A DNA stretch of 64,000 nt from Desulfurellaceae bacterium (GCA_015493995.1 WGCD01000146.1:3772-67771); one strand, 5' to 3'; shown: positions 1 to 64,000, counted from the first letter of the stretch. Program-made: numbers and translations. The notes: a model not told the origin generated them from the letters alone.

Positions 1-1031
1 AAGCTCAATACGTTAGGAATGCGATTGCAAAAATCAAGGGTCTGACAAGTACAGATACAAGCTGGAGTGAGGATTTTCAAGAGATTGAGCTGGATATTGA
101 CACGAATAAAGCGTTGAGCTATGGTCTGACGCCTGCAAGAATTATTGCTCAAATCCCGATAAACGGCAGGGTTGCCTCCATAAACGGTGATTTTACATCT
201 ATGAACACCCAATTTGTCAGGGTCTATCTTAAAGGCAAGTTCAACGAAAATCTGCAAAGCATAAGGCTTTTACCTATAAAATCGGCGTTTGGCTATTACA
301 TACCGCTTGAAAGCGTGGCAAAATTCAAGAAACACTTTACAGCCGCAAAGATAGAAAGAGACCAGCTGCTGTACAGTATAGACGTAAACGGATACAGAAA
401 CAAGAAGCCCATTACAATGCTAACCGCAAACAGCAACAATATATTAAAAAACTTGAAAACCGACGGGTTTAAAATAGTTCAGGCAGGCAGCATAGTGCAG
501 TTAAACGACAGCTTCAAAAGAATGATAAAGGCACTTTTGATCGGCGTTGTTCTGCTGACTATGACGCTCATAGCTGTTTATAGGTCTGTCAAGATGGGGC
601 TTGTTATGATTGTTGTCTTGCCGCTTTCTGTAATAGGGGCGTCTTGGGCGATGCTTATTTTCCATAAGCCCTCCTGTATGCCGAGTATGATGGGAATTAT
701 TCTGCTTTTTGGCATTATAATCAAAAACTCGGTTTTATTGATAGATTTTTATCAGCATTACAGGAAAAAGGAATCTGCCTTTGAAAGCGCTTTGGAAAGC
801 GTCAGGATAAGGTTTAGGCCTGTTATGATGACAGCTTTCGGTACAATTGCAGGGATGATTCCGATAGCGCTTGAAAGCGCCGTGGGGCTCGAGAGGCTCT
901 CGCCTTTGGCTGATGTTGCCGTAGGAGGTTTGCTTATTGGGACATTTTTGACGCTTGTGTATGTGCCTATGTTTGCATATCTTTTCGATAAAGATAAAAA
1001 AGCGGACAAAGAGGTTATAAAAACAACTTAA
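1..1031 (+). CDS. RND-family efflux transporter permease (AcrB/CzcA/CusA superfamily), C-terminal part; 5' end lies outside the window
   Basis: Frame 3 is open from base 3 (AQYVRNAIAKIKG...) into listed ORF 114..1031. C-terminal TM bundle has typical RND strings (IVVLPLSVIGA, GIIIKNSVLLIDF, RFRPVMMTAFGTIAGMIPIAL). A CDF metal exporter follows 16 nt downstream. Confidence 0.85.
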   Translation, partial: AQYVRNAIAKIKGLTSTDTSWSEDFQEIELDIDTNKALSYGLTPARIIAQIPINGRVASINGDFTSMNTQFVRVYLKGKFNENLQSIRLLPIKSAFGYYIPLESVAKFKKHFTAAKIERDQLLYSIDVNGYRNKKPITMLTANSNNILKNLKTDGFKIVQAGSIVQLNDSFKRMIKALLIGVVLLTMTLIAVYRSVKMGLVMIVVLPLSVIGASWAMLIFHKPSCMPSMMGIILLFGIIIKNSVLLIDFYQHYRKKESAFESALESVRIRFRPVMMTAFGTIAGMIPIALESAVGLERLSPLADVAVGGLLIGTFLTLVYVPMFAYLFDKDKKADKEVIKTT

Positions 1032-1046
1032 AAAAAGGGGGGTTTC

Positions 1047-1931
1047 ATGCCTCACACCCATCACGTACAGGGCAAAAAGCTTTTTATAACCGTGGTTTTA
1101 AACATCATTATTACTCTGTCTCAAATAATAGGCGGGCTGGCATCCGGCTCGCTTGCGCTTTTAAGTGATGCTCTGCATAACTTCAGCGATGTTTTGGCGC
1201 TTTTGATAGCCTATATTGCAAACAGATTGTCCTCATATCCCGACACAAAAGATAAAACATTCGGATACAAAAGAGCGGAAATTTTGGCGGCATTGTTTAA
1301 CGCATCGATTCTTATCGGCGTAGCTCTGTTTTTAATTATCGAGGCTTTTAATAAACTGCGGGCTCCTGTAAACATAAACTCTATTTGGGTAATCGGTTTG
1401 GGACTTTTGAGCATAGCATTAAACACGCTTTCGGTTTTATTTGTAAAGGGTGATTCTCACGACAGTTTAAACATAAAAGCCGTCTATCTTCATCTTTTAA
1501 GCGATGTTGTTACCTCAATTGCGGTTGTTGCAGGCGGTATTTTGATGTATTACTTCGGGCTTTTTTGGGTTGACCCGATAATTTCTTTATTGATTGCCTT
1601 TTATTTAATCGTATCGAGCTTAAAGCTGATAAAAGAGACAGCTGCCATTTTAATGCAGTTTGCCCCGAAAGAGGTGGAGATAGAGAAATTGGTTAGTGTT
1701 GTGGAAAGTTTGCCGCAAATCGATAACATACACCACTTACATATATGGAAACTCGATGAACACAATATAAACCTTGAGGCGCACCTGGATTTTAATAAAA
1801 ATGTCACACTAGCAGAGTCAAATAGGGTTATAGATACGCTCGAAGAACTGCTTAATAAAAAATTCGGCATATCACACACGACATTTCAGTGCGAATACAA
1901 CAGACAAGATAAAAAAGATATTATAGTTTAG
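1047..1931 (+). CDS. Cation diffusion facilitator (CDF) metal efflux protein, CzcD/ZitB-like
   Basis: Six predicted TM helices. CDF metal-site motifs LLSDALHNFSD (TM2) and HLLSDVVTS (TM5). C-terminal cytoplasmic domain with HHLHIWKL. GGGGG SD-like run 7 nt upstream of ATG. Confidence 0.88.
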   Translation: MPHTHHVQGKKLFITVVLNIIITLSQIIGGLASGSLALLSDALHNFSDVLALLIAYIANRLSSYPDTKDKTFGYKRAEILAALFNASILIGVALFLIIEAFNKLRAPVNINSIWVIGLGLLSIALNTLSVLFVKGDSHDSLNIKAVYLHLLSDVVTSIAVVAGGILMYYFGLFWVDPIISLLIAFYLIVSSLKLIKETAAILMQFAPKEVEIEKLVSVVESLPQIDNIHHLHIWKLDEHNINLEAHLDFNKNVTLAESNRVIDTLEELLNKKFGISHTTFQCEYNRQDKKDIIV

Positions 1932-1942
1932 GGTTGAACAAA

Positions 1943-2027
1943 TGGTGCGAGCGGGGAGACTCGAACTCCCACGCCTTCCGGCACTAGATCCTAAGTCTAG
2001 CGCGTCTACCAGTTCCGCCACGCTCGC
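1943..2027 (-). tRNA. tRNA-Leu (anticodon UAG), class II with long variable arm, CCA encoded
   Basis: Minus-strand read is GCGAGCG...CTAGA-CTTAGGA-TCTAG...GGGAGTTCGAGTCTCCC-CGCTCGC-A-CCA. It has a perfect 7-bp acceptor stem, anticodon loop CT-TAG-GA and T-loop TTCGAGT. Confidence 0.93.
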
Positions 2028-2040
2028 AAACGGTGCATTA

Positions 2041-2070
2041 TGTATAGCAAAACGGGTGTGCAGTTGTCAA
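2041..2070 (-). promoter_or_regulatory. Putative sigma70-type promoter of tRNA-Leu (-35 TTGACA / 18 nt / -10 TATACA)
   Basis: Minus-strand hexamers at 2070..2065 and 2046..2041; the -10 lies about 13 nt upstream of the tRNA 5' end. Confidence 0.45.
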
Positions 2071-2127
2071 AGAAATTATAAGATTTATAGATGCTAAGAG
2101 GCTGATTCTGTTTTAAGCGGCATTAGA

Positions 2128-3624
2128 TTATTTAAACACCTTTAGGTATATATCTTTGCCGTGACTTGTTTTTAAGGGTTTGCCTTCTTCTATTTTATAC
2201 GTTCTGCTGCCGTCATCTTTTCTTTCTGCTCTCAAAAACATTACATTGTTTAAACCTCTTTCATAGAAATCACCGGCGAATTTGTACATATGTGTTACGA
2301 AAAACATTTCGGTATTGTATTCCATTAGAGCTGAAACTATCTGTTTAGAAACCTCAGAACCTTCTATCTCGTTTGTAGAGGCAAACGATTCGTTAAACAA
2401 AATAAGGGAGTCTTTTTTCAGCTTGTCAACAATGAGGCTCATCCTCCTCATCTCCTCGTCAAATTTACCGCTTTCCATCTCAACATCCTCTTTTCTTTTG
2501 TAGTGTGTAAATATACTGCTGTTTATGTTTGACGAAAAAGAGGAAGCAGCAACAAACATACCGCACTGCATCATCAGCTTTGCCAGTCCCACACTCCTTA
2601 AAAACGTTGACTTTCCGCCGTGATTTGCCCCCGTTATAATAAATAGGGAAATGCTTTTATCCTTAGTATCAAGCGAATTATCCACAACCTTTTTGTTTAA
2701 GGTCAAAGCAAGACATACATCGTATAAGCCCTCAAAAACCAGTCTTCTTGTTTCTTTTTTAAGCGGAACGGGAAAGCATATCTGTTCGTTTAGAGATTGA
2801 AGCTTTTTATACAGATTGATAGCGGCAAGATAAAATGCCACCTCTGTTTTTAAGATTTCAAAAAAATTCAAGATGTGCTTGGCAGATTTAAAAACGGCGT
2901 TTGCAACAGAATTTATGCCTCTGTTGCGCAGCTCTCCGAGTGCTTTTGCACCAGCTTCATCTCGTTCGTGTATGGTGATTAAGTACGAATCCTTTCTTTT
3001 TGAAAATATTCTTTCCACGAGGCTTCTGTTTTCCTCTTTGAGTTCCCTTAAAATATAATTTTTGCCTCTGTTTCCGCTGCCCAATTCGGCGCTAATTAAA
3101 ATACCGCCCCTAAATTCCAGATTTTTCAGGTGTTTTTTAATCAATGCAAAATACTCATCGCTAAGCTCTGTCTCGACCATTTCAAAAAAACGTTTAAACC
3201 CTTCGGAGGAAAATTTATCCTTATTTTCAACGGCAAGATTTTTCAAATTATTTAGAGTTTCGGTAAACATTTCCATAAGCCTGACAGAGCTGTGCAGCAC
3301 GCTTTCGGGGTATTTGTTAAAAAACCAAAAGTAGGCTTTCTTCTCAAACTCTATGGACTCAACGGCTATCTCATACAGTTTTTTTACGATATCTTCGTTT
3401 TTGATGCAATCTTTTAAAATATCCTGCCTGTATAGTATCGTATCAACATCAACGAGACTTTCCAAAACGGCTTTCTTTGAAACCTTATAGAAAAACTCGT
3501 CTTCTTCCGACATAGCCTTGAAAATTGTATCCAACTCTAAATCGTAAGCCGTATTTTCAGATAGTTCGCACAAAGGAGAATCTAAGTTGAAATCCCTATC
3601 CTTATACATCAAAAACACTTTCAT
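2128..3624 (-). CDS. MutS-like ABC ATPase paralog B (MutS core/domain III plus domain V only; no mismatch-binding domain I, no Smr or nuclease domain)
   Basis: Walker A IITGANHGGKSTFLRSVG. MutS signature-like ESGKFDEEMRRM. Walker B LILFNESFASTN (Asn in place of Asp). H-loop FFVTHMY. N-terminal YRQDILKD motif shared with the upstream paralog. ATG lies 3 nt after the stop of the upstream gene. Confidence 0.8.
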   Translation of the reverse strand: MKVFLMYKDRDFNLDSPLCELSENTAYDLELDTIFKAMSEEDEFFYKVSKKAVLESLVDVDTILYRQDILKDCIKNEDIVKKLYEIAVESIEFEKKAYFWFFNKYPESVLHSSVRLMEMFTETLNNLKNLAVENKDKFSSEGFKRFFEMVETELSDEYFALIKKHLKNLEFRGGILISAELGSGNRGKNYILRELKEENRSLVERIFSKRKDSYLITIHERDEAGAKALGELRNRGINSVANAVFKSAKHILNFFEILKTEVAFYLAAINLYKKLQSLNEQICFPVPLKKETRRLVFEGLYDVCLALTLNKKVVDNSLDTKDKSISLFIITGANHGGKSTFLRSVGLAKLMMQCGMFVAASSFSSNINSSIFTHYKRKEDVEMESGKFDEEMRRMSLIVDKLKKDSLILFNESFASTNEIEGSEVSKQIVSALMEYNTEMFFVTHMYKFAGDFYERGLNNVMFLRAERKDDGSRTYKIEEGKPLKTSHGKDIYLKVFK

Positions 3625-3627
3625 TTT

Positions 3628-5160
3628 TTAATCTCTCTTCAATCTGTCAACGAGGCATTCATAGGTTAAGCCGTGTTTTTTTGCTATTGATATCGCATAA
3701 GCAATGCCGTCTGCCTGCCTTCTTTTGATTTTATACGTTCTCAAGCTGACATCGTCATCTCTTACGGTGCTTGTCATGCTCACAATCTTATCACTCAATT
3801 CGGTAAGTGCATCAAGAAATGTCACAAAAACACACAAGGAATCGATTTTGATTATTTCGTTTAACACCTGTTGAGCCAGAAACAGTGCATCGTGGAGGCT
3901 GGTTGATGAGAATATTTCATTCATAATAATTATACTTCTGTCGGTGGCTTTTTGCAGAATATCCTTTATCCTCACAAGGTCGTTTTCCAGTTTTCCTATT
4001 AATGTCTGAATCGACTCCTCCTTCTCAAAATGTGTAAAGATATTATCGAATAACAGAAGCTTGGCTTTTGAGCCCGGAACCTTCAATCCTAAAGAAGCCA
4101 AAAAATGTATCTGGCCAAATGCCCTTGCAAACGTTGTTTTTCCTCCTTGGTTGGGTCCTGTTACTATAATAATACGCTCTTTGCCTTTTAAGTAAAAGTC
4201 GTTGCTGACAACAGCCCTGTCTTCTTTTGCAAGTTTGTATCCCAAAGCCATATCGAAACCCTCTTGGTTTTGTATATCGTCTTTGGATTGAACTGTTTGT
4301 GGATAGCAAAACCTAAGCTGCAAATCCTCCAAAGGTTTGATGTACTCCAGATAAGAGAGGTAAAACTGAACCTCTCTGTCAAACTTTTTAATATGTGTAT
4401 CCATAAAGTTTTCGTATGTTGAGCAGTACCTTTCCAAATCATCAAAGAGAGCTCTATTTAATTGAGCCACACACTTTAAGATTTCGATTTCTATGTGGTT
4501 AGCATACTCTAAGTTGTGAAATTCCGCTTTGAAATCCTCAACGTCAAACTGCCTGAAACGTTCAAACACCTCAAGAATTGTTTTGCCGTAATCCTTTTCG
4601 TTTTTATAATTTTCCACTCTTATTTTGTTTTCCTTTATAAAAAGTGTATATTTAACCTCATCCAAACCTTGTCTCAGCACTTTTGTATGTTCAAGCATCT
4701 CTTTAAATTTATCCGATGCAATATATGATTCAAGATAAGCTTTAAAAGACAAAAGCCCTTCGGAATTTAGAGACGATTCGGATAAGGACGAGTGCAATTT
4801 TACAACCGAAGCGCAATATAAATCCACAGAATCGAGAAACCAACGCTCCTTTTGATACTTGCAGGAGAGTTTTTCAGTCTTTTGCAATCCGCCTCTTATA
4901 TAATTCATTGCGGATTCAAACTCTTTTAAAGCGCCAAATACGTCCTTTTGCTCTATATCCTTTAAAATTTTCTGGCGGTATGTTATGTTTTCTATGTTTT
5001 TAAGACTATAATAAAAAAACGGTTTTAAATCGTACGCTTCTTTTGTTTTTGTTATTTCGTCAACTATTAGGTTTAAGTTTAAATCCTCAAAAAACTCCGG
5101 TTCTTGCTGATTGGGGTTAAACCCCTCTTCTTCTTTAAATAAAATGCTTTGAAATATCAT
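3628..5160 (-). CDS. MutS-like ABC ATPase paralog A (domain III plus V only; degenerate signature and H-loop)
   Basis: Walker A IIVTGPNQGGKTTFARAFG. Walker B IIIMNEIFSSTS (Asn for Asp). H-loop position reads VTFLD (no His). C-terminal YKIKRRQADGIAYAISIAKKHGL resembles the MutS C-terminal helix-turn-helix region. N-terminal TYRQKILKD motif. Confidence 0.8.
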   Translation of the reverse strand: MIFQSILFKEEEGFNPNQQEPEFFEDLNLNLIVDEITKTKEAYDLKPFFYYSLKNIENITYRQKILKDIEQKDVFGALKEFESAMNYIRGGLQKTEKLSCKYQKERWFLDSVDLYCASVVKLHSSLSESSLNSEGLLSFKAYLESYIASDKFKEMLEHTKVLRQGLDEVKYTLFIKENKIRVENYKNEKDYGKTILEVFERFRQFDVEDFKAEFHNLEYANHIEIEILKCVAQLNRALFDDLERYCSTYENFMDTHIKKFDREVQFYLSYLEYIKPLEDLQLRFCYPQTVQSKDDIQNQEGFDMALGYKLAKEDRAVVSNDFYLKGKERIIIVTGPNQGGKTTFARAFGQIHFLASLGLKVPGSKAKLLLFDNIFTHFEKEESIQTLIGKLENDLVRIKDILQKATDRSIIIMNEIFSSTSLHDALFLAQQVLNEIIKIDSLCVFVTFLDALTELSDKIVSMTSTVRDDDVSLRTYKIKRRQADGIAYAISIAKKHGLTYECLVDRLKRD

Positions 5161-5194
5161 AGCTTATCTGTTTTGGTATGAATGTTTTCTTAAA

Positions 5195-5641
5195 TTACCC
5201 ATTATGATTTTGCTCCCACTCTAAAGCCTCGGCTACGGCTTTTTCTACCTCTTTTTGACTCATCTGCTGGGCATCCAAATCGCACTCATAGATATGACCT
5301 GATATATAAAACCATTTGTAGGATTGAACTATGTTCTTTTTCGTTCCGTAGCCGTACTTGTATAAAAAAGCCAGATTATATTGAGCCCTGCTCCAACCGG
5401 CATTGGCAGCCTTCTTATACCATATAAAGGCTTTTTTGTAATCTAATGTTGTGCCCTGACCTATTTCATAAGAAAGAGCGACATAATACATAGCCTCTAT
5501 GTTTCCTTTTTTTGCCAACTTCAATATTGTTTCAAAGCTGTTTTTGTTGTTATTTTTAAACAGTTGTTCTATCGACTGAGAGTTGGCAACCTGTAAAGCA
5601 AGCAAAAATATGATTATTACGAACAGGGATTTTCTAAGCAT
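5195..5641 (-). CDS. Secreted Sel1-like (SLR/TPR-family) repeat protein
   Basis: Signal peptide MLRKSLFVIIIFLLALQVANS-Q. Two to three Sel1 repeats (AMYYVALSYEIGQGTTLDYKKAFIWYKKAANAGWSRAQYNLAFLYKYGYGTKKN). Confidence 0.8.
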   Translation of the reverse strand: MLRKSLFVIIIFLLALQVANSQSIEQLFKNNNKNSFETILKLAKKGNIEAMYYVALSYEIGQGTTLDYKKAFIWYKKAANAGWSRAQYNLAFLYKYGYGTKKNIVQSYKWFYISGHIYECDLDAQQMSQKEVEKAVAEALEWEQNHNG

Positions 5642-5650
5642 AACAAGTTT

Positions 5651-5678
5651 ATTGTAAACACGACTCCGGTTTAGTCAA
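5651..5678 (-). promoter_or_regulatory. Putative sigma70-type promoter of the Sel1 / MutS-like operon (-35 TTGACT / 16 nt / -10 TACAAT); transcript would be leaderless or nearly so
   Basis: Minus-strand hexamers at 5678..5673 and 5656..5651. Only 9 nt separate the -10 from the ATG at 5641, and no SD is present. Confidence 0.45.
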
Positions 5679-5798
5679 ACAAAAAATTTAACTGTCCGAT
5701 TTTTTAAGTTTAAGCTATATCATAGTAAAGAGCGCTTAAAGTCAGACTCTTTAAATCCGTACATTTGTGTTTTTTATGGTCAAAAATATATAATTTTC

Positions 5799-5826
5799 TT
5801 GACTTTTAGGCATAAACTTATAAAAT
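5799..5826 (+). promoter_or_regulatory. Putative sigma70-type promoter of the tRNA-Gln/tRNA-Glu pair (-35 TTGACT / 16 nt / -10 TAAAAT)
   Basis: Hexamers at 5799..5804 and 5821..5826; the tRNA-Gln 5' end lies 13 nt downstream of the -10. Confidence 0.55.
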
Positions 5827-5838
5827 TTTCACTCGCAT

Positions 5839-5912
5839 TGGGATGTCGTCTAATGGTAGGACAGCGGACTCTGGATCCGCTGGTCGGGGTTCGAATCCCT
5901 GCATCCCAGCCA
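5839..5912 (+). tRNA. tRNA-Gln (anticodon CUG), CCA encoded
   Basis: TGGGATG acceptor pairs perfectly with CATCCCA. Anticodon arm GCGGA-CTCTGGA-TCCGC. T-loop TTCGAAT. Confidence 0.93.
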
Positions 5913-5922
5913 TTTATTTTGC

Positions 5923-5997
5923 GGCCCTATCGTCTAGTGGTTAGGACGTCGGCCTCTCACGCCGAAAACAGGGGTTCGACTCCCCTTGGGGCTACCA
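5923..5997 (+). tRNA. tRNA-Glu (anticodon CUC), CCA encoded
   Basis: GGCCCTA/TGGGGCT acceptor (two G-U pairs). D-loop GTCTAGTGGTTAGGAC typical of tRNA-Glu. Anticodon arm TCGGC-CTCTCAC-GCCGA. T-loop TTCGACT. Confidence 0.9.
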
Positions 5998-6005
5998 TTT
6001 TTACC

Positions 6006-6034
6006 TTGAAATCCGATTAATATATAGGTACTAT
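6006..6034 (+). promoter_or_regulatory. Putative sigma70-type promoter of the FGE-domain gene (-35 TTGAAA / 17 nt / -10 TACTAT)
   Basis: Hexamers at 6006..6011 and 6029..6034. SD GAGGTG at 6045..6050; ATG at 6056. Confidence 0.4.
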
Positions 6035-6055
6035 TTTTAAAAGCGAGGTGTTAGA

Positions 6056-7147
6056 ATGCTTAAATATTTATCTTTATTGTTTGTTATTATCGTTTTTTCA
6101 ATAAATGTCAAAGCCGCAAACTATAAAAATGCATCGGCAAGAGTCGAAGGCAATTACATGGTATTTAATTACGACATACCGGGGAATAGTGCGAAACAGT
6201 TTGTCGTAGGGATACAAATCAGAACCAAAGGTCATATTTACTCAACGAGAAACCTGCATCTTGAAGGCGATGTCGGGCTTGTCAGCGCGGGACTGAATAA
6301 AAAAATATACTGGGATGTATTTAAGGATTTTCCAAACGGTTTGCCGAAAGGTGCAACCTGGAGTTTGCTTGTGCGTCCTCGACACTACACAAACGCCCTT
6401 GGTATGAAATTTATATACATACCAGGCGGGTGCTATATTATGGGTGCAAACAAGAACGATTCTTTGGCAAGAAAAGATGAAAAGCCCCCGCACAAGGTAT
6501 GCGTAAGCGGTTTTTTTATAGGGCAATACGAGGTTACAAACAAGCAGTTTAAGATGTTCGATGCCGCTCACAACAGCGGGCAGAGCAAATTGTACAACCT
6601 AAACGGAGATAACCAGCCGGTCGTTAATGTCTCGTGGGACCACATACAACAGTATTTAAAGTGGTTATATGCAAACACAAAGGAGATATACAGACTGCCT
6701 ACGGAAGCTGAGTGGGAATATGCCGCAAGAGCCGGCATAAAACGAGACACCTATTGGCAAAACGCCAAATCCGCCTGCAAATATGCGAATATATATGACA
6801 TTACGGCTCATAATAAGATAAAAAGCTATCTCCAAAAACCGTTCCCCTGCAAAGACGGGTATGTTGCAACAGCACCCGTAGGCTCATTTTTGCCAAACAG
6901 ATACGGATTATACGATATGATAGGAAATGCCGCCGAATGGTGCTACGATACATTCTATTCAAAAGCTTATTCGATTAGCAAAACAGATAATCCGGTATAT
7001 TTAAACCCCTATGTTTCGTTAGCAAAATCGGTAAGAGGAGGAAGCTGGTACAGCACAAAAGAGGATGCTAGGCTTTCTGCAAGAAGCAACTATATGCCGG
7101 GACTGATAAACGATTTTATAGGATTCAGGCTCGTGCTTGAGCCTTGA
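6056..7147 (+). CDS. Secreted formylglycine-generating-enzyme (FGE/SUMF1) domain protein with an unassigned ~100-aa N-terminal domain
   Basis: Signal peptide MLKYLSLLFVIIVFSINVKA. FGE-sulfatase family strings FFIGQYEVTNKQF, PVVNVSWDHIQQYLKWL, YRLPTEAEWEYAARAG, YDMIGNAAEWCYD, RGGSWYS, IGFRLV. Confidence 0.85.
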   Translation: MLKYLSLLFVIIVFSINVKAANYKNASARVEGNYMVFNYDIPGNSAKQFVVGIQIRTKGHIYSTRNLHLEGDVGLVSAGLNKKIYWDVFKDFPNGLPKGATWSLLVRPRHYTNALGMKFIYIPGGCYIMGANKNDSLARKDEKPPHKVCVSGFFIGQYEVTNKQFKMFDAAHNSGQSKLYNLNGDNQPVVNVSWDHIQQYLKWLYANTKEIYRLPTEAEWEYAARAGIKRDTYWQNAKSACKYANIYDITAHNKIKSYLQKPFPCKDGYVATAPVGSFLPNRYGLYDMIGNAAEWCYDTFYSKAYSISKTDNPVYLNPYVSLAKSVRGGSWYSTKEDARLSARSNYMPGLINDFIGFRLVLEP

Positions 7148-7571
7148 TGTATTTAACCAAAGCCTCCAGTGCAAGGATGTAGCTTAGATATCCGAAACCT
7201 GATATTACGCCCAAAGCTATATCGGCAAGATAGGATTTGTGCCTGAAGGTCTCCCTTTTATACACATTCGACAGGTGAACCTCTATAAAGGGTAGAGAGA
7301 CAGACAAAGCTGCGTCTCTGATGGCTATACTCGTATGTGTATAAGCTGCCGCATTTATAATGAAACCATCAAATTTACCGTGTAGGTAGTGTATTTTCTC
7401 TACTATTTCACCCTCGCTATTTGATTGAAACAGGTCTATCTCAACACCGAGTTCATTAGCTTTAATCTCTATCTGTTTGTTTATATCCGAGATAGAGAGA
7501 TTTCCGTATAGTGAGGGCTCTCTTGTGCCCAACATATCAAGATTAGGACCGTTAATTACCGATATTTTCAT
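7125..7571 (-). CDS. aroQ: 3-dehydroquinate dehydratase, type II
   Basis: MKISVINGPNLDMLGTREPSLYG N-terminus plus HLSNVYKRETFRH motif. 3' end overlaps the convergent FGE gene by 23 nt. Confidence 0.93.
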   Translation of the reverse strand: MKISVINGPNLDMLGTREPSLYGNLSISDINKQIEIKANELGVEIDLFQSNSEGEIVEKIHYLHGKFDGFIINAAAYTHTSIAIRDAALSVSLPFIEVHLSNVYKRETFRHKSYLADIALGVISGFGYLSYILALEALVKYIKAQARA

Positions 7572-7822
7572 CTTGCACCGAAAGAACAGGCATAAAGATA
7601 CGAATATCCGCCTTTTTTTTCTTTATAGATACACTTTCTCATAGGAGCCTCCTTTTGGCTTGATATGAGCAGTGTCTCAATGGCGTCTTTAACCTCATCC
7701 AGAGAGAGTCTTTGTTTGAAAGTTTCTTCTATGTATTTTTTAATGTCTTCCTCGCTAAATGGTATTCTGCCCTTTTCATCCAAGGCTTTTGCAGCCTTTT
7801 CTACCAGCATTAAGGTTTCCAT
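7568..7822 (-). CDS. Hypothetical 84-aa protein, translationally coupled between HIT gene and aroQ
   Basis: ORF only. Start lies 1 nt after the HIT stop, and the stop overlaps the aroQ start (ATGA). Helical acidic/basic N-terminal part, Cys/Tyr/Gly-rich tail. No family recognised. Confidence 0.5.
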   Translation of the reverse strand: METLMLVEKAAKALDEKGRIPFSEEDIKKYIEETFKQRLSLDEVKDAIETLLISSQKEAPMRKCIYKEKKGGYSYLYACSFGAR

Positions 7823-7823
7823 A

Positions 7824-8159
7824 TCAGGTTGTAAAGCTCATTCTTTTACCGCCCAACAGGTGCATATGCAGATGAAAAACCTCCTGCCCTGAATCCGGCC
7901 CGTTATTTATAACAACCCTGTAGCCGCTTTTGTCTATACCGAGCTTTTTTGCTATTTTATTTGCAATAACAGCCATATCCGCTACCGTACCTTTATTTGA
8001 ATTGTCAATGTCCGATAGGTATTCTATATGTTTTTTCGGAATTATCAATATGTGAACCGGTGCTTTCGGGTTTATGTCTCTAAATGCCAGATAGTTTTCA
8101 TCCTCATACACCTTTTGAGCCGGTATTTTTCCTGCTGCTATATCACAAAAAACACACAT
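7824..8159 (-). CDS. HIT-family nucleotide hydrolase (HinT-like)
   Basis: CVFCDI...AFRDINPKAPVHILIIPKKH...GQEVFHLHMHLLGG (histidine triad HxHxHxx). Confidence 0.9.
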   Translation of the reverse strand: MCVFCDIAAGKIPAQKVYEDENYLAFRDINPKAPVHILIIPKKHIEYLSDIDNSNKGTVADMAVIANKIAKKLGIDKSGYRVVINNGPDSGQEVFHLHMHLLGGKRMSFTT

Positions 8160-8168
8160 AGCCCCCTC

Positions 8169-10373
<2,205 letters not shown>

Positions 10374-10384
<11 letters not shown>

Positions 10385-11501
10385 TGAGAAAAATCTCCAT
10401 CACCTTTTTTATTCCAGCACCGAAATTAAATTCAACGCCCGAGGATTTCAAAGCCATCTCCAAAGTAGAAACTGCCATTAATATATCCGATTTGTCGAAA
10501 TATCCGAGGTGTGCGATTCTTACTATTTTACCTTTTAAGCTGCCTTGACCGTTTGAAACATCAACACCAAAAGATTTCATATACTCTATAACCTTCGTTG
10601 AATCAACGGGTGTTTTTATGGCTGTTAGTGAGTTAGCCGGCTTTTTTGCCAATAATTCTAACCCAAGTGAACTAACGGCTGCCCTTGTGGCTTCAGCCAA
10701 AAGCGTATGCCTTTTAAACACATTTTCCAACCCCTCATCAAGCAGTTTTTTCAAAGCCATGTTCAATCCGTAAATAAGCGTAACGGCAGGTGTATAACTT
10801 CCTCCATCAGATGCCAATTCCTTCAATATATCAAAATAGTAGTACCTGTTTTTTGTCTTTGCAATCATATTTTTGGCTTTTTCACTAACGCTTGTTATCG
10901 ACAAGCCGGGCGGTAGCATAAGAGCTTTTTGTGAGCCCGTTATCATAATATCTATATTCCATAAATCCGTTTTTACATCTATCGCACCGATAGCCGTAAT
11001 ACCGTCAACAACAAAAACAATCTCAGGGAATTTTTCTTTTAACATTAAACCTATCTCGTCAATCGGATGAAAGACTCCCGTTGAGGTTTCGGAAGCCTGC
11101 ATAAAGACGGCTTTTATTTTAGGATTATTTTCTATGGCTTTTTGTATATCCTCTACCTTTGCAAAATCGCCGTATTCGTAGGAAAGCTCAACGGGGTTAG
11201 CCCCGAACGCTCTAATAATTTGTCCCCACCGTTCGCCGAATTTACCGGCAGCAACACTTAAAGCAGTATCGTTTTCGGCAAGGACGTTGGATACCGAAGC
11301 CTCCATAGCCCCCGTTCCGCTTGATGCAAAAATTGCTATATCGTTTTTTGTTTGAAACACACTTTTTACAAGCTCTCTCGTATCTTTGAAAACGCTTTTA
11401 AACTCTTTAGTTCTGTGATGAACAATGGGCTTTGCCATAAGAAGCATAATATCCTCAGGAACAGGCGTCGGTCCGGGCGTCATCAAATATCTTTTAATCA
11501 T
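10374..11501 (-). CDS. Class V pyridoxal-phosphate aminotransferase (serine-pyruvate / alanine-glyoxylate / phosphoserine aminotransferase-like)
   Basis: LMTPGPTPVP N-terminus, SSGTGAMEA, and the ITGSQKAL PLP-lysine motif. Confidence 0.85.
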
Positions 11502-11512
11502 TTTTTACTCCA

Positions 11513-12721
11513 TCACCAATCTACTTTGTCTATATCTCCCAAAACCGTAATATGAAACCTTGCAGGGTCAATCATATCCACAACTTCTGCTATGTCTTCC
11601 ATTGTAACGCTATCGGTTTTTTCTATTATCTTTTCTTCGTCAACATACTCTCCGTATAAAATGTTGTCTATTCCCTGCTTAACCATCGATGCGTAAGAGG
11701 ATTCCAAAGAGAGCATATACGAACCTTTAAAGTATGTTTTTGCCTTGTCGAGTTCCTCTTGCCTCAAGTAGTGTTTTTTTAGTTTCTCTATCTCTTTTTT
11801 TATGCTGTCCAGCAGTTTTTGAGTGTTGTCTTTGTAGGTTCCGGCAAATATATTGAAAATGCCGCCTTTTTGAAACAGTTTTGCGGATGAGGAGATATGG
11901 TAGCATAAGGATTGCTCCTCTCTTATGCTCTGAAACAGCCTGGAGCTCATTGTTCCGCCGAATATGTCGTTTAGAAGGTATGCAGCATACTTTCTTTCGT
12001 CATAAACATCGAACAACTCGCAACCCATAACCACATTTGACTGCTGTATGTCCCTTTTTACCAAATCAACACCATTTTTGAAGGAAAATGTAAGTTCGTT
12101 GTCTTTCGCCTGATTTTCATATTTGCTAAAGAAAAAATCGCCGTCCAAAGAAAAATCTATGTCCTCGATATTTCCGACAGCGGAAATAATCATATTCTCT
12201 TGCTTGTAGTGTTTACCCATAAACTTAAGCAAATCCTCACGCTTATAGTTTGCTATGTGTTCTTTTGTGCCCAAAATGGGTTTTCCGAAACTCCCCGAAA
12301 CGGCATTTTCCATAAATGCGTCAAATACGGCTTCCTCCGGATTATCCTGGGTCATATTGATTTCTTCTATTATTACACCCTTTTCTTTTTCAAGCTCCTT
12401 TTCATCAACAGTCGAATTCAAAAGCATATCCTTCAACACGTCAAATCCGTCATGTATGAAATCTTTGAGTATTCTAATATAGAAACAGGTGTATTCCTTT
12501 GAGGTGAAGGCATTAATAGTGCCGCCGAGTCTGTCTATATCCTCGGCTATCTGTTTGTATGTTCTGTTTTTTGTTCCTTTGAAGAGCATATGCTCTATAA
12601 AATGGGCAAGACCCTGCTCATTTTCATTTTCAAAAGCACTTCCTGCGGGAATAAAAATTCCCACGGAAATGCTTTTTATGTCTCTATTGAGTTTCTTTAT
12701 TTTCATTGAGGGAACCGCCAT
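11513..12721 (-). CDS. M16-family zinc peptidase (pitrilysin/PqqL-like)
   Basis: Inverted zinc motif HFIEHMLFKGT plus the downstream E. Typical position after pnp. An alternative start (MKIKKL, 12706) is possible. Overlaps the pnp 3' end. Confidence 0.85.
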   Translation of the reverse strand: MAVPSMKIKKLNRDIKSISVGIFIPAGSAFENENEQGLAHFIEHMLFKGTKNRTYKQIAEDIDRLGGTINAFTSKEYTCFYIRILKDFIHDGFDVLKDMLLNSTVDEKELEKEKGVIIEEINMTQDNPEEAVFDAFMENAVSGSFGKPILGTKEHIANYKREDLLKFMGKHYKQENMIISAVGNIEDIDFSLDGDFFFSKYENQAKDNELTFSFKNGVDLVKRDIQQSNVVMGCELFDVYDERKYAAYLLNDIFGGTMSSRLFQSIREEQSLCYHISSSAKLFQKGGIFNIFAGTYKDNTQKLLDSIKKEIEKLKKHYLRQEELDKAKTYFKGSYMLSLESSYASMVKQGIDNILYGEYVDEEKIIEKTDSVTMEDIAEVVDMIDPARFHITVLGDIDKVDW

Positions 12722-14804
12722 TCAGCAGTGCCTTATGGCTCAAGGAGATCCTGCCGAATTTATCTATGCCTGTAACCTTAACCTTTATCTTGTCTCCTAC
12801 TTTCAGCTTATCGGATACTTTATCTATTCTTTGAGCGGATATTTGAGAGATGTGAAGCAGTCCGTCCTTGTTCGGTAAAATCTTAACAAACGCACCGTAG
12901 CTCTCTATGCGGGCAACAACGCCCTCAAAAATATCACCCTCTTTAACAACGGTTGTCAATTCTTTGATTTTTGCCACAGCCTCGTCGAGTTTGGAATCTA
13001 TTCCACCGTATATATTAACGGAACCATCTTGAGATATGTCTATTTTAACATTCGTCTGCTCAATTATAGACTTGATGGTTTTTCCGTTTGGACCAATCAA
13101 ATCCTTTATTTTATCCGTATCAACCGTTAGCATCTTTATCTTTGGTGCATATTTTGATAGAGCAGTCCTCGGTTTGTCTATCGTTTCAAGCATCTTGTTT
13201 AGTATAAACAGTCTGGCTTTTTTTGCTTTATCCAGTGCAACCTTCAGCATATCCGCATCAACGCCGCTTATCTTAATGTCCATTTGCAGCGCCGTTATTC
13301 CGTCTTTAGTTCCGGCAACCTTAAAATCCATATCCCCGTAGTGGTCTTCTTCACCGAGAATATCCGTAAGTATGGTATTTGTATCGTTGTAGCTTATAAG
13401 TCCCATTGCAATACCGCTGACGGGTTTTTTAACAGGTACGCCGGCATCCATTAAAGACAACGTGGAACCGCATACGGTCGCCATTGAACTGGAGCCGTTT
13501 GATTCTAAAATATCAGAAACAACCCTTATAGCATAGGGAAATTCTTCCTCTTTGGGTATAATCGGCTCTATTGCCCTTTTTGCAAGATGTCCGTGCCCGA
13601 TTTCTCTTCTGCCGGGCGGTCCCAATCGTTTTACCTCTCCCGTTGAAAACGGAGGAAAGTTGTAGTGCAGCATAAAACGCTCATAGCTCTCTTCGGATAT
13701 GTCGTCTATGATTTGGGCATCCTCTTTTGTCCCAAGCGTCACGGCAACCATAGCTTGTGTTTCTCCTCTTGTGAAAACAGCCGAACCGTGAGCTCTCGGC
13801 AAAACGCCCACCTCGCAGGTTATAGGTCTGATTTCGTCCAACTCTCTTCCGTCAATTCTGATTCCCGTAGAGACTATCTTAGCCCTGACCAGATTTCTGA
13901 CTATATCTTCAAAAGCGGATTTACATTGAGCATCGAGATGTTCCTCTTCCTCAAACTCATTTTTAATCTCTTCGTAGGCTTTATCGAAAATGGAGTCGAT
14001 TTCTTCGTTTCTTTTTTTCTTTTCCTTTATCCCAACGGCTTTTTCCAACTCTTCTTCGACCAAACTCTCCATCTTGTTTACAATTTCAGGCTTAACATCA
14101 ACCGGCTGATACTCCCTTTTCGGTTTTGCAGCTTGAGAAATAAGCTCTTCCTCTATCTCTATCAGCTTGTCTATCTTATTTTTGCCGAACATAATAGCTT
14201 CAACCATCTCTTCTTCGCTCAGCTCGTCCGCACCGGCTTCTATCATATTTATTGCATCTTTTGTGCCGGAGATAACAAGATTAACGGGAGATTCCTTTGT
14301 TTTTTCAACCGGCAAAAACGTGGTAAGTCTTCCGTCATATTTGGATACCCTGACACCGGCAACAGGTCCTAAAAAAGGGATATCCGACAAAGCCAAAGCA
14401 AGTGATGCTGCCATTATGCTTATGATAGCCGGGTCATTGTCCTGGTCTGCACTTATGGTTGTAATGATAACCTGTGTTTCCTGCTTGTAGTCTTTTGGAA
14501 ACAGCGGTCTTATCGTTCTGTCTATAAGGCGGGATATAAGCGTCTCGTGTATGGTGGGTCTGCCTTCCCTTTTAACGAATCCGCCGGGTATTTTCCCGGC
14601 AGCATAAAATTTTTCTTGATAGTTCACCGTTAAAGGGAAAAAATCAAGGAACTCTTCCGGAGGTTCTTTTTTCGATACGGCGGTAGCTAAAACCATCGTA
14701 TCCCCCAGCCTCACGATACAGGCACCGTCAGCCTGCTTTGCATATCTCCCCGTTTCTATTTTCAGGGGAATTCCGTCTATATTTTTTTCTATATAGTAAT
14801 GCAT
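12684..14804 (-). CDS. pnp: Polyribonucleotide nucleotidyltransferase (PNPase)
   Basis: Two RNase PH domains, then KH (IGPNGKTIKSI) and S1 (GDIFEGVVARIESYGAFVKI) domains. Follows rpsO. Confidence 0.97.
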   Translation of the reverse strand: MHYYIEKNIDGIPLKIETGRYAKQADGACIVRLGDTMVLATAVSKKEPPEEFLDFFPLTVNYQEKFYAAGKIPGGFVKREGRPTIHETLISRLIDRTIRPLFPKDYKQETQVIITTISADQDNDPAIISIMAASLALALSDIPFLGPVAGVRVSKYDGRLTTFLPVEKTKESPVNLVISGTKDAINMIEAGADELSEEEMVEAIMFGKNKIDKLIEIEEELISQAAKPKREYQPVDVKPEIVNKMESLVEEELEKAVGIKEKKKRNEEIDSIFDKAYEEIKNEFEEEEHLDAQCKSAFEDIVRNLVRAKIVSTGIRIDGRELDEIRPITCEVGVLPRAHGSAVFTRGETQAMVAVTLGTKEDAQIIDDISEESYERFMLHYNFPPFSTGEVKRLGPPGRREIGHGHLAKRAIEPIIPKEEEFPYAIRVVSDILESNGSSSMATVCGSTLSLMDAGVPVKKPVSGIAMGLISYNDTNTILTDILGEEDHYGDMDFKVAGTKDGITALQMDIKISGVDADMLKVALDKAKKARLFILNKMLETIDKPRTALSKYAPKIKMLTVDTDKIKDLIGPNGKTIKSIIEQTNVKIDISQDGSVNIYGGIDSKLDEAVAKIKELTTVVKEGDIFEGVVARIESYGAFVKILPNKDGLLHISQISAQRIDKVSDKLKVGDKIKVKVTGIDKFGRISLSHKALLNGGSLNENKETQ

Positions 14805-14810
14805 CGGAGA

Positions 14811-15080
14811 TTAACCCTTTAAGCCGAGTTCTTTGACTACCTTCTTATATTCGTCAAATTTGTAGTTCTTCAAATATTTAAGCAGCTTTCTTCTTCTGCC
14901 GACAAGCTTCAAAAGCCCTCTTCTTGAATGGAAATCTTTCGGATGCTCTTTAAAATGTTCCGTTAAATACTTAATTCTCTCTGTCAAAAGGGCTATCTGG
15001 ACACTCGTTGAACCGGTATCACCCTCGTGAGTTCCGAATTTCTGGATTATTTCTTCTTTTTGCTCTTTAACTAAAGACAT
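14811..15080 (-). CDS. rpsO: 30S ribosomal protein S15
   Basis: [51 protein letters not shown]. Confidence 0.97.
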
Positions 15081-15152
15081 CTTACACTCCTTAACCTCAA
15101 TTTTTTTCGGTTATAATGTTATATAATATAAGGCTGTTTGTAAAGTGTTTTG

Positions 15153-15527
15153 TTATTTGTGCTCTATTATTTCTTTTTCCGTAACCACATTACTTTTAAT
15201 ATTTTCTATCAATTTCTCGAAGGGTTTGAGTATATTTACCCTCCTGTCCCCCGACAGTATCACATACATAATGTCGTCGCCCACAGACAGTTTTCCCTCG
15301 TTTATCCACACAACGACGCTCTTTACGCCCTTGTTTTCTTTAGCCTTTTTGACAGCTTCAGACAGTTTTTCTTTATCAAAGCTCAGCTCCATAATCGATA
15401 CGCTTTTATTGCCTACTCTCGATGTGCCTCGCACAATACCGTTATGCACAAGTATCATTCCCAGTTCGTCTTTGTTTGTATTCTGTTTGATTTTCTTCAA
15501 CTCGGCATTTAAATCAAATGTCTTCAT
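15153..15527 (-). CDS. MoaE-like (molybdopterin synthase large-subunit fold) small protein, degenerate
   Basis: Aligns by eye to E. coli MoaE over GMILVHNGIVRG...VVVWINEGKLSVGDDIMYVILSGDRR...KSNVVTEKE, but lacks the HRxG motif. I prefer the start MKTFDL (15527), which has GGAG 7 nt upstream, over the ORF-track start 15548. Confidence 0.5.
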   Translation of the reverse strand: MKTFDLNAELKKIKQNTNKDELGMILVHNGIVRGTSRVGNKSVSIMELSFDKEKLSEAVKKAKENKGVKSVVVWINEGKLSVGDDIMYVILSGDRRVNILKPFEKLIENIKSNVVTEKEIIEHK

Positions 15528-16362
15528 AATCGTACTCCGTATGTTCAAAATTAACGAATTTGTATCTGTTTTTCTCCCTCTTTATGAGTTTTTGAGGCTC
15601 AAGAACAATTTTCCCTCCTCCGTTCGGCAAATCGAAAGCAAATGTCGGTACGCACAGCCCGCTTACGTTGCCCCTTAAACTATCCATAACGGATAGGGCT
15701 TTTTCTATTGAAACCCTGAACTTCTCATTTCCTGTGGCAGCATCGCAACCGAAAAGATAGTACGGCTTAACCCCAAGATAGACAAGCCTGCAGAAGAGCT
15801 TTTTAAGTATTTCCGAATTATCGTTAATGTCTTTAAGCAGCACGGTTTGTGATACAACCGGAATGCCTGAATCAACTGTATCTTTTACGGTTTGTTCAAA
15901 CTCAAGGGTTAATTCGTCCGGGTGGTTTATGTGAATTGCAATCCAAATCGGCTTATATTTTTTTAACAGACTTAATGTTTCCTTATTTATACGCATAGGG
16001 TTTGTGCTTAAAACCCTTGTTCCTATTCTTATAACCTCGATGTGTTCTATGCCCCTGACTGCGGCGAGTATCTTTTCAAGCTCTGCATTATTCAAAAAAA
16101 ACGGGTCACCCCCTGATATCAACACCTCTCTTATTTGGGTATGCTGCTTTAAATAGTCAATAGCGCCCTCAAAATCAAAACCCTCAAAATCAAACCAGTT
16201 CTTTTTTCTGAAACAGAATTTACAATACCCGAAACATCTGTTTGTGACGGTTAAAACAACCCTGTCGGGGTATCTGTGAATTAAGCCCTTTGCCTTTGCA
16301 AATGAGGCTTCGTTTAAAGGGTCGTTGAATTTTTGCTTTTTTATCTTATCCGACGGGCTCAT
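15514..16362 (-). CDS. KamA-family radical SAM protein (lysine 2,3-aminomutase / EpmB-like), short form
   Basis: GLIHRYPDRVVLTVTNRCFGYCKFCFRK (CxxxCxxC) and EVLISGGDPF. The start is moved to MSPSDK (16362) because the longer ORF overlaps the divergent gene and its extension is low-complexity. Confidence 0.8.
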   Translation of the reverse strand: MSPSDKIKKQKFNDPLNEASFAKAKGLIHRYPDRVVLTVTNRCFGYCKFCFRKKNWFDFEGFDFEGAIDYLKQHTQIREVLISGGDPFFLNNAELEKILAAVRGIEHIEVIRIGTRVLSTNPMRINKETLSLLKKYKPIWIAIHINHPDELTLEFEQTVKDTVDSGIPVVSQTVLLKDINDNSEILKKLFCRLVYLGVKPYYLFGCDAATGNEKFRVSIEKALSVMDSLRGNVSGLCVPTFAFDLPNGGGKIVLEPQKLIKREKNRYKFVNFEHTEYDYEDI

Positions 16363-16480
16363 AAACTGCTTTTTAATGCCGTCTTTATGAAGTATGGACA
16401 ACAGATAAGGGCTGCTTGCAAAAAACCTTTTTGTATATTTCACAATTAAATAATATAATAGTTTCGAGGAATTTGCAATT

Positions 16481-17122
16481 ATGTGTATTGAATTTAGGAA
16501 TATAGATCTGCTTCGCTTAAAAAAAGTCATACTGAAAGACGTAAATACGGTATTTTCAAAAGGGCTGAATCTGATTTACGGAAGCTCGGGAAGCGGTAAA
16601 ACCTCCCTGCTTAAATTGATAAATCTTTTGATTTCTCCCAGCAAGGGTTCCATTTTTTACAAGGACAAAGACATACAATCCTTCGACATTGCGCGTTGGC
16701 GCAGCATTTGCACATTAACCAACCAAACAACGGTTTTTGCAGAAGGCAGCGTTATGGAAAATATACTTCTGCCGTTTGAGTTTAAAGTGCATAAATTAAA
16801 AACAGCAGACAACAATCTACTTGAAAGTTTGCTTTACAGATTCAACCTGACAAAAGATATACTTGATAAAAACATAAAAAAACTCTCAGGCGGAGAGGCT
16901 CAAAGGATAGCGTTGATAAGAAGCATACTGTTAAAACCGGAAATTTTTCTGTTTGACGAGCCGACCAGCGCACTTGACTACAATACTCAGGAAAATGTAT
17001 TTTCATATTTAAAAGAGTTATCAAAAAAACATATCTGCGTTGTGGCGTCTCATTCAAAAGACGCCAAAAAATATGCGGATTTTATCTTTACGATAGAAGA
17101 AGGGAAGTTGAGAAATGTTTAA
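16481..17122 (+). CDS. ABC transporter ATP-binding protein, FetA/YbbL-like
   Basis: Walker A GSSGSGKTS, signature LSGGEAQR, Walker B IFLFDEPTSALD. Overlaps the downstream UPF0014 permease gene by 8 nt. Confidence 0.8.
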   Translation: MCIEFRNIDLLRLKKVILKDVNTVFSKGLNLIYGSSGSGKTSLLKLINLLISPSKGSIFYKDKDIQSFDIARWRSICTLTNQTTVFAEGSVMENILLPFEFKVHKLKTADNNLLESLLYRFNLTKDILDKNIKKLSGGEAQRIALIRSILLKPEIFLFDEPTSALDYNTQENVFSYLKELSKKHICVVASHSKDAKKYADFIFTIEEGKLRNV

Positions 17123-17882
17123 ACAGATATCGCTTGAAGGCTTGGTAATATCGTATCTGATGCTCATACTTATTATCCTTTTGACACATATTGAAAAACT
17201 TAAAATCACCAAAGATATACTAATATCTTTTTTTAGGATGAGCATTCAGTTGTTTCTTGCCGGTTTTGCCCTTCTTTATGTGTTTAAGGTAAATAACATT
17301 TTTCTCACCACGGCTATATTCGTATCAATGATATTTTTTGCAACGAGAATCGTAATTAGCAGAGCAAAGGTTACAGCCGAAAACTTGAGCCTCTATATTT
17401 TTGTATCTATCCTCATATCAAGCAGCACAATTTTATCTTTTATGCTTTTGGGTATTATTCGATTAAGTCATATGGATGCGAGGTATGTAATTCCTCTTGC
17501 CGGTATGATTATAGGCAATTCTATGAACTCCACGGCTATCGGCATAGAGCGTTTTTTTTCAAAAGCGAAAGACAATAAAGAGCTGATAGAAGATTTTTTA
17601 TGTCTCGGTGCAAATAAACAGGAGGCTTTATCTGTTATCAGAAAAGATGCTTTCTACTCTTCACTTCTGCCTACGCTCTCCTCAGCAAGCGGTATGGGCA
17701 TCGTATTTTTGCCGGGTATGATGACAGGACAGATACTCTCAGGCATAAACCCGATAGAATCGGTCAATTATCAGATAACCATAGTGATTGCCATTGCAAC
17801 ATCCGTAACAATTTCAAACTTCCTTATACTGAGAATGGTAGGAAAAAGTGTTATTAACAAAAATATTCAATTAATTACTTAA
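17115..17882 (+). CDS. FetB/YbbM-like (UPF0014) ABC permease, putative iron export
   Basis: Polytopic membrane protein of the size and pattern of the YbbM family (PLAGMIIGNSMN, GMMTGQILSG), paired with a YbbL-like ATPase. Confidence 0.65.
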   Translation: MFKQISLEGLVISYLMLILIILLTHIEKLKITKDILISFFRMSIQLFLAGFALLYVFKVNNIFLTTAIFVSMIFFATRIVISRAKVTAENLSLYIFVSILISSSTILSFMLLGIIRLSHMDARYVIPLAGMIIGNSMNSTAIGIERFFSKAKDNKELIEDFLCLGANKQEALSVIRKDAFYSSLLPTLSSASGMGIVFLPGMMTGQILSGINPIESVNYQITIVIAIATSVTISNFLILRMVGKSVINKNIQLIT

Positions 17883-17906
17883 ATGAATTTAATAAATTTA
17901 TTCTCA

Positions 17907-17935
17907 TTGACAGATGCTAAAAAAAATTTTAAAAT
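17907..17935 (+). promoter_or_regulatory. Putative sigma70-type promoter of maeB (-35 TTGACA / 17 nt / -10 TAAAAT)
   Basis: Consensus -35 at 17907..17912, -10 at 17930..17935, about 30 nt upstream of the GGAGG SD. Confidence 0.55.
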
Positions 17936-17966
17936 TAATTAGTGAAAATTTTTAGGAGGATTGCAG

Positions 17967-20261
17967 ATGGAAAATCTCAAAGAAAAAGCTTTAAAATATC
18001 ACTCAATGGGAAGACCCGGCAAGGTGGAGGTTAGGGTCACAAAACCGTTTAACACGCAGGAAGATTTGTCTTTGGCATATACACCCGGAGTGGCGGATGT
18101 ATGCCTTGAGGTGGAAAAAAACCCCCAGGATGCATACAAATATACAGCAAAAGGCAATCTCGTTGCCGTTATTTCAAACGGGACGGCTGTTTTGGGTTTG
18201 GGTAACATAGGCGCTTTGGCATCAAAACCTGTTATGGAGGGAAAAGGTAACTTATTTAAGAACTTCGCAGATGTTGATGTCTTTGATATAGAGATAGACG
18301 AAACAGACCCGGATAAAATAGTCGATATAGTCAGGGCTCTTGAGCCCACATTCGGAGCCGTAAACTTAGAAGATATAAAGGCACCGGAGTGCTTCTATAT
18401 TGAAGAAGAATTGAGAAAGAGATGTAACATCCCCATATTCCACGATGACCAGCACGGTACAGCCGTTATCAGCGGTGCCGCTCTGCTCAACGCATTGGAG
18501 ATAACCGGCAAAGAGATATCGCAATGCAAACTTGTCGTAAACGGTGCCGGTGCTGCGGGTATAGCCTGTGCAAAGTTCTTTGTTACCCTCGGAATAAAAA
18601 AAGAGAATGTCTATATGATTGACTCAAAAGGCGTTATTTATAAAGGCAGAAAAGAGGGAATGAATAAATATAAAGAATTTTTTGCAAACGACACAGATGC
18701 AAGAACATTAGAGGATGCAATTAAGGGTGCGGATATATTCCTCGGTGTTTCAAAAGCCGATATTTTAACCGAAGATATGGTTAAATCTATGAAAGATAAC
18801 CCAATTATTTTTGCAATGGCAAACCCCAATCCCGAAATTACATACGACAAGGCTGTTCACGCAAATCCGAACGTTATAATGGGAACAGGCAGGAGCGACT
18901 ATCCGAACCAGATAAATAACGTTTTGGCTTTTCCGTTTTTGTTCAGAGGAGCTTTGGATACGAGGGCAACACAGATTAACGATGAGATGATGATGGCTGC
19001 GGCAAGAGCATTGGCACAGCTTGCAAAAGAAGATGTGCCCGAGAGCGTACTAAAGGCATACGGTGTTGAAAATTTGAAATTCGGAAGAGAATATATCTTG
19101 CCTAAGCCTTTCGACCCTAGAGCCCTCGTGTATGTTGCGCCGGCAGTTGCGCAGGCTGCAATAGATTCGGGTGTTGCGCAGATAGATAGTTTTGATATAA
19201 ATAGCTACAAAGGGCAGCTGCTTGAAAGACTGGATAAAACCAAAGCTGTCACGCACTATATCTACAACAAGGCGAAAAGTGACCCGAAAAAGGTTGTTTT
19301 TACGGAAACTACAGACCCCAATATACTAAGAGCCGTTCAGGATTCTATTGAGGAGGGCATTGTAAAACCTATATTCGTCGGTGCAAGAAGCTACACAAAA
19401 GAAGATGTGCTGCAGAGAATAAAGGAAATCGGACTAAAAGAGTCTATGCTTGAGCATATTGAATTTATTGACCCGATATATTTTGACAAAACGGATGAGT
19501 ATGCAGAGGAAATCTTTAGAGAAAGAGCAAGAAAAGGCTTAACAAGAAAAGAAGCTGATTATCTTATGAGGCATAGGCCTAATTTCTTCGCCGCTATGCT
19601 TGTTAAAAAGGGAGATGCAGACTCAATGATAGTGGGCGAAACCTACAACTATCCGGCTGTCGTCAGACCGGTTTTGCAGGTTGCCGATAAAGCGGATAAA
19701 GAGAGTGTTGTCGCAGGACTCTATGTTATGATTATCAATAATAAAATATATGTCTTCGGAGATACTACAATAAATGTAAATCCGTCAAGCGAGCAGCTGG
19801 CAGTTATAGCTAAAGAGGCTGCTCACTTCTATCAGGATTTGACGGATAAAGAGCCTGTAGTATCCATATTGTCATTCTCCAACTTTGGAAGCAACAATCA
19901 GGCTGAAGCAAAGAAAATAAGAGATACCGTAAGAATTATCAAAGAAAAATATCCTGAATTGACGGTTGACGGTGAGATGCAGGCTAATATTGCAGTTGAC
20001 AGAGAATTGAGGGATAAATTTTACCCCTTCAACGAGCTTGCCGGTAAAGACACGAATGTAATTATTTTCCCGGATTTGAACTCCGGCAATATAGCATACA
20101 AACTGCTCTACAAGATGGGCGGTGCTTATCCGATTGGACCTATTCTTGTAGGGTTGAAGCAGTCAGCTCATGTTCTTGAGATGGGCTCCAGTTCAAATAT
20201 GATAAAGGATATGATTGCGTTAGCTGTATTTGATGCTCAGAGAAAGAAAAAAGAACAATAA
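17967..20261 (+). CDS. maeB: NADP-dependent malic enzyme with C-terminal phosphotransacetylase-like domain
   Basis: [35 protein letters not shown] motifs, followed by a ~330-aa PTA-like domain. The ATG at 17967 sits 7 nt after GGAGG; the track starts 6 nt earlier at TTG. Confidence 0.93.
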
Positions 20262-20292
20262 TGTTTTTTATATTTTTTTAGGAGGTGTTGTT

Positions 20293-21297
20293 ATGGGTTT
20301 TAGGAAAGGTGTTTTTTCGTTCTTTGTAGCTCTTCTTGTTGTAGCTGTCCTATCCGTTGCTTCTTTTGCAAAGCCGATAGTGATTAAATTCAGCCACGTT
20401 GTTGCGGTTGATACACCCAAGGGTGCTGCTGCTAACTATTTTGCAAAGATAGTTAAGGAAAGGACAAACGGAAGGGTAATCGTTAAGGTTTATCCTAATG
20501 CTATGCTCTACGGAGACAGGGCTGCTGTTGAAGCTTTACAGATGGGTGCAATCCAGATGGCTTGCCCGGCTACGGCTAAATTTACTGGATGGCTGCCGGA
20601 ATTGCAGTTGTTTGATTTACCTTTCTTATTCAAAGATTACAAACATTTGCACGCTGTAATGGACGGACCGGTAGGCAAAAAGATTCTAAACCTGTTCAGA
20701 AGAAAAGGTATGTTGGGATTGGCTTATTGGGATAACGGATTTAAGGTTCTTTCAAACAATAAACATCCTATAGTTCTTCCGAAAGACTGCAAAGGTTTGA
20801 AATTCAGAATTATGTCATCAAAGGTTTTGGAAGCACAGTTTAAAGCTCTTGGTGCAAGCCCACAGGTTCTTCCTTTCTCAGAGGTTTATTCCGCACTTGA
20901 ACAGGGCGTTGTGGACGGATGCGAGAATCCTTGGTCTAACCTCTACACGAAGAAATTCTACGAGGTTGCTCCTTACACAACAGAAACATACCACGGTTAT
21001 CTCGGATACGTTCTTATAACTAATGCACAGTTTTGGGACGGCTTACCTAAGGATTTGCAGAAAATATTGGCAGGATGCGTAAAAGACGCAACTGCTTATG
21101 AAAGAAAAATGGCTCAAAAACTTACAAAGAAACAAAGAGCTCTTGTTATCAAGAATCCTAAAGTTAAATTTGTTGAACTGACTCCTGCACAAAGAGAAAT
21201 TTGGAGAAAGAAACTCGTTAAGATTTACCCTGATTTCTACAAAGCAATAGGTAAAAAACTCATTGACGAAGCCATAGCAGAAGGCAAAGGCTTATAA
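20293..21297 (+). CDS. dctP: TRAP transporter substrate-binding protein (DctP family, C4-dicarboxylate-like)
   Basis: Signal peptide MGFRKGVFSFFVALLVVAVLSVASFA. DctP strings (IKFSHVVAVDTPKG, NGFKVLSNN, RIMSS). Start chosen after the GGAGG SD. Confidence 0.88.
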   Translation: MGFRKGVFSFFVALLVVAVLSVASFAKPIVIKFSHVVAVDTPKGAAANYFAKIVKERTNGRVIVKVYPNAMLYGDRAAVEALQMGAIQMACPATAKFTGWLPELQLFDLPFLFKDYKHLHAVMDGPVGKKILNLFRRKGMLGLAYWDNGFKVLSNNKHPIVLPKDCKGLKFRIMSSKVLEAQFKALGASPQVLPFSEVYSALEQGVVDGCENPWSNLYTKKFYEVAPYTTETYHGYLGYVLITNAQFWDGLPKDLQKILAGCVKDATAYERKMAQKLTKKQRALVIKNPKVKFVELTPAQREIWRKKLVKIYPDFYKAIGKKLIDEAIAEGKGL

Positions 21298-21311
21298 AAA
21301 AAGCAAAAGTT

Positions 21312-21342
21312 AGGGGTGGCTAACAGCTGCCCCTATTTTTTT
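21312..21342 (+). terminator. Intercistronic hairpin plus T-run between dctP and dctQ (partial terminator or stabiliser)
   Basis: AGGGGTGGC-TAACA-GCTGCCCCT (9 bp including 2 G-U) followed by ATTTTTTTG. Confidence 0.5.
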
Positions 21343-21365
21343 GTTTTGTTTTTACAGGAGAATTT

Positions 21366-21911
21366 ATGGAGACACTATATAAAATAGACAAAATATTGGG
21401 GAAAATAGACAAATTTCTTATGGTTGTCTTGGCGTCGTCGGCTACAATTCTTGCCTTTGTCAATGTTGTAGCAAGATACACATTCGGCACAAGCTTGGTT
21501 TGGGCAGGTGAGCTGACAACATACCTGTTTATATGGATGACGCTGTTTGGTGCAAGCTACGGTTTTGAAATAGGTATGCATATGTCCTTTGACGCTATAG
21601 TAAAGGCTCTTCCTGCAAAACTATGTAAGTCTGTTACTATTTTCTCTTTATTAATAGTTATTATTTATCTTGGGTTATTGACAGTTTGGGGCGTTAATCT
21701 GGTTAGGTTTGATTATATGACACAGCAGGTTTCAATTGATTTGCAAATACCGTTTTGGATTATATACCTTGTCGTTCCCATAACAATGGCTACGGCTACG
21801 TGGAGAGTCTTCCTAAAACTGCTTGAAGCTATACAAACTCCTGCAGCACAATTGAAGATTAGAGCAGGAGAAGGTATGGAAGAAGCAGAAAAGGAGGGCT
21901 TGTTAGAATGA
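21366..21911 (+). CDS. dctQ: TRAP transporter small permease
   Basis: Four-TM ~180-aa protein between dctP and dctM; overlaps the dctM start by 4 nt. Confidence 0.85.
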   Translation: METLYKIDKILGKIDKFLMVVLASSATILAFVNVVARYTFGTSLVWAGELTTYLFIWMTLFGASYGFEIGMHMSFDAIVKALPAKLCKSVTIFSLLIVIIYLGLLTVWGVNLVRFDYMTQQVSIDLQIPFWIIYLVVPITMATATWRVFLKLLEAIQTPAAQLKIRAGEGMEEAEKEGLLE

Positions 21912-23182
21912 TGACGTTAGTTACAGCTGGAGTTTTGTTTTTTCTTATAGCTATTGACGTTCCTATCGCCGTGGCTTTGGGAATGACAGCAACAATAGCG
22001 ATTTTTACATTTTTGGGGCTGCCGGCTCTATCGATAGCCCAAAAACTTTTTACCGCTTTGGATAAATTCGCCCTTATGGCAATCCCGTTTTTTGTTTTGG
22101 CGGGTGCTTTTTTATCCGAAGGCGGAACAGCAAAAAGAATAATAAAATTTGCACACTCAATGGTCGGACATATGCCGGGTGGTTTAACGATGACATCCGT
22201 TTTGGCGTGCGCCATATTTGCTGCTGTTTCGGGTTCTGGACCTGCTACGGTTGCGGCTATCGGCTCCATTATGATTCCTGCAATCAGAGAAGCCGGTTAT
22301 TCGGATGTTTTTGCCATAGGCTCAATTACAACGGCAGGCTCTTTGGGGATTCTTATTCCTCCTTCAATTGTTTTGATTGTTTACGGTGTTACGGTTGACC
22401 AATCCATAGGCGATTTGTTTATGGCTGGCGTCGTACCGGGTATTGTCATAACAAGTATGCTAATGATCTTAACCTATGTTATGGCAAGAAGAGCAGGATT
22501 TAAAAGAGCAACACCCGCACCTGCCAAAGAAAAATTCAAATCTTTTATAGACAGTTTTTGGGCGTTGATGCTCATAGTCATAATTATAGGCGGAATATAT
22601 TCCGGTATGTTTACACCGACCGAGGCTGCCGCAGTTTCGGCTGTCTATGCTTTTATAGTTGCAAAATTTATCTATAGAGATATTAAATGGAAAGATGTTC
22701 CACCGATTATTCTCAAAGCCGCCGCAACAAGTGCTATGATTTTGTTTATCATAGCCAATGCAATGCTGTTTGCATATTTTCTAACTATGGAACAAATTCC
22801 TCAACAACTTTCGGATATGATTATACAGGCTCATGTAAGCAAAATTCTCTTCCTCGCCGGAATTAATATACTGTTAATTATATTCGGTGCATTTATGGAA
22901 CCATCAAGTATCGTTATGGTAACGGCTCCTCTGTTTTTCCCGGTAGCTGTTCATCTTGGTGTTAATCCTATACAGCTTGGAATAATATATACAATAAATA
23001 TGGGTTTAGGTGAAATTACGCCGCCTGTGGGGTTAAACCTGTTTGTTGCAATGGGAATAACAGGAAAGAGTATAGAGCATGTAAGTAAGGTGAGCATCCC
23101 ATGGTTTATTGTTTACTTCATAGGACTTATGCTTGCAACATACATTCCAACACTATCCACGGTTATCTTCAAAATACTGTAA
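21908..23182 (+). CDS. dctM: TRAP transporter large permease
   Basis: 424-aa polytopic protein with DctM-family strings (MAIPFFVLAG, GSGPATVAAIG, GILIPPSI). Confidence 0.9.
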   Translation: MMTLVTAGVLFFLIAIDVPIAVALGMTATIAIFTFLGLPALSIAQKLFTALDKFALMAIPFFVLAGAFLSEGGTAKRIIKFAHSMVGHMPGGLTMTSVLACAIFAAVSGSGPATVAAIGSIMIPAIREAGYSDVFAIGSITTAGSLGILIPPSIVLIVYGVTVDQSIGDLFMAGVVPGIVITSMLMILTYVMARRAGFKRATPAPAKEKFKSFIDSFWALMLIVIIIGGIYSGMFTPTEAAAVSAVYAFIVAKFIYRDIKWKDVPPIILKAAATSAMILFIIANAMLFAYFLTMEQIPQQLSDMIIQAHVSKILFLAGINILLIIFGAFMEPSSIVMVTAPLFFPVAVHLGVNPIQLGIIYTINMGLGEITPPVGLNLFVAMGITGKSIEHVSKVSIPWFIVYFIGLMLATYIPTLSTVIFKIL

Positions 23183-23185
23183 AAT

Positions 23186-23227
23186 AAAAAAGGCAAGCCA
23201 AATATTTTATATGAGGCTTGCCTTTTA
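23186..23227. terminator. Bidirectional rho-independent terminator between dctM and the convergent small-gene cassette
   Basis: AAAAA-GGCAAGCC-(15 nt loop)-GGCTTGCC-TTTT; a perfect 8-bp GC-rich stem flanked by A-run and T-run. Confidence 0.7.
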
Positions 23228-23243
23228 AGCTTTTTTATTTCTA

Positions 23244-23570
23244 TCAACCGGATATCTTTGTGTTTAACCTTGCTTCGTAAACTTCCGCCCCTTTATCTGT
23301 GGCATACATCAAAAAAACATCTATCTCAGGTGATGAATTTCCAAGTCTTTTTGATTCGGACACTATAAGCACATCTCCGTTTTGCAGGGCAGGTAACAGC
23401 TCTTTACCGAGTTTTCTGTTCTTCCAACTTACAAAACTCTTTACCTCTTCATAAACATACTCTATATCATCCCTTTTAAATTTATCCCTTGCAAACTTTT
23501 CTATTGCGGCTTTTTGCAGTACTTTGTCCATCTCCTTCTCAAACTGGATGTAGCCAATAACCCTTCCCAT
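23244..23570 (-). CDS. Resolvase (serine recombinase) catalytic-domain-like protein; nucleophile Ser and DNA-binding domain absent
   Basis: Aligns by eye to the resolvase N-terminal domain. VIGYIQFEKE corresponds to GYARVSTxxQ (Arg to Gln, Ser to Glu). GDVLIVSESKRLGNS corresponds to GDVILVKKLDRLGRD. 108 aa, no HTH. GGAGG lies 5 nt upstream. Confidence 0.6.
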   Translation of the reverse strand: MGRVIGYIQFEKEMDKVLQKAAIEKFARDKFKRDDIEYVYEEVKSFVSWKNRKLGKELLPALQNGDVLIVSESKRLGNSSPEIDVFLMYATDKGAEVYEARLNTKISG

Positions 23571-23581
23571 AATTCCTCCAT

Positions 23582-23770
23582 TTATACCAATTTTATAATA
23601 TCAACCTCTTCGTTAATTATTACTTCAGATGTATCCGGCAGTTTCATATACTTTTTTTCTACCTGCCTTTTCGCCTCTTTTTTGTCTTTTGCTCTCACCA
23701 TATTTGTCGTTACAAGCTTTCTTTCATCTCTGTAAATAACCAACGCAAGAACCTTATAGGTATGAAGCAT
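23582..23770 (-). CDS. Hypothetical 62-aa protein, first gene of the two-gene cassette
   Basis: ORF with GAGGTGG SD 7 nt upstream. Lys-rich central helix (KDKKEAKRQVEKKY). No family recognised. Confidence 0.5.
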   Translation of the reverse strand: MLHTYKVLALVIYRDERKLVTTNMVRAKDKKEAKRQVEKKYMKLPDTSEVIINEEVDIIKLV

Positions 23771-23808
23771 ATATATTCCACCTCTTTTAACATTTTTAAA
23801 GCCGTCTT

Positions 23809-23837
23809 ATTATACAGAAACTCAACTATTATTGCAA
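23809..23837 (-). promoter_or_regulatory. Putative strong sigma70-type promoter of the 62-aa/108-aa cassette (-35 TTGCAA / 17 nt / -10 TATAAT)
   Basis: Minus-strand hexamers at 23837..23832 and 23814..23809; overlaps the stop codon of the upstream radical SAM gene. Confidence 0.55.
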
Positions 23838-24688
23838 TAATCTTGGATAAATCCATCAATCTGTGTTCTATTCAAATATGACAATACCTTGTTGTACTCA
23901 ATTTTTTGTAATTTTCTGTTTATATCTTTAAATTTCAAAGCCCTATATGCCGGAAAATATTGACTCATAAGTGATACCGGCACTTTGGGCAGATTATTCT
24001 CAATCCATTCAAGAGCTTTTATTGTATTATCCAAATGCCCAGGCAGGATAAGGTGCCTTATCAAGAGCCCGCTTATTGCGATTCCTTTTTTTACCTTTAG
24101 TGCACCTTTTGTTTTATACATTGTCAAAAGAGCTTTTGTCGCAATTTCAAAATAGTCGCTAACACCTGATAATGATTTCGACAAACTGCTGTCTGTATAT
24201 TTCAAATCAGCAAGATAGATGTCCACATATTTTTCAAGATACAGCACAACGTCTTCTCTATCGTAGGAGGATGTGTTGTAAACAATCGGTATGTTCAAAC
24301 CTTGTGTTCTTGCCTTATCTATGGAATTGCAAATCAAATGGACAAAATGAGAAGGTGTAACCAGATTGATGTTGTGCGCACCGCGTTTTTGAAGTTTTAT
24401 CATAATTCCTGCAAGTTCATCCGTTGAAACTTGTCTGTATGCACTTTTTAGCTGACTTATGGGGTAGTTTTGACAATAGACACACGATAAATTGCACCCG
24501 GCAAAAAATATCGTTCCGCTTCCGTTAATTCCGCTTATGGGCGGCTCTTCACCAAAATGCAGATTGTAGCTTGCCATCTCCAGCTCGTTTTTTGTTTTGC
24601 ATAATCCTCTATATTTGTTTCTGTCAACACCGCACTGTCTTGGGCAGAGTCTGCATTTTGGAAAAACCAACCCTTCTATGCCTATCAT
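23822..24688 (-). CDS. PflX-like radical SAM protein (COG1313, pyruvate formate-lyase activase-related)
   Basis: N-terminal CRLCPRQCGVDR...GLC Cys cluster, HFGEEPPISG, GSGTIFFAGCNLSCVYCQN (CxxxCxxC). Confidence 0.8.
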   Translation of the reverse strand: MIGIEGLVFPKCRLCPRQCGVDRNKYRGLCKTKNELEMASYNLHFGEEPPISGINGSGTIFFAGCNLSCVYCQNYPISQLKSAYRQVSTDELAGIMIKLQKRGAHNINLVTPSHFVHLICNSIDKARTQGLNIPIVYNTSSYDREDVVLYLEKYVDIYLADLKYTDSSLSKSLSGVSDYFEIATKALLTMYKTKGALKVKKGIAISGLLIRHLILPGHLDNTIKALEWIENNLPKVPVSLMSQYFPAYRALKFKDINRKLQKIEYNKVLSYLNRTQIDGFIQDYCNNS

Positions 24689-24693
24689 AGTTC

Positions 24694-24731
24694 AAATAAA
24701 AAAGGGAGAACCCGTATTAACAGGCTCTCCC
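24694..24731 (-). terminator. Rho-independent terminator after citrate synthase
   Basis: Minus strand reads GGGAGAGCC-(10 nt loop)-GGTTCTCCC (9 bp, 1 mismatch) followed by TTTTTTATTT. The hairpin begins 24 nt after the gltA stop. Confidence 0.65.
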
Positions 24732-24755
24732 TTGAGTGTTTTTAGAAGTAATGCC

Positions 24756-26063
24756 TTATTTCTTTGCGCCAACGATTTCCTCAAGCATATCTGTAGTGAT
24801 AGATTTAGGTCTTTCGATATTGTATCCGAGTCCTCTGTCCCAAATAACATTAGCTGTAACACCGAGAGCTCTTCCGATTCCAAACAATACCGTATAGAAA
24901 TCGTACTCTTTAACGCCGTAGTGCCACTGTATGCAACCGGAGTGTGCATCAACATTTGGCCATGGATTCTTTGCATGTCCGTGTTTCTGCAAAATTGGCG
25001 GAACAACCTCATAAAGCATAGATACAACCTGGAAAATCGGGTCATCAGGCAGATGTTTCAAAGCAAACTCTCTCTGAGCCATATATCTCGGGTCTGTTTT
25101 TCTCAAAACTGCGTGACCGTATCCGGGTATAACCTGTCCTGAATTCAATGTATCCCACAAGAATTTTTCAAGCTCTTCTTTTGTAGGTACTTTTCCGCCC
25201 AATTTTTCCATTGTTTCCTGTATCCATTTCAAAACTTCCTGGTTTGCCAAACCGTGCAGAGGGCCTGCAAGTCCGTCCATACCGGCTGAATATGAGTAGA
25301 AAATATCGGAAAGAGCTGAGGCTACAAGGTGTGTTGCATGAGCCGAAACGTTTCCTGACTCGTGGTCGGAGTGAAGGATGAAGTACAGTCTTGCAACATC
25401 GTCGTAAGGTTCGGGGATGCCCATCATATGAGCGAAGTTTCCGCCGAAGTCAAGATTCGGGTCTGCAGGAATGTGAACATCGCCTTTATATTTCATTCTG
25501 TAAATGTAAGCACCCAATGTAGGCAGTTTCGGGAGTAATTCCATAACATCTTCATACATATAGTCCCAAGCGTCGAATTTATTGAATTTGCCAGCATTAT
25601 ACCATGCAGCAAATTTCGATTCCCTCTGCATTGCCAAAATACCTGAGGAGAACATAACCATAGGATGAGTGTCTCTCGGAAGGGCTTTCAAAACATCTTT
25701 AACATATTCCGGCAAATCTCTCTTTGATTTCCAAATTGCTGCAACATCAGCTACATCCTCTTCCGTTGGCATATCTCCTGTGAGCAGCAGATAGAAATGA
25801 CCCTCTACGTAAGGCTGTTCTTTGCCCTCCGGTTTTGGAAGTTTTGCCAAAACTTCGGGAATCGTGTATCCTCTAAATCTGATACCCTCCATAGGGTCTA
25901 AGTATGAAATGTCCGTAATTAAACATTTAATACCTTTCATTCCGCTAATAACTTGAGAGGCAGTAATCTCCTGCACAGGTTTGTCACCGTAATTTTTGAT
26001 TAAGTTGACAACCCTTGGTCTGTGCGCATCAATCTTCTCGAAAAGCTTTTCCTTTAGTCCCAT
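24756..26063 (-). CDS. gltA: Citrate synthase
   Basis: 435 aa with FILHSDHESGNVSAH, GPLHGLANQEV, PGYGHAVLRKTDPR and NVDAHSG catalytic-site strings. Confidence 0.95.
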   Translation of the reverse strand: MGLKEKLFEKIDAHRPRVVNLIKNYGDKPVQEITASQVISGMKGIKCLITDISYLDPMEGIRFRGYTIPEVLAKLPKPEGKEQPYVEGHFYLLLTGDMPTEEDVADVAAIWKSKRDLPEYVKDVLKALPRDTHPMVMFSSGILAMQRESKFAAWYNAGKFNKFDAWDYMYEDVMELLPKLPTLGAYIYRMKYKGDVHIPADPNLDFGGNFAHMMGIPEPYDDVARLYFILHSDHESGNVSAHATHLVASALSDIFYSYSAGMDGLAGPLHGLANQEVLKWIQETMEKLGGKVPTKEELEKFLWDTLNSGQVIPGYGHAVLRKTDPRYMAQREFALKHLPDDPIFQVVSMLYEVVPPILQKHGHAKNPWPNVDAHSGCIQWHYGVKEYDFYTVLFGIGRALGVTANVIWDRGLGYNIERPKSITTDMLEEIVGAKK

Positions 26064-26155
26064 AACTAAACCTCCTTAAAAATATTTTAATTACCGAAGT
26101 TACTTTCTTTTAACAAACTTAAGCTCCTTTAATTCTGTAAAAATGATACATTAAT

Positions 26156-26184
26156 CTTTTAGCACTTAAACGGTTTTTTGTCAA
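26156..26184 (-). promoter_or_regulatory. Putative sigma70-type promoter of gltA (-35 TTGACA / 17 nt / -10 TAAAAG)
   Basis: Minus-strand hexamers at 26184..26179 and 26161..26156; about 90-nt leader to the AAGGAGG SD. Confidence 0.45.
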
Positions 26185-26447
26185 TACCTATTTATTCATC
26201 TTTCCGATAAACTTAAAATCACAGATTTTTTTACGCCAAAAGAGTTTGTTTTTTTAAGTAAAATAACATAAACCCTTAAGGTAGCTATATTTACCCCTTT
26301 ATTTTTTGTGCAATTTTTTATCTCGCTTACAATCAAGTTTTTATCATTATGTTTATACTCTTAGATTGGCATTAGAAAGTTACGGCATATGCCATTTTAT
26401 ATCAGATTTCATTAAAGAGTAAACGATTTCAATATATTAAAATTTAT

Positions 26448-26475
26448 TTGATTTATAAAAATTTTTTTATATAAT
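26448..26475 (+). promoter_or_regulatory. Putative sigma70-type promoter of the liv operon (-35 TTGATT / 16 nt / -10 TATAAT)
   Basis: Hexamers at 26448..26453 and 26470..26475; AGGAGG SD at about 26506. Confidence 0.5.
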
Positions 26476-26517
26476 GCAAGATAAGCATATATAAAACTTT
26501 ATTGTAGGAGGTGCGTT

Positions 26518-27651
26518 ATGTTGCGCAAGGGATTGTTGGGAGCTTTAGCCTTAATCGTAACCCTTATGTTCGGCATTCAGGCTATGGCTGGCGGAATTAT
26601 TAAGATAGGTGTCCAGGCTCCGATTACCGGAAAGTTTGCATCCGAGGGACAGTCTATCGATAAAGCCGTTAGACTAATTGTCAAACAATACAACGAAAAA
26701 GGCGGTATTTTGGGTAAGAAAATTAAAGTTTACACATGCGACGACGAAGGACAGGCTCAAAAAGCCGCAGTTTGTGCAAGACAGCTTGTTGACGACGGAG
26801 TAATTGCAGTTATAGGTTCATACACGTCAACCTGTGCTGAGGCAGCCGAACCTATATACTACAGAGCAGGTGTGCTGCAAACATCAGACGGAACAAGTGA
26901 CACATTGGTTAAGCATGGATATTGGACATTTTTTAGAAATTCGTCCCCGAACTCTGCTGAGGCAGCCTTCACTGCCGAGTTCTTCATTAAAAAGCAGCAC
27001 TATAAAAGAATTGCAGCTATCTCAGACTATTCAACATTCTCAACAGACTTGACAAATGCAGTTGTAAAAGACATCAAAAAACTCGGAGGAAATATTGTTT
27101 ATAAGGGTAAAATTACATCCGGAGCTCAAAACTTCACACCTATTTTAACAAAAATTAAATCGTTTAACCCTGATGTGATTTATTTCGGCGGATACTACAC
27201 AGATGGCGGATTGATTAGAGCTCAAATGGAACAGCTCGGAATTAAAGCCGATTTTGTAGGCGGCGACTCAAACGATAACCCCGAATTCATAAAATTGGCA
27301 GGAAAAGCAGCAGTTGGAGCATATCTGGTAAACGTTCCGCTTCCTCAAATGCTTCCTTACGATACGGCAAAGAAGTTCTTAAAAGCCTATAAAGCAGCAT
27401 ACCACGAGATGCCTGCAAGTATTTGGACACTCTTCAATGTTGACGGTTTAAGGGCAATACTCTACTCCATAGAGCAGACGAAATCCACAAATACAAAGAA
27501 AATTGCCTACTATATGCACAACAAACTGAAAAACTTCCCAGGCATAACAGGTCCTGTTGAGTGGAATAAAAACGGAGAGAGAGTCGGAAGTGCATATATG
27601 GCATACAGAATCGGTAATGATTTGAAATACCACATAGTTTACAGACATTAA
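26518..27651 (+). CDS. livK: Branched-chain amino acid ABC transporter substrate-binding protein (LivK/LivJ family)
   Basis: Signal peptide then IKIGVQAPITGKFASEGQ; type I periplasmic binding-protein pattern; heads the livHMGF genes. Confidence 0.88.
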   Translation: MLRKGLLGALALIVTLMFGIQAMAGGIIKIGVQAPITGKFASEGQSIDKAVRLIVKQYNEKGGILGKKIKVYTCDDEGQAQKAAVCARQLVDDGVIAVIGSYTSTCAEAAEPIYYRAGVLQTSDGTSDTLVKHGYWTFFRNSSPNSAEAAFTAEFFIKKQHYKRIAAISDYSTFSTDLTNAVVKDIKKLGGNIVYKGKITSGAQNFTPILTKIKSFNPDVIYFGGYYTDGGLIRAQMEQLGIKADFVGGDSNDNPEFIKLAGKAAVGAYLVNVPLPQMLPYDTAKKFLKAYKAAYHEMPASIWTLFNVDGLRAILYSIEQTKSTNTKKIAYYMHNKLKNFPGITGPVEWNKNGERVGSAYMAYRIGNDLKYHIVYRH

Positions 27652-27666
27652 TACAAGAGGCATCTT

Positions 27667-28569
27667 ATGGATATTTTTCTTCAACAGTTAGTTAACGGGC
27701 TGACGATCGGGAGCATTTATGCTCTCGTCGCCCTTGGTTATACAATGGTTTATGGGGTGTTAAAGCTCATAAACTTCGCACACGGTGATTTGGTTGCACT
27801 TTCAGCCTATATAGGGCTTGTGATTATGATGCAGCTTATAGGGGTTGTTTCTTCAAAAGCCGTGATTATTATAGCTGTGTTTATCTTTACGGCAATTATT
27901 ATATCGATATTCGGTGTTTTATTGGAGAGAATGGCGTATAGACCATTAAGGAAAGCACCTCGATTGAGCGCTGTCGTATCTGCTCTGGGTGCATCCCTCC
28001 TGATAGAAAACGGAATTATGCTTATTTGGGGACCTATGCCTAAAATTTTTCCTGCAAGTATAGTTCCTAACATAAATTGGAATGTGGGCGGTGTTTACAT
28101 AAGCTTGATGCAGCTTCTTGTTTTGGTTATATCTCTCATTTTAATGATTATTCTCTACTTTTTTGTCAATCAAACAAAGCTCGGCGCAGCAATGAGGGCA
28201 AGTGCGATAGACCAGGATGCAGCAAGACTGATGGGCATAAACGTTGATAAGATAATAGTGACGACATTTATCATAGGCTCATCTTTGGGCTCTGTGGGAG
28301 GACTGTTTATCGGTATGTACTACAGGGGTATCTACTTCAATATGGGGTGGATATACGGACTCAACGCATTCGTTGCTGCAATTATAGGCGGCATAGGAAA
28401 CATACCCGGAGCTATGCTCGGAGGTATGCTGCTTGGTGTATTCAACGCTTTCATATCAGGATATTTGTCGAGTAGTTGGGCTCTGGCATTAACGTATGTC
28501 CTTTTGATTGTCATAATGATATTCAGACCGACAGGCATTCTCGGAGAACGGGTTGCGGAGAAGGTATGA
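27667..28569 (+). CDS. livH: Branched-chain amino acid ABC transporter permease
   Basis: QQLVNGLTIGSIYALVALGYTMVYGVLKLINFAHGD N-terminus typical of LivH. Confidence 0.92.
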   Translation: MDIFLQQLVNGLTIGSIYALVALGYTMVYGVLKLINFAHGDLVALSAYIGLVIMMQLIGVVSSKAVIIIAVFIFTAIIISIFGVLLERMAYRPLRKAPRLSAVVSALGASLLIENGIMLIWGPMPKIFPASIVPNINWNVGGVYISLMQLLVLVISLILMIILYFFVNQTKLGAAMRASAIDQDAARLMGINVDKIIVTTFIIGSSLGSVGGLFIGMYYRGIYFNMGWIYGLNAFVAAIIGGIGNIPGAMLGGMLLGVFNAFISGYLSSSWALALTYVLLIVIMIFRPTGILGERVAEKV

Positions 28570-29513
28570 TGGGTAACAAACAAAAAATACTATACGGTGG
28601 GTTTTTACTTATTCTAATAGTTTTGCCGTTTTTTCTGAATTCAAGATGGGAGTCCGTTGCCACTACGTTTTTAATCTATTCGTCTGTTGCGCTTTCTCAA
28701 GACATAGTTTTAGGCAGAGCCGGTATGTTCGATATGGGACACGCCATATTTTTCGGATTGGGAGCATACTCAACGGCTATTTTAAATACGGTTTACGGTG
28801 TTCCTATTTTACTGACTATACCTGTTGCGATTATCTTGCCGCTTGTATTCGGAATAATACTTGCAGCACCTATAGTTCATTTAAGGGGTGATTATCTGCT
28901 TGTTACAACCATAGGCTTTAACATAGTTTTTACCCAGGCTCTAAAAAATAATGTTTTTGGCTTAACAGGCGGTCCTAACGGTATATTCGGCATAGCCTCC
29001 CCGTCTTTGTTCGGTTACAGCCTATCATCTCAAACGGCAATCTATTTTATGGCTTTTTTCCTTTTACTGCTTACCCTATTCATCATTAGAAATCTCGAAA
29101 CAAGCAAGATAGGAAGGGCTCTTCATTACATAAACGAAGATTCTCTGGCAAGCGAATGTGTGGGAATAAATACAAGATTTTACAGGCTTTACTCTTTCGG
29201 CTTGAGTGCTGCAATTGCCGGATTGGCAGGCGTTGTTTTTGCCGTGCAGTTTTCGGCGGTTAGCCCTGAAGCGTTTAACTTTATGCAGTCCGTTTTGTTC
29301 TTCACGATTGTGCTTGTGGGCGGACCTTCGTCAATAGAGGGTGTCTTGTTGGGAACATTCTTTATGTTCGTTTTGCCTGAGATGTTCAGGCAGTTTGCTG
29401 AAGCAAGGTATCTTGTATTCGGTATAGCAATGATACTGATAATGATTTGGAGACCAAAGGGTATTTGGCCTGCAAAGTTCGGAAGAATACCAAAATATTT
29501 CTTTAAGGATTGA
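28566..29513 (+). CDS. livM: Branched-chain amino acid ABC transporter permease
   Basis: In-frame ATG at 28566 overlaps the livH stop (ATGA), so the ORF-track extension from 28476 is rejected. LivM strings GRAGMFDMGHAIFFGLGAY. Confidence 0.9.
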   Translation: MMGNKQKILYGGFLLILIVLPFFLNSRWESVATTFLIYSSVALSQDIVLGRAGMFDMGHAIFFGLGAYSTAILNTVYGVPILLTIPVAIILPLVFGIILAAPIVHLRGDYLLVTTIGFNIVFTQALKNNVFGLTGGPNGIFGIASPSLFGYSLSSQTAIYFMAFFLLLLTLFIIRNLETSKIGRALHYINEDSLASECVGINTRFYRLYSFGLSAAIAGLAGVVFAVQFSAVSPEAFNFMQSVLFFTIVLVGGPSSIEGVLLGTFFMFVLPEMFRQFAEARYLVFGIAMILIMIWRPKGIWPAKFGRIPKYFFKD

Positions 29514-30289
29514 TGGGTATGGCTCTACTTGAATTAAAAGAGGTAACAAAAATTTTCGGAGGGCTTGTTGCCGTTGATGCTTTAAGCATCACCATACAAA
29601 AAGGTCAAATTTACGGCATAATAGGTCCAAATGGAGCCGGAAAAACAACTGTTTTTAACTGTATAACAGGTGTTTACAAACCGGAGCACGGAAAAATAAT
29701 ATTTAAAGATAGAGATATAACAGGTTTATCTTCGCATATTATAGCAAATCTCGGAATAGTCAGGACATTTCAGACCATAAGGCTGTTCGGTCAGATGAGT
29801 GTTGCAGAAAACATAATATCCGGCAGACACTTCAGAAGCAAACAACACTGGTGGCACGGCATTATACACACTCCGTTTTTTGCAAAAGATGAAAAGGAAA
29901 ATTGGTTAAAGGTAAAAAACTATATGGAGTTATTTGACCTTCTACCTTATGCAGAACTGCCGGCATCAAGTCAACCGTACGGTATTCAAAGAAAAATAGA
30001 GATGGCAAGGGCTTTGGCAACCGAGCCGGAACTTTTGATACTAGATGAGCCTGCCGCAGGATTAAACGATAAAGAGAGAATGGAACTGGTTGGCATAATC
30101 AAGAAAATAAGAGAAATGGGCATTACCGTTCTTCTCATAGAGCACAATATGGATTTGGTTATGAATCTTACTGAGTATATAAGTGTTTTAAACTTCGGCA
30201 AGAAGATTGCCGAGGGGCTTCCTGAGGAAATTCAAAACAACCCAAAGGTTATAGAGGCATATTTGGGCCGCGAGGATGAAGATGAGTGA
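29513..30289 (+). CDS. livG: Branched-chain amino acid ABC transporter ATP-binding protein
   Basis: Walker A GPNGAGKTT, RTFQ Q-loop, Walker B LLILDEPAAGL, H-loop LIEHNM. Start ambiguous among 29510, 29513 and 29519. Confidence 0.92.
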   Translation: MGMALLELKEVTKIFGGLVAVDALSITIQKGQIYGIIGPNGAGKTTVFNCITGVYKPEHGKIIFKDRDITGLSSHIIANLGIVRTFQTIRLFGQMSVAENIISGRHFRSKQHWWHGIIHTPFFAKDEKENWLKVKNYMELFDLLPYAELPASSQPYGIQRKIEMARALATEPELLILDEPAAGLNDKERMELVGIIKKIREMGITVLLIEHNMDLVMNLTEYISVLNFGKKIAEGLPEEIQNNPKVIEAYLGREDEDE

Positions 30290-31004
30290 AAAAGAAAAAT
30301 TAATGGTAGTTGAGGATTTGCAGGTTTCATACGGCAGCATCGAGGCTGTAAAAAGGATATCATTTGACGTTTATAAAGGCGAGGTGGTTACAATTTTGGG
30401 GGCAAACGGAGCGGGGAAAACCACCACCCTTAGAACAATAAGCGGTCTTTTGAAGGCAAAATCCGGCAGCATCAGGTATAAAGAGCTTGAACTCACGTCA
30501 ATCCCGGCACACGACATAGTCGGCTTGGGAATAAGCCAGGCACCCGAAGGCAGAAGAGTTTTTGGAACGTTGACGGTTGAGGAGAATCTAAAACTCGGAG
30601 CATACAGTAAAAAAACGATTAATACGGCAACACTTTCTTGGATTTACGAACTTTTCCCGAGATTAAAAGAAAGAAATAAACAGCTTGCAGGAACGCTTTC
30701 GGGCGGTGAACAACAGATGCTGGCTATAGGCAGAGCTTTGATGAGTGAGCCGGAAATGCTGCTGTTGGACGAGCCGAGTTTGGGTCTTGCTCCTGTTCTT
30801 GTTAAAACCATATTTGAAACAATAAAGCAGATAAAGCACTCAGGTGTGACCGTCTTGTTGGTTGAACAAAATGCAAAGGCAGCGCTAAAGCTGGCAGACA
30901 GAGGTTATGTTTTGGAGGTCGGTAAGATTGTGGCACAGGGAACCTCCAAAGAGCTGCTTGAGTCCCCCGATATTCAAGAGGCATATCTCGGTAAGAAAAA
31001 ATAA
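30276..31004 (+). CDS. livF: Branched-chain amino acid ABC transporter ATP-binding protein
   Basis: Walker A GANGAGKTT, signature LSGGEQQM, Walker B LLLDEPSLGLAP, VEQN H-loop. Confidence 0.92.
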   Translation: MKMSEKEKLMVVEDLQVSYGSIEAVKRISFDVYKGEVVTILGANGAGKTTTLRTISGLLKAKSGSIRYKELELTSIPAHDIVGLGISQAPEGRRVFGTLTVEENLKLGAYSKKTINTATLSWIYELFPRLKERNKQLAGTLSGGEQQMLAIGRALMSEPEMLLLDEPSLGLAPVLVKTIFETIKQIKHSGVTVLLVEQNAKAALKLADRGYVLEVGKIVAQGTSKELLESPDIQEAYLGKKK

Positions 31005-31018
31005 ACACAACTCCCAAC

Positions 31019-31048
31019 AAAAAAGCCGCTTAATTAAGCGGCTTTTAT
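31019..31048. terminator. Bidirectional rho-independent terminator between livF and acs
   Basis: AAAAAA-GCCGCTTAATTAAGCGGC-TTTTATTTTTT; an 18-nt perfect palindrome directly abutting the acs stop codon. Confidence 0.75.
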
Positions 31049-33045
31049 TTTTTGATTTTTCCCCTTAAAATATCCAATTCCCTATTTTCAACGGCATCTT
31101 TGAGTTTATCAAGAACAGCTTTGTCTTCAAGAGTTGATAAATCCTGATGTATTTCTTTGCCTGAGGCTATATCTTTTAAAACCCTTCTCATAACTTTACC
31201 CGAGCGCGTCTTGGGCAGTGAGTCAACGAATACAATTTCTGAGGGTTTTGCTATGGGTGAGACTTGGTCTCTGACATAATCCCTTAGCTTTCTTACTATC
31301 TCATCGTGCTTTGTTTTATCAACATCTTTCTTGAGCACAACGAAGGCAAAAACCTCTTCTCCGGTTATCTCGTTCGGTTTCCCGACAACAGCAGCTTCCG
31401 TTACCATAGAGCAGGATGTTAGTGCACTTTCAACCTCGGAGCAGCCTATCCTGTGTGCCGAAACGTTTATAACATCGTCGGAGCGGCCCTCCATCCAGAA
31501 ATATCCGTCTTTATCCTTGTATGCCATATCGCTTGTGTAGTAATACTTGTTGTTGAACTTTTCCCAATAGAATTTTATGTAATCCTCGTCATTTTTCCAT
31601 AACGTTCTAACCATAGATGGCCACGGTTTCTTGAGCACAAGAAAACCCCTTTTATTAGGTTCTTTGATAATTTCTCCTTTATCATCAACAATATCCGGGA
31701 AAATACCCGGAACCGGTATGCCTACCGAACCGGGTTTTTGTTTAACAACAGGCAGAGAGGATATCATATGTCCTGCTGTCTCGGTCTGTCCGTACGCATC
31801 GATTATAGGGCATTTTTTGGAGCCTACATTTTCATAGTACCACAACCAAGCAGCCTCATTTAATCTTTCGCCACCCGTTGTTAAAAGCCTTAAGGAAGAG
31901 AGGTCGTAATTCTTTGTATAGCTTTCCCCGTATCTCATTAAAGCTCTTATGGCTGTCGGAGCCGTGTACATAACGTTTATTCTGTATTTTTCAACGAGAT
32001 ACCACCACTGGTCGGGTGAAGGGTAGGTTGGTATCCCTTCAAAAAGGAATGTTGTTGAGCCTATGGAAAGAGGCCCGTACAGCGTATATGAATGCCCGGA
32101 AATCCAGCCTATATTTGCAGTTGACCAAAAGGTATCCTCCTCTTTTAAATCAAAAACCCACCGTGCTGTCAATATCCTCCAAATCAAGTAGCCGGCTGTA
32201 GAGTGGACGACGCCCTTCGGTTTGCCGGTTGAACCGGATGTGTACATTATAAACAGCGGGTCTTCTGAATCCATAGATTCGGCTTCACAGTGAGGATTTG
32301 CATAATCGGAATCGCTCATCAAATCCTGCCACCAAAAGTCTCTCAACGTTTTCATGGGAACATCGCTGTGTATATGCCTCGCTACAACAACATATTTAAT
32401 CTGTTTCAATTCTCTTACGGCATCATCGACATGAACCTTTAAAGGTATTGTTTTGCCGCCTCTGTATCCTCCGTCGGCAGTTATAACTATTTTTGCTTCT
32501 GCATCAACAATTCTTTCTTTTAATGCGTTTGAAGATAATCCTGCAAATACAACCGAGTGTATTGCTCCTATCTTGGCACAAGCGAGCATGGCAATCGGCA
32601 GCTCCGGTATCATAGGCATATAGATTATAACCACATCACCTTTTTTTGTGCCGAGTGTTTTTAGAACGTTTGCAAATTTATTGACCTGAAACTGGAGCTC
32701 TCGGTAGGTGAGAATTCTACTGTCGCCCCTTTCATTTTCCCAAATAATGGCAGCCCTGTTCTTTTTTCTTGTTGTTACGTGCCTGTCCACACAGTTGTAA
32801 CACATATTGAGTTTGCCCCCTTCAAAAAACTTAAAGAAGGGTGCGTTTGAATCGTTCAAAACACTCTTGTACGGTTCAAACCAGGTTATCTCGTTTTTGG
32901 CAAAATAATCCCAGAAACCCTCGAAATCATCCTCCGCCCATTTGGTCAATCTCTCATACTCTTTGGGTCCCAAATTCGCCTTTTCGACAAATTCGGGATT
33001 TGGAGTGATGATTATGCCCTTATCAATAGACTTGTCTAAACTCAT
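31045..33045 (-). CDS. acs: Acetyl-CoA synthetase (AMP-forming)
   Basis: [19 protein letters not shown] and SGKVMRR motifs over full-length ACS architecture. Start set to MSLDKS (33045), preceded by a G8 SD-like run. The 29-codon upstream extension in the track is rejected. Confidence 0.95.
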
Positions 33046-33103
33046 ATGATTACCCCCCCCTATGGATTTGTAACTTTCTGTGTAAAGTATGTAAATATAG
33101 CCA

Positions 33104-33132
33104 CTTATATCAAAAAAGCATAATTTTGTCAA
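33104..33132 (-). promoter_or_regulatory. Putative sigma70-type promoter of acs (-35 TTGACA / 17 nt / -10 TATAAG)
   Basis: Minus-strand hexamers at 33132..33127 and 33109..33104. The -35 is back-to-back with the -35 of the divergent promoter. Confidence 0.5.
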
Positions 33133-33136
33133 ATTT

Positions 33137-33165
33137 TTGACAATCAGGTATTTTTAAATTACAAT
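33137..33165 (+). promoter_or_regulatory. Putative sigma70-type promoter of the VKOR-like gene (-35 TTGACA / 17 nt / -10 TACAAT); leaderless or near-leaderless
   Basis: Hexamers at 33137..33142 and 33160..33165. Only 8 pyrimidine-rich nt (TTCTCCCT) separate the -10 from the ATG at 33174. Confidence 0.5.
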
Positions 33166-33173
33166 TTCTCCCT

Positions 33174-33947
33174 ATGAAGGATAGACTTGTCACTTTGTTT
33201 GGCACTCTCGGTGTCGTCTTAACCCTGCTTGAACTTGTATCAAAACTGTTTAACTCAAGACTGTGTTCCACTCAAGGGTGCATACTGATTTCTCAAAGTG
33301 TTCGTTATACAGATAACATTATAGTTCTCGGCGGGTTGTTTGTGTTTACTGCAATCCTTGTTTTAAACCTCGGAAAAATACGTAATTCTTCTCTTATTTT
33401 AGACCAACTTCTATCCGTATCGTTGAGTGCCGAGGGGGTATTTATAGGTTATCAGCTCTTCAGAATGAAGCATATATGTCTGTTTTGCATATCGATTTTT
33501 TCGATTTTTGTTCTACTGGCACTTATACGTTTAAGCAAGAAGGGTTTTTCCGTAATATGGGGTTTTGTGTCTTTCGGCACGATACTGTTTTTGTTTTATA
33601 TTTTAAAACCCGTGACTTCTTATATACCGCCATTAAACAAACCGCTTGTTTTGATATACAAACAGAGCTGTCCGCATTGTGAAAAGGTTATATCACAGGC
33701 AAAAAAACAGAAAATCAATATTTGCACGATTAAAGCCGATAGCTGTGAAAGTTTGCTAAAGAGCCTTAATATAAATGAGGTTCCGCTTTTGATAATAAAC
33801 AATAAAAACGAGAAAAAGATTATAGTAGGCGAGAGAAATATTCTTCAATACTTTTTAGATAAGAAAAACATACCGAGCAACAATCTCTATAACTCTGTTT
33901 TTAAGGATAAAAGTGACTTCTGCACAATAGGCGAAAAATGTAAATAA
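33174..33947 (+). CDS. VKOR-like integral membrane protein fused to a thioredoxin/glutaredoxin-like domain (putative disulfide-bond-forming oxidoreductase)
   Basis: Loop Cys pair RLCSTQGC. Intramembrane CxxC (HICLFCISIF) in the fourth helix. A fifth TM helix is followed by a soluble domain with CPHC (YKQSCPHCEKV). Confidence 0.6.
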   Translation: MKDRLVTLFGTLGVVLTLLELVSKLFNSRLCSTQGCILISQSVRYTDNIIVLGGLFVFTAILVLNLGKIRNSSLILDQLLSVSLSAEGVFIGYQLFRMKHICLFCISIFSIFVLLALIRLSKKGFSVIWGFVSFGTILFLFYILKPVTSYIPPLNKPLVLIYKQSCPHCEKVISQAKKQKINICTIKADSCESLLKSLNINEVPLLIINNKNEKKIIVGERNILQYFLDKKNIPSNNLYNSVFKDKSDFCTIGEKCK

Positions 33948-33948
33948 C

Positions 33949-35511
33949 CTATTCGCGCCACTCTATAAAGTTATACATTATTCCGGCTTTTGCGGGATGT
34001 ATGCCTTTGAATTTTTTGTTTACAACAGTGATGCTCGTCGGGTAGTATAGAAAAATGTAGGGAAAATCAGAAACTATGAGTCTGTTTATTTTTAAATATA
34101 TTTTCCTTCTCCTTTTTTTATCAAACGTTTTCCTGCCGAGCTCTATCAGTCTGTCCACCTCTTTATTGTGGTAGCCTACAAAGTTAAATCCGCCTTTAAA
34201 ATCGCTCTTTGAATCCCATATTGAGTATTGGTCGGGATTTGCGCCAAGCTGCCAGCCCAGGACAACTGCATCAAAATGCCTTTCGTTCACCATATTTAAA
34301 AAAGCCTGCCATTCGAGAATCCTTAATTTTGCTCTTATTCCTATTCTTCTTAAATACTCCTGTACCATAATCGCAGCATACTTTCTTTGAGAGTTCCCTT
34401 CGTTTGTGTATATTGTAAACTCAAACGGCGTTGAGCCTTTATATAGAATTCCGTCTTTTTTCTTATGCCACCCAAGTCGTCTCAAAATACGCAGCGCTTT
34501 TTTCGGATTATAGCCGCAAATGGTTTTTTTAACAAAGAAAGGTGAGTTTTTAGGGTATATTGAATCAGCAACCACTCCGTAGCCAAGGAGTATTGTTTTA
34601 TTTATCTGGCGACGATTGATTGCCATACATATGGCTTTTCTTACCATTAAATTACTAAACAGCTTCTCCCTCAAATTAAAACCGAGATAGGTGTATGAAG
34701 ACGAGGGCTCAAAATAGACCCTGTAGTGTTTTTTGAGAAAGTTATTCATCTCAAACTTATACTCAAGAGGAGAAAGATTCATTAAATCTATGGAGCCCCT
34801 TTTCAGCTCCAAAAGGTTTGTAGTTTTATCGGGTATTATCCTGTCGAAAATTTCATCTATATAGGGTTTGTGCAGAAAATATCTTTTGTTTGCATCAAGT
34901 ATAAGATATTGTGAGGTTTTCCATTTCTTTAAAATGTAGGGTCCCGTTCCGACGGGTTTTCTGTTAAACCCGCAGGTGGCTATATTTTGAACGTTTTTAA
35001 GCAGGTGCTTCGGCACAATACCCATCATCCAGGAGTATAAAGCCGGAGCAAAAGGGTAGAGATAGTTGACCTCAAGCGTGTAGTTGTCAAGCTTTTTAAT
35101 TGATTTTATAATTTTATATTGACCTGCATATGGCGTAGGAGTGTTTTTGTTTACGATTGTTTTGTAGGTAAATATCACATCATCGGCAGTAAAAGGCACG
35201 CCGTCTTGCCATAATACGTTCTTTCTCAAATGAAAGACCACCGTTTTGCCGGAGTTTTTTATTTCATAGCTTTTTGCCAAATCTCCGACTATATTCATAT
35301 TTTTATCGAACTTTAGCAGTCCGTTGAAAATATAGGAGGAAATCTCACCGCTTGCAGAGTCTGCGGCAAGAAACGGTATAAGCCTTTTGGGTTGAGCGCC
35401 CAAAGAAAAATTAATGACGCTTTTTGAATATATCAAGCCGGGCGAAAATATAAAAAAGAGGGTTAAAATAAACCCGATTGGAAAGCGGCTATTTAGTAAT
35501 TGGCGCACCAT
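33949..35511 (-). CDS. ABC transporter substrate-binding protein, family 5 (OppA/DppA/NikA-like)
   Basis: Signal-anchored N-terminus, WQDGVPFTADDVIFTY, and the typical ~520-aa SBP_bac_5 layout. No cognate permease genes are adjacent. Confidence 0.85.
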   Translation of the reverse strand: MVRQLLNSRFPIGFILTLFFIFSPGLIYSKSVINFSLGAQPKRLIPFLAADSASGEISSYIFNGLLKFDKNMNIVGDLAKSYEIKNSGKTVVFHLRKNVLWQDGVPFTADDVIFTYKTIVNKNTPTPYAGQYKIIKSIKKLDNYTLEVNYLYPFAPALYSWMMGIVPKHLLKNVQNIATCGFNRKPVGTGPYILKKWKTSQYLILDANKRYFLHKPYIDEIFDRIIPDKTTNLLELKRGSIDLMNLSPLEYKFEMNNFLKKHYRVYFEPSSSYTYLGFNLREKLFSNLMVRKAICMAINRRQINKTILLGYGVVADSIYPKNSPFFVKKTICGYNPKKALRILRRLGWHKKKDGILYKGSTPFEFTIYTNEGNSQRKYAAIMVQEYLRRIGIRAKLRILEWQAFLNMVNERHFDAVVLGWQLGANPDQYSIWDSKSDFKGGFNFVGYHNKEVDRLIELGRKTFDKKRRRKIYLKINRLIVSDFPYIFLYYPTSITVVNKKFKGIHPAKAGIMYNFIEWRE

Positions 35512-35839
35512 TTGTATTTTTCGGCTTGGCTTTAGTCGGTATCTTCACCTCTACGGCATTCTGCTTTTTGGTTGCCGTTGGTACATTTTTAATCATTGAG
35601 GCTGTGTTTGAGTTGTAAATCATATACGAAATGCCAGCCGAATTGAGCATAAACAGGAAAGATAAACCCCAAGTCAGCTTTGCCATAAAAGACATAGGAC
35701 CGGAGGAGCCAAACAGAGTATCCGAAGCTCCTGCTCCGAAGGAGACACCCATCTCCGCACCTTTTCCTTTTTGCAGCAAAATAATCGTGACCAGTATAAA
35801 AGCCAGTACAATTTGAGCTATTATCAAAATCGTAAGCAT
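35489..35839 (-). CDS. secG: Preprotein translocase subunit SecG
   Basis: FILVTIILLQKGKGAEMGVSFGAGASDTLFGSSG signature; located after tpiA as in many bacteria. Confidence 0.88.
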   Translation of the reverse strand: MLTILIIAQIVLAFILVTIILLQKGKGAEMGVSFGAGASDTLFGSSGPMSFMAKLTWGLSFLFMLNSAGISYMIYNSNTASMIKNVPTATKKQNAVEVKIPTKAKPKNTNGAPITK

Positions 35840-35842
35840 ACT

Positions 35843-36571
35843 TCAAACTCCTTTTGTTTTTATAAATTCATCTATTATCTTCTTAAACTCATCGGCATCA
35901 AGTGAAGCTGAGCCTACCAAAAAACCGTTAACATCGTCTATTGAAGCAATTTCTGCGGCATTTTTTGCTTTAACGCTTCCGCCGTATAGGATAGGCACAT
36001 CGTTTTCTGATCGTCGAATAAATTTATGCATTTCTTCTATTGTGTCTCTATCTGCAGAAACGCCTGTACCGATTGCCCAAACCGGTTCATATGCAACTAT
36101 AACATTTTGTCTGTCAACGCCGTCAAGCCCTTTTTGCAGTTGTGTTTTAACAACATCAAACGCCCTGCCGTTTTTTCTTTCTTCAAGTGTTTCTCCGACA
36201 CACAAAATAACATTGAAGCCGTGTTTTTTTGCGCTTTTTACCTTTTTATTTATAAACTCGTCATCTTCATAGAATATGTGTCTGCGCTCGGAGTGTCCCA
36301 AAATGACATATTCACAGCCTACAGACTGAAGCATTGCAAGCGATATTTCTCCGGTAAATGCCCCTTTTTCTTCAAAGTGCATATTTTGAGCCCCGAGCTT
36401 TATAACGCTTGATGAAAAAACCTCATCAAGCCTGTCAAGATGCGTAAACGGCGGGCACACGACAACATCAACGGCTTTTGTGTTAATTATTTCAGCCATT
36501 TTTTGTGCAACACTTTGGGCTTTGTCTATGTCAAAATTCATCTTCCAATTTGCAGCAACAATATTTTTCAC
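35843..36571 (-). CDS. tpiA: Triosephosphate isomerase
   Basis: AANWKMN, ILGHSERR, AYEPVWAIGTG, YGGSV motifs. Confidence 0.96.
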   Translation of the reverse strand: MKNIVAANWKMNFDIDKAQSVAQKMAEIINTKAVDVVVCPPFTHLDRLDEVFSSSVIKLGAQNMHFEEKGAFTGEISLAMLQSVGCEYVILGHSERRHIFYEDDEFINKKVKSAKKHGFNVILCVGETLEERKNGRAFDVVKTQLQKGLDGVDRQNVIVAYEPVWAIGTGVSADRDTIEEMHKFIRRSENDVPILYGGSVKAKNAAEIASIDDVNGFLVGSASLDADEFKKIIDEFIKTKGV

Positions 36572-37752
36572 GCCTTTTCCTCCAAAACCTCTATAGCGGG
36601 AAGCTTTTTACCTTCGAGTATCTCAAGAGACGCGCCACCACCCGTTGATATATAGCTCATATTATCACTTTCCCCGGCAAGTTCAACCGCTTCAGCCGTA
36701 TCACCGCCGCCAACCACACTCAAAGCCTTGCTCTCGCCTATGATCTTCGCTATTTTTTTTGTACCGCTTGCAAATGCATCAACCTCAAAAACGCCCAAAG
36801 GTCCGTTCCACACAATAACCTTAGCATCTTTTATAACCTCTTGAAACAGCCTAATCGAAGCCTCACCTATGTCCAAACCCATCATATCTTTAGGGATTTC
36901 CTGATAACCGACCGTTATGTAATTCATTGTATCCTCAATGTTTCTTGCGCACACGAAATCAACAGGCAGATAGAATTTTACATCTTTGTTTTTTGCCGTT
37001 TTGAGAATTTCCAAAGCAGCCGGAATCAATTCGTCTTCAACAAGGCTTTTTCCGACTTCATAACCCATAGCCTTCAAAAAAGTGAAAGCCTGTGCACCGC
37101 CGATGATAATTTTATCGGCTTTATTTATAAGATTTTTCAAACATTCAAGTTTTCCTGAGACCTTTGCTCCGCCAACAATGGCGACAAACGGTCTGTCTTT
37201 CGTATTAAGTATTTTATTGAAATATTCAATCTCTTTTTTAAGCAAAAAACCACCGACGGCAGTTTTTGCTATCTTCGGCAGAGCATAGACAGATGCATGC
37301 TTTCTGTGGCAGACGCCGAAAGCGTTATTTACATAAACATCGAAAAGCTGTAAGAGTTTTTGTGCAAAATCCTCGGAATTCTTCTCTTCACCCTCATAGA
37401 ATCTCAGGTTTTCGAGCAGCAAAACATCACCCGGCTTCATAGAATCTATCTTTGCTTTAACCTTACCGCCTATACAGTCTTCTATAAAATCCACCTTCCT
37501 GTCCAAAAGTGTGGACAGTCTTTTTGCTACAGGAAGAAGAGAATACTCCGGCTTTCTTAATCCTTTAGGTCTTCCCAAATGGCTGCTTAAGACAACCTTT
37601 GCTTTGTTGTCTATTGCGTACTTTATCGTATATAACGCCTGTTTTATTCTGTTGTCATCTGTGATATTGGAGTTATCGTCCATAGGTACGTTAAAATCGC
37701 ACCTTATAAAGACGGTTTTGTTGGCTATATCAACATCGTTGATATATTTCAT
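36568..37752 (-). CDS. pgk: Phosphoglycerate kinase
   Basis: RCDFNVP, SHLGRPKG, IVGGAKVSGK, STGGGASLE motifs. Confidence 0.97.
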   Translation of the reverse strand: MKYINDVDIANKTVFIRCDFNVPMDDNSNITDDNRIKQALYTIKYAIDNKAKVVLSSHLGRPKGLRKPEYSLLPVAKRLSTLLDRKVDFIEDCIGGKVKAKIDSMKPGDVLLLENLRFYEGEEKNSEDFAQKLLQLFDVYVNNAFGVCHRKHASVYALPKIAKTAVGGFLLKKEIEYFNKILNTKDRPFVAIVGGAKVSGKLECLKNLINKADKIIIGGAQAFTFLKAMGYEVGKSLVEDELIPAALEILKTAKNKDVKFYLPVDFVCARNIEDTMNYITVGYQEIPKDMMGLDIGEASIRLFQEVIKDAKVIVWNGPLGVFEVDAFASGTKKIAKIIGESKALSVVGGGDTAEAVELAGESDNMSYISTGGGASLEILEGKKLPAIEVLEEKA

Positions 37753-38790
<1,038 letters not shown>

Positions 38791-38845
38791 TTATAATAAT
38801 TAAGCCTCTTTTTCAAGAGGAAACTCTGTTTTTTAAGGATTTTGC

Positions 38846-38874
38846 TTGAATAAAGGCTGTGTAATAATTATACT
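38846..38874 (+). promoter_or_regulatory. Putative sigma70-type promoter of the ACT/paaK operon (-35 TTGAAT / 17 nt / -10 TATACT)
   Basis: Hexamers at 38846..38851 and 38869..38874; GGGAGG SD follows. Confidence 0.4.
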
Positions 38875-38898
38875 AAGCAAAAGAAAAGGGAGGTGAAA

Positions 38899-39345
38899 AT
38901 GAATATACAAGATTATAAGATAACCCAAATAAGCGTATTTATAGAAAACAAGAAAGGGAGATTCTATAACGTTACGAAAACAATGAAGGACGCCGGTGTA
39001 AACATAAGAGCTATGAGTCTTGCCGATACCATGGATTTCGGCATATTAAGATTCGTGGTTGACAAACCCAAAGAGGCATACGACGCCTTGATGGATTCTG
39101 ATTTTATTATTAAAAAAAACGAGGTTTTGGCAATAGCCGTTAAGGATGAAAGCGGTGGTCTGAGTGAGCTTTTGAATACAATCAGCAATCTTGATTTGAA
39201 TATTGAGTATATGTACACATTTGTCAATGCGCTTGAAAACAAAGCCGTTATGCTGTTTAAGTTTGAGGAAATCGACGAAGCTATAGAAAAGCTTCTAACC
39301 GCAAACGAAGAACTGTTAAAAGAAGAATTTTTTAGAAAAATTTAG
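38899..39345 (+). CDS. ACT-domain (amino-acid-binding) protein
   Basis: Two tandem ACT-like beta-alpha-beta-beta-alpha-beta units ([26 protein letters not shown]; [23 protein letters not shown]). The ATG at 38899 sits 5 nt after GGGAGG. Commonly paired with PaaK-like ligases. Confidence 0.75.
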
Positions 39346-39353
39346 GAGATTTT

Positions 39354-40655
39354 ATGTTTTGGAATAAAGACAGGGAAACGATGTCCCGTAAGGAGATAGA
39401 AAACCTTCAGGTTGAACTTTTAAAAGAAAAGATAGAGTACGCATACAACAACGTTCCCTTTTACAAAAAAAAGTTCGATGATTTCGGAATAGACAAAAGC
39501 AGCATAAAAACCATTGAGGATATAAGAAAACTGCCCTTTACAACAAAAAACGATTTCAGAGACAACTATCCTTTCGGTCTTTTTGCCACGGATATGAAAC
39601 AGATTGTAAGAATTCACTCATCAAGCGGGACAACCGGAAAACCTACCGTTGTCGGATACACTAAAAACGATTTGGAAACCTGGACAAACCTTATAGCAAG
39701 GATTGCCAAAGCTGCCGGTGTAACAGACGAGGATATCGTCCATATAGCTTTCGGGTACGGATTGTTTACGGGTGGATTCGGGCTGCACTACGGGCTTGAA
39801 AAGATAGGAGCTGCAATTGTTCCGGCATCAAGCGGAAATACAAAAAGGCAAATAATGTTGATAAAAGATTACGGCGCAACCGTTCTTGTTTGCACCCCGA
39901 GCTATGCACTGCATATTGCCGAGGTAGCCAAAGAAAGCGGAATTGACATAGAAAAAGACCTCAAACTGCGCATAGGTATGTTTGGAGCTGAGCCCTGGAG
40001 TGACCAGATGAGGAAGAAAATAGAAGCCGAACTAAATATCAAGGCTTACGATAATTACGGTTTAAGCGAGATTATGGGACCGGGCTTTTCCGGTGAATGC
40101 GAAGAGCAAAACGGTATGCACATCGCAGAAGATAACTTTATAGCCGAGATTATAAATCCAGAAACAGATAAACCGGTTAAAGAGGGAGAGTATGGTGAGC
40201 TTGTTATAACCACTCTAACCAAAGAGGCGCTTCCCGTTTTCAGATATAGGACAAGAGACATAACGAAAATAAGTACAAAACCGTGTTCCTGCGGAAGAAC
40301 GCTTGCAAAGATGTCCAAGCCAATAGGCAGAACAGACGATATGTTGATAATAAGGGGCGTTAACGTGTTTCCGAGCCAGATAGAAGAGGTGCTGTTTAAC
40401 ATAGAAGGAATTTCGCCACACTATCAAATTGTTGTGGATAGAAAGGGCGCTTTGGATGTTGCAACGGTTATGGTGGAGGCAAATGCCAACCTGTTCTTTG
40501 ATGAAATGAAAAAACAGAAGCAATTTTTGGATAATATAAACTACGAATTGAAGAGCGCTTTGGGAATAGATGTAAGCGTAAAACTTGTAGAGCCGCACTC
40601 CATAGAGCGCAGTATGGGCAAAGCAAAAAGGATAATAGACAACAGGAAATTTTAA
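39354..40655 (+). CDS. paaK: Phenylacetate-CoA ligase family (PaaK-like) adenylate-forming enzyme
   Basis: [12 protein letters not shown]-binding motif, YGLSE, ~430-aa PaaK-size protein, C-terminal [10 protein letters not shown]. Confidence 0.85.
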
Positions 40656-40657
40656 AA

Positions 40658-41140
40658 ATGGACAGAATGTGGGCTCCCTGGCGCATAGGATATATACTCT
40701 CTGACAAAAAAGAGGACGGGTGCGTGTTTTGTAATGCGTATCGAGCAGATAGCGATAAAAAACATCTGATTTTATTTCGTTCCGAGCACTCATTTATAAT
40801 AATGAACAAATATCCCTACAATGCGGGACACATAATGATTGTTCCAAACAGACACATAGACACATCTTTATCTTTAGGGGCTCAAGAGCAGCTCGATATG
40901 TTCCATATGGTAAACAGAGGTTTGGATGCCCTAAAAAAAGCTCTAAAGCCCGACGGATTTAATCTCGGAATGAATTTGGGCAGGGTTGCAGGAGCCGGTA
41001 TTGACGACCATATACACATTCACATAGTTCCAAGGTGGAGCGGGGATACGAATTTTATGTCAACCGTTGCCGATGTTAAGGTTATATCCGAATCCATAGA
41101 AGAGACGTACGAAAAAATAAAAAAATATTTGGAAGGATAG
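40658..41140 (+). CDS. HIT-superfamily protein (Ap4A phosphorylase / GalT-branch-like)
   Basis: MWAPWR...CVFC, NKYPYNAGHIMIVPNRH, DDHIHIHIVPRWSGDTNFM. Confidence 0.8.
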   Translation: MDRMWAPWRIGYILSDKKEDGCVFCNAYRADSDKKHLILFRSEHSFIIMNKYPYNAGHIMIVPNRHIDTSLSLGAQEQLDMFHMVNRGLDALKKALKPDGFNLGMNLGRVAGAGIDDHIHIHIVPRWSGDTNFMSTVADVKVISESIEETYEKIKKYLEG

Positions 41141-41143
41141 TCT

Positions 41144-41434
41144 ATGAAGATTATAAGAATAGTTTTGATTGTGATAATTTTGGCTCTTTTGGGGCTTTTT
41201 ATACTATACAATAACCAATTTGTAAGCGTAACCTATTTAAGTGTCAAGTTTGAGAATATGCCTCTTTGGCTTGTTGTATTCATATCCGTTTTTATAGGTA
41301 TTTTTATCGGTTGGTTTTTTATGTTCGTTGACGAACTGTCCATAAAAAAAGAGGTTAAAAACAAAAATAGGGAGATAAAAGCCTTAAAAGAAGAGATAGC
41401 GAAACTCAGACAGTTGACAATAACAAAAGAGTAG
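41144..41434 (+). CDS. lapA: LapA-like (DUF1049) small inner-membrane protein
   Basis: Two TM helices plus a C-terminal coiled-coil; sits immediately upstream of a LapB/YciM homolog. Confidence 0.6.
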   Translation: MKIIRIVLIVIILALLGLFILYNNQFVSVTYLSVKFENMPLWLVVFISVFIGIFIGWFFMFVDELSIKKEVKNKNREIKALKEEIAKLRQLTITKE

Positions 41435-41438
41435 CACT

Positions 41439-42587
41439 ATGCATCTGAATATAGATTTCATAAATACTTTTTTAGGATATCACTATACTTTTTTTGTTGT
41501 TTTATTTGCGTTTTTGTTGGGAATCCTCTTTTCTTATGTCTGGTTTTTGGGTAAAAACAAGAAGGATAACTTCGATAAAAAGAAACTCGAAAGCTATGTC
41601 AAGGGTATAAACTACATAATTGAAGACGACACCGATAAAGCAATAGAAGAATTCACAGAAACCGCCAAACTTGACCCGGATTTAATAGATATTTATGTAA
41701 GTATCGGCAATCTTTTCAGAAAAAAGGGAGAGATAAACAGAGCTTTGATTATACATAAAAGTCTTATGGTCAGACCCCATCTTAACAAACAGACAAAGCT
41801 AAAACTATACATAAACATAGGTGTTGACTACAGGAAAGCAGGGCTCTATGACAGGGCTAAGGAGTACTTCAAGAACGCTTTGTCCATCGATCCGAAAAAT
41901 CAGCAGGCGAAAAAATTGCTCTATGAGGTTTATGAGGATTCGAAGGATTGGGAAAACGCTCTGGTGTGGTATAAAAGATTTTCAAAGGGCGATGAGCACA
42001 GACTTGCACATATCCTGACCGAAATAGGTAAAGAGAAGTTAAAAGAAAACGATTTAAGTCAAGCAAAAAAAAGTTTTGAGAAAGCATTGAAAATATATGA
42101 CGATTGTATTGACGCCCGTTTAAAACTCGGAGACGTTTTTATGGGTATGGGCGATATTGACAAAGCTTATAAACAGTGGGAGCAGGTTTGTAAGATAAAC
42201 CCTGGACTAACGGATGTTGCTTTATCGAAAATAAACGACATAGAGGCATTGAAAAAGGTTATTAAAAATCTTCTTGTTTTATTTCCCGACAATAGATACA
42301 TACTGTTTTTTTGTGCCAACCACCTGTTTAATATAAACGAAAAGAAAAAATCCCTGTCTTTATACAAAAAACTCATAAAAATCGGTGTAAAGCCCGAGTC
42401 CGTTTTTAAAAAATTTATACAGATTGAAAGGGATAGAATGCCGGACTTTATTCTGGAATTTATAGATGAAGAGCAGGACAGATATACCAGATATACCTGC
42501 ACAAATTGCGGATATTCAACGCATAATCACTTTTTTTTATGCCCCAAGTGCAGACAGTGGGATAAGGTAAAAGTGGAGATACTGTAA
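41439..42587 (+). CDS. lapB: Lipopolysaccharide assembly protein B (LapB/YciM): TM anchor, TPR repeats, C-terminal rubredoxin-like zinc finger
   Basis: N-terminal TM, multiple TPR units, C-terminal CTNCGYSTHNHFFLCPKCRQW. Confidence 0.78.
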   Translation: MHLNIDFINTFLGYHYTFFVVLFAFLLGILFSYVWFLGKNKKDNFDKKKLESYVKGINYIIEDDTDKAIEEFTETAKLDPDLIDIYVSIGNLFRKKGEINRALIIHKSLMVRPHLNKQTKLKLYINIGVDYRKAGLYDRAKEYFKNALSIDPKNQQAKKLLYEVYEDSKDWENALVWYKRFSKGDEHRLAHILTEIGKEKLKENDLSQAKKSFEKALKIYDDCIDARLKLGDVFMGMGDIDKAYKQWEQVCKINPGLTDVALSKINDIEALKKVIKNLLVLFPDNRYILFFCANHLFNINEKKKSLSLYKKLIKIGVKPESVFKKFIQIERDRMPDFILEFIDEEQDRYTRYTCTNCGYSTHNHFFLCPKCRQWDKVKVEIL

Positions 42588-43163
42588 ATGCTGTATGCTT
42601 TAGAGGGAATATTAAGCAGCAAAGAGAGCCTTTTTGTTGTGGTCAATGTAAAAGGCATTATGTTTAGGGTTTTTATACCATTATCAACCTATGTGAAGCT
42701 GCCGAGCGAGGGTAGTATCTGCAAACTTTTCACAGAGACGATTATCGGTGAGAAAATGGTAAGACTGTATGGATTTTACACCGTTGAAGAGAAGAATCTT
42801 TTTAATGCCCTCAGAAAAATATCCAAGATAGGTCCTCAAACTGCCATCTCCGTTTTATCGAGTCTTTCGATAGAGCAATTTTATCAAGCCGTATCAAATA
42901 AGGATGAAAAAATATTAACAACCGTTCCCGGCATAGGGAAGAAAACGGCTCTGTCCATAATTGTTGAGTTTGCATCAAAATTACCCGAGCAGGAAAGCTT
43001 TGACAGAATAGTCTATGACGCCATAGAGGTTCTTGAGAATATGGGCTTTCCGAAATCACACTCCGTTAATGTGGTAAAGACAGTATATGAACAAAACCCT
43101 GCAATCTCTTTGGAAGACTTAATAAAAGAGTCTTTGAGAATTTCAAAGAAAAATGTCCGTTAA
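42588..43163 (+). CDS. ruvA: Holliday junction DNA helicase subunit RuvA
   Basis: OB-fold N-terminus (LEGIL...VVVNVKGIMFRVFIP), HhH motifs (IGPQTAISVLS; VPGIGKKTA). No ruvB follows. Confidence 0.85.
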   Translation: MLYALEGILSSKESLFVVVNVKGIMFRVFIPLSTYVKLPSEGSICKLFTETIIGEKMVRLYGFYTVEEKNLFNALRKISKIGPQTAISVLSSLSIEQFYQAVSNKDEKILTTVPGIGKKTALSIIVEFASKLPEQESFDRIVYDAIEVLENMGFPKSHSVNVVKTVYEQNPAISLEDLIKESLRISKKNVR

Positions 43164-44469
43164 AATTTACAGCGTAGCACAAATAACTAAACTTATTAAG
43201 GATATTCTTGAGGCGAACTTTTACGGCATATGGGTAGAGGGAGAGATATCGTCTCTGCGTTACTCCTCAACGGGGCACTTATACTTTTCGCTTGTGGACG
43301 AGAAGGCATCTTTGGGTGTGATTGTCTATAAAAACAGACTCAAAAATATACGGTTCGAACTAAAAAACGGTATGAAAGTCGTTCTTTTTGGTTCTTTGAG
43401 CCTGTATCTAAAAGGTGGCGAGTATCGAATCGTTGCAGAGCATATAAGACTTTCTGGAGCGGGAAAGAAGTTCTACGATTTAGAGAAGCTGAAACAGGAA
43501 TTTAAACAACAAGGGTATTTCGACAGAAAAAGAGCTGTTCCGCCATATCCAAGAAAAGTTATCGTGATAACAAGCCCTACAGGAGCAGCTGTTCAGGATA
43601 TAATCAATATTATAAAAAGAAGGGGAGCAGGAGTTGATATTTATATATATCCCGTAAGTGTTCAGGGAGAAACCGCCAAAGAATCTATTTTAAAGGCGTT
43701 TAAAGAGATAAACAAAATCGATAAAGCCGATATGGTTGTGCTTGCAAGAGGAGGCGGTTCCAATGAAGATTTATGGATATTCAACGACCCAGATATTGCA
43801 AAAGGATTTTTCGATGTAAAATTTCCTACAATCAGTGCAGTAGGGCACGAAACAGACTTTACACTGTGTGATTTTGTTGCGGATTTAAGGGCTGAAACTC
43901 CGTCTGCTGCTGCCGAACTGATTACGAAATCAAAGGTTGAGATGCTGGAAAACATAAAAAAATTCAAACGCATCCTCGGGCTGAATATGCAAAGAATTTT
44001 AAACAATAACAATAGGCAGCTTACACTATATTCCAAAGTGAGATTTCGCTTGAGGATTGACGGTTTTATCGGCAACAGGATTTTGTATTTAGACAATCTC
44101 GAACAGAAAATAAACTCATCTGTGTTAAATAAAATAGCCTCAAAAAAATCGCAAATTCAGAAGCACTTGAACGTAATAGTCGGAAATTCACCCTCAACAA
44201 AACTAAAAACGATAAAACATAAAACGGAGTTGTTTCAGTTTAAAATCGAAGAAAAGATTAAATTAATACTGGAAAACGGAAGAAGAGATTTAGATGGTTA
44301 CACCTATAAGCTGACATCGTTAAATCCCGAAAATATTCTAAAAAGAGGCTACACGATAACAACCGATACGCAGGGCAAACCGTTGAAGTCGGTTAATGAA
44401 GCAAAGAAAAACGATTGTATAATCACACGCTTTTTTGACGGTAGTATAAAATCGACAATAAAAAACTAA
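43153..44469 (+). CDS. xseA: Exodeoxyribonuclease VII large subunit
   Basis: YSVAQITKLIKDILE...WVEGEISS OB-fold N-terminus, ITSPTGAAVQDI, ARGGGS, SAVGHETDFT. Confidence 0.92.
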   Translation: MSVKIYSVAQITKLIKDILEANFYGIWVEGEISSLRYSSTGHLYFSLVDEKASLGVIVYKNRLKNIRFELKNGMKVVLFGSLSLYLKGGEYRIVAEHIRLSGAGKKFYDLEKLKQEFKQQGYFDRKRAVPPYPRKVIVITSPTGAAVQDIINIIKRRGAGVDIYIYPVSVQGETAKESILKAFKEINKIDKADMVVLARGGGSNEDLWIFNDPDIAKGFFDVKFPTISAVGHETDFTLCDFVADLRAETPSAAAELITKSKVEMLENIKKFKRILGLNMQRILNNNNRQLTLYSKVRFRLRIDGFIGNRILYLDNLEQKINSSVLNKIASKKSQIQKHLNVIVGNSPSTKLKTIKHKTELFQFKIEEKIKLILENGRRDLDGYTYKLTSLNPENILKRGYTITTDTQGKPLKSVNEAKKNDCIITRFFDGSIKSTIKN

Positions 44470-44476
44470 ATAAGAA

Positions 44477-44509
44477 AGCGAAAAAGGACTAAAAAAGCCC
44501 CTTTTCGCT
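44477..44509. terminator. Hairpin between convergent xseA and sdhB (probable bidirectional terminator)
   Basis: AGCGAAAAAGG-(11 nt)-CCCCTTTTCGCT; an imperfect ~10-bp stem with a one-base bulge, flanked by A/T runs. Confidence 0.45.
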
Positions 44510-44518
44510 AAGAAAAGA

Positions 44519-45241
44519 TTAGTATGTTCTTTTCAGAATCTCTTTTTGCAGCATTCCAATTGCTTTTGTCGGATTGAGTTCTTTCGGGCAAGCGCTGATA
44601 CAGTTCAATATGGTGTGGCATCTCCAAACGCCGTGTATATTATTAACCGCATCCAATCTCTCGTCAGAACCCTCATCCCTTGTATCAAAGACAAACCTTG
44701 CAGCATTTATCATAGCTGACGGTCCGAGATAGTCAGGGTCAGCCCAGTATGACGGACAGGAGCTTGAACAGCATCCGCACAGGATGCACTCATAAAGACC
44801 GTTTAGCCTCTCCCTGTCTTCGATGCTTTGAAGTCTTTCCCTTCCCGGAGGCGGATTTTTCTCAATGAGGTAGGGCTTAACCACATAATATTTGTTAAAG
44901 AAATCTTCAAAGTCGCAAACAAGGTCTTTAATTATGGGGAATCCCGGAAGCGGTTTTATGACCAAAACGTTTGAGTTGTAGTCTTCAATATGAGACATAC
45001 AGGAAACGGTATTTACACCGTTAATGTTCATACCGTCAGAACCGCAAACGCCTTCACGGCAGCTTCTTCTGTATGTAAGACTAGGATCCTGCTCCCATTT
45101 TATCTGGTTTAAGCCTGTTAAAACCATCATTCCTTCTCTTCTTATTTCTACCTCATAATCCTTATAGTAGGGAGCTTTGTCTTTTTCCGGGTCATATCTG
45201 AAAATCTTAAATACTACTTTATCTCCAACATGTAAAGCCAT
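44519..45241 (-). CDS. sdhB: Succinate dehydrogenase / fumarate reductase iron-sulfur subunit
   Basis: 2Fe-2S CREGVCGSDG...C, 4Fe-4S CILCGCCSSSCP, 3Fe-4S CHTILNCISACP clusters. Confidence 0.93.
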   Translation of the reverse strand: MALHVGDKVVFKIFRYDPEKDKAPYYKDYEVEIRREGMMVLTGLNQIKWEQDPSLTYRRSCREGVCGSDGMNINGVNTVSCMSHIEDYNSNVLVIKPLPGFPIIKDLVCDFEDFFNKYYVVKPYLIEKNPPPGRERLQSIEDRERLNGLYECILCGCCSSSCPSYWADPDYLGPSAMINAARFVFDTRDEGSDERLDAVNNIHGVWRCHTILNCISACPKELNPTKAIGMLQKEILKRTY

Positions 45242-45256
45242 CTGTTCTCCCCCTTT

Positions 45257-47071
45257 TTAATAAACTCTCTTCTTAGGCTGGAAGGTTGGAGCCGTAAGAG
45301 GTTTCTGTCTAACAGGTTTATATTCCGTCACTACGCTTCCATCCTCTTTCCAGTAAGCAGCAGTGTGCAACATCCAGTTAGCATCATCCCTTTCGGGATA
45401 GTCGTCTCTGTAATGAGCTCCCCTGCTTTCTTTTCTGTTATATGCCGCAACCGTTTCTATCTTTGATACATACAGCATATTTTCCAAATCGAAGTATTCG
45501 CAAAGTTCCGTATTGAATACTTTACTTTTATCAGACAAACCGACTTTTTTGAATTTCTCGAAGTATTCATCCAGTCTTGCAAGCTGCCTTGTCAATCCTT
45601 CCTCTATCCTGAAGACCGACATATCAGCCTGCATCGTATCCTGGAGGTCTTCCCAAATTTCATCCATCTTAACCGTTCCTTCAGGACCGTCAAACAGCTC
45701 GTTAAGTTTATCCATAACATCTTTTGCATACTTATCAGCAACAAACTCTTCAGGAGGATTCGGGAATGTAGGATGCTCGTCCAAAATCCATCTTGCGGCG
45801 TGTCTTCCGGCTTCTTTGCCTGTAATGACCAAGTCAAGCAGTGAGTTGCAGCCGAGTCTGTTTGCTCCGTGCAATGAACCGCATCCAACCTCGCCGGCAG
45901 CATATAATCCGGGAATTGGAACCTCTTTATTATCTTTATCCCAATCAACCACCTGACCGTGTATATTTGTGGGTATTCCGCCCATATGGTAGTGAGCCGT
46001 AGGTTGAACAGGAATCGGGTCTTTTGTACAGTCAACACCGACAAATTTATATGCAAGTTCCCAAATGCCCGGCAGTTTGTCCATAATGAAGTCTTTACCG
46101 AGATGGTCGAGTTTTAGAAGAACGTGGTCTTTTTTAGGACCGACACCGCGGCCCTCTCTAATCTCTGTTGCCATACCTCTTGAAACAACATCGCGGGATG
46201 CAAGGTCAAGAACGTGAGGAGCGTATTTTTTCATAAACCTTTCACCCTGAGCGTTAAGCAAGTATCCGCCTTCGCCTCTAACGCCCTCTGTAATCAAGTT
46301 TCCGACGCCGTAAATTCCTGTCGGGTGAAACTGAACAAATTCAGGGTCTTTTATGGGGATACCGGCTTGTGCGCACAGCTTCCAGCCAATACCGGTGTTA
46401 ACATGCGCATTGGTGTTTGTTCTGAAGTTTCTCGTGTTACCGCCTGAGGCAAGTATGGTAGCATATGCAAAGAAGATGTGAACGCCTCCGTTAACCATAT
46501 CCCAGGCTACAACACCCATAACGGTGCCCTCTTCGTTTCTTAAAAGCTTCAGTGCGTAATATTCTGAATAGTAGCTGACATACTGAACAATATCTGGTCT
46601 CAATGTTCTTTCGAACAGTGTATGGACTATAGCGTGCCCTGACCTGTCTGCAACAGCCGTAGCTCTGTGAGCAATGGACTCACCGAAGTTTCTTGTCTGT
46701 CCGCCGAAAGCCCTTTGATAAGCTGTGCCTTTCTCTGTTCTTGAAAAAGGCATTCCCCAGTGCTCAAGCTCAATAATCGTTTTTGGTGCGTTCTTTGTAA
46801 AAAACTCCATTGCGTCCTGGTCGCCTATGTAGTCACCGCCTTTTACGGTGTCGTACATATGCCAAATCCAGTAGTCCTCATCCATATTTGCCAAAGCAGC
46901 ATTGATGCCGCCTTGAGCCGAAACCGTATGAGACCTTGTCGGATAAACCTCGGATATAACAGCCGTTTTTAACCCTGCCATACCCGTCTGAACGGCTGCA
47001 GCCATACCGGCTCCACCAGCTCCGACTATAACAACATCAAATTCTTCTATTCTAACACTTATATCTGCCAT
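45257..47071 (-). CDS. sdhA: Succinate dehydrogenase / fumarate reductase flavoprotein subunit
   Basis: VVIVGAGGAGMAAA FAD fold, RSHTVSAQGG (covalent-FAD His), FHPTG, RGEGG, HYHMGG, SLHGANRLG. Confidence 0.96.
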   Translation of the reverse strand: MADISVRIEEFDVVIVGAGGAGMAAAVQTGMAGLKTAVISEVYPTRSHTVSAQGGINAALANMDEDYWIWHMYDTVKGGDYIGDQDAMEFFTKNAPKTIIELEHWGMPFSRTEKGTAYQRAFGGQTRNFGESIAHRATAVADRSGHAIVHTLFERTLRPDIVQYVSYYSEYYALKLLRNEEGTVMGVVAWDMVNGGVHIFFAYATILASGGNTRNFRTNTNAHVNTGIGWKLCAQAGIPIKDPEFVQFHPTGIYGVGNLITEGVRGEGGYLLNAQGERFMKKYAPHVLDLASRDVVSRGMATEIREGRGVGPKKDHVLLKLDHLGKDFIMDKLPGIWELAYKFVGVDCTKDPIPVQPTAHYHMGGIPTNIHGQVVDWDKDNKEVPIPGLYAAGEVGCGSLHGANRLGCNSLLDLVITGKEAGRHAARWILDEHPTFPNPPEEFVADKYAKDVMDKLNELFDGPEGTVKMDEIWEDLQDTMQADMSVFRIEEGLTRQLARLDEYFEKFKKVGLSDKSKVFNTELCEYFDLENMLYVSKIETVAAYNRKESRGAHYRDDYPERDDANWMLHTAAYWKEDGSVVTEYKPVRQKPLTAPTFQPKKRVY

Positions 47072-47091
47072 TACTAAAAGCCTCCTTTTAA

Positions 47092-47463
47092 TTAACCCTT
47101 AAACGGTAGGATTGTTATGGCTGCCAAAACCAGATACAAAATACCTACGATCCAGAAGAAGCCTTTCCAGAAAACTCTCCATCCTGAATGAACGTAGTCC
47201 TCAATTACCATAAAAATACCGTTTATACCATGATAAAGGGCAAAAACAACAAAGGTCAAATCAAACAATTTCCAACCTGTTGAAGCCAATCTTGCGGAAA
47301 CAGTTTGATAATCGATTTGAACACCTGTGAAGTGTTCAATAAAGAAGTGCCCCAAAAGCAGAACCAATAAAGCAGCACCGGAAACTCTCTGAAACAGCCA
47401 ATTCCACTCGCCGCTCTTGCCGCTTCCTTGATATCTATCTATGAAACCTCTCATGTACATCAT
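47092..47463 (-). CDS. sdhD: Succinate dehydrogenase / fumarate reductase membrane anchor subunit (second)
   Basis: Three-TM 123-aa protein with a His-containing helix (LLGHFFIEH; ALYHGINGIF), between sdhC and sdhA. Confidence 0.7.
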   Translation of the reverse strand: MMYMRGFIDRYQGSGKSGEWNWLFQRVSGAALLVLLLGHFFIEHFTGVQIDYQTVSARLASTGWKLFDLTFVVFALYHGINGIFMVIEDYVHSGWRVFWKGFFWIVGILYLVLAAITILPFKG

Positions 47464-47485
47464 TTTAGATAATACCTCCTCCTAT

Positions 47486-47863
47486 TTAAAGGTACATAAA
47501 CATAGGAATTGCGCCTGCCACAAAGACAATTGCAAAAATTACCCAGAAAATCCAAACGTTTCCTTTATAGTTGCTTCTTTCCGCTGCACCTGCAAAATTA
47601 ACCAAAATTACCCTTAAACCGTTAACGGCATGATAGGATGCAACAAGCCACAACCCTATTTCCGCAAGTTTAAATATAGGATTCTCGACTGCCTTCATTG
47701 TTGCATCGAACGTGTTCGGGTTTTGAAGAGTTGCAATAACCCACTGGTGCAAAAACAGATAAAGAATGAGCAATAAGCCGGTTATTCTGTGAAACAGCCA
47801 TGCAACAAAACCCTCATGCCACTTGTACTGAATATGATGCGGATGTCCTCTATACCAATCCAT
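47486..47863 (-). CDS. sdhC: Succinate dehydrogenase / fumarate reductase cytochrome b subunit (first membrane anchor)
   Basis: Three-TM 125-aa protein (FHRITGLLLILYLFLH; SYHAVNGLRV); first gene of the sdhCDAB order. Confidence 0.7.
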   Translation of the reverse strand: MDWYRGHPHHIQYKWHEGFVAWLFHRITGLLLILYLFLHQWVIATLQNPNTFDATMKAVENPIFKLAEIGLWLVASYHAVNGLRVILVNFAGAAERSNYKGNVWIFWVIFAIVFVAGAIPMFMYL

Positions 47864-47872
47864 AGTGCTCTC

Positions 47873-47902
47873 GGTTATACCAAATCGATTAAAGGTATAA
47901 CC
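47873..47902 (-). promoter_or_regulatory. Perfect 9-bp stem-loop in the sdhC 5' leader, between an AGGAGG element and the start codon
   Basis: mRNA sense: AAAGGAGG-UUGA-GGUUAUACC-(12 nt)-GGUAUAACC-GAGAGCACU-AUG. Confidence 0.5.
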
Positions 47903-47929
47903 TCAACCTCCTTTCTAAAAATTTTTCTA

Positions 47930-47958
47930 ACTTTACTACTAAATTAAGTATTTGTCAA
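47930..47958 (-). promoter_or_regulatory. Putative sigma70-type promoter of sdhCDAB (-35 TTGACA / 17 nt / -10 TAAAGT)
   Basis: Minus-strand hexamers at 47958..47953 and 47935..47930, immediately downstream of the fumarase terminator hairpin. Confidence 0.5.
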
Positions 47959-47960
47959 CA

Positions 47961-48004
47961 AACTACGAGCCAATCCGAAATTGTAGTTAGATTGACTCGT
48001 AGTT
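47961..48004 (-). terminator. Long hairpin after the fumarase beta-subunit gene (terminator, attenuator or protein-binding palindrome)
   Basis: 15-bp stem with one mismatch (AACTACGAGCCAATC / GATTGACTCGTAGTT) and a 14-nt loop. Starts 6 nt after the stop codon. The trailing U-tract is weak (UUUGUU). Confidence 0.5.
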
Positions 48005-48010
48005 ATAAAC

Positions 48011-48568
48011 CTATAATTTATTAGCCCACTCTTTTTTAGCCATCTCGTATAGGTCGTTTCCATAAGAGTCGAAACAAACAAAGAGAGGCATATTTTCAAC
48101 CTCAAGTTTTCTTACAGCTTCAGGTCCCAGTTCGGGATAGGCTATAATTTCAGCTTTTTTTACCGAACTGCCCACAACTGCAGCAGCCCCGCCAATCGAA
48201 GCAAAATAACAAGCCTTATATTTGGCACAAGCTTCTTTGACCTCGTCGCTCATCTTACCCTTGCCAATCATACCCTTTTGTCCCAAAGCGATTAATTTTG
48301 GTGCAAAAGGATTCATTCTGTAGCTTGTAGTCGGTCCTGCCGAACCTATGGGCTTTCCGGGTCTTGCCGGTGAGGGTCCTACGTAGTAGATTACCTGTCC
48401 CTTAACATCAAACGGAAGCTCTTTGCCTTCTTCCAAAGCCTTCACCATTCTCATATGGGCGGCGTCCCTTGCAGTGTATAACACACCCGAAAGATAGACC
48501 GTGTCCCCGGCTTTCAACTTCATAATATCTTCATCGCTCAATGGCGTAGTCAATCTGTATTCTGCCAT
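48011..48568 (-). CDS. fumB: Class I (Fe-S) fumarate hydratase, beta (C-terminal domain) subunit
   Basis: LKAGDTVYLSGVLYTARDAAH, GPTTSYRM, IGKG motifs of the TtdB/FumA C-terminal family. Confidence 0.9.
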   Translation of the reverse strand: MAEYRLTTPLSDEDIMKLKAGDTVYLSGVLYTARDAAHMRMVKALEEGKELPFDVKGQVIYYVGPSPARPGKPIGSAGPTTSYRMNPFAPKLIALGQKGMIGKGKMSDEVKEACAKYKACYFASIGGAAAVVGSSVKKAEIIAYPELGPEAVRKLEVENMPLFVCFDSYGNDLYEMAKKEWANKL

Positions 48569-48579
48569 ATTCCACTCCT

Positions 48580-49428
48580 TTAAAGCTCTATCTCTTTATG
48601 CCTGTTGACGTGACAAGCCGTGTTGATAGCCAAAGGCAATGTTGCTATGTGACAAGGCTCCATCTCTATATGAACAGCCAAAGCTGTTGTCAAACCACCC
48701 AAACCGGCGGGGCCAACACCCGAATTGTTTATCTTTGTGAGTATCTCCTGCTCCATATCAGCCAAAACCGGGTCGGGGCTCGGTTCTCCCACTTTCCTCA
48801 ATGTTGCGTGTTTAGCCATAACAGCACATCTTTCAAAGTCAGCACCTATTCCAACACCCACTATGGTTGGCGGGCATGGGTTTGGTCCTGCCTGAATCAT
48901 CCAGTCAACGACCGTTTTAACTATTCCCTCTCTTCCGTCGGCAGGCTTCATCATCTGAACCTTGCTCATTGATTCGCTGCCGCCGCCTTTTGCGTCAAAT
49001 ATCAATCTGACTTTGTCTCCTGGAACGACAAATGTGTGGACTATGGCAGGTAGATTATTGCCGTAATTCTCTCTCGTTAGAGGGTTGCAGGATGATTTTC
49101 TTAAATATCCGTCTTTATACGCCCTTTCAACGCCGTTATTTATTGCATCCACCACATACCCGTCAACAAAGTGTACATCCTGTCCTACCTCCATAAATAT
49201 AACTCCGAGACCGGTATCCTGACAAAGAGGAAACTCCTCTTTTGATGACACCTCTATGTTCTGGAAAATGGTCTCCAAAACCTTTTTGGCCACTTCTGAT
49301 TTTTCTTTTTCATAAGCCTTTTTCTCAGCCTCAAGCACATCTTCGGGTATATGGTAGGCAGCATCCAAAGCAAGCTTATAGATGGCTTCTTCTACATCCT
49401 TTACACTAACATTTCTTATTTCAGACAT
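48580..49428 (-). CDS. fumA: Class I (Fe-S) fumarate hydratase, alpha (N-terminal domain) subunit
   Basis: PLCQDTG, KGGGSE, PCPP..VGVGIGA, CH..TLP strings of the TtdA/FumA N-terminal family. Confidence 0.9.
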   Translation of the reverse strand: MSEIRNVSVKDVEEAIYKLALDAAYHIPEDVLEAEKKAYEKEKSEVAKKVLETIFQNIEVSSKEEFPLCQDTGLGVIFMEVGQDVHFVDGYVVDAINNGVERAYKDGYLRKSSCNPLTRENYGNNLPAIVHTFVVPGDKVRLIFDAKGGGSESMSKVQMMKPADGREGIVKTVVDWMIQAGPNPCPPTIVGVGIGADFERCAVMAKHATLRKVGEPSPDPVLADMEQEILTKINNSGVGPAGLGGLTTALAVHIEMEPCHIATLPLAINTACHVNRHKEIEL

Positions 49429-49446
49429 AGCAGCTTCCTTAATATT

Positions 49447-50397
49447 TTATAAAAGTTTTAACTCTTCCACTCTATTGCACAGTGCCCTTACGTGGTCTGC
49501 AGAGGCTTTTAGAGCATCCAATTCTTCTTGATTTAGCTTCAGCTCTACAACCTCTTCAACACCGTTTTGACCCAATCTTGTAGGTAGTCCTACATACAAG
49601 TCAGGGTCAAGTCCGTATTTACCCTGCGTTTTAACAGCACAAGGCAAAATATCTTTCTTGTCAAGCACGATGGATTCTATCATCTGAACAACAGCCGATG
49701 CCGTTGCATAGAAAGCCGAACCGGTCTTTAAAAGTGAAACTATTTCGCCGCCACCTTTCCTTGTTCTTTCAACAAGTCTCTCTATGGTATCCTTATCAAA
49801 TATCTCTGTGATTGGAACGCCTCTGACCGTTGAATACCTTGTCAAAGGAACCATATCGTCTCCGTGCCCGCCGAGTGTCATTGCTTGAACAGCTTTTACA
49901 GAGCATTTTGCCTCCCAAGCTATAAACCTTGCAAATCTCGTTGAGTCCAAACATCCCGCCTGCCCAAACACCTTATCATCGGCAAAACCGCTGACTTTTT
50001 TGGCTGCATACACCATTGCATCAAGAGGATTGGCAACAACAACTATAATTGCATTGGGAGAGTATTTTGCTACCTGCTCGGTGACCTCTTTCATAATTTT
50101 AACATTTGTTACAAGCAGGTCGTCTCTGCTCATACCCGGTTTCCTCGGTAAGCCGGAAGTGATAATGACTATATCGGAGTTTTCCGTATCCTTATAATCG
50201 TTTGTTCCGATAATTTCCGTATCAAATCCTTCAATCGGAGAGGCTTCCATCTCATCAAGAGCCTTTCCCTGTGGCAGACCCTCAACGATATCAACCACAA
50301 CAACGGTCTTGGCAAGCTCTTTTTCGGCAAGCCTCATCATCGTGGTGCCGCCGACCTGTCCCGCACCGATTACACTTATCTTGGCATTAGCTAACAT
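49447..50397 (-). CDS. mdh: Malate dehydrogenase (LDH-like MDH family)
   Basis: KISVIGAGQVGG Rossmann motif, SGLPRKPGMSRDDL, GGHGD. Start set to MLANAK (50397), 9 nt after GAGGAGG. The track start (TTG, 50415) lies inside that SD. Confidence 0.93.
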   Translation of the reverse strand: MLANAKISVIGAGQVGGTTMMRLAEKELAKTVVVVDIVEGLPQGKALDEMEASPIEGFDTEIIGTNDYKDTENSDIVIITSGLPRKPGMSRDDLLVTNVKIMKEVTEQVAKYSPNAIIVVVANPLDAMVYAAKKVSGFADDKVFGQAGCLDSTRFARFIAWEAKCSVKAVQAMTLGGHGDDMVPLTRYSTVRGVPITEIFDKDTIERLVERTRKGGGEIVSLLKTGSAFYATASAVVQMIESIVLDKKDILPCAVKTQGKYGLDPDLYVGLPTRLGQNGVEEVVELKLNQEELDALKASADHVRALCNRVEELKLL

Positions 50398-50451
50398 AGC
50401 ACTAAACCTCCTCAAGAAAATTTTATATTACATTCTACATCAAACTAAAAG

Positions 50452-50481
50452 ATTTTACACCCAAAACAATTTATATGTCAA
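50452..50481 (-). promoter_or_regulatory. Putative sigma70-type promoter of mdh (-35 TTGACA / 18 nt / -10 TAAAAT)
   Basis: Minus-strand hexamers at 50481..50476 and 50457..50452. Confidence 0.5.
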
Positions 50482-50647
50482 CACTTTTTTACTTACGGGC
50501 TGGCATTTGCAAAACAAGAATTATTTTTTGAAAAATTATATTTATTCAGTTTTTTATTAAACCGAACGGGACAGAAGTTTGATACGGTTAGACCGTTTAT
50601 CAAGTAAGGAGCAACAAATAAAACAAATCGTATAAAATTAAGGTTTT

Positions 50648-51472
50648 TTATAAAAGTATAAGTTCCCTTATTATACTTGCGGCTGTTATGCTTGATATTC
50701 CGCTTGTGTCGTAATGGGGAGAAAGCTCCACAACATCAATACCGACAATGTTTAATGCAGAAAATAACAACATGCACTCAAGAAGTTCTTTATAAGATAC
50801 GCCACCCGGTTCAGGCGTTCCTGTTCCTGGGAACACGGATGTATCCAAAACGTCCAAATCAAGAGTAACGTAAACAGGCTTTTTCCCTATGTCTTTAATA
50901 AATTTTTCAGCATTGCTTAAAGAAAAAAGTTGCATTTTCTCATCTCTGTAAGGTAACAGGGTATCGGTTGAGTTGAGGCTTCTTATGCCAAGCTGATAAA
51001 GGTTCTCAAAACCTACAATCTCCGCCGCTCTCTTCATTACAGTTGCATGAGAAAAACGCTCCCCTCTGTATGAGTCTATTAAATCGCTGTGAGCATCGAG
51101 TTGTATCACGGTAAGGTTTTTGTATTTTTTCTTAAAACTCTTTATTATCGGGTAGCTTACGAGGTGCTCGCCGCCCATAAAGATAAATCTTTTGCGTTTT
51201 TTTATCAGCTTATCGACAAACGTTTCAATAATATCGAGGTTGAGCTGTTTATCGCCAAAGCTCAACGGTATATTGCCTAAATCGCATATTTTTTTATCTC
51301 TCAAATCTTTTTTTTGGTATGGGCTGTACGATTCTATACCGTAGGATGCCTCTCTTATGGCATCCGGAGCAAAACGGGAGCCGGGTCTGAAAGAGGATGT
51401 GCCGTCGTAAGGCACACCCGTCAAAACCACATTTGATTTTTGAAACTCAAACGCTGCACAATAAAAGTTCAT
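50648..51472 (-). CDS. speB: Agmatinase (arginase/ureohydrolase family)
   Basis: GGEHLVSYP, QLDAHSDL, TLDLDVLD metal-ligand motifs. Directly follows the arginine decarboxylase gene with no gap. Confidence 0.87.
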   Translation of the reverse strand: MNFYCAAFEFQKSNVVLTGVPYDGTSSFRPGSRFAPDAIREASYGIESYSPYQKKDLRDKKICDLGNIPLSFGDKQLNLDIIETFVDKLIKKRKRFIFMGGEHLVSYPIIKSFKKKYKNLTVIQLDAHSDLIDSYRGERFSHATVMKRAAEIVGFENLYQLGIRSLNSTDTLLPYRDEKMQLFSLSNAEKFIKDIGKKPVYVTLDLDVLDTSVFPGTGTPEPGGVSYKELLECMLLFSALNIVGIDVVELSPHYDTSGISSITAASIIRELILL

Positions 51473-51946
51473 CTATTCCCACCATAAGACAACACAGGCA
51501 AATGCAGCTCCGTGTTCTTTAACAATATGGCTTGCTGCTATACTTTCTATCTTTTCTATCTCATACCCTCTGTACTCCATACCCCACTTTGCCATCTCTA
51601 TAACGTGTGATTCGGCTTCCTCTTTGGTGATGTTTTTGTCTTCATATTCCATAATCAAACCGTTTTTGGTTTTGTCTTTGGGTACGGCTACGGCAACAGC
51701 CGCAGATATTAGCTCACCCTTTTTACTCGACGTTATTGCAGCATAAGCCACAGGAACCAAATCACCGGGAGGCAGGTTAATATCATCAACCTTTAAACAG
51801 TTTGGCGGTAAAATAGAGCTCATTTTGACTAAATTTGTATTTCCAACGCCACTTTTTAAAAGTGCCACATCAAATGCATTTAATTCGCTAAAGCCTTCGG
51901 TAGAAGCGGCTTTTATCGAGTAGATTGTAGGGGGGTTGTTAAACAT
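51473..51946 (-). CDS. pdaD: Pyruvoyl-dependent arginine decarboxylase
   Basis: 157-aa PdaD-size protein with the self-cleavage Ser-Ser site (LVKMSSILPP) and a C-terminal conserved block (GLIMEYE). Confidence 0.85.
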   Translation of the reverse strand: MFNNPPTIYSIKAASTEGFSELNAFDVALLKSGVGNTNLVKMSSILPPNCLKVDDINLPPGDLVPVAYAAITSSKKGELISAAVAVAVPKDKTKNGLIMEYEDKNITKEEAESHVIEMAKWGMEYRGYEIEKIESIAASHIVKEHGAAFACVVLWWE

Positions 51947-51963
51947 ACGCTCCTCCCTGATTA

Positions 51964-52383
51964 TTAATGATAAGCAGCGCTATTGTTTTTTTGTTTGTGT
52001 CGGATAAAGGAGGGTTTAAAGTGGAACTGCTCTATCTCAAGCACTCCTCTCAAAACCTCTTTTTCCTCTGTATGAGAAGGTTTTAAAACTGATTTTAAAA
52101 ATTCGTGGGCTTTCCACGGGTTGGAGGTGTCTCCGCAGGTAAAAAAATCAACAGCAGCAAAACCGTATTCAGGCCAGGTGTGTATGGCAAGATGCGATTC
52201 GGCTACTATCACGACTCCACTGACTCCAAAAGGTTCAAATGTTCGAAACGACGATGAAACAACGGTTGCATTGGCTTTTTTTGCAGCTTCCTGCATAAAC
52301 TGCTCAAGTTTTTGCGGGTCGTTCAAAAGCTCTTTGTCACAGTTAAAGTACTCAGCCAAAACATGTCTTCCAAGTGCTTTCAC
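51964..52383 (-). CDS. speD: S-adenosylmethionine decarboxylase proenzyme (class 1, pyruvoyl)
   Basis: GRHVLAEYFNCD and the VVIVAESHLAIHTWPE autocleavage (E-S) motif, FTCG. Confidence 0.88.
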   Translation of the reverse strand: MKALGRHVLAEYFNCDKELLNDPQKLEQFMQEAAKKANATVVSSSFRTFEPFGVSGVVIVAESHLAIHTWPEYGFAAVDFFTCGDTSNPWKAHEFLKSVLKPSHTEEKEVLRGVLEIEQFHFKPSFIRHKQKNNSAAYH

Positions 52384-52463
52384 TCATGTGCCCTCCTTAA
52401 TCCTTAAATTTTTTTAATACATACACGTACATACAAAACAAGCGTAAAAATACGCAAATAACA

Positions 52464-52492
52464 TCTATAGCACTATTGCACTTAAAAGTCAA
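52464..52492 (-). promoter_or_regulatory. Putative sigma70-type promoter of speD-pdaD-speB (-35 TTGACT / 17 nt / -10 TATAGA)
   Basis: Minus-strand hexamers at 52492..52487 and 52469..52464, about 80 nt upstream of the speD ATG. Confidence 0.45.
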
Positions 52493-52546
52493 ATAGTTGA
52501 TTATCTGTCTGTATCAGCGCAAAAACAAAATATTCTTTTCTGTTTC

Positions 52547-52664
52547 ACCTCAAACACAACCTATCATATTTTACGTTTGAATGTAATCAACGCCGACTGT
52601 CTCAATAGCCGTTTTTTACACCTCCCAAACAGGCAAAAAGGACTTCAGATTAAAACCTCAAACA
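52547..52664. repeat. Three copies of an ACCTC(CC)AAACA motif in the lysS-speD spacer
   Basis: ACCTCAAACA at 52547..52556 and 52655..52664; ACCTCCCAAACA at 52620..52631. Minus-strand sense is TGTTTGAGGT. Confidence 0.4.
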
Positions 52665-52788
52665 ACGGATTTTCTTTAAAACAAGTTTGATAGAGCTGTT
52701 GGAATCACCACTCAAAATGCACACCTAGTATGTTTCCTGTCTCGAGATTAAAGTCAAAAAAAACAAAAGAATTTTTCGTTAAAAAAGC

Positions 52789-54285
52789 CTATATCTCTTC
52801 GTTTTCTTTGTCTTTCATCAACGGAAAGAGAATGACGTCCCTGATTGAATCGTGGTTTGTCATAAGCATAACAAGCCTGTCTATTCCTATCCCCTCTCCG
52901 GCTGTTGGCGGTAGACCGTATTCCAATGCTCTTATGTAATCCGCATCATACATAGAGGCTTCATCGTCCCCTTTTTTTCTTTCCTCAAGCTGTTTTAGAA
53001 ATCTCTCCTTCTGGTCGAACGGGTCGTTTAATTCCGAAAATCCGTTTGCCATCTCCATTCCTGAAACAAAAAGCTCAAATCTTTCCGTAATATCCGGGTT
53101 TTCATTGCTTCTTCTGGCAAGAGGACTTATAGCCACGGGATACCCTACAACAAATGTCGGGTTAATCAATTTCGGTTCCACTAAAGCATCAAACAGCTCA
53201 GCCAGAATTTTTTCCAAACTCATATCCTTCTTAACGGATTTACCGAGTTCTATTGCCATGTTATAGGCTTTTTCTTTATTTCTAATCGTTTCTTCGTCAA
53301 GCCCGCCGATACTTTTCAAGCCGTCAAAAAAATCCAGTCTTTTCCATGGTCTTGAGAAGTCTATCATTTGGTTGTTAAATTCGACCTTTTTTTCATCTAT
53401 ACCCAACCGCTTAAAAACATATTCAAAAAGCTCCTCGGTAAAATCAAGCAAAAACGTATATCTTCTGTATGCTATATAAAATTCCATCATCGTAAATTCC
53501 GGGTTGTGCTTCAAATCCATTCCCTCGTTTCTGAAATTTCTGTTAATTTCAAAAACCCTTTCCATTCCACCGACAACAAGTCTTTTTAAATAGAGTTCAG
53601 GCGCTATTCTCAAATATAGGTCTATATCCAAAGCGTTATGGTGGGTTATAAACGGCTTTGCCGTTGCGCCTCCCACAAGTTTATGCATCATAGGGGTTTC
53701 AACCTCTGTAAATTTGTTTTGCACCATAAAATCCCTGACAGCATTTATTATTTGTGCGCGTTTAATCATTGTCTCTTTGACTTCGTTATTAACAATCAAA
53801 TCAACATAGCGCTGTCTGTACCGCAGCTCTTTATCTTGAAGCCCGTGCCATTTTTCGGGAAGCGGTCTTATGGATTTTGTCAACAGGACAATCTTTTTAG
53901 CCTTTATAGTCAACTCTTTCGTTTTTGTCTTGAACAGGCATCCCTCAACGCCGATAATATCTCCTATGTCTGTTTTTTTATACAGTTTGAAATCCTCTTC
54001 AGATAGGCTGTTTTTTTCTGCATACACCTGAATTTGCCCTGTAAAGTCTTTTAGTTTCATAAATCCGGCTTTACCGAATGAGCGGTATGCCATTACCCTT
54101 CCTGCAACAGACACACATACATCTTTATTTATCAACTCCTCGGAATCAGACTCGTCGTAGCCTTTATGCAAATCTTCAGCCAAGCTGTCAGGCAAAAAAG
54201 CGTTATTGTAAGGTTCTATACCCTTGCTTTTAAATTCTTTGAGCTTCTCAATTCTTCTTTGGATGAGTTTGTTTCTATCTTCCAT
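52789..54285 (-). CDS. lysS: Lysyl-tRNA synthetase, class II
   Basis: OB-fold N-domain. Class II motifs (FRNEG; motif 3 GIGIDRLVM). RYRQRYVDLI string. Confidence 0.97.
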   Translation of the reverse strand: MEDRNKLIQRRIEKLKEFKSKGIEPYNNAFLPDSLAEDLHKGYDESDSEELINKDVCVSVAGRVMAYRSFGKAGFMKLKDFTGQIQVYAEKNSLSEEDFKLYKKTDIGDIIGVEGCLFKTKTKELTIKAKKIVLLTKSIRPLPEKWHGLQDKELRYRQRYVDLIVNNEVKETMIKRAQIINAVRDFMVQNKFTEVETPMMHKLVGGATAKPFITHHNALDIDLYLRIAPELYLKRLVVGGMERVFEINRNFRNEGMDLKHNPEFTMMEFYIAYRRYTFLLDFTEELFEYVFKRLGIDEKKVEFNNQMIDFSRPWKRLDFFDGLKSIGGLDEETIRNKEKAYNMAIELGKSVKKDMSLEKILAELFDALVEPKLINPTFVVGYPVAISPLARRSNENPDITERFELFVSGMEMANGFSELNDPFDQKERFLKQLEERKKGDDEASMYDADYIRALEYGLPPTAGEGIGIDRLVMLMTNHDSIRDVILFPLMKDKENEEI

Positions 54286-54296
54286 CTATGCACCTC

Positions 54297-55374
54297 TTAT
54301 AAATTATTTTTCAAAGCCTCTTTTATAAAGTCGTCCAGCTCTCCGTTTAACACGGCTACAGCCGCCATATCCTTCTTTTCCAAATTTGTTCTGTGGTCTT
54401 TAACCATTTTGTATGGGTGTAAAACATAAGACCTTATTTGACTGCCCCATTCTATCTTTTTTTTATCGCCGGACAGGTCGTTTAACTGCTTTTTTTTCTT
54501 TTCTTCTTCAAGCTGATACAGTTTTGCTTTTAAGATTTTCATAGCAAAACTTTTGTTTTTATACTGGCTTCTTTCGTTTTGACAGCTAACAACTATACCT
54601 GTGGGCAGATGCGTTATTCTAATTGCCGAATCGGTCTTGTTGACGTGCTGCCCGCCGGCACCCGATGCTCTGAAAGTATCTATTTTTAAATCGTCCGGTT
54701 TTACATCTATCTCAACATCGTCGTTTATCTCAGGCAGAACACTAACCGAGGCAAAACTTGTATGTCTTCTTTTATTGGCATCAAAGGGCGAGATTCTCAC
54801 CAACCTGTGGACACCATTTTCTGTTTTTAGGTATCCGTATGCAAACTCCCCTTTAACAGTGAAGGTTACGCTTTTGTATCCGGCTTCATCTCCTGCTTGA
54901 ATATCCATAACTTCAAGCGCAAACCCGTTTTTCTCCGACCACATTGAGTACATCCTGAACAACATAGACGTCCAGTCGCAAGACTCCGTTCCGCCTGCGC
55001 CAGAATGAATGGTTACTATGGCATTTGCAGGGTCGTGCTTATCCGATAAAAACACCTTTATTTCGGCATCTTCAATCCTTTTTGACAGAGACTCAACGCC
55101 CTCTTTAACATCTTTTTTTATGCTTTCGTCTTCGTCGGATAACTCGTCAAGCTCAAGCAGGGTTTCTATCTCTTCTTCAAGCTCCGATATCTGTTTGCTC
55201 TGGGTTTCCAGCTGCTGTTTTTCCTGTTTTAAAGATTGAAGGAGGGTATAGTCGTTCCAGTTTTTCTCGTTTTCCAACTCCGCATCAATCTCTTTAATTC
55301 TCGGGAGTTTGGGGTCAAAGATACTCCTTTATTTGAAGTAGTCTGTTTCTAAATTCATTTATTATTTCTCTCAC
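54297..55374 (-). CDS. prfB: Peptide chain release factor 2, expressed via programmed +1 frameshift
   Basis: GGQ motif (SGAGGQHVNKTDSA) and SPF tripeptide (RISPFD). Frame 0 runs from GTG 55374 (MREIINEFRNRLLQIKEYL) to in-frame TGA at 55317..55315. The +1 frame continues DPKLPRIKEIDAELENEKNW into listed ORF 54297..55277. Confidence 0.95.
55314..55328 (-). promoter_or_regulatory. RF2 autoregulatory +1 frameshift site (AGGAG-UAU-CUU-UGA-C)
   Basis: Minus strand reads AGGAGTATCTTTGAC. It has an internal SD-like AGGAG, 3 nt, then slippery CUU U followed by a UGA C stop context. The layout matches the E. coli prfB site. Confidence 0.9.
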
Positions 55375-55384
55375 TGTGCCTCCG

Positions 55385-55711
55385 TTATTTTATACCAAGA
55401 AGTTTTTTTAATACGTTTTTTGCCTGTTCAATATCTTCCTTATCAAGTGAGCTTATCTTTTTCTTTATATCTTTTCTGTTTAGAGTGGCGATTTTAGACA
55501 TCCTGACATAGCTTTGCATAAGCAGCCCCTTATTTTTCCAGTTATGTATTTCAACCTCGGTCTCCATATCTCTTCTTTGAGATGTTATACGAGCCACGAT
55601 TATATCTTCATCTCCGGTATCCACAACGACCATAGCGGGTCTCATAACAGTATTGTTCATATTGGTGTATGGAAAGGCTATAATTACAACATCACCGAAA
55701 GAGTAACTCAT
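55385..55711 (-). CDS. PemK/MazF-family toxin (type II TA endoribonuclease fold)
   Basis: FGDVVIIAFPY...RPAMVV...ARITSQ...SYVRMSKIATL pattern of the PemK/MazF SH3-like barrel, 108 aa. Its stop lies 10 nt upstream of the prfB GTG. Confidence 0.72.
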   Translation of the reverse strand: MSYSFGDVVIIAFPYTNMNNTVMRPAMVVVDTGDEDIIVARITSQRRDMETEVEIHNWKNKGLLMQSYVRMSKIATLNRKDIKKKISSLDKEDIEQAKNVLKKLLGIK

Positions 55712-55910
55712 TGTAAACCGTTAATTCATCCTCGTTACCGTAGTCATAAAAGAACCTGTTGTATGCTATAACATCCCAACAGTTGCTCTTGTCGTTAATA
55801 ATAATGTTCAAAATGTCACAAGGTTGCTTTAACTTGTAGATGAAAGCCTTTTTATCCTCACTGTCTCCGCTAAAAAGCATTTCGAGAATTTCGCAGCGCG
55901 GTTTGTTCAT
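55692..55910 (-). CDS. Hypothetical 72-aa protein in antitoxin position upstream of PemK-like gene (no recognisable MazE/AbrB/RHH motif)
   Basis: ORF overlaps the toxin start by 20 nt. GGAG lies 8-10 nt upstream within the ubiE stop region. Acidic, with three Cys. Confidence 0.45.
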   Translation of the reverse strand: MNKPRCEILEMLFSGDSEDKKAFIYKLKQPCDILNIIINDKSNCWDVIAYNRFFYDYGNEDELTVYNELLFR

Positions 55911-55920
55911 AGCATAACTC

Positions 55921-56619
55921 CTACTCCTTTATTCCGCTATGGATAAAAGATACCCCGAACGTCAAAGGAACATAAAAAACATTTTTAAAGCCCACTCTTT
56001 CCATCATAGACTTTAGGAAGTCAACATCGGGAAAATACTTTATGGAAGACGGAAGATAGGTATAGGCGCTTCTATTTCCCGATATCAGCTTGCCCAAAAA
56101 CGGCAAAAAAACCGACGAATAAAGATTATATATTGCTCCGAAAGTTTTGTATATAGGTTTGTTAAATTCCAATACTACGAGCTTGCCCTTTGGCTTTAAA
56201 ACCCTTTTAAACTCGTATAAAGCCGAAATTTTATCCGGCACATTCCTGATGCCGAAGGCTATTATGACATTATCAAACATCTCGTCTTTAAACGGAAGAT
56301 TTTCAGCAGCAGCACAAACCAAATCGATATTTTTTCCGACGATTTTTTCTGCACCCATATTGAGCATACCCATGCTTAAATCAACGCCTATGACGCTGTC
56401 AACCCTATTTAGAGCCTCTATTGCTACATCGCAGGTTCCCGTTGCAACATCAAGTGCGTTTTTACCGTCAAGCATCGAAACAGCCCTTTTTCTCCACAGC
56501 TTGTCTATATTAAAACTCAGGTAGTGGTTGAGCAAGTCGTAAGTAGGAGCTATTGAGGAGAACATATCCGAAATTTTTCTGTTTTTAGCGCTCAGTTCGT
56601 GCATACGCTTTTTTAACAC
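55921..56619 (-). CDS. ubiE: Demethylmenaquinone/ubiquinone C-methyltransferase
   Basis: FSSIAPTYDLLNHYLSF, SAM motif I ALDVATGTCD, VIIAFGIRNV and LKPKGKLVVLEF strings typical of UbiE/MenG. Confidence 0.9.
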   Translation of the reverse strand: MLKKRMHELSAKNRKISDMFSSIAPTYDLLNHYLSFNIDKLWRKRAVSMLDGKNALDVATGTCDVAIEALNRVDSVIGVDLSMGMLNMGAEKIVGKNIDLVCAAAENLPFKDEMFDNVIIAFGIRNVPDKISALYEFKRVLKPKGKLVVLEFNKPIYKTFGAIYNLYSSVFLPFLGKLISGNRSAYTYLPSSIKYFPDVDFLKSMMERVGFKNVFYVPLTFGVSFIHSGIKE

Positions 56620-56733
56620 TTATGGCTTTTAAGGTCAAGAGAAATGTTCATACATCGCTGTTTTTGCTTTGAATATTAAATGAGCATTTTTATATTGCTT
56701 TAAATTTCTGCAATATTTTGTTATCTTTGCCCT

Positions 56734-57579
56734 ATGAAAATGTTGGGAGCTCACGTTAGCATAGCAAAAGGGATTGAAAACGCTCCTATCAGGGCAAATC
56801 TCATCGGTGCCAAAGCGTTTGCTATGTTTGTAAAAAATCAGAGACAGTGGAGCGCAAAGCCTTTTAGCGAATCAAACATACGTCTGTTTAAGCAAAACTG
56901 CGAAAGCCTCGGGTTTAACTTAAAACACATTTTGCCGCACGCAAGCTATTTGATAAATCTCGGCATAAAAAACGGTGAAAAGCTGGAAAAATCGAAGATG
57001 GCGCTGATAGATGAGATAAACAGATGCTTGCAGCTATCTTTGAGATATATAAATATTCATCCCGGAGCCCATCTTAATTTGTCAAGCGAAGAGGAGTGTC
57101 TCGATATTATAGCCGAAAACATAAATGACATATTAAAAAAGACCGAAAAGATTGTTATTGTGCTTGAGAATACCGCAGGCGAGGGAACAAATGTCGGTTA
57201 TAAATTCGAGCATTTGAGAAGAATCATCGATTTGGTGGATAATAAAAAAAGGATAGGTGTTTGTATTGATACCTGTCATCTTTTTGCAGCCGGATATGAT
57301 ATAAGGAACGAGTATTCATATAAAAAAACATTCGAGCAGTTCGAGAGAATTATAGGTTTTGATAAGCTTTTGGGAATGCATCTAAACGATGCCAAGTCGG
57401 AATTTGCAAGCAGGATTGACAGACACCACAGCATAGGAAAGGGGGATATAGGTTTGGATGCGTTTAGATTTATTATGAACGATGAAAGAATTGACGATAT
57501 CCCTATGGCTTTGGAGACGATAGATTCGACTATTTGGGAAGATGAAATAAAACTTCTTTACAGCTTGATAGAGACCTAA
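56734..57579 (+). CDS. nfo: Endonuclease IV (AP endonuclease, TIM-barrel)
   Basis: GAHVSIA, HASYLINL, NIHPG, LENTAG, CIDTCH, HLNDAK, DRHHSIGKG metal-ligand pattern. Confidence 0.92.
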   Translation: MKMLGAHVSIAKGIENAPIRANLIGAKAFAMFVKNQRQWSAKPFSESNIRLFKQNCESLGFNLKHILPHASYLINLGIKNGEKLEKSKMALIDEINRCLQLSLRYINIHPGAHLNLSSEEECLDIIAENINDILKKTEKIVIVLENTAGEGTNVGYKFEHLRRIIDLVDNKKRIGVCIDTCHLFAAGYDIRNEYSYKKTFEQFERIIGFDKLLGMHLNDAKSEFASRIDRHHSIGKGDIGLDAFRFIMNDERIDDIPMALETIDSTIWEDEIKLLYSLIET

Positions 57580-57628
57580 ATATCAAGGCTTTTTTAAAAG
57601 AAAGCCCATAATTTTTTTGGGAGGTGTT

Positions 57629-58684
57629 GTGGAAAAAGGTTTGTTGAATCTTTTAAATATCGGTTTTGATACTCCGATAGAACTTCTAATAGACAAAAAT
57701 AACATACCGCATAAGTTCAGAGATTGCAGTTTTGGAAACTATATACCCGATGAAAACTATCCGTCTCAGCAAGAGGCAAAAGAAAAGTTAATCGAATTTG
57801 TCTCATCTTTAAACGAGTACAATAAAAGCGGATTTTACTCCAAGTTTACAAAAAAGCTGCTAAAAAGGCGCAAAAAGCCCAAAAGTATCTATATAGACGG
57901 GGGATTTGGTGTGGGGAAAACCCATCTTTTGTCTGCCATAGGCAATGCCTATCACGGGAAGGTTATTTTTCTGTCTTTTTCTCAACTAATGTATCTTATA
58001 GCCTATTTTAACCTGCTGCCTCTGATAGAGAAGATTTCAAAGTTCGACTTGGTTTTGTTGGATGAGTTTGAGTTGGATGACCCGGGTGATGCTATGATGG
58101 GTATAAATTTTATAAGAGAGATAAATAAAACGGATACCGTAATAGTTGCAACATCCAACACGACACCTGTTGCCCTTGGCGGTAGAGAATTTGATATGAT
58201 GGTGTTCAAAGAAAGAATAGGCTCTTTGATAAATTTTTTTGAAACTCTTGCAATAGACGGTAAAGATTACAGGGTTACAAAGGCACCAAAAACGCAGTAC
58301 GAATCATCAAAGAAAACGCTCAAGGAGCTGTTTTTGGGCTACAAAACAAACGGCAGGGGAAAGCTCTATGCTGAATTCGGAGATTTTATAAAAACAATTA
58401 AGGACATACATCCGGTCAGATACATAAACTTTAATGAAAAAATTGATGCCGTATTTATAGAAAATTTGAGAAAATTTACGGACGATGAACTTTTGGATGC
58501 TTTGAGATTCACATATTTGATAGATATTTTATACTACGGTTCGGTCGATATATTTATAAGCACCGATATACAACTGTGGGATATGTTTTCGGACGATTTG
58601 AAAGACGGTAAGTTTAAAAACAAGATTATGCGCTGCTTATCAAGGATTGCAGAGAAAGGGGTTTTTGTAAATACAGCCTCTTAG
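57629..58684 (+). CDS. zapE: AFG1/ZapE-family ATPase
   Basis: Walker A GGFGVGKTHL, Walker B LVLLDEFELDDPGDAM, sensor VIVATSNTTP. GTG start 4 nt after GGGAGG is preferred over the TTG in the track. Confidence 0.72.
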   Translation: MEKGLLNLLNIGFDTPIELLIDKNNIPHKFRDCSFGNYIPDENYPSQQEAKEKLIEFVSSLNEYNKSGFYSKFTKKLLKRRKKPKSIYIDGGFGVGKTHLLSAIGNAYHGKVIFLSFSQLMYLIAYFNLLPLIEKISKFDLVLLDEFELDDPGDAMMGINFIREINKTDTVIVATSNTTPVALGGREFDMMVFKERIGSLINFFETLAIDGKDYRVTKAPKTQYESSKKTLKELFLGYKTNGRGKLYAEFGDFIKTIKDIHPVRYINFNEKIDAVFIENLRKFTDDELLDALRFTYLIDILYYGSVDIFISTDIQLWDMFSDDLKDGKFKNKIMRCLSRIAEKGVFVNTAS

Positions 58685-58687
58685 GTG

Positions 58688-58716
58688 TTGACATAAAGCG
58701 GTTTTAGTAATATAAA
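58688..58716 (+). promoter_or_regulatory. Putative sigma70-type promoter of ilvD (-35 TTGACA / 17 nt / -10 TATAAA)
   Basis: Hexamers at 58688..58693 and 58711..58716. Confidence 0.5.
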
Positions 58717-58749
58717 CGACCTAATTTATTATTGAAAAAGGGGGAGAAG

Positions 58750-60417
58750 ATGGCAAGAAGAAGTGATGTTATGTTGAAGGGACCAGAAAGAGCCCCTCAC
58801 AGGTCTTTATTTAAAGCGGACGGCTACACGGATATAGAATTAAACAAACCTATTATAGCGATAGCAAATTCATATAACACCATTGTTCCGGGGCATGTTC
58901 ATCTGCAGTCGATAGTGGCTGCGGTTAAAGCCGGGATTTATATGGCCGGCGGAACACCCGTTGAATTTAACGTTATAGGCGTTGACGACGGTATAGCTAT
59001 GGGGCATTTGGGGATGCACTATTCGCTTCCTTCAAGGGAGCTTATAGCAGATTCGGTTGAGACCATGGTAAATGCTCATCCGGTTGACGGGCTTGTCATA
59101 CTGCCGGCTTGCGACAAGATAGTCCCCGGGATGATGATGGCTGCGGCACGTGTCAACATACCTACCGTTATGATTTCAGGCGGTCCGATGCTTGCAGGAA
59201 GATTTTCAGGAACAGACATAGACGTGGCTCAGGTTTTTGAGGCTGTGGGGCGCTATCTAAACGGCGATATTGACGATGAGGAGTTGAGAGCCATAGAGAG
59301 TGCGGGATGTCCTTCTTGCGGTTCTTGTTCGGGAATGTATTCTGCTAACTCAATAAACTGCATAAGTGAGGTATTGGGTTTGTCGCTTCCGGGAAACGGA
59401 ACGATTCCTGCGCCTATGTCGGAGCGTGTGAGACTTGCCAAGTTGGCAGGCTTAAAAATAATGGAACTCGTTGACAAAGACATAAAACCGAGGGATATAT
59501 TAACTATAGATTCTTTTAAAAATGCAATATGCGCCGATATGGCTATGGGCTGCTCTACAAACACGGTTCTGCATCTTTTGGCAATAGCTCAGGAGGCAAA
59601 GGTTGACTTAAGACTCGATATGTTCAACGAGATAAGCAATAAAGTGCCGGATTTGTGTGCATTTTCACCTGTAGGACCGTATCACCTCCAGGATTTGGAC
59701 GAAGCCGGAGGAATGATGGCTTTGTTAAACAGGATTGACCCGCTTGGCGTATTGAATAGAGATTGCTTGACCGTAACAGGTAAAACGATATATGAAAATT
59801 ATCAAAACTCACGTGTATATAGGGACGAGGTCATACGTCCGCTTGAAAAACCGTACTATCCAAAAGGCGGTTTGAGTGTTTTAAGCGGTAACCTTGCACC
59901 TTACGGTTCGATATTGAAGCAGTCGGGTGTTGACAGTGTAATGAACCACTTTATCGGTAAAGCGAGGGTGTTTGATTCGGAAGAAGAGGCTTTGAAGGAT
60001 ATATTCGGCAAGAAGATTAAAAAGGGAGATGTCGTAGTAATCAGATATGAAGGTCCTGCCGGCGGACCCGGTATGAAGGAGATGCTTCAACCGACAAGCG
60101 CCATAGTAGGAATGGGATTGGATAAGGATGTGGCTCTTATTACCGACGGTAGGTTCTCAGGCGCAACAAAAGGCTTATGTATAGGTCATATCTCACCGGA
60201 AGCCGCAAGAGGCGGATTGATAGGATTGATTAAAGAGGGTGACGAAATCGAAATAGATGTTGAGAAGAAAACCATAGAGCTGCTTGTTGACGAAAAAGAG
60301 ATTGAAAAAAGAAAGAAAGAGTTTAAACCCAAAGAGCCGAAAATCAACTACGGCTATCTGGCAAGATATGCTAAAATGGTAGGACAGGCTCATAAAGGGG
60401 CTATTTTAGAGTATTGA
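58750..60417 (+). CDS. ilvD: Dihydroxy-acid dehydratase
   Basis: [53 protein letters not shown] motifs. Start set to MARRSD. Confidence 0.96.
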
Positions 60418-60435
60418 GAAACGGAGGAAGTAAAG

Positions 60436-62880
60436 TTGTGCAAATATAACCCTGCCGAAATAGAGAAAAAGTGGCAAGAAATTTGGAACGAAAAGAAGGT
60501 ATTCAAAGCAAGGGATTTTGATAAAAAACCTAAATTTTATCAACTTGAAATGTTTCCATATCCATCTGGAAGAATTCATATGGGGCATGTCAGAAATTAC
60601 ACTATAGGCGATGCCATAGCGAGATACAAAATGATGAACGGATTTAACGTGCTTCATCCTATAGGCTTTGATGCTTTCGGTATGCCAGCCGAAAATGCCG
60701 CAATAGCCCATAAAACCCATCCGGCAAAATGGACATACTCAAACATAGACTATATGATTAAAGAGCTGAAAAGGCTCGGATTTTCTTACGATTGGGATAG
60801 ACTTTTGTCAACCTGCGACCCGGAATACTACAGGTGGGAGCAGAAGGTCTTCATAGAGATGTTTAAAAGGGGTATGGTCTATAAGAAAAAGAGCAGCGTA
60901 AACTACTGCAATACCTGCCAAACGGTTTTGGCAAACGAGCAGGTGGAAGAGGGAAAGTGTTGGCGCTGCGGCAGTGAGGTTGTTAAAAAAGAGCTTGATG
61001 AGTGGTTTTTTAAGATTACCGACTATGCCGACGAGCTGCTTGACGATATGGAAAAAATCAAAGAGGGCTGGCCCGAGAGGGTTTTAACTCAGCAGATAAA
61101 CTGGATAGGAAAATCGAAAGGAGCTTTCGTAAAGTTTAAAATTAAAGATAGAGACGAATATTTTGAGGTATTTACAACAAGACCGGATACGCTTTTTGGT
61201 GTTACCTTCGCATCCATTGCGCCAAATCACCCGAAATTGCTCGATTTTGTCCCGGAAAGCCACAAAAAGCAGGTGGAAAAGTTTGTTGATGACTATAAAA
61301 AGGTCGAGAGAGACTTTTCAAAAGAAAAAGAGGGAATATTTACGGGGATTTATCTTATCAATCCCGTGAACAACGAAGAAATTCCTTTATATGCGGCAAA
61401 TTTCGTTTTGCTTGAATACGGAACAGGTGTTGTAATGGCTGTTCCTGCGCACGACCAAAGGGACTTTGAGTTTGCCCAAAAATACGGACTGCCCAAAAAG
61501 CTCGTTATATACAAAAAGGGTGCTGCCGAAAGCAGTGATGAGTTGAAAGAGGCTTACACCGATATTGGGGTTTTGGTAAACTCGGCTCAATTTGACACAA
61601 TGGAAAACGAAAAAGCCAAATGGGAAATAGTTGAATGGCTTGCAAAAAAAGGTTTGGCAAAGCAGACCTATCAATATAAATTAAGGGATTGGAACGTATC
61701 TCGCCAGAGATACTGGGGTGCACCGATTCCCGTTGTTTACTGCAAAAAATGTGGTATTGTGCCTGAAAAAATTGAAAATCTTCCCGTAAAATTGCCGGAA
61801 AATGTTGAGATAACGGGAGAAGGCGGCTCTCCGCTGGCAAGGGTTAAAGAATTTGTGGAAACCAGATGCCCCGTTTGTGGTGAAAAAGCAGAAAGAGAAA
61901 CAGACACATTCGATACTTTTGTTGAATCGTCCTGGTATTTTTTGAGATACTGCTCGCCTAAGTACGATAAGGATATTTTTGATAAAAAGATTGCCGACTA
62001 CTGGATGGATGTTGACCAGTACGTTGGCGGAATAGAGCATGCGGTTATGCACCTTCTTTATGCAAGGTATTTCACAAAAGTTTTGAGAGATTTGGGTTAT
62101 GTGAACTCAGACGAACCTTTTAAGAGGCTTTTAACTCAAGGGATGGTGATTAAAGACGGCGCAAAGATGAGTAAATCCAAAGGAAACGTGGTTGACCCTG
62201 ACGATATAATAAACAACTACGGAGCCGATACGGCGAGACTCTTCATACTGTTTGCTGCACCGCCTCAGAAAGATTTGGAATGGTCTGATGAGGGAGTTGA
62301 GGGTTCATACAGATTTTTAAACAGACTTTGGAGACTTGTTGTCTCTTATAAGGATTTGACTGCAAAACCTGTTGAGGCTGACACATCAAGATTGAAGGAA
62401 CTTTCGTTTATGATTAACAGCACGATAAAAAGGGTTAGCAAAGACTTTGAGGATTACCACTTCAACACTGCTATCGCAGCCTGTATGGAGCTTGTGAACT
62501 TTATGCAGAACTTTAATCCCGATAATGAAAAGGAAAAGGCGTTATTTGCATACTCACTTGAAAAGTTAATCATATTGATAAGTCCCATAGCTCCCCATAT
62601 AGCAAATGAGTTGTGGGAGATGACGGGTCATAAGGATATTGTTGAAGAGCAGGAATGGCCGGAGTATGATGAAAAAGCGTTACAAAAAGATGTTGTTACC
62701 GTTGCAGTAACGGTAAACGGTAAACTCAGGGATACTATGGAAGTGGGAGTGGACGCAACAAAAGAGAGCGTTTTTGAACAGGCTAAGCAAAGCCATAAGG
62801 TAAAAAGACACATAGATGGTAAAAATATTAAAAAGGTCATATTCGTTAAGAACAAGCTGATAAATATAGTGGCGGTGTAG
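60436..62880 (+). CDS. leuS: Leucyl-tRNA synthetase
   Basis: HMGHVRNY (HIGH), CP1 editing domain, zinc knuckles (CxxC pairs), KMSKSKGN (KMSKS). TTG start 8 nt after GGAGG. Confidence 0.97.
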   Translation: MCKYNPAEIEKKWQEIWNEKKVFKARDFDKKPKFYQLEMFPYPSGRIHMGHVRNYTIGDAIARYKMMNGFNVLHPIGFDAFGMPAENAAIAHKTHPAKWTYSNIDYMIKELKRLGFSYDWDRLLSTCDPEYYRWEQKVFIEMFKRGMVYKKKSSVNYCNTCQTVLANEQVEEGKCWRCGSEVVKKELDEWFFKITDYADELLDDMEKIKEGWPERVLTQQINWIGKSKGAFVKFKIKDRDEYFEVFTTRPDTLFGVTFASIAPNHPKLLDFVPESHKKQVEKFVDDYKKVERDFSKEKEGIFTGIYLINPVNNEEIPLYAANFVLLEYGTGVVMAVPAHDQRDFEFAQKYGLPKKLVIYKKGAAESSDELKEAYTDIGVLVNSAQFDTMENEKAKWEIVEWLAKKGLAKQTYQYKLRDWNVSRQRYWGAPIPVVYCKKCGIVPEKIENLPVKLPENVEITGEGGSPLARVKEFVETRCPVCGEKAERETDTFDTFVESSWYFLRYCSPKYDKDIFDKKIADYWMDVDQYVGGIEHAVMHLLYARYFTKVLRDLGYVNSDEPFKRLLTQGMVIKDGAKMSKSKGNVVDPDDIINNYGADTARLFILFAAPPQKDLEWSDEGVEGSYRFLNRLWRLVVSYKDLTAKPVEADTSRLKELSFMINSTIKRVSKDFEDYHFNTAIAACMELVNFMQNFNPDNEKEKALFAYSLEKLIILISPIAPHIANELWEMTGHKDIVEEQEWPEYDEKALQKDVVTVAVTVNGKLRDTMEVGVDATKESVFEQAKQSHKVKRHIDGKNIKKVIFVKNKLINIVAV

Positions 62881-62881
62881 T

Positions 62882-63388
62882 ATGTTAAAAAAAGGCATTT
62901 TGTTTGTGTTTTTTGCCTTTGTTCTGTCTTCTTGTTCGTATAACTTTGTCGGAAGCTACTCAGGACTTGCCGGAGGTGTGTCGAAAATTTACATATCCGC
63001 GGTTGAAAACCTGACAAGTGAGCCGAATTTGCAGACATATATGAAGGGTTACTTGATAAATGAGTTGAATTTGGATTCAAGGGTAAGCGTTGTAAAAAAA
63101 CAGAGCGCAGATGGAATTTTGAGTGTTAAGATTACCTCATACGATATTTCACCTTCATCTTTTTCGGCAAGCGGTTTAACATCTATGTACAGATGCACAA
63201 TCGTTGCCTCTGTTTCTTTAAAAGGCGAAAAGGGTTATTTAATTAAAGATAAATCTCTTTCCGCATATCGAGATTACAATGCAAAAGACGCCGTCTCGGC
63301 AACAGAAGAGGCAAGATTAACGATTGCAAAACAGGTTTTAAAAGATTTGGCTTTAAAAATTGATAACGAACTTTTTGTAAACTTTTAG
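62882..63388 (+). CDS. lptE: LPS-assembly lipoprotein LptE (RlpB-like)
   Basis: Lipoprotein signal with lipobox LSSC. ~170 aa. Canonical position immediately downstream of leuS. Confidence 0.62.
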   Translation: MLKKGILFVFFAFVLSSCSYNFVGSYSGLAGGVSKIYISAVENLTSEPNLQTYMKGYLINELNLDSRVSVVKKQSADGILSVKITSYDISPSSFSASGLTSMYRCTIVASVSLKGEKGYLIKDKSLSAYRDYNAKDAVSATEEARLTIAKQVLKDLALKIDNELFVNF

Positions 63389-63451
63389 TTATATGGGACT
63401 CAAGCCGAAAAAAATAGCTGCTCAAACACCCGCACGGCTTGCAAGATAGAT

Positions 63452-64000
63452 ATGTTTATCTCAAAAAGAATTTTGATTATAATATTTGCTCTATATCTTT
63501 TCGGACTTTTTTTTCATTTGGGACGTATGTATTTTCAACACGAGGAACCAAGAAGAGCCACAATAGCTTTGGAGATGAACTACAGCGGCAACTATACACA
63601 GCCCACGGTTTTAGGGAAGGCATACTTTAAAAAACCGCCCCTGCACAATATTATTATCGCCCTGTTTTTTAAGATATTCAAAGAAAATGAGTTTGCCGCA
63701 AGATTGGTTAGTGTTCTTTCTCTTTTGGGCTTCGCAGGTGTTATCTTTCTTGTTCTAAAAGATATTGTTGGCATTGAAGCTGCTGTTTTTGCCTCTTTTT
63801 CTTTTCTTGCCTCTTTTATCACCTACTTTTCCTACGGAATCTTGGCTGAAACGGATATGTTTTTCTCTTTTTTGGTTTTTTGTTCCATAATCAGCCTGAT
63901 TGCATTTAAAAAATACGGCATTTTGACAGGTTCGCTTTTTGCAGCCTTGGCTTTGTTGACAAAGGGGTTTCCGGCTTTGCACTATTTCTATTTTACTCTT
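63452..64000 (+). CDS. Glycosyltransferase family 39 (ArnT/PMT-like, dolichyl/undecaprenyl-phosphate-sugar dependent), N-terminal part; runs off the window
   Basis: Not in the ORF track because it has no stop. Frame 2 is open from ATG 63452 to 64000: MFISKRILIIIFALYLFGLFFHLGRMYFQHEEPRRATIALEM...KKPPLHNIII...RLVSVL...LAETDM...TKGFPAL. It has multiple TM helices and the E-x-R loop typical of GT-C ArnT-like enzymes. Confidence 0.7.
   Translation, partial: MFISKRILIIIFALYLFGLFFHLGRMYFQHEEPRRATIALEMNYSGNYTQPTVLGKAYFKKPPLHNIIIALFFKIFKENEFAARLVSVLSLLGFAGVIFLVLKDIVGIEAAVFASFSFLASFITYFSYGILAETDMFFSFLVFCSIISLIAFKKYGILTGSLFAALALLTKGFPALHYFYFTL

Follow-up and report, generated by a model that had tools for sequence, protein, structure and literature searches.

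Two adjacent genes in the stretch of Desulfurellaceae bacterium DNA analysed here (64 kb, the window) encode MutS-type ATPases, A and B, for which the best overall explanation, with a probability of roughly 0.6, is a MutS4A/B-type asymmetric clamp ATPase pair acting in fluoride stress. Very probably the pair belongs to the already named MutS4A/MutS4B proteins and is not a new kind and, as part of the same judgement, the operon of this family is in most lineages preceded by a fluoride riboswitch, surrounded by fluoride-resistance genes and part of the fluoride-stress response. The copy in the window is a riboswitch-less, Sel1-led variant of the family and of modest interest by itself.

Locus organization and family assignment

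The MutS4A-type gene A (3628..5160, minus strand) encodes 510 amino acids and the MutS4B-type gene B (2128..3624, minus strand) 498 amino acids, both with an architecture of MutS core/lever, small clamp and ABC ATPase. The reading frames and the junction confirmed the first-pass annotation, which had described two genes of these lengths separated by 3 nt. The junction reads TAA-AAA-ATG, the spacer AAA (3625..3627, minus strand) lying between the stop codon TAA of A and the start codon ATG of B, and with a spacer of 3 nt both genes are therefore in the same frame. The end of a gene for a 148 amino acid Sel1-repeat protein (5195..5641, minus strand; Pfam Sel1, E 7e-16), the N-terminus of which is signal-peptide-like, lies 34 nt upstream of A. 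Promoter-like hexamers, TTGACT-16-TACAAT, were found just 5' of the Sel1 start codon (5651..5678, minus strand; a consensus match only). The Sel1-A-B unit is limited downstream by tRNA-Leu(TAG) (1943..2027, minus strand) and upstream by the divergent tRNA-Gln(CTG) and tRNA-Glu(CTC) (5839..5997, plus strand), a context in agreement with the earlier description, and its flanks in the 64-kb window consist of housekeeping and metal-efflux genes. The GC content of the A-B pair was 0.367 compared to 0.398 for the window, and 1.2% of windows of the same size were equally low.

MutS4A and MutS4B were defined by Lin, Nei & Ma 2007 from about seven genomes, including T. tengcongensis, then placed in Thermoanaerobacter, and Thermoplasma volcanium; their function was unknown in that study, and neither a fluoride link nor altered ATPase motifs were remarked upon (PMC2190696). 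A and B have the domain content by which MutS4 is recognized, a MutS ATPase region in each and neither MutS-I, MutS-II nor Smr. Homologs at 50-59% identity form adjacent pairs in Thermoanaerobacter, with 51-52% identity for A and 58-59% for B, values that refer to Thermoanaerobacter spp. and not to the T. tengcongensis proteins themselves. In Thermoplasma volcanium the coding sequence just 3' of a crcB motif encodes DTVKYRQEIFKDLLNSEVFALMKDFSEKM, which contains the A-type domain III motif (YRQEIFKDL...).

Full-length homologs number in the thousands (976 clusters at 50% identity), and at least 582 matching genomic loci were found in a collection with one genome per species. Source annotations commonly call these proteins 'DNA mismatch repair protein MutS'. 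The best-scoring 80 of the at least 582 loci were compared, a selection that is perhaps not representative of the whole family, and B was found immediately after A on the same strand in all 80. The paralogs thus co-occur as a pair. A 4-nt ATGA stop/start overlap joins A and B in 77 of 83 loci; the 3-nt spacer is confined to the window and its 90%-identical relative L001, and is a derived state relative to the overlap. The pair was also found on 45 plasmids, including conjugative plasmids of Klebsiella, Enterobacter, Citrobacter and Salmonella. The MutS4A/B pair is accessory, as guessed in the first-pass annotation, and mobile, as its varying flanks and the plasmid copies bear out, and has spread horizontally, among other routes via conjugative plasmids.

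Domain content and fold

Above threshold, Pfam detected only MutS_V, at residues 331-499 of A (E 4e-24) and 329-489 of B (E 3e-23). MutS_I, MutS_II, MutS_III, MutS_IV and Smr gave no Pfam match in either protein, even at E<=1, and the absence of a mismatch reader, a connector and Smr was thereby upheld, with no hidden domain I or Smr. The predicted structures of both proteins gave full-length Foldseek matches to MSH3, MSH2, MutS and MutS2. As modelled, the span of A and B corresponds to MutS domains III, IV and V and includes no further domain, the ATPase domain in the model of A being of low confidence with many residues at pLDDT below 50; the earlier reading of both proteins as MutS core plus ABC ATPase agrees with this. 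Judged by alignment, A and B are full-length paralogs (25% identity across the full length; hhalign probability 99.9%). They are two MutS-II-lineage proteins cut down to core, small clamp and ABC ATPase.

An ordinary MutS of DNA mismatch repair, as in many database names, is barely credible. The source records do carry that name, and A and B share homology with MutS in the ATPase domain; against this, the mismatch-reading domains I and II are absent, and mutL was not recurrent nearby in the best 80 of the at least 582 loci. MutS1 identity is refuted by domain content, as neither MutS_I nor MutS_II is present, and the NCBIfam models for MutS1 scored only 95.6 and 78.4 bits for A and B (PRK05399, cutoff 480) and 84.5 and 72.6 bits (TIGR01070, cutoff 641.7). 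The common database name is hereby corrected.

The domain composition of A and B is that of the MutS2 core, and the structural matches include B. subtilis MutS2 on collided disomes (7QV3) as well as the T. thermophilus and T. maritima MutS2 cores. These matches would suit a Smr-less clamp that recognizes and splits ribosomes stalled or collided as fluoride impairs translational GTPases. MutS2 identity itself was rejected, with Smr absent and TIGR01069 scores of 77.8 and 69.8 bits against a cutoff of 400. In published disome work, the KOW and Smr domains of B. subtilis MutS2 are reportedly part of the ribosome-bound protein; both domains are absent from A and B. Ribosome or translation genes were not recurrent among the neighbours in the best 80 of the at least 582 loci, and ribosome rescue of this kind appears to be an improbable role.

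ATPase motifs

The domain III motif common to both proteins, YRQxILKD, was confirmed as YRQKILKD in A (4957-4980) and YRQDILKD in B (3409-3432), and Walker A as GPNQGGKTT (4132-4158) and GANHGGKST (2605-2631), respectively; these and the following motifs all lie on the minus strand. HMMER alignment placed Asn at the Asp position of the MutS Walker B in both A (IIIMNE, 3916-3933) and B (LILFNE, 2389-2406), as previously proposed. At the His position of the MutS H-loop, the same alignment placed Phe in A (VTF, 3817-3825), whereas the His is kept in B (VTH, 2290-2298). The first-pass annotation was correct on this loss of His in the upstream paralog. It had also assigned the loss of the STF signature to A alone, which did not hold, since the signature is substituted in both proteins: GKL in A (IGKLEND, 3979-3999) and GKF in B (SGKFDEE, 2452-2472), with GKL being the consensus of the B family.

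The asymmetry between A and B, and the Asn-Glu of Walker B in both, were invariant in alignments of 25 A-type and 25 B-type homologs, in agreement with the built-in asymmetry suggested earlier for the pair. From these residues, the nucleotide site of A looks degenerate or regulatory. In E. coli MutS the D693N variant retains ATPase activity, while Mg2+ and ATP binding are weaker and the coupling between sites is lost (Lebbink 2010; PDB 3K0S). Because ATPase activity is retained in that variant, the exchange of Asp for Asn in Walker B is not simply inactivating.

Association with fluoride riboswitches and fluoride-resistance genes

At the Rfam gathering score, the fluoride riboswitch RF01734 was found in 20 of 25 loci scanned, and in 13 of the 25 it was located at most 400 nt 5' of A on the same strand. 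A covariance model of our own gave 169 matches across the best 80 of the at least 582 loci, with a riboswitch on the same strand at most 400 nt upstream of A in 47 of the 80 and within 3.5 kb of A in 63, and with any match nearby in 71; this model is looser than the Rfam threshold and calls, for example, riboswitches upstream of A in L011 and L013 that are negative by Rfam. The genes found between riboswitch and A encode a dynamin-like GTPase, or an antiporter and a USP, or an enolase. Among the same 80 loci the recurrent neighbour families were Dynamin_N, CRCB, DUF190, Enolase, Na_H_Exchanger (cation/H+ antiporters) and Usp. The dynamin-like GTPase was the commonest neighbour (28/80), directly adjacent on the same strand seven times in six loci, and enolase was present in 13-14 of the 80, once between riboswitch and A.

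On the Klebsiella plasmid NZ_CP017986 the order is riboswitch, antiporter, USP, MutS-A and MutS-B, and the pair adjoins crcB-gpmA-eno-usp-ppaC and CLC-DUF190; on conjugative Klebsiella plasmids it is thus part of a fluoride-resistance island. Genes of the types in these two adjoining clusters have been found by experiment to make Enterobacter cloacae FRM resistant to fluoride (Liu 2017). Weinberg 2010 named mutS among the genes associated with the crcB motif. MutS-like genes have thus been tied to this riboswitch since 2010, yet no study of their function was found, and the literature searched yielded no experiments on any MutS4A/B family member. The first-pass annotation missed that the family already bears the name MutS4A/MutS4B and that its dominant context is the fluoride-riboswitch regulon. 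The link is here narrowed to one specific and widespread family, in which the genes always come as a pair, the ATP sites are asymmetric and remodelled, and dynamin-like GTPases are frequent companions. The vague label 'DNA repair?' thereby gives way to testable hypotheses on how cells cope with fluoride.

These neighbours also bear on the earlier proposal of a defence-type module, that is, anti-phage or anti-plasmid surveillance with an effector encoded elsewhere. The pair is accessory and horizontally mobile, lies between tRNA genes and exceeds its surroundings in AT content, and weak PADLOC similarities occur at the P-loop regions, the best being NsnB (E 1.7e-4, 19.5 bits). However, PADLOC-DB gave no significant defence match for A or B and no match for Sel1, fluoride-resistance genes and riboswitches, not defence genes, are what recurs around the pair, and the flanks in the window are housekeeping and metal-efflux genes. 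A defence role is accordingly very unlikely, and the proposal was not borne out.

The copy in the window

No fluoride riboswitch was detected in the window at the RF01734 gathering score, at E<=10 or by our own model with filters off, and the region upstream of Sel1 (5642-5838) is likewise free of one. None was found in the relatives L001, L081, L082, L084 and L085, even with filters off. Homologs of CrcB, DUF190, enolase, antiporter, USP and dynamin were absent from the 64-kb window. As far as these searches can tell, the window copy has lost the riboswitch that precedes A in many relatives.

Sel1 was found directly 5' of A only in the Desulfurellales-like sub-lineage of the window (L001, L081, L082 and L083; 61-91% identity). 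The outer flanks of Sel1-A-B vary among L001, L081 and L082 while the position of Sel1 is kept, and Sel1 is therefore probably co-transcribed with A and B. dN/dS in the window was 0.06-0.11, with 0.09 for A and 0.06 for B relative to the 90%-identical ortholog. Sel1-A-B is a conserved unit under strong purifying selection.

An explanation could be that the pair in this lineage is uncoupled from fluoride, serving another stress or envelope process together with the secreted Sel1 protein, or being constitutive. The missing riboswitches and fluoride genes favour this, as does a Sel1 gene that is conserved directly 5' in this lineage only and has diverged to a degree similar to A and B. On the other hand, all family-invariant ATPase residues are kept under strong purifying selection, and the biochemistry of the window copy is therefore probably unchanged. 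A protein regulator or genes located elsewhere in the genome could also provide fluoride control, and it is not obvious how ATPases in the cytoplasm would cooperate with a Sel1 protein in the periplasm. Uncoupling is on balance unlikely, though it is the strongest of the alternatives considered. With every fluoride marker missing from the window, a fluoride role would be assigned to this particular copy by homology alone, and its chance is put at somewhat below even.

Proposed role in fluoride stress

A and B are always encoded together and their ATPase asymmetry is invariant, and for these reasons an obligate asymmetric heterodimer, as the first-pass annotation proposed and joined through the ATPase domains, is likely. 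B would supply the complete catalytic site, with the Lys of Walker A, the Glu of Walker B and the His of the H-loop, and A a nucleotide-binding site devoid of that His. Asn replaces the Mg2+-coordinating Asp of Walker B at both sites, and Gly-Lys takes the place of Ser-Thr in the trans-acting signature, which suggests that Mg2+ is weakly coordinated, as it is in D693N of E. coli MutS. The two arms of lever and clamp would be driven by ATP binding and hydrolysis to open and close on a substrate, which, as A and B have neither a nuclease nor a mismatch reader, would be clamped or remodelled and not cut. The heterodimer may in this way maintain or rescue a Mg2+/NTP-dependent nucleic-acid or nucleoprotein process poisoned by fluoride; that the substrate is nucleic acid or nucleoprotein is a tentative assignment, with odds of about one in three.

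A more specific and rather speculative version of this role is that the family-invariant Asn-Glu Walker B and Gly-Lys signature create ATP sites that need little or no tightly bound Mg2+ and hence resist trapping by fluoride or metal-fluoride. On this view the MutS4A/B heterodimer, in many cases paired with a dynamin-like GTPase under the same control, would serve as a dedicated, fluoride-proof remodelling machine that rescues or replaces fluoride-poisoned NTP-dependent nucleic-acid or protein machinery. If true, this would give the MutS fold a physiological role that is new.

The target might instead be protein. A reactivase or remodeller similar to KamC could use ATP to open fluoride-locked Mg2+-dependent enzymes and NTPases, such as enolase with Mg-F-phosphate or NDP-metal-fluoride traps, maybe together with dynamin-like GTPases. 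Enolase and the dynamin-like GTPases are among the neighbours counted above (13-14 and 28, respectively, of the best 80 of at least 582 loci; enolase once between riboswitch and A), MutS sites bind ADP-BeF3 (PDB 1NNE, among the structural matches), and the best NCBIfam match of B is the MutS-like reactivase ATPase KamC (82.6 bits), a model whose NCBI name ties a MutS_V-containing ATPase to enzyme reactivation. However, these scores are well under the 300-bit cutoff and cover the ATPase domain only, and the lever and clamp architecture is kept as in nucleic-acid-binding MutS proteins, making such a reactivase a rather unlikely reading. KamC identity was rejected (NF052383, 59.3 bits for A and 82.6 bits for B).

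Comparison with known systems

Like the window pair, MutS4A and MutS4B comprise a MutS ATPase region with or without the core, lack domains I, II and Smr, and are encoded as two adjacent paralogs that overlap at the A stop and B start codons in 77 of 83 relatives. They occur patchily across distant bacteria and some archaea, among them Thermoanaerobacter and Thermoplasma, suggesting horizontal transfer. The window copy differs from these relatives in having a 3-nt spacer in place of the overlap and a Sel1-repeat gene 5'. Family members resemble the fluoride-riboswitch regulon (RF01734) in lying directly 3' of riboswitches and beside crcB, CLC-type channel, DUF190, eno, ppaC, gpmA, usp and antiporter genes, whereas the window and its near relatives have neither riboswitch nor fluoride genes.

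MutS2 shares with A and B a common architecture of about 500 residues, a domain III-like core at the start followed by clamp and ABC ATPase, and the structural matches to it include 7VUF, 9KCE and 7QV3. A and B differ from it by the absence of KOW/Smr, by the Asn-Glu Walker B and Gly-Lys signature, and by being a putative heterodimer of paralogs where MutS2 is a homodimer. KamC (NCBIfam NF052383), the reactivase ATPase of lysine 5,6-aminomutase, is similar in its size of about 500 amino acids and its MutS_V ATPase and is, by its model name, a MutS-type ATPase for a non-DNA task; no aminomutase genes (kamD/kamE) were found near the window pair.

The eukaryotic MSH2-MSH6 and MSH2-MSH3 resemble the proposed A/B complex in their paralogous subunits and two non-equivalent composite ATP sites, and MSH3 and MSH2 chains were the best sequence and fold matches of A and B. 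Unlike A and B, the MSH proteins keep domains I and II, read mismatches or loops, and have lost neither the Walker B Asp nor the H-loop His in either subunit. E. coli MutS D693N carries the same Walker B exchange that is invariant in both A and B, but there it was engineered into a full-length MutS of mismatch repair as the sole change. In the natural A and B proteins, the Asn occurs together with the Gly-Lys signature and, in A, with the loss of the H-loop His.

Gene structure, domains and motifs

Genes A (MutS4A-type; 3628-5160, minus strand, 510 aa) and B (MutS4B-type; 2128-3624, minus strand, 498 aa) were recovered as open reading frames. The first-pass annotation had described two adjacent genes of these lengths 3 nt apart, which is borne out by the junction TAA-AAA-ATG; the 3-nt spacer places both genes in the same frame. 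MutS_V was the sole Pfam domain in A (E 4e-24) and in B (E 3e-23), and neither MutS_I to IV nor Smr was found in either protein by Pfam down to E≤1. Mean pLDDT in the AlphaFold models was 71 (A) and 76 (B); the N-terminal helices were predicted with confidence, the ATPase domain of A only weakly. The models matched chains of MSH3, MSH2, MutS and MutS2 over about 480-600 aligned columns, with E values down to 8e-17; each protein is thus made up of MutS core/lever, small clamp and ATPase, and has no hidden domain. The earlier reading that mismatch reader, connector and Smr are lacking agrees with both the profile search and the structure matches.

Scores of A and B were far under the cutoffs of the NCBIfam models for MutS1, MutS2 and KamC, and did not tell these three apart as the nearest subfamily. 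With MutS_V as the only Pfam domain and the MutS1 models this far under cutoff, a role in canonical mismatch repair is disfavoured and exceedingly improbable. Ribosome rescue in the manner of MutS2, to be set beside the structural matches to MutS2 chains and the low MutS2 scores, is distinctly unlikely.

Motif equivalences were fixed by HMMER alignment to solved MutS proteins. The alignments confirmed that the Walker B Asp is replaced by Asn in both proteins (IIIMNE in A, LILFNE in B). It had also been claimed that A alone has lost the H-loop His and the STF signature. The first part stood, the His being Phe in A (VTF) and retained in B (VTH); the second did not, as STF is replaced in both (GKL in A, GKF in B). 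The paralogy of A and B extends along the whole of both proteins, with 25% identity and an hhalign probability of 99.9% over 445 columns. The pair was AT-richer than its surroundings, as had been judged by eye, with a GC content of 0.367 vs 0.398 for the window (lowest 1.2% of same-size windows). Against a ~90%-identical relative, dN/dS was 0.09 for A, 0.06 for B and 0.11 for the neighbouring Sel1-repeat gene, indicating strong purifying selection on all three.

Distribution and pairing

Full-length homologs of A and of B number thousands each, at about 45-60% identity and in very distant taxa; a search of 1.84 billion representatives returned 976 cluster representatives at E≤1e-30. At least 582 loci with the pair were found in a scan of one genome per species, among them loci from Chloroflexota, Desulfobacterota, Verrucomicrobiota, Actinomycetota, Alphaproteobacteria, Bacteroidota, Atribacterota, Spirochaetes, a Woesearchaeote and others. 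Co-occurrence of the paralogs was complete in the best 80 of the at least 582 loci, with B immediately following A in the same orientation in 80/80. In 77 of 83 loci A ends and B begins within a shared ATGA, in which stop and start overlap. The closest relative among the matches listed was a Desulfurellales MAG (phylum Campylobacterota) with 90% identity for A and 93% for B, collinear with window positions 1-15147.

Motif invariance was judged from alignments of 25 diverse A-type and 25 diverse B-type members. Walker A GPNQGGKTTFAR, the Walker B Asn-Glu, the H-loop Thr-Phe and the signature Lys-Leu were invariant in A, and the Walker A Gly and Lys residues, FNESF and VTH in B. This invariance argues that the ATPase asymmetry, as read from the alignments, is an ancient design and not decay.

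In some genomes the pair was repeated in tandem, or one more A-type gene stood close to the first pair. Locus L053 had two pairs (10001-13113 and 13558-16571) with a riboswitch between them at 13331-13391; further examples were seen at L025 6939-7616 and L065 1-957 (minus strand). The representative-library protein P0341 (1,026 aa) was considered as an A-B fusion, and thus as evidence of interaction, and was rejected. Its A part loses the reading frame at about residue 416, beyond which junk is read through into B, so that this protein, from a high-GC organism, is a frameshift artefact (sequencing error) or a pseudogene.

Fluoride riboswitches and neighbouring genes

Neighbouring ORFs, five to either side of the pair, were clustered for the best 80 of the at least 582 loci, and cluster representatives were confirmed by Pfam. 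The commonest neighbour was a dynamin-like GTPase (Pfam Dynamin_N; 28/80), followed by an MFS transporter (15/80), enolase (13-14/80), DUF190 (12/80), the CrcB fluoride channel (10/80), a cation/H+ antiporter (10/80) and USP (8/80). This list resembles the fluoride-riboswitch regulon, so the presence of the riboswitch was tested directly. At the Rfam gathering score, RF01734 (the fluoride or crcB-motif riboswitch) was found in 13 of 18 loci chosen solely for shortness and in 7/7 loci of a second set. For these 25 loci together, it lay on the same strand within 400 nt upstream of A in 13 and within 3.5 kb in 17, and at least one match was present anywhere in 20.

A covariance model of our own was built from the first 16 Rfam matches. 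MAFFT misaligned the 5' half of stem P2, and the model therefore leans mostly on P1 and the conserved loops. With this model, somewhat more permissive than that of Rfam, 169 matches were obtained in the best 80 of the at least 582 loci; a riboswitch was placed within 400 nt upstream of A in 47/80, at 0.4-3.5 kb upstream in a further 16/80, and at least one was present in 71/80. The genes between a distant upstream riboswitch and A were on the same strand and encoded a dynamin-like GTPase, an antiporter with or without USP, or enolase. "DNA repair (mutS)" appears in Weinberg 2010 as an entry for genes that follow crcB motifs; the supplementary text of that paper adds nothing on mutS, and a literature search for studies of what fluoride-associated MutS or dynamin genes do turned up nothing relevant. 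From these matches, the pair lies in a fluoride-island context in most lineages, under predicted riboswitch control. The first-pass observation was correct and well read, and it missed fluoride stress as the main context of the family.

Dense fluoride islands, with 5-9 riboswitch matches on both strands, were seen in some 21-kb loci (L007, L020, L055, L037, L047, L012 and L075) from uncultured Chloroflexota, Alphaproteobacteria and others. Another recurrent neighbour of the pair was a protein of about 145 aa that matched no Pfam family (L011 9237-9674 and 5-7 other loci; 8 loci by clustering, 6 by stricter relabelling).

Dynamin-like GTPase genes often adjoined the pair in the same orientation, 5-60 nt away. 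Examples are L017 3021-4700, L032 7310-9052, L062 63-1784, L076 8168-9952, L050 13116-15029 and two genes in L057 (8146-9969 and 13062-14711). Many had their own fluoride riboswitch just upstream, e.g. in L027, L037, L020, L016, L024, L050, L012 and L013. The literature search turned up no publication that connects bacterial dynamins with fluoride. A KamC-like protein reactivase, possibly acting alongside the dynamin-like GTPases, is an unlikely function for the pair, whose KamC model scores are low.

Plasmid copies

The pair was found on 45 plasmids, 21 of them conjugative. On a Klebsiella pneumoniae IncFIB/HI1B plasmid the order was riboswitch, antiporter, USP, MutS-A and MutS-B, adjoined by P-type ATPase-crcB-gpmA-eno-usp-ppaC and CLC-DUF190, both of which have a riboswitch of their own. 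In Enterobacter cloacae FRM, genes of these types have been shown by experiment to give fluoride resistance (Liu 2017). The same Klebsiella plasmid, which is large, conjugative and from a clinical isolate, carries at locus L086 (NZ_CP017986, 88949-114460) a complete fluoride-resistance island of several operons, beside an IS5 element. Besides the MutS4 pair, the island has three riboswitches, crcB, eno, gpmA, ppaC, DUF190 and two usp genes, together with genes for a CLC-type channel, an antiporter and a P-type ATPase. Similar plasmids occurred in Enterobacter, Citrobacter, Salmonella and Escherichia.

The copy in the window

No fluoride riboswitch was found in the window at the Rfam gathering score, at Rfam E≤10 or by our own model with filters off, nor by any of these searches in the loci L081, L082, L084 and L085; none was found in L001, a relative about 90% identical. 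Homologs of CrcB, DUF190, enolase, antiporter, USP and dynamin were absent within the 64-kb window. Its flanks hold the end of an RND pump, a CDF transporter, an FGE-sulfatase-like protein, aroQ, a HIT protein and purA.

The Sel1 gene and three tRNAs, named earlier as neighbours, were both found in place. The Sel1-repeat gene (5195-5641, minus strand), whose product has a signal-peptide-like N-terminus, lies directly upstream of A and is preceded by a promoter-like site, a consensus match only. Counterparts with 61-91% identity were present at L081 5535-5981, L082 5653-5976 (annotated) and L001 9518-9961, and Sel1 was directly upstream of the pair only in this riboswitch-less Desulfurellales-like lineage. 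The outer flanks of Sel1-A-B vary between genomes. The window instance is a variant that has no riboswitch and is headed by a Sel1 gene. That the pair has been repurposed in this lineage is possible but rather doubtful.

The Sel1 protein has no obvious functional link to cytoplasmic ATPases. In L084, a riboswitch-less relative with 58% identity, the pair stands in yet another setting, with a NERD-domain gene and a gene for a Mg-chelatase/ComM-like AAA protein as its flanks (784-1653 and 5153-6670, minus strand). Just beyond the tRNA-Gln/Glu pair in the window, an ORF with an FGE-sulfatase domain, resembling formylglycine-generating enzyme (6056-7147, plus strand), and with a signal-peptide-like N-terminus overlaps the opposite-strand aroQ by 23 nt at its 3' end.

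Proposed mechanism and relation to known systems

Domain content, paralogy, obligate pairing and invariant asymmetric motifs are established features of A and B. Solved structures establish that MutS dimers are joined by their ATPase domains and have composite sites, and this makes an A:B heterodimer most likely; we put the probability that A and B form an asymmetric heterodimer at about 0.7. Such a dimer would have a complete site from B and a site without the H-loop His from A. As A and B have no nuclease and no mismatch reader, the output would be ATP-driven clamping or remodelling. A defence-type module had been proposed; PADLOC was negative for the proteins of the locus, and this role is disfavoured and highly improbable. 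In our preferred reading, to which we give low confidence, a nucleic-acid or nucleoprotein process that depends on NTP/Mg2+ would be maintained or rescued by the complex.

The natural Walker B of A and B carries the same Asp-to-Asn change as E. coli MutS D693N. In that mutant (Lebbink 2010), Mg2+ affinity was lowered and ATP binding was about 15-fold weaker, steady-state hydrolysis was intact and was raised at high Mg2+, and both the stimulation by mismatched DNA and the coupling between sites were gone. These effects suggest that the Asn-Glu sites of A and B are loosened in Mg2+ coordination and not dead.

Lin, Nei & Ma 2007 (PMC2190696) described MutS4A and MutS4B as adjacent genes with the MutSac domain only, the MutS4A stop codon overlapping the MutS4B start codon, and assigned them no function. 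Their examples came from Thermoplasma and Ferroplasma and from a small number of distant bacteria, Thermoanaerobacter tengcongensis among them. Adjacent accession pairs of the A/B family were present throughout Thermoanaerobacter. In the alignment of Weinberg 2010, the coding sequence after the Thermoplasma volcanium crcB motif translates to DTVKYRQEIFKDLLNSEVFALMKDFSEKM, which is the A-type domain III motif; this ties the MutS4 of Lin, the crcB motif and the A/B family together. The value of the finding is a sharper open question about the fluoride regulon and not a new kind of system. The family of A and B fits the features of MutS4A/MutS4B, and the window pair is a member of this known, named and functionally uncharacterised family.
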